Shown: piece after piece, positions 1-64,000 of the stretch
Numbering within the stretch: the first letter of the stretch is position 1
How the letters are laid out: every line of letters starts with the position of its first letter
Origin: Thermoplasmatota archaeon
GTDB lineage: Archaea; Thermoplasmatota; Poseidoniia; Poseidoniales; Thalassarchaeaceae
Assembly: GCA_036154155.1 (NCBI GenBank)
Contig: JAYZLP010000012.1
Location: forward strand, 22,393 to 86,392
Length of the DNA stretch: 64,000 nt
Direction: 5' to 3'
Notes under the pieces: generated by a model
What the model was told of the DNA's origin: nothing
The model's input: only the letters and a program-made list of their open reading frames with translations
Databases searched by the model: none
Program-made: the position numbers and the translations under genes

Positions 1-1
1 C

Positions 2-1447
2 CCAGAGACAGTCTCTACAGATTTCGACACCAGCGATAGACTCTACTTCGACCCCCTGTCATTGGAATCAGTCTCAGAGATATTACTACGTGAGAAGGCC
101 CACGGAATCCTCCTCCAATTTGGTGGCCAGACAGCAATCAACCTCGCTTTGCCACTAGCTGACAGCCTTCCCCACTTGTCATCAATGGGGCTTGACCTAG
201 TTATTGAGGGAACTACCCCAGGAGCCGTGGATGAGGCAAGTGACCGTGAGAGATTCGAGGAATTCGCAGATAGAAACGGCCTAAGGATGCCTAGGGGGTC
301 CACCGCAATAGATCCCGAGGGAGTTAGAAGGGCGGTGGCCGAGATTGGCTACCCGGTACTGATTAGGCCGTCTTATGTCCTAGGTGGAAGGGGAATGGAG
401 ATACTTTCTGACAACAGTCAGTTGGATGCATACATGAATGAGGCATACTTGGCACCTGACAGGCCCTTACTTATTGACGAGTACCTAGGAAATGCCGTGG
501 AGCTGGATGTCGATGCCGTATGCGACGGAGAACAAGTATTGGTCGGCGCTATCATGGAGCACCTAGAGGAGGCTGGTATCCATTCTGGCGACTCCACTTG
601 TTTCATACCTCCACAGAACATTTCACAGAGTATCCTATCGGAGGTTGAGGAATGGACCAAGAGAATTGGAATTAGGCTAGGGATTAGGGGATGCTTCAAC
701 ATTCAATATGCAATTCGCGATGAAGTACTCTACGTGCTGGAGGTCAATCCAAGGGGGTCCAGAACATTCCCCTTTGTTGCAAAGGCCACAGGCGTCCCTC
801 TGGCCAGGATTGCAGCCAGGCTAGCATTGGGGGAGAAGCTCTCCGATCTAGAAATCCCCGAACCTCAGACGGAAGCAGTCTGCGTCAAGGCACCAGTTTT
901 CCCATTCATCAAACTAAGGGGGCTCGATCCGGCCCCGGGACCAGAGATGAAATCAACCGGCGAAGTCATGGGGTCCCACGTCAGACCAGCAGCAGCTTAT
1001 CTCAAAGCGAGACTTGCAACAGAGCTTCCCGTTCCGACTACCGGTGGCGTGTACATCACCGTGAAGGATGAGGACAAGCACGAAATGATAGAATTGGCCA
1101 GAAGACTTCACGATTTGGGATTCCGTTTGCATGCCACCAGAGGTACAGCGAGGGTTCTTCGCGAAGTAGGCGGAATAGAGGTTGAGACTTGCTATAGGAT
1201 AGCTGAGAGAATGTCCCCCGACGCTCTTGACCTGATGAGGAAGGGGATGATTCAGTTGGTAATTAACACCCCTCGTTCTACAGGGGGAGCTGTATTGGAC
1301 GGGAATATGATGAGAAGACTAGCTGTAGAGTTGAACATCCCCTTCGTCACCACTATGGCAGGAGCAAGGATGGAGGTAGAGGCGATTGCCGAGATGCAGA
1401 TCGGCACCCCAGAACCCAGGCTGCTGGAAATCGCCACTCTGAGCTAA
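2..1447 (+). CDS. carB: Carbamoyl-phosphate synthase large subunit, C-terminal part (5' end lies upstream of window)
   Basis: Frame is open from nt 2. Translation ...TDFDTSDRLYFDPLS...LLQFGGQTAINLALPL... matches the second ATP-grasp half plus the C-terminal MGS-like domain of CarB. Confidence 0.85.
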   Translation, partial: PETVSTDFDTSDRLYFDPLSLESVSEILLREKAHGILLQFGGQTAINLALPLADSLPHLSSMGLDLVIEGTTPGAVDEASDRERFEEFADRNGLRMPRGSTAIDPEGVRRAVAEIGYPVLIRPSYVLGGRGMEILSDNSQLDAYMNEAYLAPDRPLLIDEYLGNAVELDVDAVCDGEQVLVGAIMEHLEEAGIHSGDSTCFIPPQNISQSILSEVEEWTKRIGIRLGIRGCFNIQYAIRDEVLYVLEVNPRGSRTFPFVAKATGVPLARIAARLALGEKLSDLEIPEPQTEAVCVKAPVFPFIKLRGLDPAPGPEMKSTGEVMGSHVRPAAAYLKARLATELPVPTTGGVYITVKDEDKHEMIELARRLHDLGFRLHATRGTARVLREVGGIEVETCYRIAERMSPDALDLMRKGMIQLVINTPRSTGGAVLDGNMMRRLAVELNIPFVTTMAGARMEVEAIAEMQIGTPEPRLLEIATLS

Positions 1448-1449
1448 TC

Positions 1450-2208
1450 TTAATCGATGAAAACCCTCGATGAGATTTCCTCCAGGGATACCTCACAGAA
1501 TTCCCCCTCTCTAAGATTGTAATCAGATAACTCCATGCCACCCGTGGATTTTCGGTGTAGGCTAAGCACCACATTTCCCAAAGCCTCGAAGATCCTCCTG
1601 ACTTCCCTCTTCCTTCCCTCTTCGATGGTAAGTAAGGCACTATATTCACCTTCCAAGGAAATTTTCGCCTTCTTCGAAATATAATTCTCGCTCTTCTCAC
1701 CATCTGAAATTGAGATTCTGACGCCATTCCTGATCGACATGGCCTGTTCTTCGTCTATTGCCGACTGAGTTTCGACTCTGTACGTCTTGCCCACGCCTCC
1801 CTTTGGATCGGTGATTCTATGGGCAATTTTTCCGTCGGTTGTAACTAGAAGGAAGCCCGTGGTTCCCTCATCAAGCCTCCCTACAGTTACCAGTGAATGA
1901 AACGTCTTGGGATCGAGGGCGTCTCTGAAAATCTCGAAGACCGAAGTCTTGCCAAGCTCAGCCTCTTGTTCGTTAAGTCTTGAGCAGATTACGCCAGCCG
2001 GCTTATTGAGTAGGAAATATTTGTCCTCGCCGAGAAGTTCGATAAGCTCCCCATCGAACGAAACAACCCTCTTCTTCGGGTTGAAATCATATGCTATATC
2101 CTTGACAATTTTCCCATTTACGGTAACACGGCCACTCCATATCGCATTCTTCACATCGTTTTTTGACTTGAAGGCCCCAGACTTTGAAAGGAACTGGTGA
2201 AGCCTCAT
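1450..2208 (-). CDS. RNA pseudouridine synthase (RsuA/RluB family) with N-terminal S4 domain
   Basis: S4-like N-terminus (MRLHQFLSKSGAFKSKNDVKNAIWSGRVTVNG). Catalytic motif GRLDxxTTGFLLVTTDG is typical of the RsuA family. Confidence 0.75.
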   Translation of the reverse strand: MRLHQFLSKSGAFKSKNDVKNAIWSGRVTVNGKIVKDIAYDFNPKKRVVSFDGELIELLGEDKYFLLNKPAGVICSRLNEQEAELGKTSVFEIFRDALDPKTFHSLVTVGRLDEGTTGFLLVTTDGKIAHRITDPKGGVGKTYRVETQSAIDEEQAMSIRNGVRISISDGEKSENYISKKAKISLEGEYSALLTIEEGRKREVRRIFEALGNVVLSLHRKSTGGMELSDYNLREGEFCEVSLEEISSRVFID

Positions 2209-2230
2209 CTAATCCACGCCCATATTATTT

Positions 2231-2647
2231 TCAATCTATCCTGAATGTACACACCTCGGGCCTTGCGAAGAACCGATGCCTGTTTCTTGCAACTAAGTCG
2301 TAGGCCATGTCTCTAATTGGAAGTGGTACCAACCAAAGAATTGGGAACCAAATTTTCCAATGCCACTTAAGGTACAGTAGGCACCTAATAGCCGCAGAAG
2401 ATTTCACGAAAACTTCCTCCCCTCTGAAAAGATAGACAGTATCTGTCTCCCTTTTCCAAATCTCCATCCCTGAAATCAACTCTTCCCCCTCTTTGGAAGC
2501 TATTTCCCTGTATGCTATGTCTGCCTCCTTGTGTAATCTGGGATCCATGAAATTAGCCAGCCCGTGGCATAGGCCGCAGTCTCCATCCAATAGGAGGGCA
2601 TCTCGACCCTCTGAAATATGCAAGTTCAGACCTCCTCTGCCGACCAA
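2231..2647 (-). CDS. DCC1-like thiol-disulfide oxidoreductase family protein (DUF393)
   Basis: N-terminal LDGDCGLCHG matches the conserved DGxCxLC motif of the DUF393/YuxK family. Length is 138 aa. Confidence 0.55.
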   Translation of the reverse strand: MVGRGGLNLHISEGRDALLLDGDCGLCHGLANFMDPRLHKEADIAYREIASKEGEELISGMEIWKRETDTVYLFRGEEVFVKSSAAIRCLLYLKWHWKIWFPILWLVPLPIRDMAYDLVARNRHRFFARPEVCTFRID

Positions 2648-3351
2648 GTATGAACCAGAACTCCCTCTGACATGTGGACCAAATCAGGTTTCAGTAAATC
2701 CTCGATCCCTAAGTCATAAATCCCGGTCAGCGAGTTTGAATTAATCGAAGCCCGGCCTTCTCTGAACTTCCACGGGTCATGCTGTGTATGTGCGATGCAG
2801 AGCTTTCCCCTGTGGACCGTGTAGAGGCAATATCTCTCAAATAGAAATTCTTCGAGAGTGCCCTTTTCAGCCTCTCTAACTTCTCCAATTGCCTTGCATG
2901 TCCCCTGTATGCCAACTCCTCCATCCTTCCTCTCGCTATTCCAACTGTAGGTCCATCCATCGACGTCCAATCTGGCTTTGCAATATCTGTATGGCAACCC
3001 ATAAGCCCATGGGGCATAGTTGCAGGTTACTAGGCTCTGCGCGTCAAGCGTGATAAAAAGAACACCAGATCTACCTCCCTTTGTCACGTATGTCCTGATA
3101 TTGAATTCTGGGAAAGTAGAAATCCAGGGGACACTGAAAGTAAGCCTAGGTCTTACGTTCGTCATCATGAAGGGTATCGTACCAACATACGCTTTCCCCT
3201 CAAAGGTATCCAACTGGAGGCCTTCTGGGATGTAGGGGGCAAGCCTCTCAGGATCCACTTCCCAGTGGAGGAAACTTAGGTTCCTCCATTCCTGAATTAG
3301 TGCATGACTTCTGGGTGGCATTGGGAATGGAAGGTGATCAGTTCTCATCAA
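2626..3351 (-). CDS. Conserved hypothetical protein, DUF2071 (YqjF-like) family
   Basis: 241 aa with global resemblance (WEVDPERLAPYIPEGLQLDTFEGKAYVGTIPF...) to the DUF2071 family. Overlaps the downstream DCC-like gene by 22 nt on the same strand. Confidence 0.45.
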   Translation of the reverse strand: MMRTDHLPFPMPPRSHALIQEWRNLSFLHWEVDPERLAPYIPEGLQLDTFEGKAYVGTIPFMMTNVRPRLTFSVPWISTFPEFNIRTYVTKGGRSGVLFITLDAQSLVTCNYAPWAYGLPYRYCKARLDVDGWTYSWNSERKDGGVGIQGTCKAIGEVREAEKGTLEEFLFERYCLYTVHRGKLCIAHTQHDPWKFREGRASINSNSLTGIYDLGIEDLLKPDLVHMSEGVLVHTWSAEEV

Positions 3352-3360
3352 GACACCCCT

Positions 3361-4935
3361 TCAGATGCTAGAAACGACCCCAATTAGAGAATCTCTATCC
3401 ATCTCGGCCATCAGGGAACTGATTCTCGGGCCATAGTCCCTTCCAAGTATTACTAGATATAGCGATACGTACGCTTGCCTGTTACTAAGCCCCGAATCAG
3501 ATGCAGATGAACGGACTGTTTCACTGATCGCATCCTCGTCCCAGTTGCAAGACTCAAGCCTCCGGGCTAGTAATTCAAGGAAGGAACGAGATTCTTCGTC
3601 GATTTGGGACCGGGCTTCCTCTCCTACCTCGCTCTGGATGACGATCCTTGACCCTTCGGGAAAATGTTCCCCGCCTATCCAGCTCCTCATCTTCTCCAGC
3701 CTACTTCTCAATGAAGTACCCGGCTCACCTGAAAGATGCCCACTCCTCCTTAGTGAACTCCAGACACTGTCGTCGTCCGACTTTATCTGGGCTAGCATTG
3801 AGAGATGCCTGAATGATACGCCTCCAACTGAATCAGAAGGATCCGAGTCCCGAGAAACTTGGCTAAGCCTCATCGCACCCCTACGGGTCTCTAATGAGAT
3901 CCTCTTCCTCTTGCTCATTCCCTCTTCTTCATTGGGGGGATTTGAAACTAGACGTTCGTATTCATCGGCCGTAAGAAACATCATTGCCCCAGTGTCGAAC
4001 TCAATATGACGATTCATTTTGCTTCTAGCAATGACATATCGAAGAATTTCTGGAGGAACTATGGAAAGCGCTTCCATCGGGCCTATGGTCACCCCAGCAG
4101 AACTTGACATTGGCCCCATCCCTTTGAGCTGAATCCACTCATAGACCATCTTTTCAGGCGGGTTTCCGCCTAGAAGTTTGCAAATCGGTATTCCTGTGTC
4201 ATAGCTACCTCCAGCAGCGCCATGGTCCTTGCCTGCCGGCTCACAAGTTACGCCATGTATCGCCCATCTTGCTGCCCAATCTATCCTCCAGGGCATCTTC
4301 CCCTCAGCTAGCCTGATGTCTGATTTACCTTCGACCCCCTGCCCGTCTATCCAATGGACGAACGGTCTATCGTATCCCGTCACTTTGACTCCGTCCAGAC
4401 TACCGTTCGAACCGATTGGACTGTATGGGAACCAGTCCTCGGGAAGCTCCCTGCCAGAGACCGATTCTATGATTCCGTGAATCTCTTCCCTATTCGTTAT
4501 TGCAAGGTCAATCATTTCCGCAAATTCGCCGTTTTGGTAAGTCTCATGATTCATTATTACTTCAGGCTCGACCCCAATTTGCTTGAGTGCTTCAAGGAAA
4601 GGGCGAAGGAAGAATTCGGCATAACTGCCCCCTTCTGGATTGGGCTCACCATCATCTCCAGGGGCCGGGATATTCGCCAATGGAACGCCAATGTAGGATT
4701 CGTAGGAGGGGGAAAGGAAGTCATAGACTCTACGAAGGGGATCCATCGAGTCGACAATGAAAACATATCTAGATTCGAGACCAAAGTCCAGGCAGGCTCT
4801 ATGAATCATCTCTGCAGATAGAATCTCCCTGAGGTGTCCAATGTGAAATTCCCCTGAGGGGGTAATCCCGGATACCACTACCTGTGGGCCCTCTCGTTCG
4901 GAGAGCTTCCGTGCTGCAAAGTCCGCCCAGTGCAT
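3361..4935 (-). CDS. lysK: Lysyl-tRNA synthetase, class I (archaeal type)
   Basis: HIGH motif GITPSGEFHIGHLREIL near the N-terminus. Length 524 aa and overall similarity fit class I LysRS. Confidence 0.85.
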   Translation of the reverse strand: MHWADFAARKLSEREGPQVVVSGITPSGEFHIGHLREILSAEMIHRACLDFGLESRYVFIVDSMDPLRRVYDFLSPSYESYIGVPLANIPAPGDDGEPNPEGGSYAEFFLRPFLEALKQIGVEPEVIMNHETYQNGEFAEMIDLAITNREEIHGIIESVSGRELPEDWFPYSPIGSNGSLDGVKVTGYDRPFVHWIDGQGVEGKSDIRLAEGKMPWRIDWAARWAIHGVTCEPAGKDHGAAGGSYDTGIPICKLLGGNPPEKMVYEWIQLKGMGPMSSSAGVTIGPMEALSIVPPEILRYVIARSKMNRHIEFDTGAMMFLTADEYERLVSNPPNEEEGMSKRKRISLETRRGAMRLSQVSRDSDPSDSVGGVSFRHLSMLAQIKSDDDSVWSSLRRSGHLSGEPGTSLRSRLEKMRSWIGGEHFPEGSRIVIQSEVGEEARSQIDEESRSFLELLARRLESCNWDEDAISETVRSSASDSGLSNRQAYVSLYLVILGRDYGPRISSLMAEMDRDSLIGVVSSI

Positions 4936-4944
4936 CCCTCTTCC

Positions 4945-5526
4945 TCAGACGGTCACCACTCTGACAAGGCCTCTGAGAGGTACCCCTTCTATCTCATTCC
5001 TGTGCGACTTGTTAGCTAGGACCAAACAGAGCTTAACGTCAGCTCCTGCCGCCCTAAGGTTGTTCACAGTCTTGGTCATGGTTGTTCCCCCAGATAGGAC
5101 GTCGTCAACGACGACACATCGCTTGCCTTCAACATCCGCAAACACCTCTGAGATGTGCCCGCCTCCATCGTCACTGATGCTTCGGCTGATCGCGATATCT
5201 AGGTCTAATTGCCCCCCGACCGCTTGTGCGAAAGCGATACCGTTGATACTGATTCCAACTACGGTGTCAACATCTTCGCCTATCTCCTCCTCAATAATAT
5301 CGCAGAAAACGTATGATATGGCCTCAATTCTTCCAGCCTTAACGGCTATCGATCTCCATCCAACTCTGATGTCTTCGGGGCGATCGTCGGACCCGACCCC
5401 TCCTGAGGAGAGCCATTTGATTGTAGTCTGCGAAAGGGACATCTCATCCGCTATCTGTTGGGTGTTGAGCCCATCCGAGCGATATTGCTCGACTTTGGCT
5501 CGTAATTCGTCGACACTGCTCGTCAT
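4945..5526 (-). CDS. PyrE-like phosphoribosyltransferase-domain protein with N-terminal HTH (GfcR-type regulator family)
   Basis: PRTase fold motif VVVDDVLSGGTTM plus an N-terminal HTH-like segment (LNTQQIADEMSLSQTTIKWL). Start chosen at the internal M (MTSSVDEL); the ORF track extends to 5715. Confidence 0.65.
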   Translation of the reverse strand: MTSSVDELRAKVEQYRSDGLNTQQIADEMSLSQTTIKWLSSGGVGSDDRPEDIRVGWRSIAVKAGRIEAISYVFCDIIEEEIGEDVDTVVGISINGIAFAQAVGGQLDLDIAISRSISDDGGGHISEVFADVEGKRCVVVDDVLSGGTTMTKTVNNLRAAGADVKLCLVLANKSHRNEIEGVPLRGLVRVVTV

Positions 5527-5599
5527 CGCCCTTTCCCCCACTACGGTTGCTATGAACCTATTGAGAATAGAATATGGGAAAACGTTGGTTATATTGTAA

Positions 5600-6037
5600 T
5601 TAGAAACGACCGGTACTGCCGAATCCGCCCTCGCCTCTTTCGGTCTCACCGAGTCCACTTTCCTCAACTTCTCTGAACGTGATCTCCGGAATCGGAGAAA
5701 TGAGCAATTGAGCAATCCTCTCGCCTGCCCTAACCGTATAGGAGTCCCCTTCTCCGATCCATGTCATGAGTACGAATAGCTCCCCCCTGTAGTCCGCATC
5801 AATCGTGCCTATGCTATGGGGGAGAATCAATCCTTTTGACCCCAAAGATGAGCGTGCTCTGACTTGCCCCTCGAATCCAACCGGAATCGCCACCTTCAGG
5901 CCGGTCCGCAATTTCACACTCTTCCTGAAAGGCACAACCGAGTCTTCAAGGGCGTAAAGATCCCAGCCGGCAGCGTGTTCGCTACCCATGGTAGGAAGCC
6001 TCGCGCCTTCTTCGGTCCTAGCTACTTTGACCTCCAT
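5600..6037 (-). CDS. dut: dUTP diphosphatase (dUTPase)
   Basis: Motif GTIDADYRGEL and ...SEHAAGWDLYA... are typical of dUTPase. Start set at MEVKVAR; in-frame alternatives upstream reach 6139. Confidence 0.75.
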   Translation of the reverse strand: MEVKVARTEEGARLPTMGSEHAAGWDLYALEDSVVPFRKSVKLRTGLKVAIPVGFEGQVRARSSLGSKGLILPHSIGTIDADYRGELFVLMTWIGEGDSYTVRAGERIAQLLISPIPEITFREVEESGLGETERGEGGFGSTGRF

Positions 6038-6138
6038 TGCCCCACCCATGTCACTCCCAACAGGCATCCTCACTTTGACCTTGCCTGAGCGAGAGTCCCT
6101 CCGGTGAGGTGAAAAGGGACCCAAGCTTCGGCAATCCA

Positions 6139-6549
6139 ATGACGGGTTTCGACTACGAGGAGCTTCTGGACCGGGCGCGAGACAGAATACCCGAGGGACT
6201 CAGCCAGAGATCACGTTGGACAATGCCAGAACCAGAAATCATGATTGAGGGCAGCCAGACCATTCTTCGAAACTTCTCCGATGTCGTGGATGCCATGGAC
6301 AGGGACTCAAATCACGTCTACCAGTTTCTGCTGAATGAATTAGGAACTTCTGGCACTAGGGAGCAATCGCGAATCATGCTCAAGGGCCGGGTACCGCCAA
6401 AGAGGATAAAGGAGAAACTAGTCAGTTATGTCAAGACCTACATCATATGTAATCAGTGCAAAGCACCAGATACAAGGTTCATCAAAGAGGATCGAACAAC
6501 TCTGTTAAAGTGCCAAGCATGTGGTGCCACTAGGCCAGTCAGGCTCTAG
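6139..6549 (+). CDS. eif2b: Translation initiation factor aIF-2 beta subunit
   Basis: MTGFDYEELLDRARDRIPE N-terminus and C-terminal zinc ribbon CNQCKAPDTRFIKEDRTTLLKCQACG are typical of aIF2-beta. Start set at the internal M. Confidence 0.85.
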   Translation: MTGFDYEELLDRARDRIPEGLSQRSRWTMPEPEIMIEGSQTILRNFSDVVDAMDRDSNHVYQFLLNELGTSGTREQSRIMLKGRVPPKRIKEKLVSYVKTYIICNQCKAPDTRFIKEDRTTLLKCQACGATRPVRL

Positions 6550-7582
6550 AACTCGGGGAGAAGTCTAGGAGAATCTTTCCGCGATTCTTACGGTCATGCA
6601 TGTGCATTTGCGCCTTTGCAACATCTTCGAATCTCCAAACCGAGTCGATAATTGGATCGATCTGCCGCTTTAGCAACATTTCGGACAGTGTAGATAGATG
6701 CCCCTTGAAAATTGACTCGTCATCCAGGAGCCCCATGTGGACTCCGAAAACCGCCTTGTTGCTGCTCATCATCTTTAGTGGGTCGAAACTGGGAGTATTC
6801 CTCCACATTCTCAGAGCGGTAATGACAGATCGCTTGTCGCCCTTTACGGCATTAGACGCACCGAAGAAATACAACTTTCCACCTCTCCTCAGAGCCTTGT
6901 ATGATTTCATCAGATTGTTCCCCCCCACTGGGTCCAAAGCGTGGTGAACTCCCTTGCCGCCAGTCAATTCCTTGCAGACACTGACGAAGTCCTCTGAGCC
7001 ACTGTCAACAAATTTGACGCCCATTGATTCCACAAATTCCTTCTTTGGCTTGGAAGCGGTGCCTATCACCAATGAAGCCCCATAGGATTTGCAAATCTGC
7101 GCGACCGCCGTTCCAACCCCTCCTGCAGCGTGGTGGACCAGCACTGTGTCTCCTTCGGCAATTCGGCCTAGGTGTACAAGCATGTGGAAGGCAGTACCGT
7201 AAGTCACAGGGATTGCAGCCGCTTGATCGTAAGTCACCGAGTCTGGTAGTTTGATCACCCTGTTCGAATCAAGAACTACCTGCTCCGAGTAACCTCCAAA
7301 ACCAGTCATAGCGAGAACCCTGTCCCCACAAGACAGGGAGCTAACTTCACTACCTATTTCCAAGATCTCGCCTGAGGCCTCATAGCCCGGCGTGAACGGA
7401 GGGTCCGGATTTGATCCATATAGCCCCTGCCTCATCATTAGGTCAGCGAAGTTAATGCCAGCCCTATGCACCCTCACTCTAACTTGATTAGGCCCTGGAA
7501 CGGGTTCTGGACACTCAATTATCTCAATAGAGTCAACCCCCCCGGTTCTTGGATAGACAACCTTTCTCATATCTCTCACCAC
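6539..7582 (-). CDS. Zinc-binding dehydrogenase / NADPH:quinone oxidoreductase (MDR superfamily)
   Basis: GINFADLMMRQGLY and the AAGGVGTA nucleotide-binding motif match the Qor-like MDR family. Length 347 aa. Confidence 0.75.
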   Translation of the reverse strand: MVRDMRKVVYPRTGGVDSIEIIECPEPVPGPNQVRVRVHRAGINFADLMMRQGLYGSNPDPPFTPGYEASGEILEIGSEVSSLSCGDRVLAMTGFGGYSEQVVLDSNRVIKLPDSVTYDQAAAIPVTYGTAFHMLVHLGRIAEGDTVLVHHAAGGVGTAVAQICKSYGASLVIGTASKPKKEFVESMGVKFVDSGSEDFVSVCKELTGGKGVHHALDPVGGNNLMKSYKALRRGGKLYFFGASNAVKGDKRSVITALRMWRNTPSFDPLKMMSSNKAVFGVHMGLLDDESIFKGHLSTLSEMLLKRQIDPIIDSVWRFEDVAKAQMHMHDRKNRGKILLDFSPSSRA

Positions 7583-7604
7583 GACAAAATTTCTCCGTTT
7601 ATGA

Positions 7605-8171
7605 CTAAGGAAGGTAGGACCTTATTTCTTCAATGACCTTCTTGCTCTTTGAGGGTATTTCCTCTGGGTACCCTATTTTGATGAACCCAATTATTCTCTC
7701 TTCGCCCCTAGTGGCTCCTATTGTTGAATATGCGAGATCAGAACGAGTAATCGCTCCTGTGCTCCATTGGGAACCTATCCCATTCCCCCAGAGTGATAGG
7801 ATCATATTGTGTGTTGCACAGACGGTAGCAGCGTAGTCCTCCTCTTCCCTAAAACTGTCATCAGGGCTCAATGCCGTCGTAACGCAAATTAGTACTGGTG
7901 GAGACAAAATCTTACTGATCGCCCTATTTACTGCTTCAGTCGAATCCTCTCCTTCTTTGCACTTCTTTGCGGCTAGGCTCTCAATTTCAGGGATTAGCGC
8001 CTTCCGGGAATCCTCTCCCATAACGTAGAATTTCCATGGATGAGTATTCTTGTGACACGGTGCATTCCTCGCCGCCTCAAAACCCATCTCCAGGAATTCA
8101 GGATCGACTTCCTTACTGCTGTACCTGTATATGGTTCTCCTAGAGGTAATTGTGTCCTGGACATGGCTCAT
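7605..8171 (-). CDS. Nitroreductase family protein
   Basis: RRTIYRYSSKEVDPEFLEMGFEAARNAPCHKNTHPWKFYV matches the nitroreductase N-terminal FMN-binding signature. Confidence 0.7.
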   Translation of the reverse strand: MSHVQDTITSRRTIYRYSSKEVDPEFLEMGFEAARNAPCHKNTHPWKFYVMGEDSRKALIPEIESLAAKKCKEGEDSTEAVNRAISKILSPPVLICVTTALSPDDSFREEEDYAATVCATHNMILSLWGNGIGSQWSTGAITRSDLAYSTIGATRGEERIIGFIKIGYPEEIPSKSKKVIEEIRSYLP

Positions 8172-8176
8172 TCAAA

Positions 8177-8521
8177 TCACCGCTCGATTCTATCGAACTT
8201 TGCAGCCAGATAGAAATCGGACTCTGTTAGGCCATCAATCTTGTGAGTCCAAATCTTCGCCTTCACCATCCCCCAGCCGACTTCAAAGTCCGCATGGTGC
8301 CCTTCGTCCTCGCAAATCCCTCCGGCCAGATTTACGAATACCAGGGCAGAAGCAAAGTCAGGAAAGCCCCACTCTCTCTGAAGATGGTGGTTATCGATAA
8401 CCCGCCAGTCTTGGCTCAGTCCCGGCAAAAGTTCGGAAATCTGCCCCTCCGTGAGGGATGGCTGCCCACCCTCGCAGGCCAAGCACCTCTTGTCAGCAAG
8501 GTCTTCCATAGTCATCCCCAC
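8177..8521 (-). CDS. Pterin-4a-carbinolamine dehydratase (PCD/DCoH)
   Basis: 114 aa. EWGFPDFASALVFVNLAGGICEDEGHHADFEVGWGMVKAKIWTHKIDGLTESDFYLAAK matches the PCD family, including the HHP/HHA-type core. Confidence 0.8.
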   Translation of the reverse strand: MGMTMEDLADKRCLACEGGQPSLTEGQISELLPGLSQDWRVIDNHHLQREWGFPDFASALVFVNLAGGICEDEGHHADFEVGWGMVKAKIWTHKIDGLTESDFYLAAKFDRIER

Positions 8522-8964
8522 AGATTGTTGTCCCGTCTTCCATCAGCCATCTGTTCAGCTTTCTCCTGCATCATGGAACGACGACGCATATCTTCCTTCT
8601 CGAATTTCATCATCTCCTTGTCCTCAAGGTAAGGAAGCCTCATGTGTGCGAGTAGTCGAACTTCTACAATCACGTCTCTGGCTATTGACCTGAAGGAGCC
8701 ACTCTCATCCATAATTTCTACAGCATTCCTGGTTGTCCCTAGTAACATTCCTCTGACCCAGTTATCGGAGCCCTTGGGAAGGGCACGAGAATCAATCAAT
8801 ATCTCTAGGAGATCATCCTTCCTCAGGCCCGCCCTCCTTTCAGAAAGAGGGCCATGGAAAACATCCTGAAGTTCATCCAAAGAAGGCGAACCGTGGGCTT
8901 CGTGAATTTTTCGAGCCCAATCTGGCAGACTGCTCTCCATGTCTCCTCCCTCAATGTCTGGCAT
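8512..8964 (-). CDS. Hypothetical protein
   Basis: 150-aa ORF in a compact co-directional gene string. No motif recognised. Confidence 0.4.
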   Translation of the reverse strand: MPDIEGGDMESSLPDWARKIHEAHGSPSLDELQDVFHGPLSERRAGLRKDDLLEILIDSRALPKGSDNWVRGMLLGTTRNAVEIMDESGSFRSIARDVIVEVRLLAHMRLPYLEDKEMMKFEKEDMRRRSMMQEKAEQMADGRRDNNLWG

Positions 8965-9074
8965 GCCCCTCCGTAGGGTATGTCATAGAAAAGGGGTGTG
9001 TTTCGATTATCGAATAATAATGCGAACTGCTCACTTGAAGAGGGATGGTTACCGCGAAGCGGCCGAGGGGTTAC

Positions 9075-10112
9075 ATGGCATCGGTAGAGTGGCGCAGGAT
9101 TCCAACCGTCCTCAGGACCGATGAGATTCTGGATAAGGCGTTTAGACGCGCCAGCAAGCAACCCGACACTGTAGAGGATCCAGACAAGTACCATAGGGTC
9201 CGTAAGCAGATGAACAAGATGGTGCAGTCTGCAGCTTCCGTTATCGACTCAACGTTGATTGCATATGTGGAATTGTGGCCTAGCCTGAATGCCCTCTCGC
9301 CCTTTGATCAGGCATTAGTGGATGCGGCCGTAGGTAATGACGAATATAGGAGGAGTTTGGGGACAATTCAGTGGGCGGCCGAAAGAGTCAGATCCATTGC
9401 TGGAGATACCCAGAGGAAGATTCTGAGGCTACGGGACGTTGATGGATTCCATCAAGCCAGAAGGGCTGCTTATGGGAGATTCTCCTCAATTCTAGACCAG
9501 GTTTCCCCTGAGATAGAGTGGCTTGGAGCTGCGCGCGACACATTGAGGTCGCTCCCCTCGATCGATTCCATGGAGCCATGTATCGTGGTCGCCGGCTCTC
9601 CAAATGTCGGAAAATCAGCCCTAATAACGGCATTGTCCAGCGGCGAGCCTGAGGTCGCCGCGTACCCCTTTACGACTAAGCAGTTGCACTTGGGGCATTT
9701 CACACACAGGAGGAGAAAGTACCAGATGGTAGACACCCCGGGTCTTCTCGACCGTCCAATGTCAGAAAGAAACAGCATAGAGATGCAAGCCATTGCGGCC
9801 TTGGAGAATGTGGGAGATGTGCTCCTCTTCCTCATTGACCCTACGGACTCAGCAACAACGCCCATTGAGGAACAGGAACATCTCCTGCAAGAGGTCAGGG
9901 GACTTATTTCCGAGAGGCCAATTCTAGTTGTTCACAGCAAGTCAGACCTCTATCAGTCGCCACCGGAGGGGACCACTCTGATGGTTAGCGCCGAGAGCGG
10001 GGAAGGGGTCGAGGAACTACGCTCCATACTGGTGGAGATGATAGCAGCAGACGAGGTATTAGACCCACTAAATCTTCCAGAGAATTGGCCCAGAGAGGAT
10101 ACTCTGGAGTAA
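9075..10112 (+). CDS. Nog1-family GTPase (archaeal)
   Basis: G1 motif IVVAGSPNVGKSALI and G3 DTPGLLDRP. N-terminal region (IPTVLRTDEILDKAFRRASK) matches the NOG1 N-terminal domain. Start set at MASVEW. Confidence 0.8.
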   Translation: MASVEWRRIPTVLRTDEILDKAFRRASKQPDTVEDPDKYHRVRKQMNKMVQSAASVIDSTLIAYVELWPSLNALSPFDQALVDAAVGNDEYRRSLGTIQWAAERVRSIAGDTQRKILRLRDVDGFHQARRAAYGRFSSILDQVSPEIEWLGAARDTLRSLPSIDSMEPCIVVAGSPNVGKSALITALSSGEPEVAAYPFTTKQLHLGHFTHRRRKYQMVDTPGLLDRPMSERNSIEMQAIAALENVGDVLLFLIDPTDSATTPIEEQEHLLQEVRGLISERPILVVHSKSDLYQSPPEGTTLMVSAESGEGVEELRSILVEMIAADEVLDPLNLPENWPREDTLE

Positions 10113-10277
10113 CTACTCTACGTGCCAGTTGTGTCCGCATACGGTGCAATAGAGATTGAAACCGCCTATGGAAACAGGTAGCCCGCCCACGTCAATCTTG
10201 GATCCGCATCCCGGGCACTTCTCTGCGGCCATGCGTGTCCCACTATGATTCAGTTATTCAAGGAAACTGTGCATTAG

Positions 10278-10862
10278 TCAGGAGTCCCTGAACTTCTTCC
10301 ATAGGCTCTTGATTGGAAAAGCCATCTCACCTGCGCCCGCCAGTAACATGACGCCCACGCCTGCAAGGACAATTTCTACAAATGAGGAGAGGTGAACTTC
10401 AGTATTTATCGTGACAATCTGCTCATCGAGGGTGGACCCGTCCTTTCCAGCCGTAACAAAGCGATAATTGCCGGGCTTCAAAGTGAATTCGAAATCTCCG
10501 TCGTCCGAGTTCGGGCCTCCTGCTTCGTACTCGAAGTCCTCGGACGTGCACGAAGTTAAGCCATTGGAATCAGGAGGGCAATCTTCTGCATATTTCGCAT
10601 CAACAACCCCAATCCAACTTCTATCGGGTTCGTCCCACTGGATTTCAAGTTGGATGTCAAGGAGAAAGAATGACGCTGGAACATCGAGGTTTTCTGTTGT
10701 CATGCCGACTAGGCACCCAACTGAGTCGTCAGTGCAGGGAACTATTGGTACATCTGTCCTAGACTCATCTAAACCAACCCCAAGAAGGCTACCTAGGACC
10801 AATAACACGCACACTGAGCCAACGGCCCCGGGGAGAACAGATAGGATCCTTACCATGTTCAT
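10278..10862 (-). CDS. Hypothetical secreted / membrane-anchored protein
   Basis: N-terminal signal peptide (VLPGAVGSVCVLLVLGSLLGVGL) and a C-terminal hydrophobic anchor followed by a basic tail (KSLWKKFRDS). Confidence 0.5.
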   Translation of the reverse strand: MNMVRILSVLPGAVGSVCVLLVLGSLLGVGLDESRTDVPIVPCTDDSVGCLVGMTTENLDVPASFFLLDIQLEIQWDEPDRSWIGVVDAKYAEDCPPDSNGLTSCTSEDFEYEAGGPNSDDGDFEFTLKPGNYRFVTAGKDGSTLDEQIVTINTEVHLSSFVEIVLAGVGVMLLAGAGEMAFPIKSLWKKFRDS

Positions 10863-10881
10863 ATCATCACTCCGGAATAAA

Positions 10882-11217
10882 TCAAACGGCCCCTCCGGCC
10901 AACTGCAGCATCAGCAGAATGATTGCGATACCAGGGAAAAGGTACATCATTATCGTCAACCTCTTTCTAGAGCTCTCCCTTTTCTCATTCTTCTCTATAC
11001 ATGCAGACTCTGAGCAGACTGCTGGATCACTATCCATTGAAATTGGCGACCAGCAGACCACACAATGGCGATGCGGTTCTATAGCCATCGAGCTGTTTGC
11101 CCTCTTCCTTTTCTCATCTTGCCTACGCTTCGAGGCAGCATCCCTAGCTTCCTGCGCGGTCCTTCTGGCAGCCTTGGCTATCCTGTCTGTCCTGCTCAAG
11201 GATTCACGCCCCTTCAA
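10882..11217 (-). CDS. Small Zn-ribbon protein with C-terminal transmembrane anchor
   Basis: Basic N-terminus, Cys cluster HCVVCWSP...AVCSESAC and a C-terminal TM (LFPGIAIILLMLQLAGGAV). Overlaps pyrH by 14 nt on the same strand. Confidence 0.4.
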   Translation of the reverse strand: MKGRESLSRTDRIAKAARRTAQEARDAASKRRQDEKRKRANSSMAIEPHRHCVVCWSPISMDSDPAVCSESACIEKNEKRESSRKRLTIMMYLFPGIAIILLMLQLAGGAV

Positions 11218-11908
11218 CTAACGTCCCTTCAAAATCGTCGCCTATAATTGCAGCACGAATCAGCCCCACGTTTCTTCCATCAAGAATGTTCAGAGTCATA
11301 CCTGCATCTCTAGCCTCAGAGACTCCCACTGGATCGACAATCTGGGAGGCCCCTGCCCTAGAGTGCTCGGCGGGACCGACAATTTCCTGCAGCTGCCCGA
11401 GTGTGAGCAGGTCATGAGGCTCAGCATCAGGATTGGTTCGGGGATCATCGTCGTAGACCTTGGGGACATTTGTTGCTATTATGCACCTGTCGGCACCAGA
11501 AGCAACGGCAAAACGAATCGCTACTGCGTCAGTAGTGTGACCAGGGGTTGTCCCTCCCATGACAACTACGGGCCTCTCTTCAAGAAGCAATACAGCTTCA
11601 TCGACTCTGGAAGGAATGGTTCCAGAGACCGAAACACCGGCATCTGAAAGGGCCTCTCTTACAATGGTTGCATTCAGCCTAGTGGCGGCAATTCCAATCT
11701 TGTCCAGATGACCTTCATTGTCTATTAGTGGCCTAGCTAATTCAATACCCTCTCTGGCGGGAGCTCCTCCGCCGACCACAATCCCGATCCTGTCATCCAT
11801 TGAAACCCTGTCTCTGATCACAGATACTAGCCCTTCGAGCCAAGCGTGACGCTCCTCTATTTCGGGCCTAAGGAGGCTGCCTCCGATAGCTGCGATAACC
11901 GTCGCCAT
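11204..11908 (-). CDS. pyrH: UMP kinase (archaeal type)
   Basis: Amino-acid-kinase fold with IGIVVGGGAPAREGIE and IGIAATRLNATIV motifs, characteristic of archaeal uridylate kinase. Confidence 0.8.
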   Translation of the reverse strand: MATVIAAIGGSLLRPEIEERHAWLEGLVSVIRDRVSMDDRIGIVVGGGAPAREGIELARPLIDNEGHLDKIGIAATRLNATIVREALSDAGVSVSGTIPSRVDEAVLLLEERPVVVMGGTTPGHTTDAVAIRFAVASGADRCIIATNVPKVYDDDPRTNPDAEPHDLLTLGQLQEIVGPAEHSRAGASQIVDPVGVSEARDAGMTLNILDGRNVGLIRAAIIGDDFEGTLVEGA

Positions 11909-12005
11909 CGACTAATGGGCCGGGACGCCCCCTTTCAATGCCTATGCCCAACCATCGTCTAAGGGTTGAAATGCTGCCCCTCCGGCCTTCCGCAGGAGGG
12001 AAGGT

Positions 12006-13253
12006 ATGTCTGACGAGCTTGAGCTTCAGCAACGCAGACTCAGACTGAAGAAGGCGGTAGAAGACTTGTCCTCGATGAAGGGTATGGGCACCGAACTAGT
12101 TTCATTGGTCATTCCCCCTGATAAAATGATTAGCGACGTCCGCCATCAATTAGGAAACGAGGCCGGACAGGCCGCCAATATCAAATCCAAGTCGACCAGG
12201 AAGCACGTTTCCGACGCTATTGAATCTGCAATGGCTTCACTGAACAGGTACAAAACCCCCGGAGAAAGGGGATTGGCGTTGTTCGTTGGGTACGTTATAG
12301 TCGGCAACAACAAGACAAGGCTCGTAAATGTGGTAATCGATGATCCACCAGAGCCATTCGGCTCTTACAGATACAGGTGCGGTTCCACATTCGAGGTAAG
12401 CCAACTCGAAGAAATGCTGATCGATAGGACCGCTTACGGTTTGTTTGTAATAGATCGTTCAGAGTCAGCATATGGGCTTGCCAGTGGGAAGAGATTACAT
12501 TGCCAGGAGCACGTGACTTCCCTAGTACCCTCTAAACACGGGAGAGGGGGCCAGTCCGCTCAGAGATTCGAGAGGCTAATTGAGGAAGCGGCTGATAAAT
12601 TCTTCAAGAAGTCTGCTGAGAGAGCCAGCGCTTACTGGCTACCAATGATCGAGGATCTCAAAGGAATAATCATCGGAGGCCCTGGTGCAACAAAGGATTA
12701 TGTTGTCAAGAACGACTACTTTCATCATGAAATAAAGAAGCTCATCAGGGAGCCATTCTTCGATGTAGGGTACTCCAACGAGAGTGGCCTAAGGGAGCTT
12801 ATTCAGCGTGCTGGGGGGTTGATGGACCAGATTGAATTGGATACCGAGAGGAAGCTGGTCGACTCCTTCCTCAGGGAAGTTATGCAGGCCCATCCAAAGG
12901 CGACATACGGCGAGGTGATGATCAGAACGGCCTTGGAACAAGGAGCCGTCGACAGGCTACTCCTGTCCGAGAATATCACCAAGAGGAGGGTTTTCTGGTT
13001 TTGCAAGAATTGTGGGAATGAGTGGGAACAGACGCAAAAGAGCCGCTCCGAGGTTCCAGATTGTAACTCTTGTTCCGCCGAGGATGTCAGAGAGGATCAA
13101 GAAAGATCAATGGACTTGATTGACGAACTAACCCTTCTAGCGGGGCATACATCAGCATCAGTCACACTCGTCTCCATGGATACTGAGGAGGGAGCCACAC
13201 TGTACGATGCCTTCGGAGGAATAGCAGCTCTTCTACGGTATCCAATATCCTGA
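12006..13253 (+). CDS. prf1: Peptide chain release factor aRF1
   Basis: NIKS motif (AANIKSKSTRKHV) and GGQ motif (HGRGGQSAQRFERL). Length 415 aa. Confidence 0.9.
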   Translation: MSDELELQQRRLRLKKAVEDLSSMKGMGTELVSLVIPPDKMISDVRHQLGNEAGQAANIKSKSTRKHVSDAIESAMASLNRYKTPGERGLALFVGYVIVGNNKTRLVNVVIDDPPEPFGSYRYRCGSTFEVSQLEEMLIDRTAYGLFVIDRSESAYGLASGKRLHCQEHVTSLVPSKHGRGGQSAQRFERLIEEAADKFFKKSAERASAYWLPMIEDLKGIIIGGPGATKDYVVKNDYFHHEIKKLIREPFFDVGYSNESGLRELIQRAGGLMDQIELDTERKLVDSFLREVMQAHPKATYGEVMIRTALEQGAVDRLLLSENITKRRVFWFCKNCGNEWEQTQKSRSEVPDCNSCSAEDVREDQERSMDLIDELTLLAGHTSASVTLVSMDTEEGATLYDAFGGIAALLRYPIS

Positions 13254-13262
13254 GGTGATTGA

Positions 13263-15005
13263 ATGAGGCAACTAATCAGCGAGGTACTTCCCCTCATGGA
13301 ACCACATCTCCTTTCACTTGGCCTAGAGGAAGGAACTTGGGAGGGTTTAGTGGGCCCATCAACAGTTGGCGGTTCGTTGGCAGACGTCGCCATGCCCTGT
13401 CACTCACTATCTCCCGTGCTGAAGAAGAGCCCCGCTGATATAGCCGGTGAGATTTCTTCTGCAATTTCTCACAGTCTCATTGGAATTGCCGAGGTCTCTT
13501 CTCTGAATGGATTCGTGAATCTCTCAGCCACTGAGTCATGGCTATCAGCAAGGGTCGAGGTTTTGACGACGGATCCAAGGATGGGCGTATCGCTAGACGA
13601 GCCCAGGGTAATCGCCGTTGACTATTCGGCTCCAAATGTTGCCAAGGAAATGCATGTTGGCCACCTCAGGTCAACAGTAATTGGTGATGCAATAGTGAGG
13701 ATGTTGGAATTCAAGGGGCACACTGTCCACAGGGAAAATCACGTTGGTGACTGGGGGACTCCTTTTGGGATGTTAATTGAGCACCTTCTTGACATCGGAG
13801 AAGGCAATGTCGCCGGTGAAAAAGGGATTTCAGATTTCGATTTGTTCTATAAGGAGGCAAGGACGAAGTTCGATGAAGATTCGGAATTTGCAGAGAGGGC
13901 AAGGTCCAGGGTGGTAATGTTGCAAAGTGAGGAGGAAGAGACTCTCAGGCTTTGGCGAATTCTCGTGGATGTATCGACAAATTACTTCAATGATGTTTAC
14001 TCGATGTTAGGGGTCCTTCTTACTGATGACGACCTCATGGGGGAGTCCGCATATAGGCATTTATTGCCAAACGTCGTTGAACGATTGTCGGAAACTGGAA
14101 TGCTCCAGAATAGCGAAGGGGCAGACGTGGTCTTTCTCGGCGGGAAGTGGCTCAACCGTGATGGTGAACCATTCCCCGTGATGATCAGGAAGGCAGATGG
14201 AGGGTTCAATTACTCAACATCAGATCTCGCATGCATTATCGACAGAGTCGAGAGGATTGGTTGCGACGAACTTCTGTATGTTGTCGGGACTCCTCAGAAA
14301 CAACATTTCGAGATGGTTTTCGAGGTCGCCACAAAGGCCGGATTCATGGACCATTCTCACCGTGCCGTGCATGTGAACTTTGGTTCAGTGCTGGATTCTA
14401 GTGGCCAGATGCTGAAGAGTAGGAAGGGCCAGACTGTGAAGCTGGTGGATCTTCTCAGAGAGGCAGTATCGAGGGCAGAGTCATCAATTTCCGAGAAGAA
14501 TCCCGGTCTCAGTGGGGACGAGAGGGAGATTGCAGCTAGGATGATTGGCATTGGCGCTGTGAAATATTCCGACCTGTCTTCAGACAGAACCAAGGACTAT
14601 GTCTTCGATTGGGACAGGATGCTTTCATTCGAGGGCAATACTGCACCTTATCTCCAGTATGCCCACGCAAGAATCTGCAGCATATTCTCACGTTCTGGAA
14701 TTGGAAGGGAATCAGTCCAAGAGTCCCAGATTAACTTAGGAACTCCAGAGGAGGTGAATTTGGCGAAAACCTTGGTACTCTTCTCAGAGGCAGTTGATTA
14801 TTCAGCTGCCGGACTTTATCCCCACAGGCTTTGTACGCACCTGCACTCGATTGCTTCCTCATTCGCTTCGTTCTATGAGGTGTGCCTTGTATTGGATGAA
14901 GACGACGAAGTCAAATCAAGTAGGCTAGCGATGTGTGATTTAACCGCTAGGGCGTTGTCTCTGGGATTGGGCCTACTGGGGATAGATTGTCCTGAGAGAA
15001 TGTGA
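13263..15005 (+). CDS. argS: Arginyl-tRNA synthetase
   Basis: HIGH-region motif MHVGHLRSTVIGDAIVRML. Length 580 aa. The C-terminal anticodon-binding DALR-type region is present. Confidence 0.9.
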   Translation: MRQLISEVLPLMEPHLLSLGLEEGTWEGLVGPSTVGGSLADVAMPCHSLSPVLKKSPADIAGEISSAISHSLIGIAEVSSLNGFVNLSATESWLSARVEVLTTDPRMGVSLDEPRVIAVDYSAPNVAKEMHVGHLRSTVIGDAIVRMLEFKGHTVHRENHVGDWGTPFGMLIEHLLDIGEGNVAGEKGISDFDLFYKEARTKFDEDSEFAERARSRVVMLQSEEEETLRLWRILVDVSTNYFNDVYSMLGVLLTDDDLMGESAYRHLLPNVVERLSETGMLQNSEGADVVFLGGKWLNRDGEPFPVMIRKADGGFNYSTSDLACIIDRVERIGCDELLYVVGTPQKQHFEMVFEVATKAGFMDHSHRAVHVNFGSVLDSSGQMLKSRKGQTVKLVDLLREAVSRAESSISEKNPGLSGDEREIAARMIGIGAVKYSDLSSDRTKDYVFDWDRMLSFEGNTAPYLQYAHARICSIFSRSGIGRESVQESQINLGTPEEVNLAKTLVLFSEAVDYSAAGLYPHRLCTHLHSIASSFASFYEVCLVLDEDDEVKSSRLAMCDLTARALSLGLGLLGIDCPERM

Positions 15006-15008
15006 GTA

Positions 15009-16811
15009 CTAGGCCTCGCCATATGAGAGGTATCTCACTAACGATCCAAAAATTACCCCCGAAACAACCAAACTCTCCTCATTGAACCTGTCCATCCTAT
15101 CTAGGTATGTGTGATATTCCGTAGAACCGGAACCATAGCACACAATCGCATTCCCGTATTCCATGCCATCGTCGGGCTCGTTATCAATCTCGTAAACGAA
15201 TGGCGCATGATCCGAATTATATGGCATCCCGCTTGAATCAATGTCTCTGATGTTGATGGCATATTTTGATGAAAGTTCAGGAAACGACTCAGAGAAGGCC
15301 TTGGAAATCCCCCTCAATGACTCGACATCAGACTTACTGTTCCCGAACATGGTCAAACCGGTGTTCCTCTCAAGATCGACGTGATTCATGTCTAGGTTCA
15401 CATACAGCCTGAGGTTCTCTCCAAGCATAGTTCTGTACTTGTCCACCCACTCTTTGGATCCCCAGAGGCCTTCCTCCTCTCCTCCCCACGTGCAGAAATA
15501 TAGGGTATGCTCTGGCTCTCCAAGTTGAGACTCAAGTATCCCAAACTGTCGAGCAATCTCCTGCAGTGTGGCGACTCCTGAGGTATCGTCCACAGCACCA
15601 GGTCCATTGTAGACTGTGTCATGGTGAGCACCCATCACTATGGCCGATTCGGTCTTGCCTTGGATGACTCCACAAGGGACACGTATGGTCGCCACCCCTT
15701 GATTATCAACATCTGTCATCATACCCAACCTTCCGTCCCCATTTATCACCATGTCAACAATTGTTTCTCCGACACTCTTTGAGACCATGATGAACCCGAA
15801 ACTGTCTGGAATGAAATCGAATTGGCTTTTGTCTACCGATTTGAAGTATGGTACGCAATCGCCCATGACCAAATCATCACAGTTCTGTTTAGCGTTAATT
15901 GTAATCATACTGTATACGTCATTTTCTATGGCCCGCTGAAGTAATGCAGTATTCCCATCTGTCCCTTCTTCGAGCCACACCATTGCTATTTTGCTTGCTG
16001 CGGAACCCCAATCAGCCTCTGAACTCCCATTGCCCAAGTCGATGATTTCCATGTTCTCGACATGACTCACCGATGCCGAGCCGCTGTATCCTTGGATGAC
16101 GAATTCTTCTCTATGAGTGAAATATGTAACTTCCCTATTCACATCCGCTCCCGAACAGGGTGTGGGCCCGCCTATCAGCCCCCCAATATCCCCGGGCACG
16201 CAAATAGACAATATCGGCTCCTCGCCAATAACAAACATTGGAACTTCGAACTCATCCATTGTCGTAGGTATCCCCGCCGAAGTAAAGTTATTTTTTATTG
16301 ATTCAGCAGCATTCAGCTCTTCTACAGTGCCTGACATTCTCCCCTCCCATTCAGGATGGCCAAGATCAACAAGAGATTGTGCATATTCCCTGACTTGGCT
16401 CTGATCGAATTCAATAAGCCTGTATTCTGGCTCTCCCTGGATCCACTCAATAATATCGTCTCCGTAGAGGAGAGCCCCTCCGGCACCGCCAACCATCAAA
16501 ACCGCTGCAACCGCGAGAACCTGCACGGGCATCTCGCGAATTCTCCCTATTCTTTTACGCACATTTTCAGGCGAGTTGTAATAGAGAATCTTCCTCAATA
16601 TCCCCTCATTTTGCGTAGATTCAGCCTCGACGACTATTTCCGCATCAATGACTTCGCTTTCTAGCATCCTCTCCACGAGTTCTGATTTGTTACCAGAAAC
16701 TGGCAAACCCCTCGATTTCAGAGCTTCTTTGAGTTCTGAAACGGTAAGCTCCGACCAATCAGAATCATCTCCCATCGGGAAATTACGACCACTCTTGACT
16801 ATTGAACCCAT
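15009..16811 (-). CDS. Membrane-anchored M28-family zinc peptidase with N-terminal SAP/Rho_N-like motif
   Basis: N-terminal LTVSELKEALKSRGLPVSGNKSELVERML matches a SAP / Rho_N helix-extended-helix motif. One TM follows (VLAVAAVLMVGGAGGALLY). The C-terminal M28 aminopeptidase core (GAHHDTVYNGPGAVDDTSGVATLQEIARQF) carries the metal ligands. Confidence 0.7.
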   Translation of the reverse strand: MGSIVKSGRNFPMGDDSDWSELTVSELKEALKSRGLPVSGNKSELVERMLESEVIDAEIVVEAESTQNEGILRKILYYNSPENVRKRIGRIREMPVQVLAVAAVLMVGGAGGALLYGDDIIEWIQGEPEYRLIEFDQSQVREYAQSLVDLGHPEWEGRMSGTVEELNAAESIKNNFTSAGIPTTMDEFEVPMFVIGEEPILSICVPGDIGGLIGGPTPCSGADVNREVTYFTHREEFVIQGYSGSASVSHVENMEIIDLGNGSSEADWGSAASKIAMVWLEEGTDGNTALLQRAIENDVYSMITINAKQNCDDLVMGDCVPYFKSVDKSQFDFIPDSFGFIMVSKSVGETIVDMVINGDGRLGMMTDVDNQGVATIRVPCGVIQGKTESAIVMGAHHDTVYNGPGAVDDTSGVATLQEIARQFGILESQLGEPEHTLYFCTWGGEEEGLWGSKEWVDKYRTMLGENLRLYVNLDMNHVDLERNTGLTMFGNSKSDVESLRGISKAFSESFPELSSKYAINIRDIDSSGMPYNSDHAPFVYEIDNEPDDGMEYGNAIVCYGSGSTEYHTYLDRMDRFNEESLVVSGVIFGSLVRYLSYGEA

Positions 16812-16837
16812 TTGGAAAACGATTCCCTAGGTGACGT

Positions 16838-17416
16838 TTAATCCTGTGAAACTTCTTCGCCAGTCCACCTATTTCCCAACTCATGTTCCACATCTAGCTG
16901 GTCAAGTATCCTAGCAACAACAAAGTCCACTAATTCCTCGATTGTCGTTGGAGCGTGATAGAACCCGGGGTTTGCCGGAAGTATCACAACGCCCCATGAT
17001 GACATCCTTGCCATGGCCTCAAGATGAGGCGTGGACATCGGGGTCTCCCTCGGGACCAGGATCAGCTTCCTCCTCTCCTTAATTGCCACAAGGGCGCTCC
17101 TGGTGGCCAGGTTATCTGAGATTCCTGACGCTACCTTCCCTATTGTGGTTCCACTGGCGGGACAGAGGATGTATGCATCATACTTCGCCGATCCAGAAGC
17201 CGGTTTAGCAGCAAGGTTAGCATTACTATGCAAAGTAACTCCGTCGATTTCGGATAGCTCTTCTGGTTTCATCCCGCATTCAAGATCGAGATTAATGGCG
17301 CCAGCCCCTGTAACAATTAGATCTACATTCCACCCATAGTTGCTCAGTTGCTCTACTAGCCTCACTCCATACCTGGCCCCAGAGGCCCCAGTTATCGCCA
17401 CTACCGCCTCCGGCAT
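16838..17416 (-). CDS. ubiX: UbiX/Pad1-family flavin prenyltransferase-like flavoprotein
   Basis: VVAITGASGARYGVRLVEQL and LILVPRETPMSTPHLEAM match UbiX/PAD1 flavoproteins. Start set at MPEAVV; the ORF track extends to 17464. Confidence 0.7.
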   Translation of the reverse strand: MPEAVVAITGASGARYGVRLVEQLSNYGWNVDLIVTGAGAINLDLECGMKPEELSEIDGVTLHSNANLAAKPASGSAKYDAYILCPASGTTIGKVASGISDNLATRSALVAIKERRKLILVPRETPMSTPHLEAMARMSSWGVVILPANPGFYHAPTTIEELVDFVVARILDQLDVEHELGNRWTGEEVSQD

Positions 17417-17453
17417 GTATGGTGGGCCACGCCCAATGGACTTGAATGGTTTC

Positions 17454-18647
17454 CTACCTTCCAAGGATATCTTTCAATGCTTCTCCAAGGTAAATGTATT
17501 CATCTTCGTGATTGTAAAGTTGAGCAGAGATTCTGATGTATTTGGTGCCGTGATGCGTCCACGCCATCACGGGAACCTGTATCTTGAAATCGTCATACAG
17601 GGAATTGTGAATAGGATCCCCATCCATCCCTGGGGCGACAACCTCACCTTTCCATGGGAACTCAACAGCAGCTAGTGATGAAATCATAGATTCGGGAGTC
17701 GGAGGAGTCGTCCCTAAGGCCTCGCAGATAATATTCCTGCCTTTCAGGGCTAGCCTCCTGTTTCTTTCCATTATCTCTGGCCACCCTCCATCGACTAAAC
17801 CCTCCATGTATTTCAGTGCAAATGGGATACAAAGCCAAGCAGTCGGATCCTGTGTTCCCGGCCAATCGAATTCGAATCTGAACTTCTCCTGATCCGTACC
17901 TTCGCTAGAATAACCGTGACCAATATTTAGCGGTTTAATCAGGTGCTTCCTGTCTTCCCTAATGTGTAGGAACGCTGAACCCTTCGGCGTACAAATCCAT
18001 TTGTGACAGTTGCCAGTGATGTAGGCCGGCTGCAAGTCGGAGATGTCTATCTCAACAATGCCGGGACCGTGAGCCGCATCAAGAAGGACATCAACACCCC
18101 TTCCCTGAATTTTCTTAACCAATTTTTCGAATGGCATTCTCAGTCCCGTGGGGCTAGTCACCGTATCTATCATCACTAGGACAGTCCTATCGGTTATGGC
18201 ACCCATAACGAGATTGACAATCTCTTCTTCGCTTTCCACCCTGAATGGGATGTCAACAACCACTGTTTTGGCCCCTGATCTAGAGGTAACGTAGTCAACA
18301 GCGTTCCAACACGCTTGGTATGCATGATTTGGAACAATAATTTCGTCCCCCCTTTCCAGATCCAAGGATCTCAGAATCGTATTGACGCCGGCGGTGGCAT
18401 TTGTGACAAATGCCATCCCGTCGGGATCGGCATTCATGAATTCGGAGATTGCAATTATGGATTCCCACCAAAGGTCGCGGCTTACCCTCTCGACGAATAA
18501 TACAGGATCGTCCTCCATCAGTCTTCTGAGTCTATTTTGTTCCTCCAATACAGCAATCGGTGTCGCTCCGAATGAACCATGGTTCAGAAATACGGTTTCT
18601 TCATCGAGGCCCCAGTGGCTGGATAAGTCCCCCTTCTTAGGAATCAT
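17454..18647 (-). CDS. PLP-dependent class V aminotransferase (isopenicillin-N-epimerase / cysteine-desulfurase-like)
   Basis: FLNHGSFGATP N-terminal signature and fold-type I length. Start set at MIPKKGD, giving a 4-nt overlap with lipB. Confidence 0.65.
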   Translation of the reverse strand: MIPKKGDLSSHWGLDEETVFLNHGSFGATPIAVLEEQNRLRRLMEDDPVLFVERVSRDLWWESIIAISEFMNADPDGMAFVTNATAGVNTILRSLDLERGDEIIVPNHAYQACWNAVDYVTSRSGAKTVVVDIPFRVESEEEIVNLVMGAITDRTVLVMIDTVTSPTGLRMPFEKLVKKIQGRGVDVLLDAAHGPGIVEIDISDLQPAYITGNCHKWICTPKGSAFLHIREDRKHLIKPLNIGHGYSSEGTDQEKFRFEFDWPGTQDPTAWLCIPFALKYMEGLVDGGWPEIMERNRRLALKGRNIICEALGTTPPTPESMISSLAAVEFPWKGEVVAPGMDGDPIHNSLYDDFKIQVPVMAWTHHGTKYIRISAQLYNHEDEYIYLGEALKDILGR

Positions 18648-19324
18648 GCCAATACTTCCGGAGTCCAATTTTCAGGCTTCATTGGGGCCCTTTTCAGAAA
18701 TTCCTCGCAGGTTTCAAGCAAAGCCTCTTCGAACCGGAGAATGTCCAGGGGCTCTCCAGATTCATCATGCGTGTATCCAAGCTGGTGCAGACTTGTATGG
18801 GTCCCCCTTGTCATCCCACAACCTTCCAGATCCTCAACCCTGGAGCCGGGAGTATCGACATTAATCGACATGCCATGCCGACTAACCCAGTGCAAAAATG
18901 ACAGACCGATTGAACAGACTTTGTACCCATCTACCCAGGCTCCTTGCATTGACGGATCTTTGTAGGACTCAACACCGCATTCCCCCATAGCGGCAATGGA
19001 CCAGTCCTCCAGTATTCCGATGATTTTCCTGACGCTCTGCTCCCCTACTTCCCACTTAATGATGGGGTAAACCACCAACTGGCCGGGCCCATGCCAGGTT
19101 ATCCCCCCTCCTCTATCAGTCTCTGTTGTAGGGTAGCCATCAACTTCGACCCCATCCCTCCTGGCCTTTGGCCCTATGGTTACAACCTCGGGGTGCTCTA
19201 CAATGATGAGTGTATCCGGAATTTTATCCTCAATCCTTTCTTTCTGGAGCTCCTTCATGGCCTTTGAAACAAGGGAATGCTCGACCATCCCAGCTCTGAG
19301 GACCCTAATCTTCCTCATTGCCAA
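18644..19324 (-). CDS. lipB: Octanoyltransferase (lipoyl(octanoyl) transferase LipB)
   Basis: VEHPEVVTIG...RGGGITWHGPGQLVVYPI matches the LipB catalytic region. Confidence 0.8.
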   Translation of the reverse strand: MAMRKIRVLRAGMVEHSLVSKAMKELQKERIEDKIPDTLIIVEHPEVVTIGPKARRDGVEVDGYPTTETDRGGGITWHGPGQLVVYPIIKWEVGEQSVRKIIGILEDWSIAAMGECGVESYKDPSMQGAWVDGYKVCSIGLSFLHWVSRHGMSINVDTPGSRVEDLEGCGMTRGTHTSLHQLGYTHDESGEPLDILRFEEALLETCEEFLKRAPMKPENWTPEVLA

Positions 19325-19327
19325 ACC

Positions 19328-20764
19328 TCATGCCGAATGTATGGCGTGTCCAAGAGTCTTCAATACGCTCTCGTGGAAAGCCTCTGCCATTGTCGGGTGA
19401 GCGTGGACAGTTTCTGCAATGTCCTCCAATAGTGCGCCCATCTCCAAGGCCAGAACGAATTCCCCATGGAGCTCGGCCACATGACTGCCTACTGCCTGAA
19501 TTCCTAATATCACATGATCAGATTCTCTAGCCACAACTCTGACAAAACCCCCTGTCTTTTCCGCCTCGAGAGTTAGGGCTCTACCATTAGCAGCTAATGG
19601 GAACTTGCCGATAATTACGGACTCCCCCCTCTCTTCAGCCTCCTCTGGGAGGAGCCCAACAGAAACCACCTCTGGCTCGGTGAAGACGATAGCGGGAATT
19701 GAGATTTTGTCAAACTCCCTGTCAAGGCCGGAGATGATCTCCGCCACCATTTCGCCCTGTGCGCTAGCCTTGTGAGCCAGCATTGGCTCCCCAGAGACGT
19801 CCCCTATTGCATAAACTCCGGGAACATTAGTCCTACACTTCCTGTCTATCCTGATGAATCGCCCCGACGCATCCATCCTAACACCGGTCTTTTCTAGGCC
19901 CCAGTCACTCGTGTTCGGCTTCCTTCCAACCGTTACCAATATCTTGTCGACCTTCAGGGTGTGTTCCTCACCTTCCTTTTCGAACTTCAACTCGACCTTT
20001 TTCGAGGCTCCCTTGCCCTTAACTTCAGCCCCTCTGGCGAGGGACTTAGTATGAACGACAACCCCGTGCTTCTTTAGCCAAATTTCCAAGGGCCTCCTCA
20101 ATTCCTTGTCAAATATCCCAAGTATGCTATCCATGCCCTCCACGACAGTAACTTGAGAACCCAGTTTGGCCAGTGCGCAACCCAGCTCTAGGCCGATGTA
20201 TCCACCCCCGACAATGGCCACCTTTTTTGGCAGATTCTTGAGGTCCAGCGCCCCGGTTGAAGATAGAATGAATTCTTCATCACAAGGCATGAAAGGCAGG
20301 TCAATATGACTCGACCCAGTGGCTAGTATGACATTTTCAGCCTCAATTTCAATGGTGCCTTCTGAGGTTTCCACTGAGCACCTCTTGGGTGTTGTGAAAT
20401 TAGCCCAGCCCTTCAATAGTTCAACCCCCGCTCCCTTCAATAACGACTCAACACCTTTGTTTAGTCGCTCAACAATTCCATCCTTCCATGAAACCATGGC
20501 TGACATGTCCAGCATCGGCCCTTCAGTAACCGAGATGCCCATATGCCCTCCTTCCGATGCGTGCTGACTCAGGGACTCGAAACGCTCAGCAGCGTGAATC
20601 ATTGCCTTACTGGGGATACATCCTCTGATCAGACAAGTTCCTCCTGCCTTGTCTCCTTCAACAACTATCGTGTCCAGTCCCAGTTGACCAGATCTGATTC
20701 CAGCAACATAGCCACCTGGTCCAGCGCCGACGATGAGAACCTGACATTTTCTTAATTCAGCCAT
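19328..20764 (-). CDS. lpdA: Dihydrolipoamide dehydrogenase (E3)
   Basis: FAD motif VLIVGAGPGGYVAG and redox-active disulfide GGTCLIRGCIPSK. Length 478 aa. Confidence 0.9.
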   Translation of the reverse strand: MAELRKCQVLIVGAGPGGYVAGIRSGQLGLDTIVVEGDKAGGTCLIRGCIPSKAMIHAAERFESLSQHASEGGHMGISVTEGPMLDMSAMVSWKDGIVERLNKGVESLLKGAGVELLKGWANFTTPKRCSVETSEGTIEIEAENVILATGSSHIDLPFMPCDEEFILSSTGALDLKNLPKKVAIVGGGYIGLELGCALAKLGSQVTVVEGMDSILGIFDKELRRPLEIWLKKHGVVVHTKSLARGAEVKGKGASKKVELKFEKEGEEHTLKVDKILVTVGRKPNTSDWGLEKTGVRMDASGRFIRIDRKCRTNVPGVYAIGDVSGEPMLAHKASAQGEMVAEIISGLDREFDKISIPAIVFTEPEVVSVGLLPEEAEERGESVIIGKFPLAANGRALTLEAEKTGGFVRVVARESDHVILGIQAVGSHVAELHGEFVLALEMGALLEDIAETVHAHPTMAEAFHESVLKTLGHAIHSA

Positions 20765-20773
20765 GTTTAATCC

Positions 20774-22060
20774 TCACATGAAGATCAAGGCAGGATGCTC
20801 GAGCATCCTCTTTAGGTGCTGAATCAGCCTCGCGCCATCAGCCCCATCAACCACCCTGTGGTCGAACGAGCTTGACAAATTCATTATTCTCCGGACAACT
20901 ATCTGCCCACCTCTGGCCACCGGCATATCCCTTGCTTTGTGGACTCCTAGTATCGACATCTCGGGGTGGTTGATTATTGGAGTGGCACCAAGGCCACCCT
21001 CCCTTCCAAGACTCGTAATGGTGAATGTCGAACCCGTCAGGTCATCCAGACTTGCCGTGCCGTCTCTAGCTGCCCCTGAAACTCTGATTAGCTCACTGGC
21101 TGCATTCCATATGTCTAGGGACTCAACATGCTTAACGACAGGTACGTACAGTCCGCGATCGGTCTGAGTAGCAATTCCAAGATTGACCGCTGAATGCCTG
21201 TGCACAACTCCTGACTCGTCGTAGAAGTGGCCATTGCATTCCGGGTGTTCGGGCATAATCTTGGATAGTGCCAGCATGATGAATGGCAGATATGTCAGCT
21301 TCGGCTGTTCCGGGGTCCTGCTCGAATTCAGCATCTGACGTAACTCTTCAAGCTCAGTAACATCCACCTCCTCGAAATACGAGAAATGGGGAATGGAGAA
21401 GGCACTCTTAACCATCTGCTCTGAAATCTTCCTCCTAAGTCCCACGACCTTGACCTCGGTTACATCCGTTCTCTTAGTTGAATAGGCAGCTGGGGCAGCT
21501 CCCATCACCGCTCCTCCGCCAGCTAGGAATGCATCAATGTCAGCATGGCGAATCCTTCCAGCTGGGCCGCTACCATTGAGGCTAGACAACTCCACTCCCG
21601 ACTCCCGGGCCCTCCTACGCACCGCAGGACTAGCCAAAATAGCCCCGCCCTTCTTCTTGGTAGCAGCAGGGGCCTTGATCTCTGGAGCTGGAGGGGATAT
21701 CACCGGGGGTGCCGGCTCAGGGGCCCTTTCCACGGGCTCTGGTTCCGCAACGGGGACCTCCACTGGCTCCTCAGCCACCTCCTCCTCGACCTCCTCTGGC
21801 TTAACCTGGTTTCCCTCAGAATCGAATTCAACCAAGGTAGTTCCAACTGCTATCATATCCCCTACTTCACCACTCAGCGAGGAAACTATGCCATCAGTGG
21901 GGGACGGTATGGTCACTGTCGCTTTGTCCGTCATTACATCCACAAGAGGATCGTCCTCGGATACCTTGTCGCCCACGGAAACATGCCATGTTACAACTTC
22001 TCCCTCAACTACTCCCTCTCCAATATCTGGGAGCTTGAAATCGTAGTTTCCCATGCTCAT
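20774..22060 (-). CDS. Dihydrolipoamide acyltransferase (E2) of a 2-oxoacid dehydrogenase complex
   Basis: Lipoyl domain, Pro/Ala/Glu linker, E3-binding domain and catalytic SFDHRVVDGA motif. Start set at MSMGNYDFKLPDIGEG, whose ATG overlaps the E1-beta TGA (ATGA). Confidence 0.85.
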   Translation of the reverse strand: MSMGNYDFKLPDIGEGVVEGEVVTWHVSVGDKVSEDDPLVDVMTDKATVTIPSPTDGIVSSLSGEVGDMIAVGTTLVEFDSEGNQVKPEEVEEEVAEEPVEVPVAEPEPVERAPEPAPPVISPPAPEIKAPAATKKKGGAILASPAVRRRARESGVELSSLNGSGPAGRIRHADIDAFLAGGGAVMGAAPAAYSTKRTDVTEVKVVGLRRKISEQMVKSAFSIPHFSYFEEVDVTELEELRQMLNSSRTPEQPKLTYLPFIMLALSKIMPEHPECNGHFYDESGVVHRHSAVNLGIATQTDRGLYVPVVKHVESLDIWNAASELIRVSGAARDGTASLDDLTGSTFTITSLGREGGLGATPIINHPEMSILGVHKARDMPVARGGQIVVRRIMNLSSSFDHRVVDGADGARLIQHLKRMLEHPALIFM

Positions 22061-23067
22061 TCCTCCTGCGTCCTCGCGATCGCCGCGGCTATCCTGTCCG
22101 GTCCGGGCATGTAATCCCATTCAGTAGTATGGGGAAAAGGTGTGTCCCAACCCGTCACTCTTTCAATTGGCGACTCAAGGCTCCAGAAACATCTTTCTTG
22201 TATGGAAGCTGCCATTTCTGCCCCAAAACCGCTGGTTTTTGGAGCCTCGTGTACAATTACACAACGCCCAGTCTTCGTTATTGACTTCTCAATCGCTTCC
22301 CTGTCCCAAGGAACTAGGGTTTGAAGGTCTATTAGATCGCAGGAAATGCCACTATCTTTGATCGCCTGCTCGCAAACATGCACCATGGCGCCCCACGCAA
22401 TGACTGTGCAATCCTCGCCCTCAATCGCCAGACGCGCTTCCCCAAGTGGGACTGAATAGTGAGACTCAGGAACCTCGGCCTCCGGATGACCACTCCAGGT
22501 CGGAACATTGTGGGGATCCCCATAGAACGGCCCTCTGTAGCATCTCTTTGGCTCAAAGAAAATTACAGGGTCGTTGTCTTCAATTGCACTGATTAGGAGC
22601 CCCTTCGCGTTGTATGGTGTCGAGCAATAGACTACTTTGAGGCCCGGGGTGTGAGTGAATTGCGCTTCCGGGGACTGTGAGTGGTGATGTCCGCCCCTAA
22701 TTCCCCCTCCTGCTGGTGTCCTAATGGTGACTGGGCACCAGAACTCTCCCCCCGACCTGTGCCTGATCTTTGCCATCTCGTTTACAATCTGATCATAGGC
22801 AGGGAAGATGTAGTCTGCAAACTGAATTTCCACAACTGGTCGCAGTCCATTGATGCCCATCCCAAAGGCAGTAGCCGCAATCCCCCCCTCTGAGAGGGGA
22901 GAGTCGAAAACACGGTGCTTGCCGAACTTCTCCTGAAGGCCATCAGAAGTTCTGAATACCCCTCCGAAGTACCCTACGTCTTCCCCGAAAATGATTACAT
23001 CATCATCATTTGAAAGCATGGTGTCTAGGGCGCTGTTCACCGACTCAACCATATTCATGTTAGGCAT
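22057..23067 (-). CDS. 2-oxoacid dehydrogenase E1 component beta subunit
   Basis: Transketolase-like pyrimidine-binding and C-terminal domains (VIIFGEDVGYFGGVFRTSDGL...). Start at MPNMNM overlaps the E1-alpha stop (TAATG). Confidence 0.85.
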   Translation of the reverse strand: MPNMNMVESVNSALDTMLSNDDDVIIFGEDVGYFGGVFRTSDGLQEKFGKHRVFDSPLSEGGIAATAFGMGINGLRPVVEIQFADYIFPAYDQIVNEMAKIRHRSGGEFWCPVTIRTPAGGGIRGGHHHSQSPEAQFTHTPGLKVVYCSTPYNAKGLLISAIEDNDPVIFFEPKRCYRGPFYGDPHNVPTWSGHPEAEVPESHYSVPLGEARLAIEGEDCTVIAWGAMVHVCEQAIKDSGISCDLIDLQTLVPWDREAIEKSITKTGRCVIVHEAPKTSGFGAEMAASIQERCFWSLESPIERVTGWDTPFPHTTEWDYMPGPDRIAAAIARTQEE

Positions 23068-24308
23068 TATTCGTCCCTCCACTTCTTCATCTCGTCCCAT
23101 TGCTCTACTAGGTGCCATGGGGGACTCTCGTAGACTTCAGTGAAGATGGCGTCCGATGAGGGGTAAGGGCCATTTGCAAGATCGCCGAATTTTACTGCCT
23201 CTTTGTAAGCACTCATGACCTCCGAGTCTAGCCTCTCAGATAATTCCGCGTGATCTTCCTCAGACCATTCCTCGATACTAATTAGGTGGTCTTTCAACCT
23301 CTCAATTGGGTCTCCTCCCGGCCAATGCTCGTTTTCGTCCTGGGGCCTGTATCTGGATGGGTCGTCACTGCTGCTATGGGCCCCTGCTCGGTAGGTTAGA
23401 ACCTCTATGTGTGTAGCGCCCAGTCCCCTGGATGCCCTCTCTCTAGCCCACCTAGTTACTGAAAATAGTGCTAGGAAGTCATTCCCGTCAACCCTGATGC
23501 TTGGTATTCCGTAAGGTATGCCCCGGATGGCGAAATTTTGCAAACCGCTAGCGAAGTTACTGTGGGTCGAGATTGCCCATTGATTGTTTACAATGTTTAG
23601 AATTACGGGAGCTTTGAATATGCCAGCAAAATTCAGTGCGTAATGATAGTCGCCCTCTGCACTGGCCCCGTCCCCAATCCATGTAATTGTGACCTCATCA
23701 AGCTCCTTGTACCTAGAGGCCAGAGCAACACCTACTGCCTGGCTGAACTGAGTCCCGACGGGGCTTGAGACGGAGATGAACCTCCCTTCCTTGTAGGTGT
23801 AGTGGACCGGCATTTGCCGCCCCTTCACGTTATCCTTCTCGTTACCAATGCAATGGCAAATCATGCTTACCATGTCACGCCCCCTGACGAACTGAGCGCC
23901 GGGTTGCCGGTACGTAGGGAACAACCAATCCTGATTCTCCAGGGCCATTGTTTGTGCAATTGCCACTGCCTCCTCGCCAAAAGACCTCATGTAGAATGAA
24001 AGCTTGCCAGTACGCTGCATTTTCATCATCCTGTCGTCGAAAATACGTAGTCTCAGCATATGCTCAAGGCCCATTCTCAACTCTTCGGCAGAAAGCTCCG
24101 GATTCCACTTTCCTGAGGCACTGTTGTCGTCCCCCAGAACTCTGACTAGCCCCGTCGCATGACCCGAAGAATCCTCAGCCGAGCAATCGATCTCTAGCAT
24201 CTCGAGATCTTCCGGCTTCCAAGGCCAGTCTGCAAACTCCGCATCTTCTCCTGGCCTATGCGGCGCATCCGGGATATGTAGGGGGATGTCAGAATTGTCT
24301 TCGCCCAT
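23067..24308 (-). CDS. 2-oxoacid dehydrogenase E1 component alpha subunit (TPP-dependent)
   Basis: TPP-binding motif GDGASAEGDYHYALNFAG. Length 413 aa. Confidence 0.85.
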   Translation of the reverse strand: MGEDNSDIPLHIPDAPHRPGEDAEFADWPWKPEDLEMLEIDCSAEDSSGHATGLVRVLGDDNSASGKWNPELSAEELRMGLEHMLRLRIFDDRMMKMQRTGKLSFYMRSFGEEAVAIAQTMALENQDWLFPTYRQPGAQFVRGRDMVSMICHCIGNEKDNVKGRQMPVHYTYKEGRFISVSSPVGTQFSQAVGVALASRYKELDEVTITWIGDGASAEGDYHYALNFAGIFKAPVILNIVNNQWAISTHSNFASGLQNFAIRGIPYGIPSIRVDGNDFLALFSVTRWARERASRGLGATHIEVLTYRAGAHSSSDDPSRYRPQDENEHWPGGDPIERLKDHLISIEEWSEEDHAELSERLDSEVMSAYKEAVKFGDLANGPYPSSDAIFTEVYESPPWHLVEQWDEMKKWRDE

Positions 24309-24330
24309 GCTTCAATCACTCTCTCCTTGC

Positions 24331-25389
24331 TCATATTGTTTGGGTTTGGCCAATCTGATTTGTCTTCAGGTAGCTTACGGCTGAACCAGTCGACTCCCTT
24401 GTTACTACGGGTTCCCCACCTTTCGCCTCTTCCCAAAGCAGCCCCGCCCTGTAACTGGACCTAACTAGAGGTCCACTGGCAACAGCACTGAATCCCATTT
24501 CCCTAGCTTCCTTGTCCCATTTCGCGAATGTTGAGGGTTCGGGAAACCTGTCCACCTGGAGGTGTCTGTCGCCAGGCTGAAGGTACTGGCCTAGGGTAAT
24601 CATGTCCACTCCTGCAGAACGAAGCCTCATCATCGCTTCGGAAATCTCCTCGTCCGTTTCACCTAGGCCCACCATAATGCTGCTCTTTGTCAGGATGTCC
24701 GGCCTAATTCTCTTAGCCTCCATGAGGATGGAAATGGACTGTTCGAATGAAGCCCTGGGGTCTCTGACAACTGAGTCTAGCCTAGGCACACACTCAACGT
24801 TGTGCGCAAACACCTTCAGGGGCAGACCATCTAGTAGCATAGCAAGCGATTCTAAGTCCCCATCTAGGTCGGAAGAAAGCAATTCCAGCCCGACATCAGG
24901 AGACTTCTCATTAATGGCTTTGATACATTCAGCGTAATGATTCGCACCACCATCTGGCAGGTCATCCCTGTTCACAACAGTAATCACCGCGTGGCTCAAG
25001 CCCATTCTACTGACTGCATCCGCCAGAGAATCTGGCTCTGAAGGATCAAGTGGAGGGGGATTCTTAGCCGTGTCAATGGCACAGAACCTGCAACCACGAG
25101 TACAAATATCTCCAGCAATCATGAATGTCGCGGTGCCCCTGCCCCAACAGTCGTGAACATTAGGGCACCTAGCCTCTTCACAAACTGTATTCAGACCATT
25201 CTCAACTACCTGACTCTTTGTCTCATTGTACCTTACTTGGGAGGTGCCAACCGGGAGTGAAGTTTTGAACCACTTAGGCAGCCTCTTTCTCTCCCTAGAT
25301 CTCCTGGATTCTCTTTCTTCGGAGGGCACCGAGCCACATCCCATAGCACTATCCGCGGCATCCCTGACGAGTGGCAGGCGAGTGGCCAT
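24331..25389 (-). CDS. lipA: Lipoyl synthase
   Basis: Radical-SAM CTRGCRFCA motif plus the N-terminal auxiliary cluster motif CEEARCPNVHDCW. Confidence 0.9.
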   Translation of the reverse strand: MATRLPLVRDAADSAMGCGSVPSEERESRRSRERKRLPKWFKTSLPVGTSQVRYNETKSQVVENGLNTVCEEARCPNVHDCWGRGTATFMIAGDICTRGCRFCAIDTAKNPPPLDPSEPDSLADAVSRMGLSHAVITVVNRDDLPDGGANHYAECIKAINEKSPDVGLELLSSDLDGDLESLAMLLDGLPLKVFAHNVECVPRLDSVVRDPRASFEQSISILMEAKRIRPDILTKSSIMVGLGETDEEISEAMMRLRSAGVDMITLGQYLQPGDRHLQVDRFPEPSTFAKWDKEAREMGFSAVASGPLVRSSYRAGLLWEEAKGGEPVVTRESTGSAVSYLKTNQIGQTQTI

Positions 25390-25490
25390 CAGTTCCTTCG
25401 GATGGAGGTACGAAATTAACCATTCTCATGAGGGCCTCCTTGAGCCCGCCAAGAACAACCCGTAATAGGGGTGTGTTTCCTCGGGGCATC

Positions 25491-26252
25491 ATGTCTGGTG
25501 GCACCGTAGTTGTGACGGGCGGAGCAGCAAGGATAGGGAAGCATATCTCCTTGGCGCTGGCTAAGAGCGGTTTCTCAGTAGCAGTCCACTATTTTTCTTC
25601 CGAAAATGAAGCTAAGGAACTAGTATCGGAGATACAATCATCAGGTGGAAATGCCACTCACATACAGAGCGATTTGTCAAACCCCAAGTCAGCATCTGAG
25701 ATAATTTCCATTGCCGAGAATTCATTGGGCCCAGTCACCGGTCTAATCAACAATGCATCCATGTTTTCCCATGACGATATTACTACCATTTCGGAAGATT
25801 CATGGGCAGGTCACATGGAAGTCAATGCCCTCTCGCCAATATTGCTTATCGGGGAATTAGTTAGAAGATTGCCCGATGGAAATGGCGGCTCCATCGTTAA
25901 CATACTCGATCAGAAGGTCGCCCAGCCCAATCCAGATCATCTTTCGTATACTGCGTCAAGATTTGCGATGCTGGGAGTAACTGAGGCTTTAGCTAGGGGG
26001 TTGGCACCGAGAGTACGAGTCAACGCAGTGGCACCGGGTCACACGTTGCCTAGTTCTGAGCAGACCCAGGCGGGTTTCTCTAGGGCACAATCCGAGTCCC
26101 CGCTTGGATTTGGCCCCAGTCCGGATGACATAGCAGATGCCGTTGTATTCCTGATGAGCTCAAGGTCCATCACCGGCCAGACTATTTTCGTAGACTCGGG
26201 AGAGAGGTTTCTATCCCGAAAGAGAGACGTATTTTTCGAAACGGAGGGATAG
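25491..26252 (+). CDS. Short-chain dehydrogenase/reductase, pteridine reductase (FolM/PTR1)-like
   Basis: VVVTGGAARIGKHISLALAKSGFSVAVHY matches the FolM/PTR1 TGxxxRIG...V..HY signature. Start set at MSGGTVVV; the ORF track extends to 25371. Confidence 0.65.
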   Translation: MSGGTVVVTGGAARIGKHISLALAKSGFSVAVHYFSSENEAKELVSEIQSSGGNATHIQSDLSNPKSASEIISIAENSLGPVTGLINNASMFSHDDITTISEDSWAGHMEVNALSPILLIGELVRRLPDGNGGSIVNILDQKVAQPNPDHLSYTASRFAMLGVTEALARGLAPRVRVNAVAPGHTLPSSEQTQAGFSRAQSESPLGFGPSPDDIADAVVFLMSSRSITGQTIFVDSGERFLSRKRDVFFETEG

Positions 26253-26253
26253 G

Positions 26254-26658
26254 TTGAATTCACACACCGAGGCTCTCAGGGAGTTAGTAAGATCAGGGTC
26301 CAAAGAGTTCACCACTCTGTTTCTGGAGAACTCCGTCAGAGAGGTCGATATCGGGGTTCACGAGCATGAGATTGGAAACCCTCAGAAGATAAGTTTCGAT
26401 CTGTACGTAGTCATGGATGGCGCCTCCAAGCCGAAGGAAGACCAGATTGACATGGTTCTCGATTATGAGTTTCTTTCTTCTTCAATCGATAGAGTCGTTT
26501 CCAGAAGGAGGAGCGCCCTCATGGAGACGCTTGCATCCGAGCTGTTGAATGAGATAATGTCACCAGGAGAAATCGTCGCTGCCACAGTATCGCTGAAGAA
26601 GCTAGAAGTTGTCGGAATTGACGGCGAGTTAGGTTGCTCGATGACACGCATCAGGTGA
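26254..26658 (+). CDS. folB: Dihydroneopterin aldolase family protein (FolB/FolX-like)
   Basis: About 130 aa with the FolB pattern (LENSVREVDIGVHEHEIGNPQKISFDLYV...DYEFLSSSI...LASELLNEI). Lies immediately downstream of the FolM-like SDR. Confidence 0.6.
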   Translation: MNSHTEALRELVRSGSKEFTTLFLENSVREVDIGVHEHEIGNPQKISFDLYVVMDGASKPKEDQIDMVLDYEFLSSSIDRVVSRRRSALMETLASELLNEIMSPGEIVAATVSLKKLEVVGIDGELGCSMTRIR

Positions 26659-26659
26659 T

Positions 26660-26745
26660 TGGTGCAGAGGGCAGGATTCGAACCTGCGAAGCACTTTGCA
26701 CCGGAGCTTAAGTCCGGCCCCTTTGACCAACTCGGGTACCTCTGC
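26660..26745 (-). tRNA. tRNA-Leu(UAA): tRNA-Leu (anticodon UAA), class II with long variable arm, CCA encoded
   Basis: Reverse complement reads GCAGAGG-TA-CCC-GAGTTGGTCAAA-GGG-G-CCGGA-CTTAAGC-TCCGG-(long extra arm)-GCAGG-TTCGAAT-CCTGC-CCTCTGC-A-CCA. There is a 7-bp acceptor stem, anticodon loop CUUAAGC, a GGTTCGAATCC T-arm and discriminator A. Confidence 0.85.
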
Positions 26746-26862
26746 ACCCCCCGAGCACGGGTTCTACTCCTTGAATCGAGCGCTTTGGCAACCCTCAGAA
26801 CCGACATATCACGTGCCCTTAGGGCACGAACGCTTTAACGCCACTCCTGTGGGCGACAAGAC

Positions 26863-29796
26863 GTGTATGCGAGCAGCATAGCGAATAGCGCGTCCCGCCG
26901 TTTCAGGCTGGCTCTGGCACTTTCCCTGCTGATGTTGATGCCCTTTGGCATGCTTTCCAACCATCAATCAGAGCTTCCAGAAGAAGTCAGGATGGAAGCA
27001 GGCTCCGATGTCCAGTTGAACCTCTATACAATGTATTTCGCTTCCCAGAATTCTTCCGCAGGCGGCGATGGTTACATCACAACACAGGTTCCCGAGTCAG
27101 GTGGCCAAGAGTCGATGAGCGCCCTAGACAGCAGCATAGAGTTCCGAACTAGTCCGATGCTGTCGTCTTTAGATGTAGCCGGACGCCCCAATCATGGCTC
27201 CGGCTCCGGATCTTACTACCTGCCACTGGGGCTATTCATGAGGGCGACAGGCCCTGACACTTCCTCTGTGGAGTGGACAATTACACTCAAGTCATCAGGT
27301 AGCCAAGTCGGTTCGGTTTCTTGGAGCACTGATGCATGCAATCCAGGGCTAACTCAGAGCTGTAGTTTCGACCATGAGACATTTGAAATCGACTTAGGGA
27401 ACGACCAGAGATTCACCATAGACAAGGACGAGCGCCTCGAGCTAATCGTCGATGCCGATATGTCTGGTTGTGACAGTAGCGGAAGCCCATTCGGCTCTAG
27501 TTGCGAGGCCGAGGTGGCATGGAATGAGATAGACGGCGACGACAGATTCAGCACCCTGGAGATCGAGGCAAATGCAATATCCAACAGTCTCGTTCTCCTA
27601 CAGAGGGAGGGTGCAGAGCTCGCAGAGGGGCCAGAGTTGGAATGGTTTCCGAATGACATCCTGTCTGAGAGGGTTATGCAGTTCTCTTTCGATGTCAAGA
27701 GCAGTTTTGGCAGGTATGACGTAGACTCGGTAAGGCTATTGATGCGGGATCCCGACGGAATGTACCGGATAGACCACGTAATTGATGAGGACGACGAGGA
27801 AATAGAGGACACAAGCCAAGGCATCTTTGGAGAGTACCTCTGGTCATACCCTAGCGGCATCCCCTCTGGAGAATATTCCGTCGAACTCGAGGTTTCTGAC
27901 ATCCAAGGTAATAGCGTCATAATCGAGCACGAACCCGTGACAATGGAGCAGTGGGGAGTTGCATTGAACCACAGGTTGGATCGAACTACAGAATACATAG
28001 CCCCCGGCCAAACAACCCCGGTTCCACTGCAACTAGTTCACAGGGGAGACTCCACGAAGTCGATGGACGTGGAGTTAGAGGTCCTCACAAACTTCCCAAG
28101 CTCTTGGTTGCTAGAATTCGACTCACCAGGCGGATACACACTCAATGCTGGAGGCGATATTCTGAATCCAATACTCACTCTTACCGCACCCGAGGATCTT
28201 ACAGGTGCCCCAGGCTCCATAGACATCAGAGCCGTTGCAGAAGCAGAGGTCGACGGCGTACTTACCGTTGTTCACCAGGACACCCTTCAGATTGACTTGG
28301 AGAAGATTGACGTTTACCAACCTCCTCAAGTATCCATATGGTCAGAAGACCACGACATCCCAATAGCAAACTCTTCACGCCCCGATGACATTGACTCAAC
28401 CATTCCCAGGTATGTCGACTACGACCAATTCACTCCATTCCTTCTTGAGATTTTCAACACCGGTTTCGATGCTGACACATTCAGGATCGACGTACTACAA
28501 AGATCCAAGTCAATCATTCACGTGTACGATAATGACACTGGCCAGAGAATTCTGGAGGACGAAGGTGACGGCACTTTCCATACGGCTCTCTTGGATAGAC
28601 ACGACACTCAAACGCTGAGGCTGATGATCAAGCCCTCGGCTGACAGAGAAGACCCCGACATCGGCCCGGTCGAGATAGAGGTGGTGAGCTCAGGAAACGC
28701 CTCTCTTAGATCCACGGTACTATTCACTATCCAACGCACATTTGGAATAAGGGCCGAGGTTTCCTATGACTGCGATGGTTCACCACTTGGCCACATCAGG
28801 GTTTCTCTTTGCGACCCCGGACCAGGAAACGCGGAAGTCTCCCTAAGGGCAAAGATCACCAATACGATGACATCCGGGGAATCCGCCACATGGTGGAGGA
28901 TCCAGAATCCAGCTTCATTGGATGATAACACCGATAGAAACGCCGCCTACGGGCAGTGGCAATTCCGGATCGAGGACTCGTCGGGTAATGCCGTCCCCAG
29001 GGTCTCTCTTGCCCCCGGCGACGAAACCGAGGTATTCGTGACCATCACTCTGACAAATCAGGTAGAGTTTGGCAATCACACAGTTTACCTCAGAATAGTT
29101 GAAGATACCACTGATGACGATGCCAAGTACTTCGATCTGCCAATGGTGTTTGAGATTGATCCCGATGACCCCAACTTGGAAATCGTACAAGTAACGCCCA
29201 ATAGACTTCTAGTCCCGGGGGAGTCTTATCCTATCCAGATGAAGGTCAAGAACTTGGGCAATAGCCCCCTCACAGTTCTCTTGGAGGCTGAAGTTGACGG
29301 GACCGGTTGGTCCGTTGACATCGATGGCCCATCGGGATCGGTTCTGATAGTGCTTGGTGCATTCGAAGAAGTCACATTCGTATTGGACGTTAACGTACCC
29401 GACTCTGCAAACAATGGCGAGACCGTAGATGTCCTAGTTTCGGCAACCCCATTCGACACGCAGCAGAGCTGGCCCGATGATGCTACGGCAGAGAAGACCG
29501 TTGTGATGAGGGTAGGTATTTCGTCACTAATTGACAGACTTGTAAACGAGATTACACACCCCCGACTTTCAACCTACATCGTGGGAATAGTTGCAGCAAT
29601 GCTACTCATCGCAGGAATCCAAGGCGCTATGAACAGGAGAAGGTGGAAGGCGCATATGGCATATTTAGATGCAATTTCCAGTGATTCAGACGAGGATTTG
29701 GAAGATGAAGAAGACGATGATTTACCCGCTCCAGTTGTGTCGATAGAAGAGGAAGAGGACGATGTATACGAGGATGACGACATCGAACTGGTTTGA
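26863..29796 (+). CDS. Large (977 aa) secreted type-I membrane surface protein with CARDB-like domains and poly-acidic cytoplasmic tail
   Basis: Signal peptide (LALALSLLMLMPFGML), long Asp/Thr/Ser-rich ectodomain, single C-terminal TM (IVGIVAAMLLIAGIQGAM). Tail is DSDEDLEDEEDDD...EEEEDDVYEDDDIELV. Confidence 0.6.
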   Translation: MYASSIANSASRRFRLALALSLLMLMPFGMLSNHQSELPEEVRMEAGSDVQLNLYTMYFASQNSSAGGDGYITTQVPESGGQESMSALDSSIEFRTSPMLSSLDVAGRPNHGSGSGSYYLPLGLFMRATGPDTSSVEWTITLKSSGSQVGSVSWSTDACNPGLTQSCSFDHETFEIDLGNDQRFTIDKDERLELIVDADMSGCDSSGSPFGSSCEAEVAWNEIDGDDRFSTLEIEANAISNSLVLLQREGAELAEGPELEWFPNDILSERVMQFSFDVKSSFGRYDVDSVRLLMRDPDGMYRIDHVIDEDDEEIEDTSQGIFGEYLWSYPSGIPSGEYSVELEVSDIQGNSVIIEHEPVTMEQWGVALNHRLDRTTEYIAPGQTTPVPLQLVHRGDSTKSMDVELEVLTNFPSSWLLEFDSPGGYTLNAGGDILNPILTLTAPEDLTGAPGSIDIRAVAEAEVDGVLTVVHQDTLQIDLEKIDVYQPPQVSIWSEDHDIPIANSSRPDDIDSTIPRYVDYDQFTPFLLEIFNTGFDADTFRIDVLQRSKSIIHVYDNDTGQRILEDEGDGTFHTALLDRHDTQTLRLMIKPSADREDPDIGPVEIEVVSSGNASLRSTVLFTIQRTFGIRAEVSYDCDGSPLGHIRVSLCDPGPGNAEVSLRAKITNTMTSGESATWWRIQNPASLDDNTDRNAAYGQWQFRIEDSSGNAVPRVSLAPGDETEVFVTITLTNQVEFGNHTVYLRIVEDTTDDDAKYFDLPMVFEIDPDDPNLEIVQVTPNRLLVPGESYPIQMKVKNLGNSPLTVLLEAEVDGTGWSVDIDGPSGSVLIVLGAFEEVTFVLDVNVPDSANNGETVDVLVSATPFDTQQSWPDDATAEKTVVMRVGISSLIDRLVNEITHPRLSTYIVGIVAAMLLIAGIQGAMNRRRWKAHMAYLDAISSDSDEDLEDEEDDDLPAPVVSIEEEEDDVYEDDDIELV

Positions 29797-29869
29797 TTAG
29801 TAGCGAGTCATTGTCCGAACGACGCTCCATTCCTCTTAAGTGCCCTACTTTCCGCCCTAGTACAAGGGG

Positions 29870-32800
29870 TTGCGTAGCATGGACTCATTTAGTCAATCTA
29901 CAGGGTCGGACAAGGACGGCCTCAGGAAGGTCAGGTCGGCCATTATTTTCTCGGCCCTGATGCTCATTTCTTCGTACTCAGCATTGGAGTTCGCCGCTTG
30001 GGAGGCGTTGGCTTCAACCGATCAGGACGGCGATGGGCTATCTTACGGTCTCGAGTTCTACATCAATACCCAGCCTCAGGACTGGGACACGGACAATGAC
30101 GGTCTTCCTGACGGGTGGGAATGGCAGTACGGACTGAATCCACTCTCTGCTACAGGAGATAACGGATCCACGGGCGATCCAGACGGAGACTCACTTTCAA
30201 ACCTGAATGAGTTGATGTTCGGAATACCCGCGAACTGGGACGACCCAAACACTCCAAATGAGCTGGACAACGGCGTTTGGTGGAATGGCACGGTACCCGT
30301 AAGTAACTGGGACGAGGAAAGCGCCATGCAACTCATACAGGGACTGGGCTCCGACGGTGCTGATGAGGATCCGTGGGGAAACATTTGCTTCAACACATTT
30401 GATGATGACAAGGATGGTATGGTCGACAATTTCGACGGTGACGGTGACGGTGATGCGAACTGCACAAGTGATGACGATGACGGTGACGGCCTCATCGATG
30501 AGGATCCAAATGGTTGGGATACCGACGGTGACGGCATGCCTGATGGATGGGAAGTTGCAAATGGGCTAGACCCAACCTCACGTACCAACCAAGACGGAGC
30601 ATCGGGGGACCCCGATGGAGACGGGCTAGTGAACCTGAAGGAGTTCATTAACCCAGCTTGGGGGACCCGAAATGGAACTACTACCCCGCCCACACAGTAC
30701 TTCAGACCGGGTCCACTTGCCATGACTGCCACCGAATCGCCCTGCAATCCGGTACTGCAACTTGGACCAGGGGGGTGCCTGATATTCACAGCAGAGGTTG
30801 ATGGCATTACTTCTACGGATCCTCAGAATAACGACACTGATGGCGACGGACTCAATGACTCTCACGAAGCACTCGTTCTGCTAACCGACCCAACAGCCCC
30901 GGACACCGATGGTGACGGAATTAGTGACGGTGTGGAGGTAAATGGCCAGTATGGGGACCCTCCCCTGGCAAGCGACCCAAGGGACAACAATACTGACGAT
31001 GACCAGTTTGACGACGGAGAGGAGGACCTCAACGGGAACGGCATCGTGGATGAAAATGAGACAGATCCAACAAGGATCGAGGATTCTGGTGACTTCGATG
31101 ACGACGGCATACCTAACTGGGAAGAAAACATGACATGTACCCTCTGGAATGTTGCAGATACTGACGGCGGGGGTATTAGCGATGGCTCAGAGCTCGACCC
31201 GTCCCACGGAACAGACCCCTGCACTTCGCTTCAAACACTGAACCTGACAATAGTCGACTTCGATTCCACAAACATGATTCTCACGTTAAATGATACATCG
31301 GCACTCGATCAAACACCCGAGGATTGGAGGCAGAATGGTGAACCCATGGGGTACTACGTGTCATCAACAAATGGCAGCCTCACAGGATTCAGATTCACGT
31401 CCATCAATGGCGATTCATTGAGGGGCATAGACACGGACAAGCCACCTGATGCCACATCTGTGACATTTGTCAACTTCTCTTGGTGCTGGGATCAATCCCT
31501 AGGTTTCTCTAACGATCCAATTTGTGACGATGACTATTTCGACACTGATGGAGACGGGCTAGCCGATTGGGAGGAATCTACTGGGAGCTTTGGTTTCCTT
31601 TCCGATTGGAACATGTCAGACACCGATGGGGACGGGGTGAATGACCTAGATGAGATACTCAATCTAACTGACCCGAGCAATCCCTGTGATAACCTTCTGG
31701 ATTCAGATGGGGATGGTCTAAACAACTACTTTGAGAATACAACAGTTTGCTTGATTGCCTTCGGAGAATTGGGCGGAAATGGCACTACTGATACCTACTT
31801 CACACTGTGGAATGTAACTGACACTGACAACGGGGGAGTTACTGATTTCCAGGAGTATCTGGATGGGACGAACCCTCAGAACAATCCTAACGATGACCTA
31901 AATCCAGTGGATACCGATGGCGATGGGATACCGGACACCATTGAGAACTCTACGGGCACTGACTGGAGGGATCCGGATACTGATGGAGGGGGAGTTCCCG
32001 ATGGACAGGAGTGCACGTCCGAGTTTTGGGATATCAATTGTCTGAATGCCGATGGAAATCCGTGGGATCCGACGGATGATATAGACCCCAACATGATGTT
32101 CTTCGAGGCGATGAACACCTCGATGGGGGTGGATCCCAATATCACGCATTACTGGAGGTGGCATACCTATGACTTCTATACCGGGATTTCTTGGGGGGTC
32201 AACACTAGTCTCGTTGGGAATACGCAGATGTTCCCAGGCTTCTCGACCACACAGGGCGTTGCCGATCAGCAGTTCTGGGATGGTTCCGAGGTCCTTGGTT
32301 GGGAGATATCCCTTGAGTCGGGGGCGCTGATATTCCCTGGCGAGGAAATTATCGTACCCCATAACGCCGTAAATTACACTGGTTGGACCGATGCTAATGC
32401 TGGCCTTAACTTCTCGAACTTCACCAGGGATGCAATAGTGGACGGCGCAACCATAGACACGCTCTTCGTTACCGCCCCGCAAGTTCTGATCACCCAGGCG
32501 ATTAGGGAAAATACAACAGAGTTCTCCAATAGCAGCTATGCGACGGACCTCCCAAGCTCATATCTGGCAAAGGGCAATGCCGCCAGCTTCGTCAACTCAA
32601 TCACAATGACAGTAATCAATGAGTCAGGGGCGTTCTCCGCTTGGGACAGGGTATCCGCAATTCAGGACTTCATCATTAATGGCAACTCAACTACCTCTTT
32701 CTTGAGAAACCATAACGGGACCGAAGTCGGAGTCCTCGATGACGAGGATGACCTATCCTATTGGATTCTGAACAACTCGTTTGAGGGCGACTGTGACCAG

Positions 32801-35800
32801 TTCAGCACTCTTTTCGCCGTGATGCTAAGGTCCGCGGGAATCCCCGCCCGCAAGGTCACGGGTTTCTCTGGTGGGAAGTGGACAGGTACTTCTTTCGAGG
32901 TCTACGGCAAGGACTTCACAACTTGGGTAGAGGTGCACCTCCAGACAAACTCCAATCTAGGTAACGCGGATCTAGGATGGATACCCTTCGAGGCATGTCC
33001 ATCCCTGTCTACCGTCGAAGTAGTAGACGAGAGCTGGGGCCCAATCTGGTTCGACAGGGACCTTTCATCAGGCAATATTTCCCTGGATGGAATACTGAGG
33101 TTCACTGAAAACCAGACCTCTGTGGCGAATATTACCATTGACATGTACTTGGTAAAATCCAATCAGACGGAGAATGTCCCCGGTTCCGCTGCATTAGAGG
33201 AGCATTTCGTTGGTACAGCAATTACCGACGAGAATGGTTCCTTCAACATCACAGGGCAGCCCCAAGAGGTCATCAATCCAGGATATGGCGCTCTGGTTCT
33301 TCGAACTTATGAGGATGGATACGTCGGTTCACAGGGGATCACCTTCCCCTGGAGGATGAACATCACTGACGACGTAGCCATGTCCATTACCGAACCAGAG
33401 CCGGTGGATGAGCCAAAGATAGGGATCGGAGTGAACACTACGGTGACAGGCGAGATTTCACTCTCAAGTGAACCTTACAATGACATCACTCAACTGGATA
33501 GCCTACAGGTGGTTCTCAATTACACAACCACAGCCGATGGCCCGGTTAGCCTAATCTCCAGCGTCGGGGCTGGCGGCTATTACGAATTCTCCGTCCCAAT
33601 AGACGAATCTGAACAGGAGGGGCTGATAGCAGCAACCTTGAATTTCCTAGGCTGGCACGAGGAGGATCTCAACAATGCAACACCTCCCCTCTACCACTTA
33701 CGCCCCCAGTCTGTTGGATTCAACCTAAACCTAACACCGGCGCCTAACCTTACCGTAATTCTGGAGGGTCACGGGGCCAACAACACCATACTTGAGATCG
33801 ACCAGCCAATATACCTCAACGGAACTGTTCTGAGTAGGTCGGCCATCCCCGAGGCACTCAATGGCACTCTGACACTGCAGATGCGAAGATCCGCAGCCAA
33901 CGGGCCCTTTACAACCCTCAACTCGTGGTATCTTAACGACTCCGATTGGACGGGGGCCCTCGGGCAATTTGCAGTCAATTGGTCCTTCTCTGCATCAGAG
34001 GTACCCATTCCCGCTGGACTGGTAGAGATTCGTTACCAGTTCGAGGCGGACGGCCTCTTCGCGAAAGACGAGTCTGTGGTAATCGATGAGCACGGAGTAA
34101 AGAGCTACGTAAATTTCAGCTATATTCTGAATCCAGCTCCCGTGGGGTCAGACTCCGAGGTAGAAGTGACATTGTCAGACCATACTGGAAACTCCGTTGC
34201 GAGCTTCGTCGGGGACTACACATTGGACTTCAACGGCGAATTGGTATGGAATCAGTCAGATCCAGAGCTCCCGCGCGTGATGGTAACATGGAGGCCCACT
34301 ATAGACGTGGAGGCAGGGGACTACCCGTGGCAGCTGAATTATAGCGGGTCCACATGGCTTCTTCCAAACAGCGTGTTAGATACTGTCAGAGTCCAAGGCA
34401 GAGCCGACGTCTCATTTACCCTGGGCTCGGACTGGACCCCTAGAGGGCAATCATCATGGATTTCTGGTTTCGCCAGGGATATCAATCTGAACAGTACGAT
34501 TCTAGGAAATAACTCTTCCATCATCGTAAACATGGAGGTGCCATCCGACCAACCGCCTACTCCAGATGGCCTGGAAGCTCCACCTGTCACCTACAGGCTG
34601 GGGGAGCAGTGGATAGACAACACTACCGGCGAGTACAACATTACATTCCAGATGCCTAGCGGTGTAGGTGCCGGCGTCTACGACCTCAGGCTGATCCTTG
34701 ATTTCGAGAAGAACCCCCCCGCAGGTGGCGCATACTACCTTGTTTCCGGTGCAGTGGTGCTGCAAGCAGGCGTACAGACCGAGTACGTAGTGGAGGCAGA
34801 GCCATTGCAGTCCATCGTGATTGCAGGACAGACACTGGTAACGAATGCCACAGTCACCGATGTGGAGAGCAATGACAGGCTGCAGAACACCACCGTCGAC
34901 ATTTACTTCGATTGGGGAGGGCCACTGCAGCAGGTACTCAACTCCACAGTCACTGGTTCCGATGGCGTCGCAAGGTTCACTCCGACCATTCCTGCTGACG
35001 CCCCGCCCGGGTACTACGATGTCCGTCTACACGCACCGGATGACCTAACTGATAGTTTGACTACACCCAATGCAGGCAGGTGGATAGGGAATGAGAGCAC
35101 AGTGAACCTCACCGTGCAGGTCGCGAGTAGCATCAGAATTGACAATGCGCCATTGCCTGAAGTCACCGCCGGGCAATTTTTCCAACTGCAGGGGCAGGTC
35201 CTAGATGGGGTGGACCAGAATCGTTCAGTATCGGGCCCCATGACGCTGGAGGTCTTTTTCCTGAACGACCCCAGTGAAACCCTGGTCACAGGGCATGTCA
35301 CCGCAGCTAACGGATCGTTCTCTATAATGGTGCCAACTGATCCACTGGGGGATGGCGTGACTAACGGCCTCAAGACCGTCATAGTAAGCGTTGAAAACGG
35401 TAGTACCCCGTTCTACCTTACTGGTTCCGGGAATGAAACCATCCTGGTTCGAGGAGTCACCCAGTTCACTGAAAGGAACCCCCTACTCAATACAATAGTG
35501 GACAGGGGGACATCCATCACATTCGGAGCAAAGCTGGTAGAATCTAGCGATGGGGACAGGCAACTTTCCGACATGTCGGTTTCCGCATTATTCCACGAGA
35601 CGTGGCTAACCCCCGAACAACCGACAAATGGACAAGGCGTCGTCAACTTCACATTCTCAGTCCCTCATTCACATCCACTCGGTTTGATCCCGATAGTTCT
35701 GATGTTCAATGGCTCAAATGGTTCAGACACTCTCCATCCATCATCCACGGTTATCAACACAATCACAGTCAGGTCTCCAACCAACATTACGTTCGATCCA

Positions 35801-38800
35801 ATTACTTCCAACCCTGCTGCAGGGGAGTTCCTCGACATTAGTGGAACTTTGACTTCAAGTAATGGAAGTGGAATAGTTGACAGATCAGGAAATGCCCTGA
35901 ATCCGACTCTAAACTTCGCCATCGACGGGGACACCAATTCGTTCTCAGTCACTGGTGGCACCGTAGATGCCAATGGCACATGGTCGGCCAGAATCTTCCT
36001 GGACCTTTCTTTCCCACGTGGTACGCACAATATCACCGCCTCATATACGCCGTCCGTCAACTACTATGGCGCCAGTTCGGAGGACGGAATTTTTGACAGC
36101 AGAGGTTTCTCCATGCTATCCATAATTTCCCCAACTGATTTGGACCCCGATGAGAGAACTGTCAGAGGGGACAACATCACACTCAACATGTCATTGATTG
36201 ACAACTCCGGGCAGTTCGTCTCCGGAGCCCAGGTCGATGTTTCCATAGACGGGACGCCAGCATGGTCCGGCCTCACGAATGAGGATGGCATCGTCACTAC
36301 TGTAATCCCGACTGATTCCAACAGGGCTCCCGGACCGATGACAATCACCGCCACATTTGCAGGCTTCAATGGGACCACTGGCCTACTGGGTGATGAGACA
36401 TGGACAAGAGTGGTGATACTCGCCCCAACGGTTCTAGATGTGACTTCAATTACAGGCTCCGCAATCGCAGGCGAGTCAGTCACGTTCACTGGAACCCTGC
36501 TGGACGAGCATGGTGCACCCCTGATCGAGAATGGCGAAGAAAAGGGAGGTGTCGTCCACCTTTCCATAGATGGAATCGACGTAGGTCCTGTGTACACTTC
36601 AATTTCAAACTCCTCTACTGGGATTTGGAGCATTACTTACGATTTACCTCTTGATACAGACTATGGGGGCCACACTTTCACCGTCGACTTCCTCGGCGGT
36701 TTCACTTGGGTCGATCCCATGGGCCAGGGCGACTCCCTGAATCCAGAATACTATCTCCCCTCCACAATAACACAGGAATTCAACGCGACCCAGACATCCC
36801 AGGTTGTTCTTACGACCCCCCCAGGGGAAGTCGACAGGAACGAGCTGCTTCTCATAGAGGGAATGCTGACCGATGGCGCCGGAAGGGTACTTCCCGGACG
36901 AGATCTAGATGTCTATATGAACGACCAATTCCTAACATCCCTCTCTGTATCCGACAATGGTACGTTTAGCTTATTCTTCCCCGTACCTCCGGACATGCCT
37001 CTCGGACCAAGGAATGTTAGGATAGAATTTGGTGGAGAGGAGTTCGTAATCGCCTCTAACTCTAGCACTATTTTCACCGTTTTCGGTCCTGTCGAGGTGA
37101 GTGTTGAACAACCGGTTCCGGTCGCTGTTGGAGACGTACTACAACTCAGTGGTTCCGTCAAGGATAACCTTCCGAATGGGTGGCTTGGAAACCACTCGCT
37201 CCAGATCTTTATTGATGGGATCCTGATAGGCACTACTACTACTGATGAGGACGGGGCATGGTCCCATTCTTGGGTAGTATCCGAGTTCCTAGACGTGGGT
37301 CAGCACACACTCACGGTAATAGCCCCGGATCAGGGATATCACCGCGAAGGCTCCGTAGAGGCAAACCTGACAATAGCATACCACACCGGAATGACACTGC
37401 AAGTCGAGAACAATGTGGTGACAAGGGGCGGCGCATGGAACCTAAGTGGTAGGCTATTCGACGCCGACTCTGACGGCAATCCAGGTTTGGAGGGCAGGGT
37501 GCTTTCCTTCCTGCTAGATGGTGAAGAGGTTTCCACCATTACTACAAGCATAGATGGAACATTCAGCATTAGTCATGAACTGGGTTACCTGATTTCAAGG
37601 GGTTCACACGATGTATCATTGGCCTTCGCCGGCGAACAGCTGTACCTTTCAAACGTGATCAATGCGACTGTGTATGCCAGAGCCGACATTCAGATAGAGA
37701 TTCTATTCCTTGAGGATGAGGTCGTCAGAAGCGATGGAAATAGGCCGATTAGGGTTCTCGGCAGGATAATTGAAATCGGTGGGGAGGGCAACACCATGGA
37801 GGAGATGGACCTCTCGCTATACTGGGAGGATTCTCTAAGGCCGAATACGAAGATAACATGGGATGAGACAACAGGGCAGTTCCTGGTCGAGTCGAATGCA
37901 ATTTCAACAATGCCTCCTGGTGTGGCCAGCATGTCGATAGTTGTGGACCCCGACTCCTCAAGGTTCCTGAATGGGGGCGAGATTGATTTCGAGGTGATAA
38001 TCAAGGTTCCAGTGAACTTTGAGTTCCTCCCCGACTCTTTGTTCCTAGAAATAGGTCAAAGCTCCATGTCAGGAAAGGTGAATGTCACTGCCACGGACAG
38101 GGCCGAGGTCATAGAAGGAGTTTCGATTACCGCTAGGCTAGTCAACGAGACCAGTACACATTTCACTGTGGTAGGGGTCACCGATCAGAATGGCATCTTC
38201 ACATATCAGTTCGAGTCATTCCATGAGAACCATCCTCTATGGGACAGGGACTTCTGGGGGGACTTGTCGGTAGAGTTCAGTTCCGATTCCGACATTATCG
38301 ACCCCATTGACGCTGCTCGACTCTCACAGTTCGCCGTTGTCGATGTAGAATATCAGCCGGAGCAGGGGGCATCATTGGTGGGCCCTGCAATGACCGCACT
38401 AGCCATCCTTGTGATAATCGGACTAGCCGCGGCTGGCGTAATTGTGCTAAGGAGGAGGAAACAGGCTGCCATCGATGAGCTAGCAGGGGTGTTCAGCTAC
38501 ACAGCAGAGCTCTTGGCAGCAGGAGATGAGGTCAGGGAGGCTATATTCAACTGCTATGAGGGACTCTGTCAGATACTGATGAGCAGAGGTTTCCTGAGGA
38601 GAGATTTCGAGACAGTCAGGGAGTTCGAGCTAGCAATAAGAAACGCACTCCCAATAAGCGAGCAGGCATTGTTGTCTCTCGACAGAATTTTCGAGGAGGC
38701 CAGATACTCAAGCCACGTTCTCGGCGAGCCCCATAGGGAGAGTGCCCAGATGGCACTGAGCTCAGTTCTCCAAGAGATAGACCAGCTCGAGGAAGTCCCA

Positions 38801-38833
38801 TCTAGGGAGGCCTCAATAGTCCCTCAGGAATGA
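29870..38833 (+). CDS. Giant (2987 aa) surface protein: signal peptide, TSP3-like Ca-binding repeats, transglutaminase-like core, many Ig/CARDB-like domains, C-terminal TM plus DUF4129-like cytoplasmic domain
   Basis: Uninterrupted 8.96-kb ORF. Repeated DTDGDG(I/L)PDGxE motifs. Transglutaminase-like core GDCDQFSTLFAVMLRSAGIPARKVTGF...TWVEVHL...GWIPFE. C-terminal TM ALAILVIIGLAAAGVIVLRRRK. About 125-aa cytoplasmic tail. Confidence 0.75.
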   Translation: MRSMDSFSQSTGSDKDGLRKVRSAIIFSALMLISSYSALEFAAWEALASTDQDGDGLSYGLEFYINTQPQDWDTDNDGLPDGWEWQYGLNPLSATGDNGSTGDPDGDSLSNLNELMFGIPANWDDPNTPNELDNGVWWNGTVPVSNWDEESAMQLIQGLGSDGADEDPWGNICFNTFDDDKDGMVDNFDGDGDGDANCTSDDDDGDGLIDEDPNGWDTDGDGMPDGWEVANGLDPTSRTNQDGASGDPDGDGLVNLKEFINPAWGTRNGTTTPPTQYFRPGPLAMTATESPCNPVLQLGPGGCLIFTAEVDGITSTDPQNNDTDGDGLNDSHEALVLLTDPTAPDTDGDGISDGVEVNGQYGDPPLASDPRDNNTDDDQFDDGEEDLNGNGIVDENETDPTRIEDSGDFDDDGIPNWEENMTCTLWNVADTDGGGISDGSELDPSHGTDPCTSLQTLNLTIVDFDSTNMILTLNDTSALDQTPEDWRQNGEPMGYYVSSTNGSLTGFRFTSINGDSLRGIDTDKPPDATSVTFVNFSWCWDQSLGFSNDPICDDDYFDTDGDGLADWEESTGSFGFLSDWNMSDTDGDGVNDLDEILNLTDPSNPCDNLLDSDGDGLNNYFENTTVCLIAFGELGGNGTTDTYFTLWNVTDTDNGGVTDFQEYLDGTNPQNNPNDDLNPVDTDGDGIPDTIENSTGTDWRDPDTDGGGVPDGQECTSEFWDINCLNADGNPWDPTDDIDPNMMFFEAMNTSMGVDPNITHYWRWHTYDFYTGISWGVNTSLVGNTQMFPGFSTTQGVADQQFWDGSEVLGWEISLESGALIFPGEEIIVPHNAVNYTGWTDANAGLNFSNFTRDAIVDGATIDTLFVTAPQVLITQAIRENTTEFSNSSYATDLPSSYLAKGNAASFVNSITMTVINESGAFSAWDRVSAIQDFIINGNSTTSFLRNHNGTEVGVLDDEDDLSYWILNNSFEGDCDQFSTLFAVMLRSAGIPARKVTGFSGGKWTGTSFEVYGKDFTTWVEVHLQTNSNLGNADLGWIPFEACPSLSTVEVVDESWGPIWFDRDLSSGNISLDGILRFTENQTSVANITIDMYLVKSNQTENVPGSAALEEHFVGTAITDENGSFNITGQPQEVINPGYGALVLRTYEDGYVGSQGITFPWRMNITDDVAMSITEPEPVDEPKIGIGVNTTVTGEISLSSEPYNDITQLDSLQVVLNYTTTADGPVSLISSVGAGGYYEFSVPIDESEQEGLIAATLNFLGWHEEDLNNATPPLYHLRPQSVGFNLNLTPAPNLTVILEGHGANNTILEIDQPIYLNGTVLSRSAIPEALNGTLTLQMRRSAANGPFTTLNSWYLNDSDWTGALGQFAVNWSFSASEVPIPAGLVEIRYQFEADGLFAKDESVVIDEHGVKSYVNFSYILNPAPVGSDSEVEVTLSDHTGNSVASFVGDYTLDFNGELVWNQSDPELPRVMVTWRPTIDVEAGDYPWQLNYSGSTWLLPNSVLDTVRVQGRADVSFTLGSDWTPRGQSSWISGFARDINLNSTILGNNSSIIVNMEVPSDQPPTPDGLEAPPVTYRLGEQWIDNTTGEYNITFQMPSGVGAGVYDLRLILDFEKNPPAGGAYYLVSGAVVLQAGVQTEYVVEAEPLQSIVIAGQTLVTNATVTDVESNDRLQNTTVDIYFDWGGPLQQVLNSTVTGSDGVARFTPTIPADAPPGYYDVRLHAPDDLTDSLTTPNAGRWIGNESTVNLTVQVASSIRIDNAPLPEVTAGQFFQLQGQVLDGVDQNRSVSGPMTLEVFFLNDPSETLVTGHVTAANGSFSIMVPTDPLGDGVTNGLKTVIVSVENGSTPFYLTGSGNETILVRGVTQFTERNPLLNTIVDRGTSITFGAKLVESSDGDRQLSDMSVSALFHETWLTPEQPTNGQGVVNFTFSVPHSHPLGLIPIVLMFNGSNGSDTLHPSSTVINTITVRSPTNITFDPITSNPAAGEFLDISGTLTSSNGSGIVDRSGNALNPTLNFAIDGDTNSFSVTGGTVDANGTWSARIFLDLSFPRGTHNITASYTPSVNYYGASSEDGIFDSRGFSMLSIISPTDLDPDERTVRGDNITLNMSLIDNSGQFVSGAQVDVSIDGTPAWSGLTNEDGIVTTVIPTDSNRAPGPMTITATFAGFNGTTGLLGDETWTRVVILAPTVLDVTSITGSAIAGESVTFTGTLLDEHGAPLIENGEEKGGVVHLSIDGIDVGPVYTSISNSSTGIWSITYDLPLDTDYGGHTFTVDFLGGFTWVDPMGQGDSLNPEYYLPSTITQEFNATQTSQVVLTTPPGEVDRNELLLIEGMLTDGAGRVLPGRDLDVYMNDQFLTSLSVSDNGTFSLFFPVPPDMPLGPRNVRIEFGGEEFVIASNSSTIFTVFGPVEVSVEQPVPVAVGDVLQLSGSVKDNLPNGWLGNHSLQIFIDGILIGTTTTDEDGAWSHSWVVSEFLDVGQHTLTVIAPDQGYHREGSVEANLTIAYHTGMTLQVENNVVTRGGAWNLSGRLFDADSDGNPGLEGRVLSFLLDGEEVSTITTSIDGTFSISHELGYLISRGSHDVSLAFAGEQLYLSNVINATVYARADIQIEILFLEDEVVRSDGNRPIRVLGRIIEIGGEGNTMEEMDLSLYWEDSLRPNTKITWDETTGQFLVESNAISTMPPGVASMSIVVDPDSSRFLNGGEIDFEVIIKVPVNFEFLPDSLFLEIGQSSMSGKVNVTATDRAEVIEGVSITARLVNETSTHFTVVGVTDQNGIFTYQFESFHENHPLWDRDFWGDLSVEFSSDSDIIDPIDAARLSQFAVVDVEYQPEQGASLVGPAMTALAILVIIGLAAAGVIVLRRRKQAAIDELAGVFSYTAELLAAGDEVREAIFNCYEGLCQILMSRGFLRRDFETVREFELAIRNALPISEQALLSLDRIFEEARYSSHVLGEPHRESAQMALSSVLQEIDQLEEVPSREASIVPQE
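30020..32100 (+). repeat. Intragenic array of about 20 thrombospondin-type-3-like calcium-binding repeats (DxDxDGxxDxxE) in the giant gene
   Basis: Repeated gayacygayggngayggn-type codon strings encode DTDNDGLPDGWE, DPDGDSLSNLNE, DTDGDGMPDGWE, DTDGDGISDGVE and similar. Confidence 0.6.
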
Positions 38834-39303
38834 TCTTCCAGGGACAATCCCAAGGTGTGTCCGTTCCATGATGCATCCGAAATGAATGACCCAGTAGGAA
38901 GTCTGAAAGTCCTCAAAACTCCTCCAAAACCACTGGGCGCGATAATTCGAGCTATAGTGCCAGACTCGCCCTCCATGACTTCGAGGACGACCCCCCTTCT
39001 ATTCGCCGAAGGCATTGGAATCTCCATGTAGCTACCCTCTATTGAACCTCCTAGGTCAGCAACCATCTCGCCTATAGTTGTGACATCGCTGTTCGCCATC
39101 CTAGTCGACTCAGGAATGTCTCCAACCTGCCCCTTGAATTCCTCGTGGGACTTCGAGACCTCAGACATGTGCGGCAGGTCAGAGAGAAACTGCGCATGTG
39201 CTTCCGAGGCGGTAACATCGAGGCCCAAACCGACTCCTTGGAATTCATTTTCCGTAACAGCACCGCCGTCTGAGTCGGCAATTACAACCCTCCTCCACGT
39301 CAT
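38824..39303 (-). CDS. Hypothetical protein (about 160 aa) downstream of XPD helicase
   Basis: ORF-track entry 38824..39375 trimmed to the internal M (MTWRRVVIADSDGG) to avoid overlapping the helicase 3' end. No recognised motif. Confidence 0.35.
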   Translation of the reverse strand: MTWRRVVIADSDGGAVTENEFQGVGLGLDVTASEAHAQFLSDLPHMSEVSKSHEEFKGQVGDIPESTRMANSDVTTIGEMVADLGGSIEGSYMEIPMPSANRRGVVLEVMEGESGTIARIIAPSGFGGVLRTFRLPTGSFISDASWNGHTLGLSLEDHS

Positions 39304-39328
39304 GCTATCGTTGCCCCCAATGGCCCGA

Positions 39329-41350
39329 CTAAGATGAACCCATTGATTTAGGTATCCGGAAGAATCGCTCAACATGTTTGCCTGTTCTAGAGGGGCTAGA
39401 TGTCCTCAATGAGTCCATTGACCCGGGCATACAATCCCTGCTCCTTCCTTCCAGGAGCCTCTTCTCGAGAAGTACCACTATAGCCCTATCTTCTGCCTTT
39501 CTTATGGGTCTCCCGAGTGCCTGTAGGACGCTGTTTACGGCCGGCTGCAGACTTGCATACTTCCATGCCCTTGATCTCCCGAACCTGCTAGTGTAGTATC
39601 CAAACAGTGCCTCCTGCTTGGCACTGGGCGGGGGTAATGGGAGGCCAATGCAGACCACGGCATCAAGGATGTTGTCAGAGTAATCTATCCCTTCTGACAG
39701 TTTGCCGCTCAATACTCCGAAAATCACAGAATTCTTCCCCATCGACCTAAGTTCGTGTAGCCTATTGACCATTCCATCAACTGAGCGCTTGGACATGCCC
39801 CTTTCCTCCTTCAGGCGATGCCTCCCGAAGACGTACCCAGTCTCTGACGCAATCCTTTCCATCATGGAATAGCTGGGGGCGAAAATTGCAACGTTACCTG
39901 GAGTTTTTTCCAGAACGGAAGTTATGTGTTGGCTAATGGTCCCGAAACTCGACTCTCTCTCCGAGAACTTGCTCGTTACATCGCTGGCAATTAGTACATG
40001 TCTATTTTCAGGGGGAAATCCCGAATTGTACTCCTTGCCCCTATATCCTTCCTCGTGTATCCCTAGGATTTCGCAATACATAATTGGGGGAAATAGTGTT
40101 CCCGACATCAGAATTGAGCCAGCACACTCTTCGAAAATGGGGCCACCTACAACTCCTGGATCCAGTAAATGACTCGAAATCCGGGGCTCTTCCAATATGT
40201 TGTCGAACACTAATGCAAGGGCATCGCTATTTCTGTATTTGATGCAAACGTCCAGCATTTCCGCAAGTCTGATACAATCGTTCTGCTCTTCTTCTTCCAG
40301 TGAGTCGTCATCATCTATTTTCACCCTCATCAAGTTCCCAATCATTTCTCGGATAATCGAGATTTGATCGTTCGTCGAATCATCAAGCCCGACTATGGCG
40401 TTGCCTATGGCACCTAGGAACTCATTTGTCTCGATCCGTAGGTCATCCCAGTCAGACTCCTCGTTTTCCACGGTCTTGCTGTCGAACCATTTTCTCAGCA
40501 CAGTGTCATCTCTGAGGGCCTTAATCTGCTTCTCCAGCTTAACAGCGTCTCCGAAACCATATGCTTCACCGGTATCTAGCTGCAAGGCAACTTTCTCCAG
40601 GTTTCCCTTGTATTCCTGGACATCACTCAGCGCCCTTCTGAATACCTGATCAGTAATCCTTCTTTCCAATCCATTCCTGATTCGATCTGGTAGGTTATGG
40701 GCTTCATCAACTATCAATATAGACTCATTTAGATTAATCCCCATGGCCGGAAGTGAGCTTTCTCTGACTTCCTCGATGAAAATATGATTATAGTCACAAA
40801 CCAATACATCTGTATCTCTGGCAGCTGCCCTAGCGGCAGCCCATGAGCACACCCTTTCTTGCTTGCCATACTTTATTCCCCACTCGACATGCCGAGGCTC
40901 TGACAGGATAATGTCCTTCATCCTGTTTCTTTTTCTCTGCCTGCCCTCCTCCGTCGACTCCTTTTCACAGTTGCATTTACCGGTCGATTTGTCGATAACA
41001 TCACACATCCCCTCCCTTCCAATGATATCAACTAATTTGACTCTCGAAATTCCCGTTGGAAGCCTCGAGTTGATCATTTTGACGGTGTCAACAACGATCC
41101 TATGTTGCGATTGCCTACCTGTCATGAAAACAATCTTCGGCTTCAAACCCTCTTGGGACCTATCATTTGCAACATGCAATGCGGAAGCCAAGGACGCCGC
41201 AGTCTTGCCTATTCCTGTGGGCGCGGCAGCCAGCAGGGCTCCTCCTGATAGCAGGGAGTCTATTCCGTCCCTGATCATCTCGATTTGGGAGTCCCTCATC
41301 TTCTCATGAGCATGGTAAACTCCCAGATCCGGGGTATCGGAAGTGGTCAT
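39329..41350 (-). CDS. xpd: XPD/Rad3-family (DinG-like) 4Fe-4S DNA helicase
   Basis: Walker A AAPTGIGKTAASL and DEAH box VDEAHNLPD. Cys residues of the FeS-cluster insertion (GMCDV...GKCNC...RVCSW...LVCDY). Length 673 aa. Confidence 0.8.
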   Translation of the reverse strand: MTTSDTPDLGVYHAHEKMRDSQIEMIRDGIDSLLSGGALLAAAPTGIGKTAASLASALHVANDRSQEGLKPKIVFMTGRQSQHRIVVDTVKMINSRLPTGISRVKLVDIIGREGMCDVIDKSTGKCNCEKESTEEGRQRKRNRMKDIILSEPRHVEWGIKYGKQERVCSWAAARAAARDTDVLVCDYNHIFIEEVRESSLPAMGINLNESILIVDEAHNLPDRIRNGLERRITDQVFRRALSDVQEYKGNLEKVALQLDTGEAYGFGDAVKLEKQIKALRDDTVLRKWFDSKTVENEESDWDDLRIETNEFLGAIGNAIVGLDDSTNDQISIIREMIGNLMRVKIDDDDSLEEEEQNDCIRLAEMLDVCIKYRNSDALALVFDNILEEPRISSHLLDPGVVGGPIFEECAGSILMSGTLFPPIMYCEILGIHEEGYRGKEYNSGFPPENRHVLIASDVTSKFSERESSFGTISQHITSVLEKTPGNVAIFAPSYSMMERIASETGYVFGRHRLKEERGMSKRSVDGMVNRLHELRSMGKNSVIFGVLSGKLSEGIDYSDNILDAVVCIGLPLPPPSAKQEALFGYYTSRFGRSRAWKYASLQPAVNSVLQALGRPIRKAEDRAIVVLLEKRLLEGRSRDCMPGSMDSLRTSSPSRTGKHVERFFRIPKSMGSS

Positions 41351-41551
41351 GGAAAGGGCCCTGCCAGTAGAACGACCAAGAAGATTGGGTTCAGACTACG
41401 GAGAATGATACTATCTAGGCCTCGGCGCTCATCGTTGAACTAGCCTTTCTTGCTCGGTCCAAGAGACCCTCGAAATTTGGTGCGAGAGGGCGCATAGAGC
41501 GCCCCCCCGCGTTGGTTCTGTGCATCCCGTCCTCACACATTTTCCCTCGCC

Positions 41552-41902
41552 TCATATAGCGTTTGATTCGTCATCATACCTTGCACGGAGGGCATCCATT
41601 CGAGCAGCAAGGAGATCCTCAACCGTGGCATCCTCTATCGCGACTCTCCTGATATGCTCCCTGGCTGCCTGCCTAAGCACAACATCCGGGCTCTCTCCGT
41701 GTAATTTGCAGAAGTCGCCAATCCTAGCACTCAAATCAGGCCCTAGGTCTACTTGCACCCTTTCTCCAGAAACTTGATGCTCAGAGGAGAGATACTGCCT
41801 CACAGCATATCGGATTACATCGGATCTGTTCCTCATCCCGTCGAGGCCCACTAGCCTGTCCAATTCCAAGAGATGATCCTCTGGAATCCTGAGCGAGACC
41901 AT
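41552..41902 (-). CDS. Ribbon-helix-helix (CopG/NikR-like) transcriptional regulator
   Basis: MVSLRIPEDHLLELDRLVGLDGMRNRSDVIRYAVRQYL is a canonical RHH beta-alpha-alpha unit. A second helical region follows (DVVLRQAAREHIRR). Start set at MVSL; the ORF track extends to 41941. Confidence 0.65.
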   Translation of the reverse strand: MVSLRIPEDHLLELDRLVGLDGMRNRSDVIRYAVRQYLSSEHQVSGERVQVDLGPDLSARIGDFCKLHGESPDVVLRQAAREHIRRVAIEDATVEDLLAARMDALRARYDDESNAI

Positions 41903-41960
41903 TGGGCTGTGGCCGGCCAACTTGCTTCCTCCGAGCCGCACAGAGAGGCAAGGGGTCTTA

Positions 41961-42024
41961 ATTGTATCTCAATTGAAATGCATATGAAATACAATGAGCA
42001 TGACCTACCCTTCCATTGTACAAT
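41961..42024. promoter_or_regulatory. Palindromic operator-like sites (ATTGTA / TACAAT half-sites) in the divergent RHH / HD-hydrolase intergenic region
   Basis: ATTGTAT at 41961-41967 pairs with ATACAAT at 41989-41995, spacer 21 nt, with internal CAATTG, ATGCAT and CATATG palindromes. A perfect 10-bp palindrome ATTGTACAAT lies at 42015-42024. The surrounding region is AT-rich. Confidence 0.4.
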
Positions 42025-42092
42025 TTTTCTGAAATTGAAGATAGAGTGCCATTCAAGGGGAAGCATACTCTCGGAGGCTCGCAGGGAACGGT

Positions 42093-44889
<2,797 letters not shown>

Positions 44890-44893
44890 GGCA

Positions 44894-45661
44894 TTAATCG
44901 ACATCATTTTGCTCCACGACCTCATCTTCGTGGAGGGATGATAGGAACTTCTTGAGCCTCTCAGTCTGAGGGCTGTTGATGATAGAGGAAGGCCCCTCTT
45001 CTGCCACAACTCCCTGGTCCATGTAGATAATTCGATCAGCTACATCCCTGGCAAAGCCAATCTCGTGAGTCACTACGACCATTGTCATTCCTTCGTCAGC
45101 AAGTCCACGGATGGTCTCCAACACCGAACCTATGAGTTCTGGATCAAGGGCGCTGGTCGGCTCATCGAAAAGCAGAACCTCCGGCTTCATGGCAAGGGCT
45201 CTGGCAATAGCAACACGCTGCTTCTGCCCGCCGGAAAGGTTGCCCGGGTAAGCATCAATCCTGTCGAGCATATCGACTCTTTCCAGAACTGACATTGCTA
45301 CTTCCTCTGCTTCCATCTTGCCCATACCTTTGACATGTCTCAGGCCCAATGTAATATTGTCAAGGACCCTAAGGTGCGCAAATAGCTCGAATGACTGGAA
45401 AACCATCCCTATCCTGGATCGCAAGTCATTTACATCGGTGTGAGGGGTGTTAACCTGCTCCTCCTTCAAGAAAATCTTGCCGTCAGTAGGTTCTATCAGT
45501 CGATTTATGCACCTTAGGACAGTCGACTTACCACTTCCAGATGATCCAATTATGGCAACAGACTCCCCTTGTTTTACTTCAAATGATATGCCCTTGACAG
45601 CATGAACGCCACCCGCATAAATCATATGCAGATCTTCCACGTCTAGTACCTTTTCTGGCAT
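44894..45661 (-). CDS. ABC transporter ATP-binding protein (polar amino acid type)
   Basis: Walker A GSSGSGKST, signature LSGGQKQRVAIARAL, Walker B LLFDEPTSALD. Confidence 0.9.
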   Translation of the reverse strand: MPEKVLDVEDLHMIYAGGVHAVKGISFEVKQGESVAIIGSSGSGKSTVLRCINRLIEPTDGKIFLKEEQVNTPHTDVNDLRSRIGMVFQSFELFAHLRVLDNITLGLRHVKGMGKMEAEEVAMSVLERVDMLDRIDAYPGNLSGGQKQRVAIARALAMKPEVLLFDEPTSALDPELIGSVLETIRGLADEGMTMVVVTHEIGFARDVADRIIYMDQGVVAEEGPSSIINSPQTERLKKFLSSLHEDEVVEQNDVD

Positions 45662-47857
45662 TCATTCACCTCCCGTAATACCTAGTCCCGGGATCCTAGT
45701 TTTTTCCTCTAGCCATCTTAGAATTAGGGCAAGAGTCCATGTGACCACGAAGTAGGATATCAGAACCATCCCCCAAGCATATGCATACTGGAACGTACTC
45801 GCAACGATCAACTTGCCCTGCCTAGTAAGCTCTGCATACCCAATTATCATGGCAAGGGACGAGTTCAATACCAGATTCACCATCTCATTTCCCATCGGAG
45901 GGATGCAGATCCGAATCGCCTGAGGCATGATGACTCGTCGCATAGTTTGCAAATATGTTAGGCCAATGCTCCTTCCTGCTTCCATCTGGGCCGAAGGTAT
46001 TGCCTGAATCGCCCCTCTGATGGTTTCGCATTGGTAGGCACCAGAATTGAATCCTAGTGCGCATATGGCACTGATGAATGCTGAGTCGTAGAGTACTCCC
46101 CCTATCAGCGTCCCATAATTGTCTTCAGAATGGTCGTATGTGGCAATAATGTCCGTCAGGAAGTTATGATTATTTTCCAGATTATCGAAGCTAAAAATTT
46201 CCAGTCCGGGTTCCTGGATAAGGGCCCCTAGCCTAAGGCCGAAATGGATGAATAGGAACTGGACAATTAACGGAGTGTTACGGAAGAAGTCTGTGTAAAC
46301 GGTCGCTATTGCGTTCAACGGTCTGACCTTCCAAGGATTTAGGGCGAATGGTCCAACCCTTACTTTCGAGAAATTACCATCATTGCTCAGGAATAGTGTA
46401 CCTAGGAACAATAGCGCAATTCCCAGAAGTATTTTGGCGAAAGAAACAGGTGCGCCAACTGGAAGGAAAACATACTCAATTCCCTGCAGCCCTAGATCAC
46501 TAGCCCCTGGTATGGCCGAATAAAATAGGTACAGTCCGCCTGCTAGAAGTGGAATCCCAACTAATCTGACATACTTAGCTTCGTAACGTTCTACAACGTA
46601 CCTAAGTGATGTCGGGGATGTTTTGCACATTGCAAGGGTGACTCCCAGTAGGAATCCCAGGATAATTCCGAATGCGACTATTTTCAGTGTCGCGATGAAT
46701 CCTGATAGGAACATTGCCTTAGTCTCATCAACAAAGACTCCGAAGTTCCCATATTCCGGTACGACGAATCCTAATTGATCGTCTGCACCAGCATTCTCGG
46801 TCCACAGTATCTTGCCCCCGTCGCCAACTGCAACGCCATTGAATCCAGTCAGCATTACAATGTCGTTGAAGTCACTATTGTTTCCAAGTGGGTTAATCTG
46901 CTGAGAAACAATTGTTCCGCCATTGATGCTCATTGAGATGTAGCCGCCTTCACCGGTCATCAGAAACTTCGACGTTGTTACTACTTCAATCGAAGTCAGC
47001 ACGACGTCAAGTGTCTCCGGACCAAGGACATATTCGTTCGATCCAGCGGGATAGTGCCTCTCGAACTCTACTAGTGTCCAAATGTACCCTACATCAGTCC
47101 CCGTCACTACGTTACTCATCGAGATTAGAATACTCCCATCATTCGTAATTGCGTAAATCCTAGTGGGGCTGTAGAACTCCACCGAGACGATTTCAGCATC
47201 ACCCGCTCCTTCGGGCGCCTCACGATACTCCCAACTTCCCCCTCCATCATCGGAAAATAGGATGGTTCCATCCGAGCCAACCACAATTCCTAGATTCTCA
47301 TCGAGAAACGAAACACCCAGTAGATCACTTTCTATGGACAGGTTTGTTTCCGCCCACGTCCCCCCCTCAAGATTCCATATTGTTCCATGGGCTCCCACGG
47401 CAACGGCGGTTTCACTCCCGGTCAACGAGATTCCATTCACAATAGATCCTTCGGGAAGGGAGATGTCTGTCCAAAGATCTCCACCGCTCTTCCTAAGCAT
47501 CATAAGTCCATTTTCTCCCGAAACCAGCAAGGACCCAAAACCCGAGTCCGAGTTTAGAATGTCACTTGTCGTGGGAGAATCGTAGGCAGCCCATGTAATT
47601 CCATTGTCATCACTGTGTAGCATCGCACCCCCTGTTCCGAATGCCCAAATTACGCCTTCAATTTCAGTAGCAGTAAGGAGATCCTCAGAAGTCCCGCTTT
47701 CTACTACTTCCCAACTGCTCTTGAAATCAGAGGCCTGGCTTGGATTCACTGAAGTCAATAGGAGTATCACTATTGAAATGGAAATTATGTTGGCAGCGCC
47801 CCTCATTCTTGTTGAATCGGAGAGCCGAGAATCCTCTTCGAACATGGTGAGCCCCAT
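45662..47857 (-). CDS. Fusion protein: N-terminal extracellular Ycf48/BNR-like beta-propeller domain plus C-terminal polar-amino-acid ABC permease domain
   Basis: Signal peptide, then repeated SxDxGxTW BNR-type motifs (SDDNGITWAAY, SDDGGGSWEY) over about 370 aa. After that a multi-TM permease with EAA loop motif EAGRSIGLTYLQTMRRVIMPQAIRICIPPMGNE. The true start may be MRGAAN at 47809. Confidence 0.7.
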   Translation of the reverse strand: MGLTMFEEDSRLSDSTRMRGAANIISISIVILLLTSVNPSQASDFKSSWEVVESGTSEDLLTATEIEGVIWAFGTGGAMLHSDDNGITWAAYDSPTTSDILNSDSGFGSLLVSGENGLMMLRKSGGDLWTDISLPEGSIVNGISLTGSETAVAVGAHGTIWNLEGGTWAETNLSIESDLLGVSFLDENLGIVVGSDGTILFSDDGGGSWEYREAPEGAGDAEIVSVEFYSPTRIYAITNDGSILISMSNVVTGTDVGYIWTLVEFERHYPAGSNEYVLGPETLDVVLTSIEVVTTSKFLMTGEGGYISMSINGGTIVSQQINPLGNNSDFNDIVMLTGFNGVAVGDGGKILWTENAGADDQLGFVVPEYGNFGVFVDETKAMFLSGFIATLKIVAFGIILGFLLGVTLAMCKTSPTSLRYVVERYEAKYVRLVGIPLLAGGLYLFYSAIPGASDLGLQGIEYVFLPVGAPVSFAKILLGIALLFLGTLFLSNDGNFSKVRVGPFALNPWKVRPLNAIATVYTDFFRNTPLIVQFLFIHFGLRLGALIQEPGLEIFSFDNLENNHNFLTDIIATYDHSEDNYGTLIGGVLYDSAFISAICALGFNSGAYQCETIRGAIQAIPSAQMEAGRSIGLTYLQTMRRVIMPQAIRICIPPMGNEMVNLVLNSSLAMIIGYAELTRQGKLIVASTFQYAYAWGMVLISYFVVTWTLALILRWLEEKTRIPGLGITGGE

Positions 47858-47930
47858 TGTTTGGCATTCTTCCTTGGATATAGTCTAGGCGGACCGCCAA
47901 TTCTAAGTCAAATCGCCCCCTGATTACCCC

Positions 47931-48908
47931 ATGAGAGGGACTGCCGCCATCCCAATTGTCCTGATATTGCTCTCTTGTTCATGGCTACCCGCATCAGGCG
48001 AAGCGTCCTATTCCATTGGCACTATTTCGGGCGAAGACTCCTCTCGTTTCGTTGCCCAGAATTCAAATTTGCAAGAAATGGAGTTTGAGGATGTACAATT
48101 TGCTATCAGGTCCCTAAGGGACGGCGAGGTCGACTTCGTAATCGGCCCTCATCATTTACTGACAGACTCCGAAATGATTGCTCAGTGGAATACAATTACC
48201 GTGGGCGAGATGTTCGATATTTCGGATTATTTCATCGCCATGATTAGATCAGATAATTCTCAGGATTCGGGGAATGAGGAACTAAGATATGCAGTTAATT
48301 CCGCACTGGCAGACATTCACCAGAGGGGAACCGCCATTTCCACACACCAACTTTGGTTCTCAGACATGCCCCAGTTAGATTTCTATGACTTCGAGGAGTA
48401 TGAGGATGCCTGGCCAACTCCAACGGAAGGCGGAACGCTCCACAGGATATTGTTTGAAGACGGAGACATCGGTGTCTGCATGCTGAACCAAGACTCCTCC
48501 ATGACTAGGTTCGGCGCCAGCGGGGAATTGGTCGGATTTGAGGTTGACATGGCAGAGATGATAGCCAATAGTATAGCTAGCCACTATGAGGTGGAACTCA
48601 CTCTTTACAGCCACAACAGTGGGGTTTTCGAGAATGTCCTCAGCGACTTGACCGAATCCGATTTATGTGATATCGCCATGGCTTCGGTTACGCCGGACCA
48701 AGTTCCCGGAGGCTTCACCTCTTCTTCCCCCTACCACGTCGGAGGGACTGTTATTCTTTCATCCGCCGAATCCCCCGGGATCGACTCTGCCGCTGAATTA
48801 TTTGATTCGGATCAGCCCAAGGATGATGAATCCGATTTTGATTTGAGAATAGTTGCAATATTGCTTCTTTCAGTATTCATATTGAGGGAAGCGGCCAGAA
48901 AGGACTGA
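47931..48908 (+). CDS. ABC transporter substrate-binding protein (amino acid type) with C-terminal membrane anchor
   Basis: Signal peptide (IPIVLILLSCSWLPASG), SBP-like length, C-terminal hydrophobic anchor (IVAILLLSVFIL). Divergent from the permease-ATPase pair. Confidence 0.55.
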   Translation: MRGTAAIPIVLILLSCSWLPASGEASYSIGTISGEDSSRFVAQNSNLQEMEFEDVQFAIRSLRDGEVDFVIGPHHLLTDSEMIAQWNTITVGEMFDISDYFIAMIRSDNSQDSGNEELRYAVNSALADIHQRGTAISTHQLWFSDMPQLDFYDFEEYEDAWPTPTEGGTLHRILFEDGDIGVCMLNQDSSMTRFGASGELVGFEVDMAEMIANSIASHYEVELTLYSHNSGVFENVLSDLTESDLCDIAMASVTPDQVPGGFTSSSPYHVGGTVILSSAESPGIDSAAELFDSDQPKDDESDFDLRIVAILLLSVFILREAARKD

Positions 48909-48954
48909 CATCACGTCAGTAATGTTCATCGTCGTGCCCCTTCCGAAACGTGAC

Positions 48955-49866
48955 ATGGCGGAGATGATGTATCAAGGAAAGGTGAAGCAGGTATGGAGTA
49001 CCGATGACCCCGAAGTTATCGAGTTCAGATATACCGATCAGATTAGCGTATTCGATCAAATCATCCCAAGCTTGGTTCCAAGAAAGGGGGAGAGCCTCAA
49101 CAGGACCACGTGTCATTGGTTCAACCTTGTTGAACAAGAGGGGATATGTGAAACTCATCTGATAGAGATGAACGCCCCCGATAGGTGCCTTGCAAAGAAA
49201 TTCGAGGTCATCAAAGAGCCCGGCGCTATTCCGAGGGACATGGAGAACGTTTTCGTGCCCCTAGAAGTGATTTGCAGGCATTATCTTGCAGGATCAGGGT
49301 GGAGGAGGTACGAAAGGGGAGAGGTCGGCTCCGAAGAGTTCGGTTTCGAGCCCGGGCTTTCTCTGAAAATGGGTGTCAAGCTGCCCAGCCCTTACTTGGA
49401 GGTGTCAACTAAGTTTGAGAAATTCGACAGACTTCTCGACAGAGAGGAAGCTCTCCAGATCTCAAATTTAACTGAAGAGGAGTTCGACTCAATCCTCGAG
49501 TGCGTTCTGGCAATAGATGCAATAATCGAGAGAGAAGCCTCCGCCAGAGGTCTAATTCATGTTGATGGAAAGAAGGAGTTTGCATTGGGGGCTGGAAGGA
49601 AACCAGTTCTAGTGGACTCCTTTGGGACATTGGACGAGGATCGCTGGTGGGACGCTGAAACATATGAGGGAGGGGAGATAGTATCACTATCGAAGGAATT
49701 CGTTCGAGAGCACTACCTAGGCACTGGACACCATAGTGAACTCTACCAAGCTAGGGAGTCAGGTTTGCCAGAGCCTCCGATACCCCCTCTGCCCGAAGAC
49801 ATCATCTCAAGAACTGCAAATTTGTACTCCGAGATGTACGAGAGACTCACCGGGAAAACATTCTGA
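48955..49866 (+). CDS. purC: Phosphoribosylaminoimidazole-succinocarboxamide (SAICAR) synthase
   Basis: YQGKVKQVWSTDDPEVIEFRYTDQISVFDQ is the typical PurC N-terminus. Start set at MAEMMYQ. Confidence 0.8.
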   Translation: MAEMMYQGKVKQVWSTDDPEVIEFRYTDQISVFDQIIPSLVPRKGESLNRTTCHWFNLVEQEGICETHLIEMNAPDRCLAKKFEVIKEPGAIPRDMENVFVPLEVICRHYLAGSGWRRYERGEVGSEEFGFEPGLSLKMGVKLPSPYLEVSTKFEKFDRLLDREEALQISNLTEEEFDSILECVLAIDAIIEREASARGLIHVDGKKEFALGAGRKPVLVDSFGTLDEDRWWDAETYEGGEIVSLSKEFVREHYLGTGHHSELYQARESGLPEPPIPPLPEDIISRTANLYSEMYERLTGKTF

Positions 49867-50493
49867 TTATGAGTGCCTTCTCATTAGAATCCCACATCCC
49901 CTTTTTTCTGCTGATCTTAGTATTGACAGAAGGTGCCTAAATCCATAGTCGACCCCTCCATCAAGTGGCTCATCTCCCAACGTAGTCCATCTTCCAGAAC
50001 GTATCGAGGACCTCAACTCACTAACTTCCTGCGGGTCAATCCACCCAAGAAGGGACATTCCACCGAAACCATCCCGGAATCCCGGTTCTCCAAGATTCTC
50101 TTCAGATAGCCCGTCACAAAGCTTAGCAAGCAACTCGTGCAATACAGTCATGTCACCCCTTTGCCTAGTGAACGAGATAAGGTACGAAATCACATTGCCG
50201 TCTTCACTGGGAAATCTGCCGAGCTTCTCTCTAGTCGCCATCGAGTCAAGAGGCTCAGCCATGCCTCCCTTAGGCCCCCAGTCCCCGCTAGCTAGGTACA
50301 GCAATGTGGCGGGATCAAACGGGGCCTCTTGGCCCTGACGGAGGCCTTGGATGTCAACAGACAGTGGGCACATAGAAAGCAACTCCTGGTGATCTCCGCC
50401 CAGGGATGCTTGAATTGGGGGAACAAGATCGATCAAGTCCACAGTAATTGGGTCGAATGTGTAGAATGCAGGAGTCGGAGGCGCTCTAGACAT
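49867..50493 (-). CDS. Hypothetical protein
   Basis: ORF-track entry is 216 aa; no recognised motif. Start trimmed to MSRAPP. The 3' end is flush against purC and the 5' end abuts the giant gene stop. Confidence 0.35.
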   Translation of the reverse strand: MSRAPPTPAFYTFDPITVDLIDLVPPIQASLGGDHQELLSMCPLSVDIQGLRQGQEAPFDPATLLYLASGDWGPKGGMAEPLDSMATREKLGRFPSEDGNVISYLISFTRQRGDMTVLHELLAKLCDGLSEENLGEPGFRDGFGGMSLLGWIDPQEVSELRSSIRSGRWTTLGDEPLDGGVDYGFRHLLSILRSAEKRGCGILMRRHS

Positions 50494-50506
50494 TGAGAAA
50501 CCCCGA

Positions 50507-53500
50507 TTACCTTTCACCCATGAGTCTGTTTAGGCGGCTTTCGAATGAATCGTCCTGACCAATTTCCGAGGCAGAAGTCCCCTCAGAGGTCACCTTTTCC
50601 CTATCTTCATCAGCAGATTCAGGCAAAACCTCCTCTTCGACATCGGCTATTTTCTCCTTGAGAGCGGCCCTTTTCTCAAGGGCCTTCTTCTCTACCGCCA
50701 ACCTAGTTTTCTCCATCATCTCTCGGCCTTCTCTGTAATTGCTGACCATCCATGAAAGTGCAATCGAAGCACCGATGACCATGGCAGCCGCGGCAACTGC
50801 CGTACTCGAATCGCTAATTCCACTATCCAATTCTTCGCCACCCGAAAGAATCACGCTGGCCACGTTATCCGAAGGATCAGAATCCTGGTCCCACGGGAAG
50901 TCACAGCTTATCGTGGCGACCATCTCGGTTGAATCCTCAACATCCGGCCTATCTATCGATGGCTTAGGGGCTAGGGCATTTGCAGATGTCATATCCACTA
51001 TGTGGACGGAAGTGTATTGCCCCGCTTCGATTTTTATGCTGCATTGCGTCCCTGAAGGGAGCAGTTCGAAATTTTCCCTCCTTGTGGAAATTTCAATTTT
51101 CTGGCTAGCACCCTGTCCATCCAGTTCTAGCTGAACCAAACCGACGTTCCAATCCGTTCTCCGAACTTCGAAAATCTGGGACTGGGACGTCACTAGGATT
51201 CCCCTAGAGTCCAGCAATCTGATTGAAATCTCCCTGTTACCCGGAAGTGGAGCCCATTCTTCCGAGGTCAAGTTGACTATTGCAGTCGTATTCCCCCCTA
51301 CAGTTCCGGATTGAGAAATCATCATGTCCCCCATGTCGTCGACTAGAATTATCGTGTAATCGAAAGGCTCGGTTCCATTTCCTATCGAACAGCTTGCCGT
51401 AATTTCGCCTATGCTGCCATAAACCAAGCAACTAGCCCCCCTGGTGACTGGCTCCACCACTATTGACCTGTATTCCAGACTTCCTTGGTCGGAACCCGAT
51501 GAAACCGAAATAGTGCCACTTCCACTGGATGTCGCCGGCCATGCCCAACCGCCAAGGGTACTCCAAATCAATGACCCTGAAAATGAATCAGTAACAATAG
51601 ATCCGGAATCAGTTCCATGAATTCCCAAAAGCGCGCTATCGCCACTAGTGGACACAATGACAGGGGAACTCGCCCATGAAAAATCCCCCTTCTCGGTATC
51701 CAGATTTATTTCCCTCTGGTTTCCGGCTGTATCTTCCGCCAGAATTCGTATGGTCTTTACACTGCCATCCCAGTCTTCACTAGGAACCAACTCTAGTGGT
51801 ACGCCGGTTACCTCGCCAACACCCAGTACGACCTCGGCTCTTCCTGAGACGGACCAACCAAGTGGAAGACTTAGGACTTGTAATGAGATGGTGCTAGGTG
51901 CGTTACCAAGGTTTTCGAGCATGGCCAATGGGTGTCCTCCCAAATCACTCACTAACCAGTCCCCTTCTCCGGTAAGAGAGAACTCATGCGTGACTGCCAC
52001 CCTTAGTGGGAAAACTATCTCGGAGGCCGCACTAGAGTCGCCTTCCCTTAGGCGGAGGTGAAGCTCCACGGCCCTTCCATAGACCGCATTCTCTGGAGGG
52101 GTGATGTTGAGAATTAGTGGCGCAGTCTCCCCTGGTGAAAGGACGGGGAGCTCGTCGGGCTCATCTACGGACCACCCTGACTCCCCTGTAATGAACATGG
52201 AAGCATATGCTCTAGTGGGCGAGTTACCAGACTGCACAACTGTGAGCTCTATCTGCGAACCTAATGGGTCGACCTCAAGATTCGCCTGATCAGCTATCGC
52301 GTTCCATGATGGGACATGGCCTGCCTCGATAGTGAATGAGAACGTAGAAACCTCTTCTCCTTGGGAGGATGCGGTGACTACGACGGTCATGGATGATCCG
52401 CTCCATGATTCAGCATCGACAGCTGAAACTATGCTCATAGAAACAGTCTGGTTGACTGCGACATTTTGCGCCGAGTCCCCAGTGGCGCTCCATCCTGTAG
52501 CCGAGTCCCCGTCCACTAGGTCAAGCGAGGTCACCACATCAAGATCGATTCCATCTTCCAGATTGCCCACATTTTTTGCATCAACGTCCAAGGAGAACGA
52601 GACTCCCGGATCAATGACGAAAATACTGCCATTGGCCATAGGTACAGAATCGACACTAGCGCCGATATCCCACCTGTGGTCCTGCCTGGCCTCAAGGGCA
52701 ACGGCGTCGGAGGATGATACTCCTGGATCGCCTTGTGAAATTACGGTGAACTCAATCCACAATGGAACTCCTGCAGGCGTACTTTCAGGTAGAGTTACCG
52801 TTACTGGAATAGTTGTCAGGCTCCCCGAAGTAAGTCCGACTTCTCCTATTGAGAAATCCACAACTACTCCAGGGTCGCTGGAAATATTGGAGTCTATAAT
52901 CACCGAATAGCCAAGTGAGTATACGTCATCTCCGTTACCGGGATTCTCGAGTCTGAGGACGACAAGGGAGCCTTCCTCAACATCAACCACATGCGGCTGA
53001 TCTTGGGGCGAAATTACAGCCACATTCGCTCTGAAAATCTGCAATACCTCCAACGTTATGATTAGGTGGTGTTCCGAAGACTCCTGACTCGTGTCCGAGA
53101 AATAGTGGAATGCCGGAGAAGCATCCTCGGGGAGGTTAGCAATTAACGAACCCGAAGATGTTCCGCCAGAGGGTCCGGCCATAGTTATCATATCACCCGA
53201 AACTGAGATGTCACCAGTTCCGACCCAGGACCACCCTGGCATTGCCATCCCCATTTCAGAAAGTGACCATGTGATTGTCCCGCTTTCAGCCGGCATTTCA
53301 GAAATTATCGACCATTCGAGTCCATTCGCGGGAACACTTCTGATGTGATTTCCAGAAACAACGTTCGAAGAATGGAATGTCAATTGTATGGTCTGGCATG
53401 TCTCTTCTTCCGTGCCCGTGCCAACGCACATGGTTAGAGGCGTGCCAACGGAATCTCCCACTGGTGCGTCGGAAGGAACCGCTAGGGTTGCAACTAACGC

Positions 53501-56137
53501 CAACTCTTCTCCAGGAGCCAAAATTAACGCTGACCTTTCGACCCCCTCCATGTCGTATAGTCGTAGGTCATTGCCCCATGGCGTGCTGTCCCATGAGAGG
53601 AGAATCTGGTCTTCCTCGGCATTTCCTAGATTCTCGGCCATGAACCATGCCCCTGCATCTTGACCAGGTAGTCCGTAGCCGCTGCTCTGAGATGTTCCAT
53701 CGGGCCCTCTAAGTGAGAGTCCCCTTGTTCTATTCGCCTCTATTGGAAGATTCGCAGAAACAGAAACGTTCGAGTCTTCATCGAGGGTCAGGGTCAGTGA
53801 TAGGTATCCCGAGTCCGAACCCAGTGCTTCGGAAGGCGCAGTTATGGTAAGATCAGGGGACCACGTCTCATCCACTCCAATCTCGACATTGCTAATTCCT
53901 TCCTGCGTGGAGTCCGACCACGTCCAACCCTCAGGAAGTTCGGAGTCATCTACGCTGAGGGACCATGTCCCAGCGAGCCTCCCAGTAGATCTCACAGTCG
54001 GGCTAGCAGTAGTGCTACTGCCCGGAGATACCCTGATGGGCTCAGTCGGAATTTCGAAAGAAGCATTGTACGTCGGGACGATGGATACAATCTTGCTAGC
54101 AATGTCATTGTCCGTCCTAGTCTGAGTCAGGTTCCCGAAACTGTCTAGCTCCAATGTGAACTCATGGTCCCCAAGTGGCCCCGACCATTCAACACTGAAT
54201 GTTTCAAAGGATCCTGATCCCGTTGGCTCAACGGGTTCCAGAGATGTGAATGTCCTCCTCCCAATTTCCATTCCATCGGCATAGAGGACCGCATCAAATT
54301 CCGAATCTATGGGCCCTGTTCCAGAGTTCTCGATAAATGCAGACACCGTGACTTCCTCGCCCGGACTGGGGGCAGTTGGATCCAACTCTATCCCACCTCC
54401 ATCAAGGAGGGGCCTAACGTCGGACCTCTCTAGCGAGACAACGGTGCTACCGATGATGATGTCCAGAGTGCCGTCTCCATCGATGTCGGCCAACGCAGGT
54501 GAAGACCAAGTTCGGTGGTTCAGCTCTAACTCATTGGCCCATTCAGTGTTGATAGCAGACCCAGTTCCCTCCGCTCCATCGAACGCCCATAGGGATCTCC
54601 CATAGGCGACTAGGAGCTCAGGCTCCCCACTACCGTCAATATCCATCCAAACTGGGGGTGAGACAGCTATCTCGTCGTTTGGCGCCCCACTGCTCTGCTC
54701 GAGATCCCGGTGCCATGCCTCCTCGGGGCTAGAGCCATCGACATCATGACAACCTGTGACTCCGTGTCTAGCTGTTGCAGTTTGCCACCAAGTGACCCAA
54801 CAGACTCTCTCGATGGTCCCATCATCGTCTGTATCGATAACAATCGGCGGCGCGTCAGCGTATCCATTATCTGCCTCAAATGACCATATCTCAGCACCGG
54901 TGCTGATTTCTAGGCCTCTGAATTCAGCGCCATCAACAGCACCTGACCCGTCGGCATCTGTAGGTATGGTTACTACAATTTCAGGAGTCTCATCACTATC
55001 TAGATTGGCTACAACTGGGCCAGGGAGTCTGATGTGAGGCGCATCAGAGTCGCCATCTATGTTATTCAGGCTAAGGCCGTCCCATCCTGAATCCCCCGTC
55101 AACGAGTCAAGCCTCCAAACCCACATTCCGCCATTGCTGTACTCAGTGGTCGTCAATACAACATATCCAGTATTCTCATCCGTCTGTGCAAAGGCAGGGT
55201 CAGAAGGATGGCTCCCCTTGTCCAGTGTTTTTTCCCACAGCGTGGCGGGTGAGCCGCTAGAAGGCAGACTCAGTGCAACAATAACCGGATCCCCACTGTT
55301 CTCGTTTACCGCGGCAATTACCAACTCTGCATCTCCATCAAGGTCCAAGTCGGCAAGAAGTGGCTGGGCAGTTGGCTTGTGCCCCCCCAGCCATCCACTG
55401 ACATATGGCCCAACGTCACTACTCACCATCAAGTCGTCATCCTCCCAAGTCCAGATTGGCTGTTGCGAACTACCCGCTCCGGGGTTCCATCCGGTAACCG
55501 AGCAGAATAGTCTGGGCGACCAAGCATCGACATTCAGAGTCCCGCCTTGGTCATACACCGCTATCACCTCCGGCTTCCCATCGTCATCCAAGTCCACAAC
55601 TACAGGTGAGGCCTTGACTTTCTCTGTAACTCCGAGACTAACTTCCCATGCTAGATCAGAGTCCTCTCCCTCAATGATCCTCATGTAACTCTCACCTGAT
55701 GCAGAGTCAGTCTGTACAATTATGGTGTAAAGCGAGTCTCCTCCGCACCTCTCTTCCGAGGAAGGGTCAGTGGATAGGGACGAGGTGAAATCAGCAATAG
55801 GGGTGCCAAGAGAATCAGTACCTATTGGATCGGAACCAAAATCCCAGTTTATCACCGGGTCGACTATTGAAAGTAGGCCGGCCCCTGAATCCGAAGAATG
55901 CACATGGCCTGGAGGATTGGAAACCCTATCGGGAGTCCTACCCGGTTGTGGCCAGGCTTGGCCGCCGTCCGACCAGGGGTCAATTCCGGAACTCCTCATT
56001 TCATGGGAATCATCCAGGCTCCTCGAAACCCCTGTAGTGGCCAACATTGGCGATAGTGACATAGCTAGCATAATCGACACCGCAAAAGCTGCCCCAATTT
56101 TCATGGAAAGGAGTTTTTGCGTAGTAACAACTGTCAT
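50507..56137 (-). CDS. Giant (about 1876-1894 aa) surface protein with FG-GAP/integrin-alpha-like beta-propeller repeats, multiple CARDB/Ig-like domains, C-terminal TM and coiled-coil cytoplasmic tail
   Basis: Signal peptide (MKIGAAFAVSIMLAMSLSPMLA). FG-GAP-type Ca-binding loops (VVDLDDDGKPEVIA, LADLDLDGDAELVIA, VANLDSDETPEIVV, IDTDDDGTIERV, LADIDGDGTLDIIIG). TM AVAAAAMVIGASIALSWMV, then a 78-aa K/E-rich tail. The ORF track starts at a GTG at 56191; start set at the first plausible ATG. Confidence 0.7.
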   Translation of the reverse strand: MTVVTTQKLLSMKIGAAFAVSIMLAMSLSPMLATTGVSRSLDDSHEMRSSGIDPWSDGGQAWPQPGRTPDRVSNPPGHVHSSDSGAGLLSIVDPVINWDFGSDPIGTDSLGTPIADFTSSLSTDPSSEERCGGDSLYTIIVQTDSASGESYMRIIEGEDSDLAWEVSLGVTEKVKASPVVVDLDDDGKPEVIAVYDQGGTLNVDAWSPRLFCSVTGWNPGAGSSQQPIWTWEDDDLMVSSDVGPYVSGWLGGHKPTAQPLLADLDLDGDAELVIAAVNENSGDPVIVALSLPSSGSPATLWEKTLDKGSHPSDPAFAQTDENTGYVVLTTTEYSNGGMWVWRLDSLTGDSGWDGLSLNNIDGDSDAPHIRLPGPVVANLDSDETPEIVVTIPTDADGSGAVDGAEFRGLEISTGAEIWSFEADNGYADAPPIVIDTDDDGTIERVCWVTWWQTATARHGVTGCHDVDGSSPEEAWHRDLEQSSGAPNDEIAVSPPVWMDIDGSGEPELLVAYGRSLWAFDGAEGTGSAINTEWANELELNHRTWSSPALADIDGDGTLDIIIGSTVVSLERSDVRPLLDGGGIELDPTAPSPGEEVTVSAFIENSGTGPIDSEFDAVLYADGMEIGRRTFTSLEPVEPTGSGSFETFSVEWSGPLGDHEFTLELDSFGNLTQTRTDNDIASKIVSIVPTYNASFEIPTEPIRVSPGSSTTASPTVRSTGRLAGTWSLSVDDSELPEGWTWSDSTQEGISNVEIGVDETWSPDLTITAPSEALGSDSGYLSLTLTLDEDSNVSVSANLPIEANRTRGLSLRGPDGTSQSSGYGLPGQDAGAWFMAENLGNAEEDQILLSWDSTPWGNDLRLYDMEGVERSALILAPGEELALVATLAVPSDAPVGDSVGTPLTMCVGTGTEEETCQTIQLTFHSSNVVSGNHIRSVPANGLEWSIISEMPAESGTITWSLSEMGMAMPGWSWVGTGDISVSGDMITMAGPSGGTSSGSLIANLPEDASPAFHYFSDTSQESSEHHLIITLEVLQIFRANVAVISPQDQPHVVDVEEGSLVVLRLENPGNGDDVYSLGYSVIIDSNISSDPGVVVDFSIGEVGLTSGSLTTIPVTVTLPESTPAGVPLWIEFTVISQGDPGVSSSDAVALEARQDHRWDIGASVDSVPMANGSIFVIDPGVSFSLDVDAKNVGNLEDGIDLDVVTSLDLVDGDSATGWSATGDSAQNVAVNQTVSMSIVSAVDAESWSGSSMTVVVTASSQGEEVSTFSFTIEAGHVPSWNAIADQANLEVDPLGSQIELTVVQSGNSPTRAYASMFITGESGWSVDEPDELPVLSPGETAPLILNITPPENAVYGRAVELHLRLREGDSSAASEIVFPLRVAVTHEFSLTGEGDWLVSDLGGHPLAMLENLGNAPSTISLQVLSLPLGWSVSGRAEVVLGVGEVTGVPLELVPSEDWDGSVKTIRILAEDTAGNQREINLDTEKGDFSWASSPVIVSTSGDSALLGIHGTDSGSIVTDSFSGSLIWSTLGGWAWPATSSGSGTISVSSGSDQGSLEYRSIVVEPVTRGASCLVYGSIGEITASCSIGNGTEPFDYTIILVDDMGDMMISQSGTVGGNTTAIVNLTSEEWAPLPGNREISIRLLDSRGILVTSQSQIFEVRRTDWNVGLVQLELDGQGASQKIEISTRRENFELLPSGTQCSIKIEAGQYTSVHIVDMTSANALAPKPSIDRPDVEDSTEMVATISCDFPWDQDSDPSDNVASVILSGGEELDSGISDSSTAVAAAAMVIGASIALSWMVSNYREGREMMEKTRLAVEKKALEKRAALKEKIADVEEEVLPESADEDREKVTSEGTSASEIGQDDSFESRLNRLMGER

Positions 56138-56190
56138 CAGAGTCAAATTTGGTTTTCGTAACCCACTTGAACGTTCGCCCCATATTCTCA

Positions 56191-56209
56191 CTCAGACCTA
56201 CGGTCTGAG
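56191..56209. promoter_or_regulatory. 8-bp inverted repeat (CTCAGACC-TAC-GGTCTGAG) followed by ATATAT in the divergent region between the giant surface-protein gene and the rpoE operon
   Basis: Read directly: ctcagacc tac ggtctgag, then catatatc. Confidence 0.3.
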
Positions 56210-56315
56210 CATATATCGGGGTGCGCCAGCCATTTCTTCCCGTCCGTTGCGCTTATACAGGAGTGGCAGGTCGCCGGGTCGCACGGACTTCTCCTCCAGA
56301 GGCTTAGCCGATGAC

Positions 56316-56339
56316 GGACGGGAGGGAAACCCCCCGTCC
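56316..56339 (+). promoter_or_regulatory. GC-rich stem-loop (GGACGGGAGGG-AAA-CCCCCCGTCC) in the 5' leader of rpoE
   Basis: A 10-bp stem with one bulge and an AAA loop, 38 nt upstream of the rpoE ATG. Confidence 0.35.
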
Positions 56340-56376
56340 TGGCTGCTTGGAGCGGTCCGTCACTGAGGCAGAAAAA

Positions 56377-56925
56377 ATGTACAGCATAATTGAGCGAGAG
56401 GACACTATTCGCATCCCAGCCGAGTACATCAGAGAGGGTCACAGCTTAGAAGACCACATTGACAGTTTGGCAAATGACGCATTCGAAGGCAGATTTGATT
56501 CCGATGAGAATTACACGGTCCTCACCTTTGAGCATAAACCAGTGGGGAGGGGTAAGATAATCCACGGGGACGGCGCAATCTACCAGGCCGTGAAGTTCAA
56601 GGCACTTCTTTTCAACATGGAAAATAACGAGGTCGTAGATGGCTATGTTTCCGATGTTTCGGAGTACGGCGCATTCGTCAGGATAGGTCCCGTCGAAGCA
56701 CTCCTGCACAAATCACAGATTCTCGACGAGCCGATCCAAGTGAATATGGGGGTTAGGAGAATTGAAGGCTCCCAGACTGGCAAGCATATCGAGGAAGGTT
56801 CTCATGTACGATCTAGAGTTGTCTCAAAGGCAATTAATCAGAATGATCCTAGAGCTAGCAAGATTGGTCTGAACTGTAAGATGGATGGATTGGGCGCGGC
56901 AGATTGGCTGAAGGAGACCGACTAA
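56377..56925 (+). CDS. rpoE: DNA-directed RNA polymerase subunit E' (Rpb7 homologue)
   Basis: MYSIIEREDTIRIPAEY N-terminus and S1 domain (VDGYVSDVSEYGAFVRIGPVEALLHKSQI). Start set at the internal M. Confidence 0.85.
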   Translation: MYSIIEREDTIRIPAEYIREGHSLEDHIDSLANDAFEGRFDSDENYTVLTFEHKPVGRGKIIHGDGAIYQAVKFKALLFNMENNEVVDGYVSDVSEYGAFVRIGPVEALLHKSQILDEPIQVNMGVRRIEGSQTGKHIEEGSHVRSRVVSKAINQNDPRASKIGLNCKMDGLGAADWLKETD

Positions 56926-56926
56926 A

Positions 56927-57130
56927 ATGGCCAAGCAACCTTTCGCATGCGGAGATTGCAATGCAATATTGCCAGACGGGGAGGGCCAGTGTCACTACTG
57001 CCCGAACTCCCCTGTTACGACAGATTGGCAGGGTTTTGTGGTAATCCTCAATCCAGAGAGGTCCGAGGTAGCAAAGAGGCTCAACATCACCCGGCCAGGG
57101 AATTATGCGTTGAAGGTTAACATCAGGTAG
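56927..57130 (+). CDS. spt4: Transcription elongation factor Spt4 (RNA polymerase subunit E-double-prime)
   Basis: ACGDCNAILPDGEGQCHYCPNS zinc ribbon. 67 aa, immediately after rpoE. Confidence 0.85.
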   Translation: MAKQPFACGDCNAILPDGEGQCHYCPNSPVTTDWQGFVVILNPERSEVAKRLNITRPGNYALKVNIR

Positions 57131-57138
57131 GTGTAATT

Positions 57139-57498
57139 ATGCAAGTAATCGAAAGGAAGGACAATCCGCTGCTAGACAGGGTCGAGATTAGGTTTGTTTG
57201 GGATCATCCAAACTCCTCAACTCCAAAATTAGAGGAAATGGTATCCGCAGCAACAAAGATTGAGCCCGGAGCAAATTCAGAATTGGTTTTTGTCAAGGAC
57301 GTAAGCACCAGGTATGGTATGCCCAGGACTACTGGGCTAGCGTTAATCTACGCCTCAGAAGAGGCTGCTTCCATCGAACCCTCCTACATCGTAGGGAGGC
57401 ACAACAAATTCAGAGGGGAAGACGAGGCAAGTGATGAACCGGCAGAGCCAGAAGAAACCCAATCAACTGATGATCAAGAAGAGGGAGGCGATGAATAA
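57139..57498 (+). CDS. rps24e: Ribosomal protein S24e
   Basis: MQVIERKDNPLLDRVEIRFVWDHPNSSTP matches the S24e N-terminus. Acidic C-terminal tail. Confidence 0.85.
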   Translation: MQVIERKDNPLLDRVEIRFVWDHPNSSTPKLEEMVSAATKIEPGANSELVFVKDVSTRYGMPRTTGLALIYASEEAASIEPSYIVGRHNKFRGEDEASDEPAEPEETQSTDDQEEGGDE

Positions 57499-57665
57499 TG
57501 CCACAGGGTTCACCCAATGGGAACGCCAAGCACTCCAAGTATTCAATTGACGGAGATAAACTAGTCAGAGGTGAATCATGCCCGAACTGTGGCCCAGGGG
57601 TATTTCTAGCAGTACACAGCGACAGGAAGTCTTGCGGCAAGTGCGGTCACTCTGTGAAGGCGTGA
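57498..57665 (+). CDS. rps27ae: Ribosomal protein S27ae (zinc-ribbon), 55 aa, absent from ORF track because under 60 aa
   Basis: Hand translation gives MPQGSPNGNAKHSKYSIDGDKLVRGESCPNCGPGVFLAVHSDRKSCGKCGHSVKA. The CPNCG...CGKCG Zn ribbon is present. The ATG overlaps the S24e TAA (TAATG). Confidence 0.8.
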   Translation: MPQGSPNGNAKHSKYSIDGDKLVRGESCPNCGPGVFLAVHSDRKSCGKCGHSVKA

Positions 57666-58555
57666 CCCCTCCATCGACCGCTATTTGTTAGGACCCTGTC
57701 CCCGATAATCGATACTCCGATATCTTCCCTTTCCAGAATTCGTGGAGAACCGTCTTCCATAATCCCATCATGCCTCCACCCAGTCCATTTCCAATTGCCA
57801 TCGCCCGCATTTACACAGTCCATCATCGGACCTGGCAAATTGATAATCCACGGCTCGGATCCAATCTCCTTCATCATCGCGGCATAACGGCCACTCATCA
57901 TCACCATCCATCCAATATTTTCATCGAATCTCACTCCGATCACTCTCTCGGGCAATTTGAGAACTTCTGTCCTCAGGACGGCCCCTTTGTCCTCGGAAAC
58001 TAGTGAAAACCCTCCAGATTCCGACCAAATGGCAATCCCGTCAGGAGTATGGACCATGTCGATAATCGAGTCAACGTTGCTGAAATCTTGTAGCTCTGGC
58101 CACTGGGGGTAGGGGGATCTCCAGATTTCATTCGCACCTCCATCTACCCTGTAAATCCCCGTATTCAGGACTCCGAAGGTTATCTCCTCCCCATTGCTCG
58201 TCAGCCCCATCGGCTCCCCTTCTATGTCTCTGGTCCAGAGGCAAGAGTCTGGTAGGACATCAGAGGCCGAACTACCCATTGTCCTGAGAAAATCACGCCC
58301 TCTTCCGAAGCCCAATTCGCCATCGAGAGGGATAGCTCCCATGCATGCCTTCTTGAATCCCCTGTCGACCCATGCACCGATCCACTTTCCCGAACAAATA
58401 GTTCCATAGGTCGGCTGAGAAGGAAACGGGACTGAAAAATTCCCGACCGTACGGCCTTCTGAGTCAACCTTCATGATCTCCCCCATGGAACCAACTATCA
58501 CCGAGAGCGAGTCGCCTTTGTCGACCCTGACAGGGTTGAACCCCAGCCCTTGCAT
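57647..58555 (-). CDS. Hypothetical beta-propeller-like protein
   Basis: 302-aa ORF with W/G-rich repeat character (IYRVDGGANEIWRS, GIAIWSESGGFS). No signal peptide. Convergent 19-nt overlap with rps27ae. Confidence 0.4.
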   Translation of the reverse strand: MQGLGFNPVRVDKGDSLSVIVGSMGEIMKVDSEGRTVGNFSVPFPSQPTYGTICSGKWIGAWVDRGFKKACMGAIPLDGELGFGRGRDFLRTMGSSASDVLPDSCLWTRDIEGEPMGLTSNGEEITFGVLNTGIYRVDGGANEIWRSPYPQWPELQDFSNVDSIIDMVHTPDGIAIWSESGGFSLVSEDKGAVLRTEVLKLPERVIGVRFDENIGWMVMMSGRYAAMMKEIGSEPWIINLPGPMMDCVNAGDGNWKWTGWRHDGIMEDGSPRILEREDIGVSIIGDRVLTNSGRWRGHAFTE

Positions 58556-58627
58556 GCTATCTCGTCCTAATCATCCCGCTTCAAGGTGTGGCTGAAAGCA
58601 TTGAAGTATGGCCCGCCTTGCCAAATC

Positions 58628-59569
58628 ATGGCCTCACTCATCCTCAGCTCCACCCTCGACGAGGCCTCGATTAATCTTGCTCGAGCGTTAGTAGAATCTT
58701 CAGACTGGCAAAACGTCGAGGATTTTGATCACGGAAGAGTTCGCCGTCATTCTGAGAGGCCAGTTACGATCCTAGAGATTGACGAGTTGCATATTCATGC
58801 AGATGAAATCGATAGGGTCCACATGGACGAGACTGGCGATTCTATCGACGAAGTCCTAGTCCTATCTAGGCACGTTTCGTCAACAAATACGCCCGCAATA
58901 ACACTTCACGCAATTGGCCTTCCAGGTATCACCCCAACTGGGGAGAAAGGGGTTGCGGGAGGTGTTAATGGGCACGTTGTTCCTCCTTCGCCGAGGTTTT
59001 CTTCGTTGTACAGGAAGATGCTAGAGGTGGCAAGAAAAAACGGCCTTGAGGAGGATTTTGATCTTACAATGGAGACTACGCACCATGGTCCGAGGCTCGA
59101 GACCCCTTCCCTGTACATTGAGATAGGCTCTACTGAGACAGAGTGGAATAGAAAAGACGCAGCAATGGTTTGGTCGACCGTAATCTGTGATGTTCTCGGA
59201 CTTAATGGGGCCGAACCACAGGGAGAATGGGCCGGCAGTGGCTCAGTCATGGTGGGTTTCGGTGGGGGCCACTACGCGCCGCGGCACAAGTCCGTGGTCG
59301 AATCTGGAGACTTTTGGCTGGGGCACGTCTTGGCAAACTACTCTCTCAGATTCGAAAAGTCGGAAGTAGAATCGGAGATTCCTGGTGGAAACTGGAAGGA
59401 ATCAGCTTCCTCTGCCATAGAGGCGACACGAGCCGCATTCCCCGGGGGTGAAATATTCGCCCACCTCGACAGGAAGTCTTTCAGGGGCTGGGAAAGAACG
59501 CTTCTAGTTAATTTCCTCGAGGAAAATGGAGTCCCCGTTCTGAGAGGAAGGGATTTGCCTCAAGAGTAA
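58628..59569 (+). CDS. dtdA: D-aminoacyl-tRNA deacylase, archaeal type (DTD2)
   Basis: METTHHGPRLETPSLYIEIGSTETEWNRKDAA and VGFGGGHYAPRH match conserved DtdA blocks. Start set at MASLIL. Confidence 0.7.
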   Translation: MASLILSSTLDEASINLARALVESSDWQNVEDFDHGRVRRHSERPVTILEIDELHIHADEIDRVHMDETGDSIDEVLVLSRHVSSTNTPAITLHAIGLPGITPTGEKGVAGGVNGHVVPPSPRFSSLYRKMLEVARKNGLEEDFDLTMETTHHGPRLETPSLYIEIGSTETEWNRKDAAMVWSTVICDVLGLNGAEPQGEWAGSGSVMVGFGGGHYAPRHKSVVESGDFWLGHVLANYSLRFEKSEVESEIPGGNWKESASSAIEATRAAFPGGEIFAHLDRKSFRGWERTLLVNFLEENGVPVLRGRDLPQE

Positions 59570-59602
59570 TCGTGAAGTCTCTCCTGCCTCCTCGGAGGTA
59601 AG

Positions 59603-60556
59603 ATGGCACTGTTCGGGCGTCTCATCGTGGCATCAATGCCATTGGCCCCGAAGTTCATCGTAAAGCGTGTGGCCATGCGATATGTGGCAGGATCAGAAAT
59701 GTCTGACGCAATCGCAACGATGAGAAAACTATCAGCGGAGGGCGCCTGCTTCACAGTCGACGTCTTGGGGGAAGAAATCAGTTCCATGGAGGAAGCGAGC
59801 TACTTCCTAGAAGAATATTCCAGACTATTGGACGCAATCGAAGAACACGGATTGAACGCAAATATTTCCATTAAACCAACAGCTTTCGGATTACTAGTAA
59901 ACAGGGACTCTGCTTATTCGAACATAGAGTCAATTACCAGGAAAGCGCAGAAGCTGGACTCATTTGTAAGGTTGGACATGGAGGACAGCAGGGTCACCCA
60001 GGAAACGATTGATGTAATGCTGGCCATGCACTCCAAGGGCCTTACAAACATTGGAGTAGTCTTGCAGGGAAGGCTACATAGGACCGAATCAGACATTGAC
60101 TCAATTTGCTCTTCCCTAGGCGACAAAACCGACTTCAGAATATGTAAAGGAATATACCTGGAGCCTGGTGATATAGCCCATACCAATTACTCTGACATTG
60201 TTGAAGCCACCAATCGAGCTGTCACATCCATGTTGGATCGAGGCGCGTATACCGCAATCGCTTCACACGATTTTCCAGTAATAGAACACGCCTTGGCCGA
60301 ATTAAGAAATAGGGGCATGGACAATCCAGACTCTACGGGATTAGAGAAAAAGGGTCCGGGGTACGAATTCCAATTTCTCTTGGGGGTCAGGGGCGATGTA
60401 AGGAGGGACCTTGCTTCAAAGGGCCACCTCACGAGAGTCTACGTTCCCTACGGGACTAGGTGGTATGAGTATGGACTCAGGAGGCTCAGAGAGAACCCGG
60501 AAGTGGCTAGCCACGTAGTGAAAGCCCTGTTAATGCCATGGACAAATCGCAGGTAA
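59603..60556 (+). CDS. Proline dehydrogenase family protein
   Basis: LAPKFIVKRVAMRYVAGSEMSDAIATMRKL...ISIKPTAFG matches monofunctional PRODH of about 300 aa. Confidence 0.7.
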   Translation: MALFGRLIVASMPLAPKFIVKRVAMRYVAGSEMSDAIATMRKLSAEGACFTVDVLGEEISSMEEASYFLEEYSRLLDAIEEHGLNANISIKPTAFGLLVNRDSAYSNIESITRKAQKLDSFVRLDMEDSRVTQETIDVMLAMHSKGLTNIGVVLQGRLHRTESDIDSICSSLGDKTDFRICKGIYLEPGDIAHTNYSDIVEATNRAVTSMLDRGAYTAIASHDFPVIEHALAELRNRGMDNPDSTGLEKKGPGYEFQFLLGVRGDVRRDLASKGHLTRVYVPYGTRWYEYGLRRLRENPEVASHVVKALLMPWTNRR

Positions 60557-60559
60557 TCA

Positions 60560-61156
60560 CTATATCGAGTGTAGGTACATTCTCCTAACTTCTGCAGCAA
60601 CTCTCTTGCCTCTCAGGGTTCTCCCAGCACCTGTATGAATCGCCCTGATCCTCCACTTTTTACCATCCAGGACCATCACCGTCCCACACGAGAAAACTTT
60701 CTCCGGATCGCATTCAATACTCGAGGGTGTGCTGACTTCTCCATCAGTTAGAGTTAGTCTAACCACACACGCGTCCTTGCGTATTGCCCACATCGATGTT
60801 ATCTTGTCCGCTTCCGAAGAATTGACTGGCATCTTGTCCCCGATTTCTATTCTTGTGACCTGCCAATGGGCATCGTCAAACTGGAAAAGGTCACCCTTTG
60901 AAATCTCCTCATCTGCATCGGACTCAATCAACGCCGAAAAGCTGTCCGCCCCATCAGAAAGAGTTGCCCTCACTGAAGTTGAAGATGGAGGTCTGAGGCT
61001 AATCCTATGGACATTAGAACAGGAAACACACCTCACAAGCAGGTCCTCTCCAGCCCCCTTTACCGTTCTGCTCAGAACCTCATGCTCGGTCAGATCCGAA
61101 CACCCCGGACACTGTGCAACGTCGGCCACTTGGTCATCTCCCACAGCTTCCTCCAT
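60560..61156 (-). CDS. Hypothetical Zn-ribbon protein
   Basis: N-terminal CPGCSDL...VRCVSCSNVH four-Cys ribbon. Length 198 aa. Confidence 0.4.
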   Translation of the reverse strand: MEEAVGDDQVADVAQCPGCSDLTEHEVLSRTVKGAGEDLLVRCVSCSNVHRISLRPPSSTSVRATLSDGADSFSALIESDADEEISKGDLFQFDDAHWQVTRIEIGDKMPVNSSEADKITSMWAIRKDACVVRLTLTDGEVSTPSSIECDPEKVFSCGTVMVLDGKKWRIRAIHTGAGRTLRGKRVAAEVRRMYLHSI

Positions 61157-61231
61157 GGCCCTGCGGTCAGCATGCCTCTCTTGAAGCCACCGAGCAGTCT
61201 ATTTTCAATAGTGGCAACCCTTCCGCAATAC

Positions 61232-62026
61232 ATGGCAGGAGGCTCCAGTGGCTTCGGCCTCCCGCAAATGTCTGAAAGGGAAATGTTGGAGAAACTACTC
61301 TCTGAGGATATTGAGAGGGGTGATTCGGAACCGCTGATCGCTTCATCGATAGGCGAGCAGATGTTGCTGATGGGCCTTAGGACAATGCCAAGGTCAATGA
61401 GGGCCAGAATTCGTGATATTTCTTCAAGAGTGCCAGTTGGAGACGTTGTTCTTGTTGGGGGTGGCATCGGACACCTTTCGGCATGGCTCCTTGACATGTG
61501 GTGCGGCGACCCATCCGTGGACACCCCGGACGAAGGTAGCAAACCAGACTCATTCATCATTGTCGAGGAAGGTGCAAGGTTTGGAGTCATCATCGATCGC
61601 CTGATTAGGAGGTACGAAGCAGAAGGCTGGGCCAGAGTTGTTGGAAATAAGTGGTCAGAGGTAGTGGCCGAGGCAAGGACATGGTCAGCTGCTTCAGCTT
61701 CCCTCCCCGAGTCAGCAAGGCCCTCATCAATTCCTACCGGACTCAATCTGGTAATCATTGATCTTCCGGATTCGGAAAGGCCCAGTGCCGCCAAATCTGC
61801 ATTCGAAATTCTTGCCCCAGGGGGAATACTGATCGTTCCCGAGCCCGAGGTCCCAACCGGAGATGTTGGAGAGCCCTCTCCCGGGGAGGAGCCAACTGAG
61901 GCACAGAGAAAGGTGGCCGCCTTCAACGAATGGATAGATTTCGCCAAGTCAGTTAGCGTGAATCACTCACTCGCTTTCGTTGAGCTTACCGGCGGGACTA
62001 TCGCCGTGGTTCGACGAGCTGCTTGA
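61232..62026 (+). CDS. SAM-dependent methyltransferase (class I, O-methyltransferase-like)
   Basis: Motif I VLVGGGIGHLSAWLL and post-I acidic residue; ILAPGGILIV later. Start uncertain (61232 or 61268); the ORF-track N-terminal extension overlaps the upstream gene. Confidence 0.55.
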   Translation: MAGGSSGFGLPQMSEREMLEKLLSEDIERGDSEPLIASSIGEQMLLMGLRTMPRSMRARIRDISSRVPVGDVVLVGGGIGHLSAWLLDMWCGDPSVDTPDEGSKPDSFIIVEEGARFGVIIDRLIRRYEAEGWARVVGNKWSEVVAEARTWSAASASLPESARPSSIPTGLNLVIIDLPDSERPSAAKSAFEILAPGGILIVPEPEVPTGDVGEPSPGEEPTEAQRKVAAFNEWIDFAKSVSVNHSLAFVELTGGTIAVVRRAA

Positions 62027-63273
62027 ACCTCCCTAAACATAGCCTCCCCCTTTGCTACAGAGCCATCCATCCGAACGGCCTCCATTTCGTCCGCACCACT
62101 CGAGTTCCCGAAAGAATCGATTAACGAATCCATGTCGAGTAGCCCGTATCCATAGTGGGAATCATGATCGCTCTGCCCCTCCTTCATTTGTGAGCTCTCC
62201 ATGATGACGCTTTTCACTTCCTCAATTGCACCCATTCCTCCCTGCTCGCCCCCCCTCTGCAACTCAGGATGTGCTTGCAGCAGTATAGCGATTGAACCTG
62301 AAACCCAAGCAGTAGCTGCGGATGTCCCGCTTGACCACCCCCACCAAGCACCATTTCCAACCCCGCTCGCCATCAGGACTGGGACCTCATGCCCAGGCGC
62401 CACCAATTCCGGCTTCTTGTCAGGGTCTTGTCGTGGAAGTATGGGGTTCGGCCAAAGCCTCCCGTCATTATCGCCCTCGGAACTACCTGACCAGATTGCA
62501 CCGGTCCTAGTAATTCCGCCAACGCAGATCACGTCCTCCACAGAACCTGGAGACTCCACGTCCCCATCATCGTCATTACCATCGTTCCCCGCTGCCGCTA
62601 CAACAAACACGCCTTCCTGGATGGCGTCCTCGACAGACTGCTCGAGAGCATCGGTGGTGAATAGGCCCGAGCCAATCCCTTGGTCTCCTCCTAGGCTTAG
62701 AGAAATTACCTCTGCACCCCCATCAACACACCAATCAACCGCATCGGCAATAACCGAGTCAGTCCCAGAGCCATCCGAACCTATCGCCTTCGCAACCATC
62801 AGCGAAACTCCGGGAGAAACTCCTGTCAAACCACCCTCTGCCACGATGATTCCAGCCATCGCAGTACCATGCCCTTCGTCATCGTATGGACTCTCAATAC
62901 CGGAAACAAAGTCATTCCATGAGGTCAAATTCACCCCTCGCAGGTCCGGATGACTAACGTCAATTCCGGTATCCACAACGCACAACTCTACCCCACTTCC
63001 ATCAAATTCCGAAATCTCATCCAACCCTGTCATTTGCCGGTATTGATCCTCCCATGTAAGGAGTGACGAAGGGGGCCCTCCAAGCTGGACATCCTCAATC
63101 TGAGCCCAGGCCCATAGCCCGATAATTAGGATGCTGAGAAAAATGACCAATCCCGAAACTACGCCTATTACCCACGGCAAAGCATCCCGAAATGCATCAG
63201 CGCCGTCTCGCTCAACAATTTCACTAGCTTGCTCTGATGGAGTGTGACTAACCAACCCATTCTCTTGATCCAT
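61963..63273 (-). CDS. Subtilisin-like serine protease (S8) with N-terminal membrane anchor
   Basis: Catalytic triad motifs VVDTGIDVSHPDL (Asp), HGTAMAGIIVAEGG (His), GTSAATAWVSGSIAILL (Ser). N-terminal TM (VIGVVSGLVIFLSILIIGLWAWA). Confidence 0.8.
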   Translation of the reverse strand: MDQENGLVSHTPSEQASEIVERDGADAFRDALPWVIGVVSGLVIFLSILIIGLWAWAQIEDVQLGGPPSSLLTWEDQYRQMTGLDEISEFDGSGVELCVVDTGIDVSHPDLRGVNLTSWNDFVSGIESPYDDEGHGTAMAGIIVAEGGLTGVSPGVSLMVAKAIGSDGSGTDSVIADAVDWCVDGGAEVISLSLGGDQGIGSGLFTTDALEQSVEDAIQEGVFVVAAAGNDGNDDDGDVESPGSVEDVICVGGITRTGAIWSGSSEGDNDGRLWPNPILPRQDPDKKPELVAPGHEVPVLMASGVGNGAWWGWSSGTSAATAWVSGSIAILLQAHPELQRGGEQGGMGAIEEVKSVIMESSQMKEGQSDHDSHYGYGLLDMDSLIDSFGNSSGADEMEAVRMDGSVAKGEAMFREVQAARRTTAIVPPVSSTKASE

Positions 63274-63292
63274 GTTGCCATCCTCTTGGTTT

Positions 63293-63997
63293 TCACCAAG
63301 CCTCAGCCTTTGAGAAATGACTGACTACGGTGGTGTTCGAGCTGCATGATGGACAGACGACTCTCGAAGGTAAAATTGCTGCGCACTTAACACAAGCATC
63401 CCCTGACTTCCCTTGGCCCTTGCAATCGGAATTTGAGCAACGCACCTCAATCTTCCCAGAGGGTCTCTTTGTCACGGGAGTCTCGCCACCGCATACCGGG
63501 CAACTTCCCTGTATGCTTCGAGCCACAGAGCTCTTGCTCTCACCTGCGACCTCTCTGGCTCTGGACGACCAAATTTGATGGTCCCCTCCCCCTAGCATGA
63601 AGTGGGGGTACCAAAGTACGTGAAGCAGGAAGAAGTAGGAAACAACTCCGGATATGACAAACAGAGTTGTTGGCCCAATTATTCCATAATCGTAGTCGAA
63701 TGGGGGTCTGTCCGCTATCGCATGGGAGCCCGACCAGGAAACAACGTTGATGAGAATGGCCCATACTGCCAGACTGGAACTCCACGCATGTAGTCTGTGA
63801 TCGTCCCAGGCTTTCTCCACTACTCTTGGATCAGGGTGTGCGTGCCTCTCTTCGACGTGTACGTCCCTGGTCTCGACCACTGCCCTATGAACGACAAACC
63901 AACAAACGAAGAGCAGTATGAGATTCGCAAAAACCACCCCTCCCCAGTCCGTAATCTCTGACCCAAAGGGGAAATCAGGGGACTTCGCATGTGACAA
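63293..63997 (-). CDS. Hypothetical polytopic membrane protein with C-terminal double Zn-ribbon
   Basis: Several hydrophobic segments. C-terminal CPVCGG...RCSNSDCKG...CVKCAA...CPSC. The first M is 3 nt from the window end, so the true N-terminus may lie outside the window. Confidence 0.4.
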   Translation of the reverse strand: MSHAKSPDFPFGSEITDWGGVVFANLILLFVCWFVVHRAVVETRDVHVEERHAHPDPRVVEKAWDDHRLHAWSSSLAVWAILINVVSWSGSHAIADRPPFDYDYGIIGPTTLFVISGVVSYFFLLHVLWYPHFMLGGGDHQIWSSRAREVAGESKSSVARSIQGSCPVCGGETPVTKRPSGKIEVRCSNSDCKGQGKSGDACVKCAAILPSRVVCPSCSSNTTVVSHFSKAEAW

Positions 63998-64000
63998 TAT

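Follow-up and report, generated by a model that had tools for sequence, protein, structure and literature searches.

The window, a 64,000-nucleotide stretch of a Thalassarchaeaceae genome (contig JAYZLP010000012.1), carries on its reverse strand a single uninterrupted ORF (45662..47857, 731 aa) in which a signal peptide is followed by an extracellular seven-bladed propeller of the Ycf48 type and then by a PAAT ABC permease. The initial annotation had proposed just this joining of an ABC permease to an extracellular Ycf48/BNR-type propeller, and a domain search, which it had suggested as a check, recovers both parts above their Pfam cut-offs: PSII_BNR with 46.1 bits (cut-off 27) and BPD_transp_1 with 67.8 bits (cut-off 26.4, residues 511-716). 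No publication describing a propeller-permease fusion was found in a literature search, and the protein is apparently an undescribed, widely conserved variation on a very familiar transporter. We favor, at somewhat better than even confidence, a homodimeric type I amino-acid importer in which the propeller most likely assists the translocator as a module for interaction or capture, tethered in cis on the outer side of the cell.

To our knowledge, the extracellular partner of a type I ABC importer is always a two-lobe binding protein, be it free, anchored or fused. Here, the fold permanently attached at the binding-protein position is a propeller instead, in agreement with the earlier view that this is not a standard ABC architecture. 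The arrangement is conserved in abundant planktonic archaea as well as in Asgard archaea, and the propeller is retained where the dedicated binding protein appears to have been lost from the locus. Should the propeller take part in capture or gating, the known repertoire of ABC importer receptors would widen, with a bearing on amino-acid acquisition by Marine Group II archaea, which are thought to live on proteins and peptides.

One continuous gene in two phyla

The same continuous ORF occurs in at least 120 of 158 matching protein clusters (90%-identity clusters, among the matches listed). Full-length fusions are present in at least 80 species-level genomes of the Poseidoniales, an uncultivated group, and those carriers that are labelled mostly belong to Thalassarchaeaceae/MGIIb. 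The family comprises about seven 50%-identity clusters plus a tier from Heimdallarchaeota, in which a shorter, five-helix fusion repeats both the PSII_BNR+BPD_transp_1 architecture and the SBP/fusion/ATPase layout, so that the search for the fusion in relatives, also suggested at the outset, was positive in both groups. This recurrence refutes the alternative that a frameshift, a mis-assembly or a sequencing error joined two genes: the ORF is unbroken at 100 independently assembled loci, single-cell genomes and a 1.6 Mb contig from long reads carry it whole, it exists in a second phylum, and dN/dS is low across the propeller-permease junction. We give an artefact a vanishingly small probability.

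Table 1. Parts of the fusion protein and its partner genes, in window coordinates
Feature	Coordinates	Strand	Basis
N-terminal region, Sec-type signal peptide, residues 1-42	47732..47857	-	hydropathy, conserved S-Q-A at -3/-1
Seven-bladed Ycf48-like (PSII_BNR) propeller, residues 44-360	46778..47728	-	Pfam, AF2, Foldseek
Aromatic linker propeller-TM1, residues 361-382	46712..46777	-	invariant columns
Permease TM1, residues 383-414, outside to inside	46616..46711	-	ArtQ alignment, hydropathy
Insertion 1, residues 415-510, two extra TM helices	46328..46615	-	ArtQ alignment, hydropathy
Permease TM2, residues 511-542, invariant YTDFFRNTPLIVQF motif	46232..46327	-	ArtQ alignment, HEQRo_perm_3TM
Insertion 2, residues 543-591, acidic extracellular TM2-TM3 loop	46085..46231	-	ArtQ alignment, charge counts
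Permease core TM3-TM5, EAA loop, C-terminal IPGLG	45662..46084	-	BPD_transp_1, ArtQ 4YMS
EAA loop, residues 616-655	45893..46012	-	ArtQ alignment
ABC ATPase, GlnQ/TcyN-like	44894..45661	-	ABC_tran, GlnQ model
Circularly permuted SBP_bac_3, signal peptide and C-terminal TM anchor	47931..48908	+	SBP_bac_3, AncQR alignment

A propeller without enzymatic or photosystem function

The N-terminal signal peptide claimed earlier is supported by a hydropathy scan, which places its hydrophobic core at residues 21-37, and by a S-Q-A at -3/-1 that is conserved in an alignment of the fusions (A1). The region has a dN/dS of ~0.3, typical of a signal sequence, and is predicted to be cleaved.

In the AF2 model, the domain that follows folds into 28 strands, that is, seven blades of four (residues 49-353, pLDDT 85-92). 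Its best structural matches in Foldseek are the Ycf48 structures 5OJR and 2XBG (E 7e-15, TM 0.74), and the top 12 matches are all Ycf48 chains, at 17-18% identity; a profile built from alignment A1 likewise finds Ycf48 (E 8.5e-20). A lack of propeller similarity, named beforehand as an observation that would speak against the fusion, is thus not what was found. The repeated Asp-box blades described with it are a different matter: the propeller stands, while the repeats come down to two strict motifs (82 SDDNGITW and 202 SDDGGGSW), the other blades being degenerate. Together with a Pfam BNR score of 18 bits, below the cut-off of 27, and 27 bits for the glycosylhydrolase model F510_1955, far under its cut-off of 175, this scarcity of Asp boxes led us to reject a sialidase or glycosidase activity.

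We also rejected the notion of a Ycf48 orthologue. The Ycf48 equivalog model NF010237 gives the fusion 48.9 bits against a cut-off of 326. Ycf48/HCF136 (2XBG, 5OJR, 8AM5), which has the seven-bladed fold and the PSII_BNR family in common with the fusion propeller, is an assembly factor on the lumenal face that docks on D1 through a conserved arginine-rich patch and binds the D1 C-terminal tail (PMC11449106). In 5OJR this patch reads SSRG / NRTTSRRL. The window propeller has no such patch: the complete list of its lysines and arginines is K46, R122, K123, R212, R233, R267, K297 and K349, none of them clustered in 329 residues, and because the phmmer alignment to Ycf48 is blade-shifted and positional equivalence approximate, this argument is drawn from overall K/R content. 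Acidic residues prevail (48 D+E versus 8 K+R). Moreover, Ycf48 is a free lumenal protein or lipoprotein of an oxygenic phototroph, whereas here the propeller is fused to an ABC permease, and we know of no photosystem II in Poseidoniales or Heimdallarchaeota. The propeller is no enzyme, nor does it act as a photosystem factor.

Whatever its task, the propeller is under purifying selection, with dN/dS values of 0.06-0.25 overall (typically ~0.1) and of 0.06-0.09 in comparisons with the window sequence. What both phyla conserve in the propeller is, for the most part, structural glycines and tryptophans plus one arginine, R233 (alignment A4), and we saw no conserved polar pocket or obvious ligand site among these residues. 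Outside the fusion family, a homologue search with the propeller by itself gave at best 28% identity. Apparently stand-alone propellers of 346-355 aa (60-81% identity), each on a single contig of ~1-6 kb, are probably fragments. Giant proteins with 5 to 21 propeller-like stretches also surfaced and were set aside as ordinary bacterial multi-propeller secreted proteins of the YCF48-related/Sortilin type that offer no functional lead.

The linker to the membrane domain has a dN/dS of 0.04-0.09, with G363, F364, F372, F375, V376, D377 and K380 invariant within Poseidoniales in alignment A1 and a similar motif, F-x-D-F/W...Y/F, in the Heimdall-type sequences. In the AF2 model, the linker and membrane domain are of low confidence (pLDDT 30-70), such that any contact between propeller and TMD is unreadable.

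A PAAT permease with two insertions

The closest solved permease is that of Art(QN)2 from Caldanaerobacter (Thermoanaerobacter) tengcongensis (4YMS, E 1e-34 with the profile), a homodimeric amino-acid importer. TM1, TM2 and TM3-TM5 of ArtQ, including the EAA loop, are collinear with the fusion. Specifically, TM1 aligns to ArtQ residues 13-46 and has a hydropathy maximum of 2.57, TM2 aligns to residues 48-79 and contains columns invariant in alignments A1 and A4, and the core matches over residues 592-721 (E 1e-31). In line with the polar-amino-acid permease with an EAA loop described earlier, residues 616-655 align to the corresponding part of 4YMS, with an EAA region reading MEAGRSIG...MPQAIRICIPP. 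This coupling loop lies between TM3 and TM4 on the cytoplasmic side and is rich in K/R. Within it, MEAGRSIGLTYLQTMRRVIMPQAIRICIPP (residues 625-654) is invariant across both phyla, as is the C-terminal IPGLG motif (alignment A4). The TM3-TM5 core has a dN/dS of only 0.01-0.03.

Unlike the fusion, ArtQ is a protein of 220 aa with five TM helices and neither an extracellular domain nor insertions. The inserted loop region noted in the permease is real but is not a single loop, for there are two insertions (residues 415-510 and 543-591). Insertion 1, which falls between residues 46 and 48 of ArtQ and has no equivalent there, comprises two helices (~429-450 and ~462-490) backed by hydropathy and the positive-inside pattern and joined by a conserved extracellular loop (L457, E461, P466, G468 and P470 in A1); it is missing or shorter in the Heimdall-type fusions. 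Insertion 2 is acidic (8 D+E, 1 K+R) and differs in length between clades in A1; ArtQ has only ~6 residues at this place.

Because the two extra helices are inserted as a pair, topology is preserved, and the charges of the five-TM core obey the positive-inside rule in an N-out, C-in orientation. The proposed topology check accordingly came out with the acidic propeller and acidic loops outside and the K/R-rich loops, as well as the EAA loop, in the cytoplasm, in keeping with the alignment to ArtQ. TM1 of PAAT permeases is oriented N-out, which is why an extracellular domain fits at the N terminus.

As to family, HEQRo_perm_3TM (TIGR01726) scores 64.6 bits against a cut-off of 42.2, its match broken into two stretches by insertion 1. 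The best full-length NCBIfam models are GlnP, cystine and ectoine permeases, all of them below their equivalog cut-offs (GlnP 122 versus 303 bits, TcyL 118 versus 300, EhuC 117 versus 197), so the substrate is assignable at the class level only.

A coupled ATPase in a housekeeping neighborhood

The ATPase gene lies immediately downstream, as first read from the sequence: the two genes meet without a gap in TGAATG, preceded by GGAGGTGA, and are translationally coupled. The product scores 130.7 bits with Pfam ABC_tran and 283 bits with the GlnQ model, short of the equivalog cut-off of 379, and an ATPase follows the fusion directly at every locus with room for it. The syntenic neighborhood is a housekeeping block of the core genome, with ribosomal proteins, SAICAR synthase and GDH, and a defence or mobile-element context was rejected on this account. 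A gene for a surface protein of ~1,880 aa is syntenic 2-4 kb upstream of the fusion in all lineages examined.

A permuted binding protein as partner

On the other side, 73 nt from the fusion gene, the separate SBP reported in the initial annotation is indeed divergently encoded and scores 36.1 bits with SBP_bac_3 (cut-off 26.4). Its residues 29-144 align to AncQR 124-232 and its residues 196-282 to AncQR 28-107; with the halves re-ordered, one contiguous match results (profile positions 15-131). In Poseidoniales and Heimdallarchaeota alike, the partner is a circular permutant of a binding protein that is anchored through its C terminus. This architecture is kept in other clades, and the permuted SBPs exhibit two different cut points around one shared junction. 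An AF2 model of the window protein, made with close homologues only as input, was uninformative (mean pLDDT 32.5). Partner SBPs of the Heimdall type match Lys/Arg/Orn- and Gln-binding proteins strongly (174 bits; AncQR, E 2e-37), which speaks to the substrate class. The permuted anchored SBPs show how a scaffold that has been studied intensively can be permuted in nature.

The permuted SBP appears to be a dedicated partner of the fusion: in 31 of 31 metagenome loci that carry it, it adjoins the fusion gene where the contig allows, and it was never seen apart from that gene among these loci. The reverse does not hold. An SBP beside the fusion is detectable at 18 of 80 Poseidoniales genome loci and went undetected at the other 62, although at a few of these the upstream sequence does not reach far enough for a verdict; in three diverged lineages there is none within +-10 kb. 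In the tree of the fusions, clades with and without the SBP are interspersed, and the adjacent SBP gene seems to have been lost at least three times in Poseidoniales. Even so, propellers from loci that lack the SBP gene show no relaxation of selection (median dN/dS 0.114, versus 0.097 in SBP-bearing clades). The SBP itself evolves much faster, with 30-36% identity between clades compared to 63-74% for the propellers.

A propeller at the position of the GlnP binding domains

A near parallel is GlnPQ of Lactococcus lactis, like the fusion a PAAT system, with one permease gene and a GlnQ-type ATPase. It is a homodimer with N-terminal tethered substrate-binding domains (PMC8025302). In GlnP, a signal peptide, an extracytoplasmic domain, a short linker and the N-out end of the permease succeed one another in the same order as in the fusion. 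The tethered domain of GlnP, however, has the two-lobe SBP fold, whereas that of the fusion is a seven-bladed propeller, and Pfam and NCBIfam profiles give no SBP_bac_3 match inside the fusion protein; the fusion thus shares with the GlnPQ/OpuA type the covalently attached extracytoplasmic domain, not the two-lobe SBP. Also unlike GlnPQ, it is accompanied by a separate SBP gene in some lineages, and two additional TM helices and a larger extracellular loop set its permease apart.

Since there is a single permease gene with a coupled ATPase, and both Art(QN)2 and GlnPQ are homodimeric, the complex would consist of two fusion permeases and two GlnQ-like ATPases. Once the signal peptide is cleaved, the propeller would reside outside the cell, tied via the 22-residue aromatic linker to the N-out TM1 and sitting where GlnP carries its substrate-binding domains. 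From there, it may hold a partner or ligand (an anchored binding protein, a peptide or a protein) over the translocation pore. Against this reading, Ycf48-like propellers are not known to bind amino acids, and no obvious ligand site stands out among the residues conserved in both phyla. In the lineage of the window, substrate would presumably be delivered by the divergently encoded permuted anchored SBP. We infer the import direction, the amino-acid substrate and the binding role of the propeller.

That Ycf48-type propellers can work on the outer face of membrane machines has precedents in the docking of Ycf48 on D1 and in a bacterial Ycf48-like BNR protein (COG4447) whose gene sits with those for an RND-type exporter, DUF1302 and DUF1329. 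Cofitness and gene clustering tie the latter functionally to the transporter in organisms that do not photosynthesize (bioRxiv 072470). This bacterial protein stands alone rather than being fused, and it partners an RND exporter, not an ABC importer.

The initial annotation had suggested that the propeller could be a second substrate-capture or recognition domain. This idea is strengthened somewhat by the loss of the adjacent SBP in most lineages and by the purifying selection that persists on the propeller. A stronger version would make the propeller the substrate receptor itself, handing an amino acid, a peptide or a derivative to the permease and rendering the SBP dispensable. Its position at the site of the GlnP binding domains would suit this role, as would the absence of the SBP from about three-quarters of the genome loci after three or more losses, with fusion and ATPase persisting and propeller dN/dS unchanged, and the failure to find the permuted SBP apart from the fusion gene in metagenome loci. 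Yet the Heimdall-type operons, apparently older than those of Poseidoniales, and several Poseidoniales clades keep the SBP beside the fusion, so the propeller did not arise as a substitute for the SBP. It is normally the docking of a closed two-lobe SBP that triggers a type I importer, a further point against a propeller as receptor, as is the lack of an evident conserved polar pocket. Besides, an SBP from elsewhere in the genome could supply the transporter; Thalassarchaeaceae do possess an aapJ-type receptor, which has a transporter of its own (PMC9723583). Overall, we hold a receptor function to be rather unlikely, and the specific claim that the tethered propeller takes on the receptor role for a type I ABC importer in the many Thalassarchaeaceae lineages that lost the dedicated SBP to be slightly unlikelier. 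If true, it would mean a non-SBP beta-propeller class of receptors in highly abundant surface-ocean archaea.

Alternatively, the propeller would be a mere docking platform or chaperone that keeps the permuted anchored SBP beside the translocator. The MalF P2 loop of the E. coli maltose importer, a large extracytoplasmic permease domain that contacts the binding protein, sets a precedent for a permease-borne SBP-docking domain, although it is an internal loop of a different fold in a different transporter family, and no homology between it and the fusion was detected. The exclusive co-location of permuted SBP and fusion in two phyla and the protein docking by which Ycf48 works point the same way. 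A platform of this kind is nonetheless improbable in light of the unrelaxed selection on the propeller after SBP loss and of the divergence between slowly evolving propellers and fast SBPs, which is unlike a tight co-evolving interface.

Finally, the propeller might have no part in substrate delivery at all and instead position the transporter in the envelope, for example through the S-layer or the giant surface proteins encoded close by, or aid the assembly of another membrane complex in the manner of Ycf48. The upstream surface protein gene, the frequency of PSII_BNR/Sortilin-type propellers in secreted and surface proteins and the fact that Ycf48 is an assembly factor would all be compatible with such a role. 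The synteny, though, lies in a housekeeping core-genome block and is hence weak evidence, Heimdall-type loci keep the fusion without the ~1,880-aa surface protein as neighbor, and the maintenance of a covalent fusion in two phyla speaks for a task tied to the transporter. We regard a purely envelope- or assembly-related function as very doubtful, and return to the tethered interaction or capture module as the preferred reading.

Public annotation of the fusion varies among 'ABC transporter permease subunit', 'YCF48-related protein' and 'photosystem II stability/assembly factor-like', the last two of which are misleading names for this protein.

A single-frame fusion of propeller and permease

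An earlier reading, the initial annotation, had described a BNR/Ycf48 propeller fused to an amino-acid ABC permease, with the ATPase downstream and a substrate-binding protein (SBP) encoded divergently. This description proved correct, since a single open reading frame holds both Pfam domains and both neighbors were found through Pfam, NCBIfam and the ORF layout. The N-terminal half of the fusion matches PSII_BNR (46.1 bits; cut-off, 27) and the C-terminal half BPD_transp_1 (67.8 bits; cut-off, 26.4). The NCBIfam signature of His/Glu/Gln/Arg/opine permeases is also present (64.6 bits; cut-off, 42.2); the top full-length models, those for GlnP and for cystine and ectoine permeases, all fall far short of their equivalog cut-offs. 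Fusion stop and ATPase start form a TGAATG junction, the ATG directly following the stop, with a GGAGGTGA motif preceding it.

Features of the transporter locus and of the proteins compared
Feature	Position	Strand	Remark
Fusion ORF	45662..47857	-	single 731-aa frame
Insertion 1	residues 415-510		two extra hydrophobic helices, conserved extracellular loop between
Insertion 2	residues 543-591		acidic extracellular TM2-TM3 loop
E..T.IPGLG tail	45662..45700	-	residues 717-731
GlnQ/TcyN-like ABC ATPase	44894..45661	-	downstream of fusion; Pfam and NCBIfam
Family-3 SBP, permuted	47931..48908	+	divergent from fusion, 73 nt apart
Permuted SBP, related locus L118	98-1063	-	
Permuted SBP, related locus L119	21-1061	-	
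Glutamate dehydrogenase and HD-domain protein	43525..44889, 42093..43409	+	glutamate dehydrogenase ends 4 nt from ATPase stop, convergent
216-aa ORF	49867..50517	-	no Pfam match
Large acidic protein	50507..56191	-	1,894 aa
Large acidic protein	29870..38833	+	2,987 aa
Large acidic protein	26863..29796	+	977 aa

The fusion is conserved in two archaeal phyla

At least 120 of the 158 90%-identity protein clusters that matched show the full-length architecture, with identity as low as 46%. A pattern scan of species-representative genomes gave 153 relatives; the best 80, which we analyzed, all carry the same fusion and are all Poseidoniales, the family-labelled members being Thalassarchaeaceae/Thalassarchaeum (MGIIb). 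These 80 include a long-read contig of 1.6 Mb as well as genomes from single cells, and the window is 98% identical to MAG UBA438 (L003). This recurrence across clusters, single-cell genomes and a long-read contig rules out an assembly artefact, and an artefactual fusion is vanishingly improbable.

In an exhaustive search covering 1.84 billion representatives, the long form found in Poseidoniales comprised about seven 50%-identity clusters, followed by a second tier of 560- to 634-aa proteins at 37 to 40% identity. All seven second-tier proteins scanned contain PSII_BNR and BPD_transp_1. They derive from hydrothermal-vent and marine-sediment contigs (Heimdallarchaeota where named) and show the same order of divergent SBP, fusion and ATPase as the window. 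The giant matches in this search were rejected as relevant relatives, being ordinary bacterial multi-propeller secreted proteins; the nearest named non-fused permeases are from Hodarchaeales. Public annotation pipelines already name such proteins by their two domains, and a full-text literature search returned no description or discussion of the propeller-permease fusion. The fusion is of interest because it is conserved both in archaea that are abundant worldwide and in the Asgard group; the permuted SBPs and the extra transmembrane pair add to this.

Anatomy of the permease

An alignment to ArtQ of the homodimeric Art(QN)2 importer (4YMS; family profile, E 1e-34) places fusion residues 381-414 at TM1, 511-542 at TM2 and 592-721 at TM3-TM5. 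Because these segments lie apart, the permease has two insertions, and the inserted region proposed initially is real. The two extra helices were absent from all four second-tier sequences read. The positive-inside rule is satisfied, with 0 and 1 K+R in the two extracellular loops and 4 each in the cytoplasmic loops and the EAA loop, a pattern that puts the propeller outside and these K/R-richer loops in the cytoplasm. The N-terminal hydrophobic stretch terminates in a conserved S-Q-A, where we infer signal-peptide cleavage. Ahead of TM1, the 22-residue linker is conserved and aromatic, which argues against a floppy tether.

The permease core and the C-terminal IPGLG motif are invariant in both phyla. 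The cytoplasmic tail as a whole, E..T.IPGLG, does not vary between the fusions of Poseidoniales and those of Heimdallarchaeota; it is missing from the aligned end of ArtQ and may be an ATPase contact or regulatory motif. Insertion 1 is enlarged in the fusions of 781-802 aa (L019, L023, L026, L028, L035-L049), in L080 (863 aa) and in P0176 (865 aa). This expansion, present in several SBP-less clades, adds a further 60-130 residues after TM1 and ahead of the extra helix pair, among them one more hydrophobic segment and the conserved motif NP...AAS.

The propeller resembles Ycf48 but is not its orthologue

AlphaFold2, run with 34 homologues, modelled residues 49-353 at pLDDT 85-92 as 28 strands in seven four-stranded blades, while the membrane part was poorly modelled. 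Ycf48 structures occupied the top Foldseek ranks (E 7e-15; target TM, 0.74; 17-18% identity), above generic WD40 propellers, and the family profile matched Ycf48 at E 8.5e-20. Together with PSII_BNR, the model and this ranking confirm an N-terminal propeller; of the repeated Asp-box blades initially described, however, only two have a strict Asp box (residues 82 and 202). Propeller residues invariant in both phyla are mostly Gly/Trp, plus R233. The domain has 48 D+E versus 8 K+R. Outside the fusion family, the nearest propellers, free bacterial Ycf48-like and T9SS-sorted proteins, drop abruptly to 28% identity or less.

The propeller cannot be counted as a Ycf48 orthologue: its hosts, to our knowledge, lack photosystem II, it scores 48.9 bits against the Ycf48 equivalog (cut-off, 326), and its eight scattered K/R residues make an arginine patch impossible. 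Ycf48, in contrast, docks on D1 through such a patch (PMC11449106), which reads SSRG/NRTTSRRL in 5OJR. What the two may have in common is a mode of action, since Ycf48 is a propeller that acts on a membrane complex from its outer side, binding a protein tail (PMC11449106). The second precedent is bacterial: a Ycf48-like protein that shows cofitness with an RND transporter (bioRxiv 072470).

Given the single permease gene, the homodimeric nearest solved relative (4YMS) and the same-family homodimer GlnPQ, which has N-terminal tethered domains (PMC8025302), the best interpretation of the system is a homodimeric importer of the PAAT type. The propeller sits where GlnP has its binding domains. On the strength of this position and of the Ycf48 and RND-linked precedents, we lean toward the propeller being a cis-tethered interaction or capture module that would serve the translocator. 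We consider it unlikely that the propeller is itself the receptor, and very unlikely that it has an envelope-anchoring or assembly role.

A permuted binding protein, probably lost repeatedly

Relative to the canonical Gln/Arg-binding protein AncQR (4ZV1), our alignment reference, the window SBP is circularly permuted: residues 29-144 align to AncQR 124-232, and 196-282 to 28-107. With its halves in canonical order, the SBP_bac_3 match went from partial (profile 15-97) to contiguous (15-131), and a second clade's SBP, re-joined likewise, matched contiguously over profile 1-131. Signal peptide, permuted domain, acidic linker and C-terminal TM anchor make up the SBP in all SBP-bearing Poseidoniales clades. 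Heimdall-type SBPs, those of the shorter fusions, are permuted at another point (residues 94-289 align to AncQR 10-200, and 29-61 to 200-232); in canonical numbering, the cuts fall at about 115-124 in Poseidoniales and about 200 in Heimdallarchaeota. Common to both are the old-termini junction, ...KWF-linker-PTxTxGGTL, and the C-terminal anchor. One junction with two cut sites suggests a tandem-duplication ancestor, followed by different truncations in the two lineages. Scanning metagenomes for this motif gave 31 loci, in all of which the SBP adjoins the fusion gene where the contig reaches; the permuted SBP is therefore a dedicated partner of the fusion.

Among the best 80 of the 153 genome relatives, the ATPase follows the fusion wherever the locus leaves room for it, whereas an SBP is detectable in only 18. 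In loci without a detectable SBP, a SAICAR-synthase gene abuts the fusion gene at a gap of 100-200 nt, and three diverged lineages have no SBP gene within ±10 kb of the fusion. SBP-bearing and SBP-less clades interleave on a neighbor-joining tree of 100 full-length fusions, which implies at least three changes of SBP state; as all the SBPs are homologous, losses are the simplest account. A highly transcribed aapJ-type receptor, accompanied by transporter genes of its own, is likewise encoded in Thalassarchaeaceae (PMC9723583). Such a receptor might conceivably serve the fusion system too.

Comparison with close homologues gave dN/dS values of 0.06-0.09 in the propeller, 0.07-0.08 in TM1 together with insertion 1 and 0.01-0.025 in the permease core; the signal region stood at about 0.3. 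The propeller median is 0.097 in SBP-bearing versus 0.114 in SBP-less pairs and, by this measure, selection on the propeller has not eased with the loss of the SBP. These medians weaken the idea that the propeller does nothing but dock the SBP, as does an SBP identity of 30-36% where the clades' propellers are 63-74% identical; we hold this idea distinctly improbable. That a dedicated SBP was lost repeatedly while the propeller was kept is a further reason for interest.

SBPs are only 30-36% identical between clades with fusions 65-87% identical (L005, L008, L009, L012, L050, L051 and L079, set against the window SBP), which points to very fast evolution or SBP replacement. The window-clade SBP is the outlier; those of L005 and L050 seem more alike than their fusions are.

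Neighboring genes

In most lineages, though not all, glutamate dehydrogenase and an HD-domain protein keep synteny with the transporter; the former may be a weak hint of glutamate/glutamine use or merely reflect core-genome synteny. The three very large acidic proteins are probably secreted or surface proteins. Homologues of the 1,894-aa protein give weak FG-GAP/CARDB matches and those of the 2,987-aa protein Transglut_core/MG2-like matches; in the long-form (Poseidoniales) lineages examined, both sets show synteny with the transporter. The 216-aa ORF, 43-99% identical among Poseidoniales loci, adjoins the SAICAR-synthase or giant surface-protein gene in many of them.
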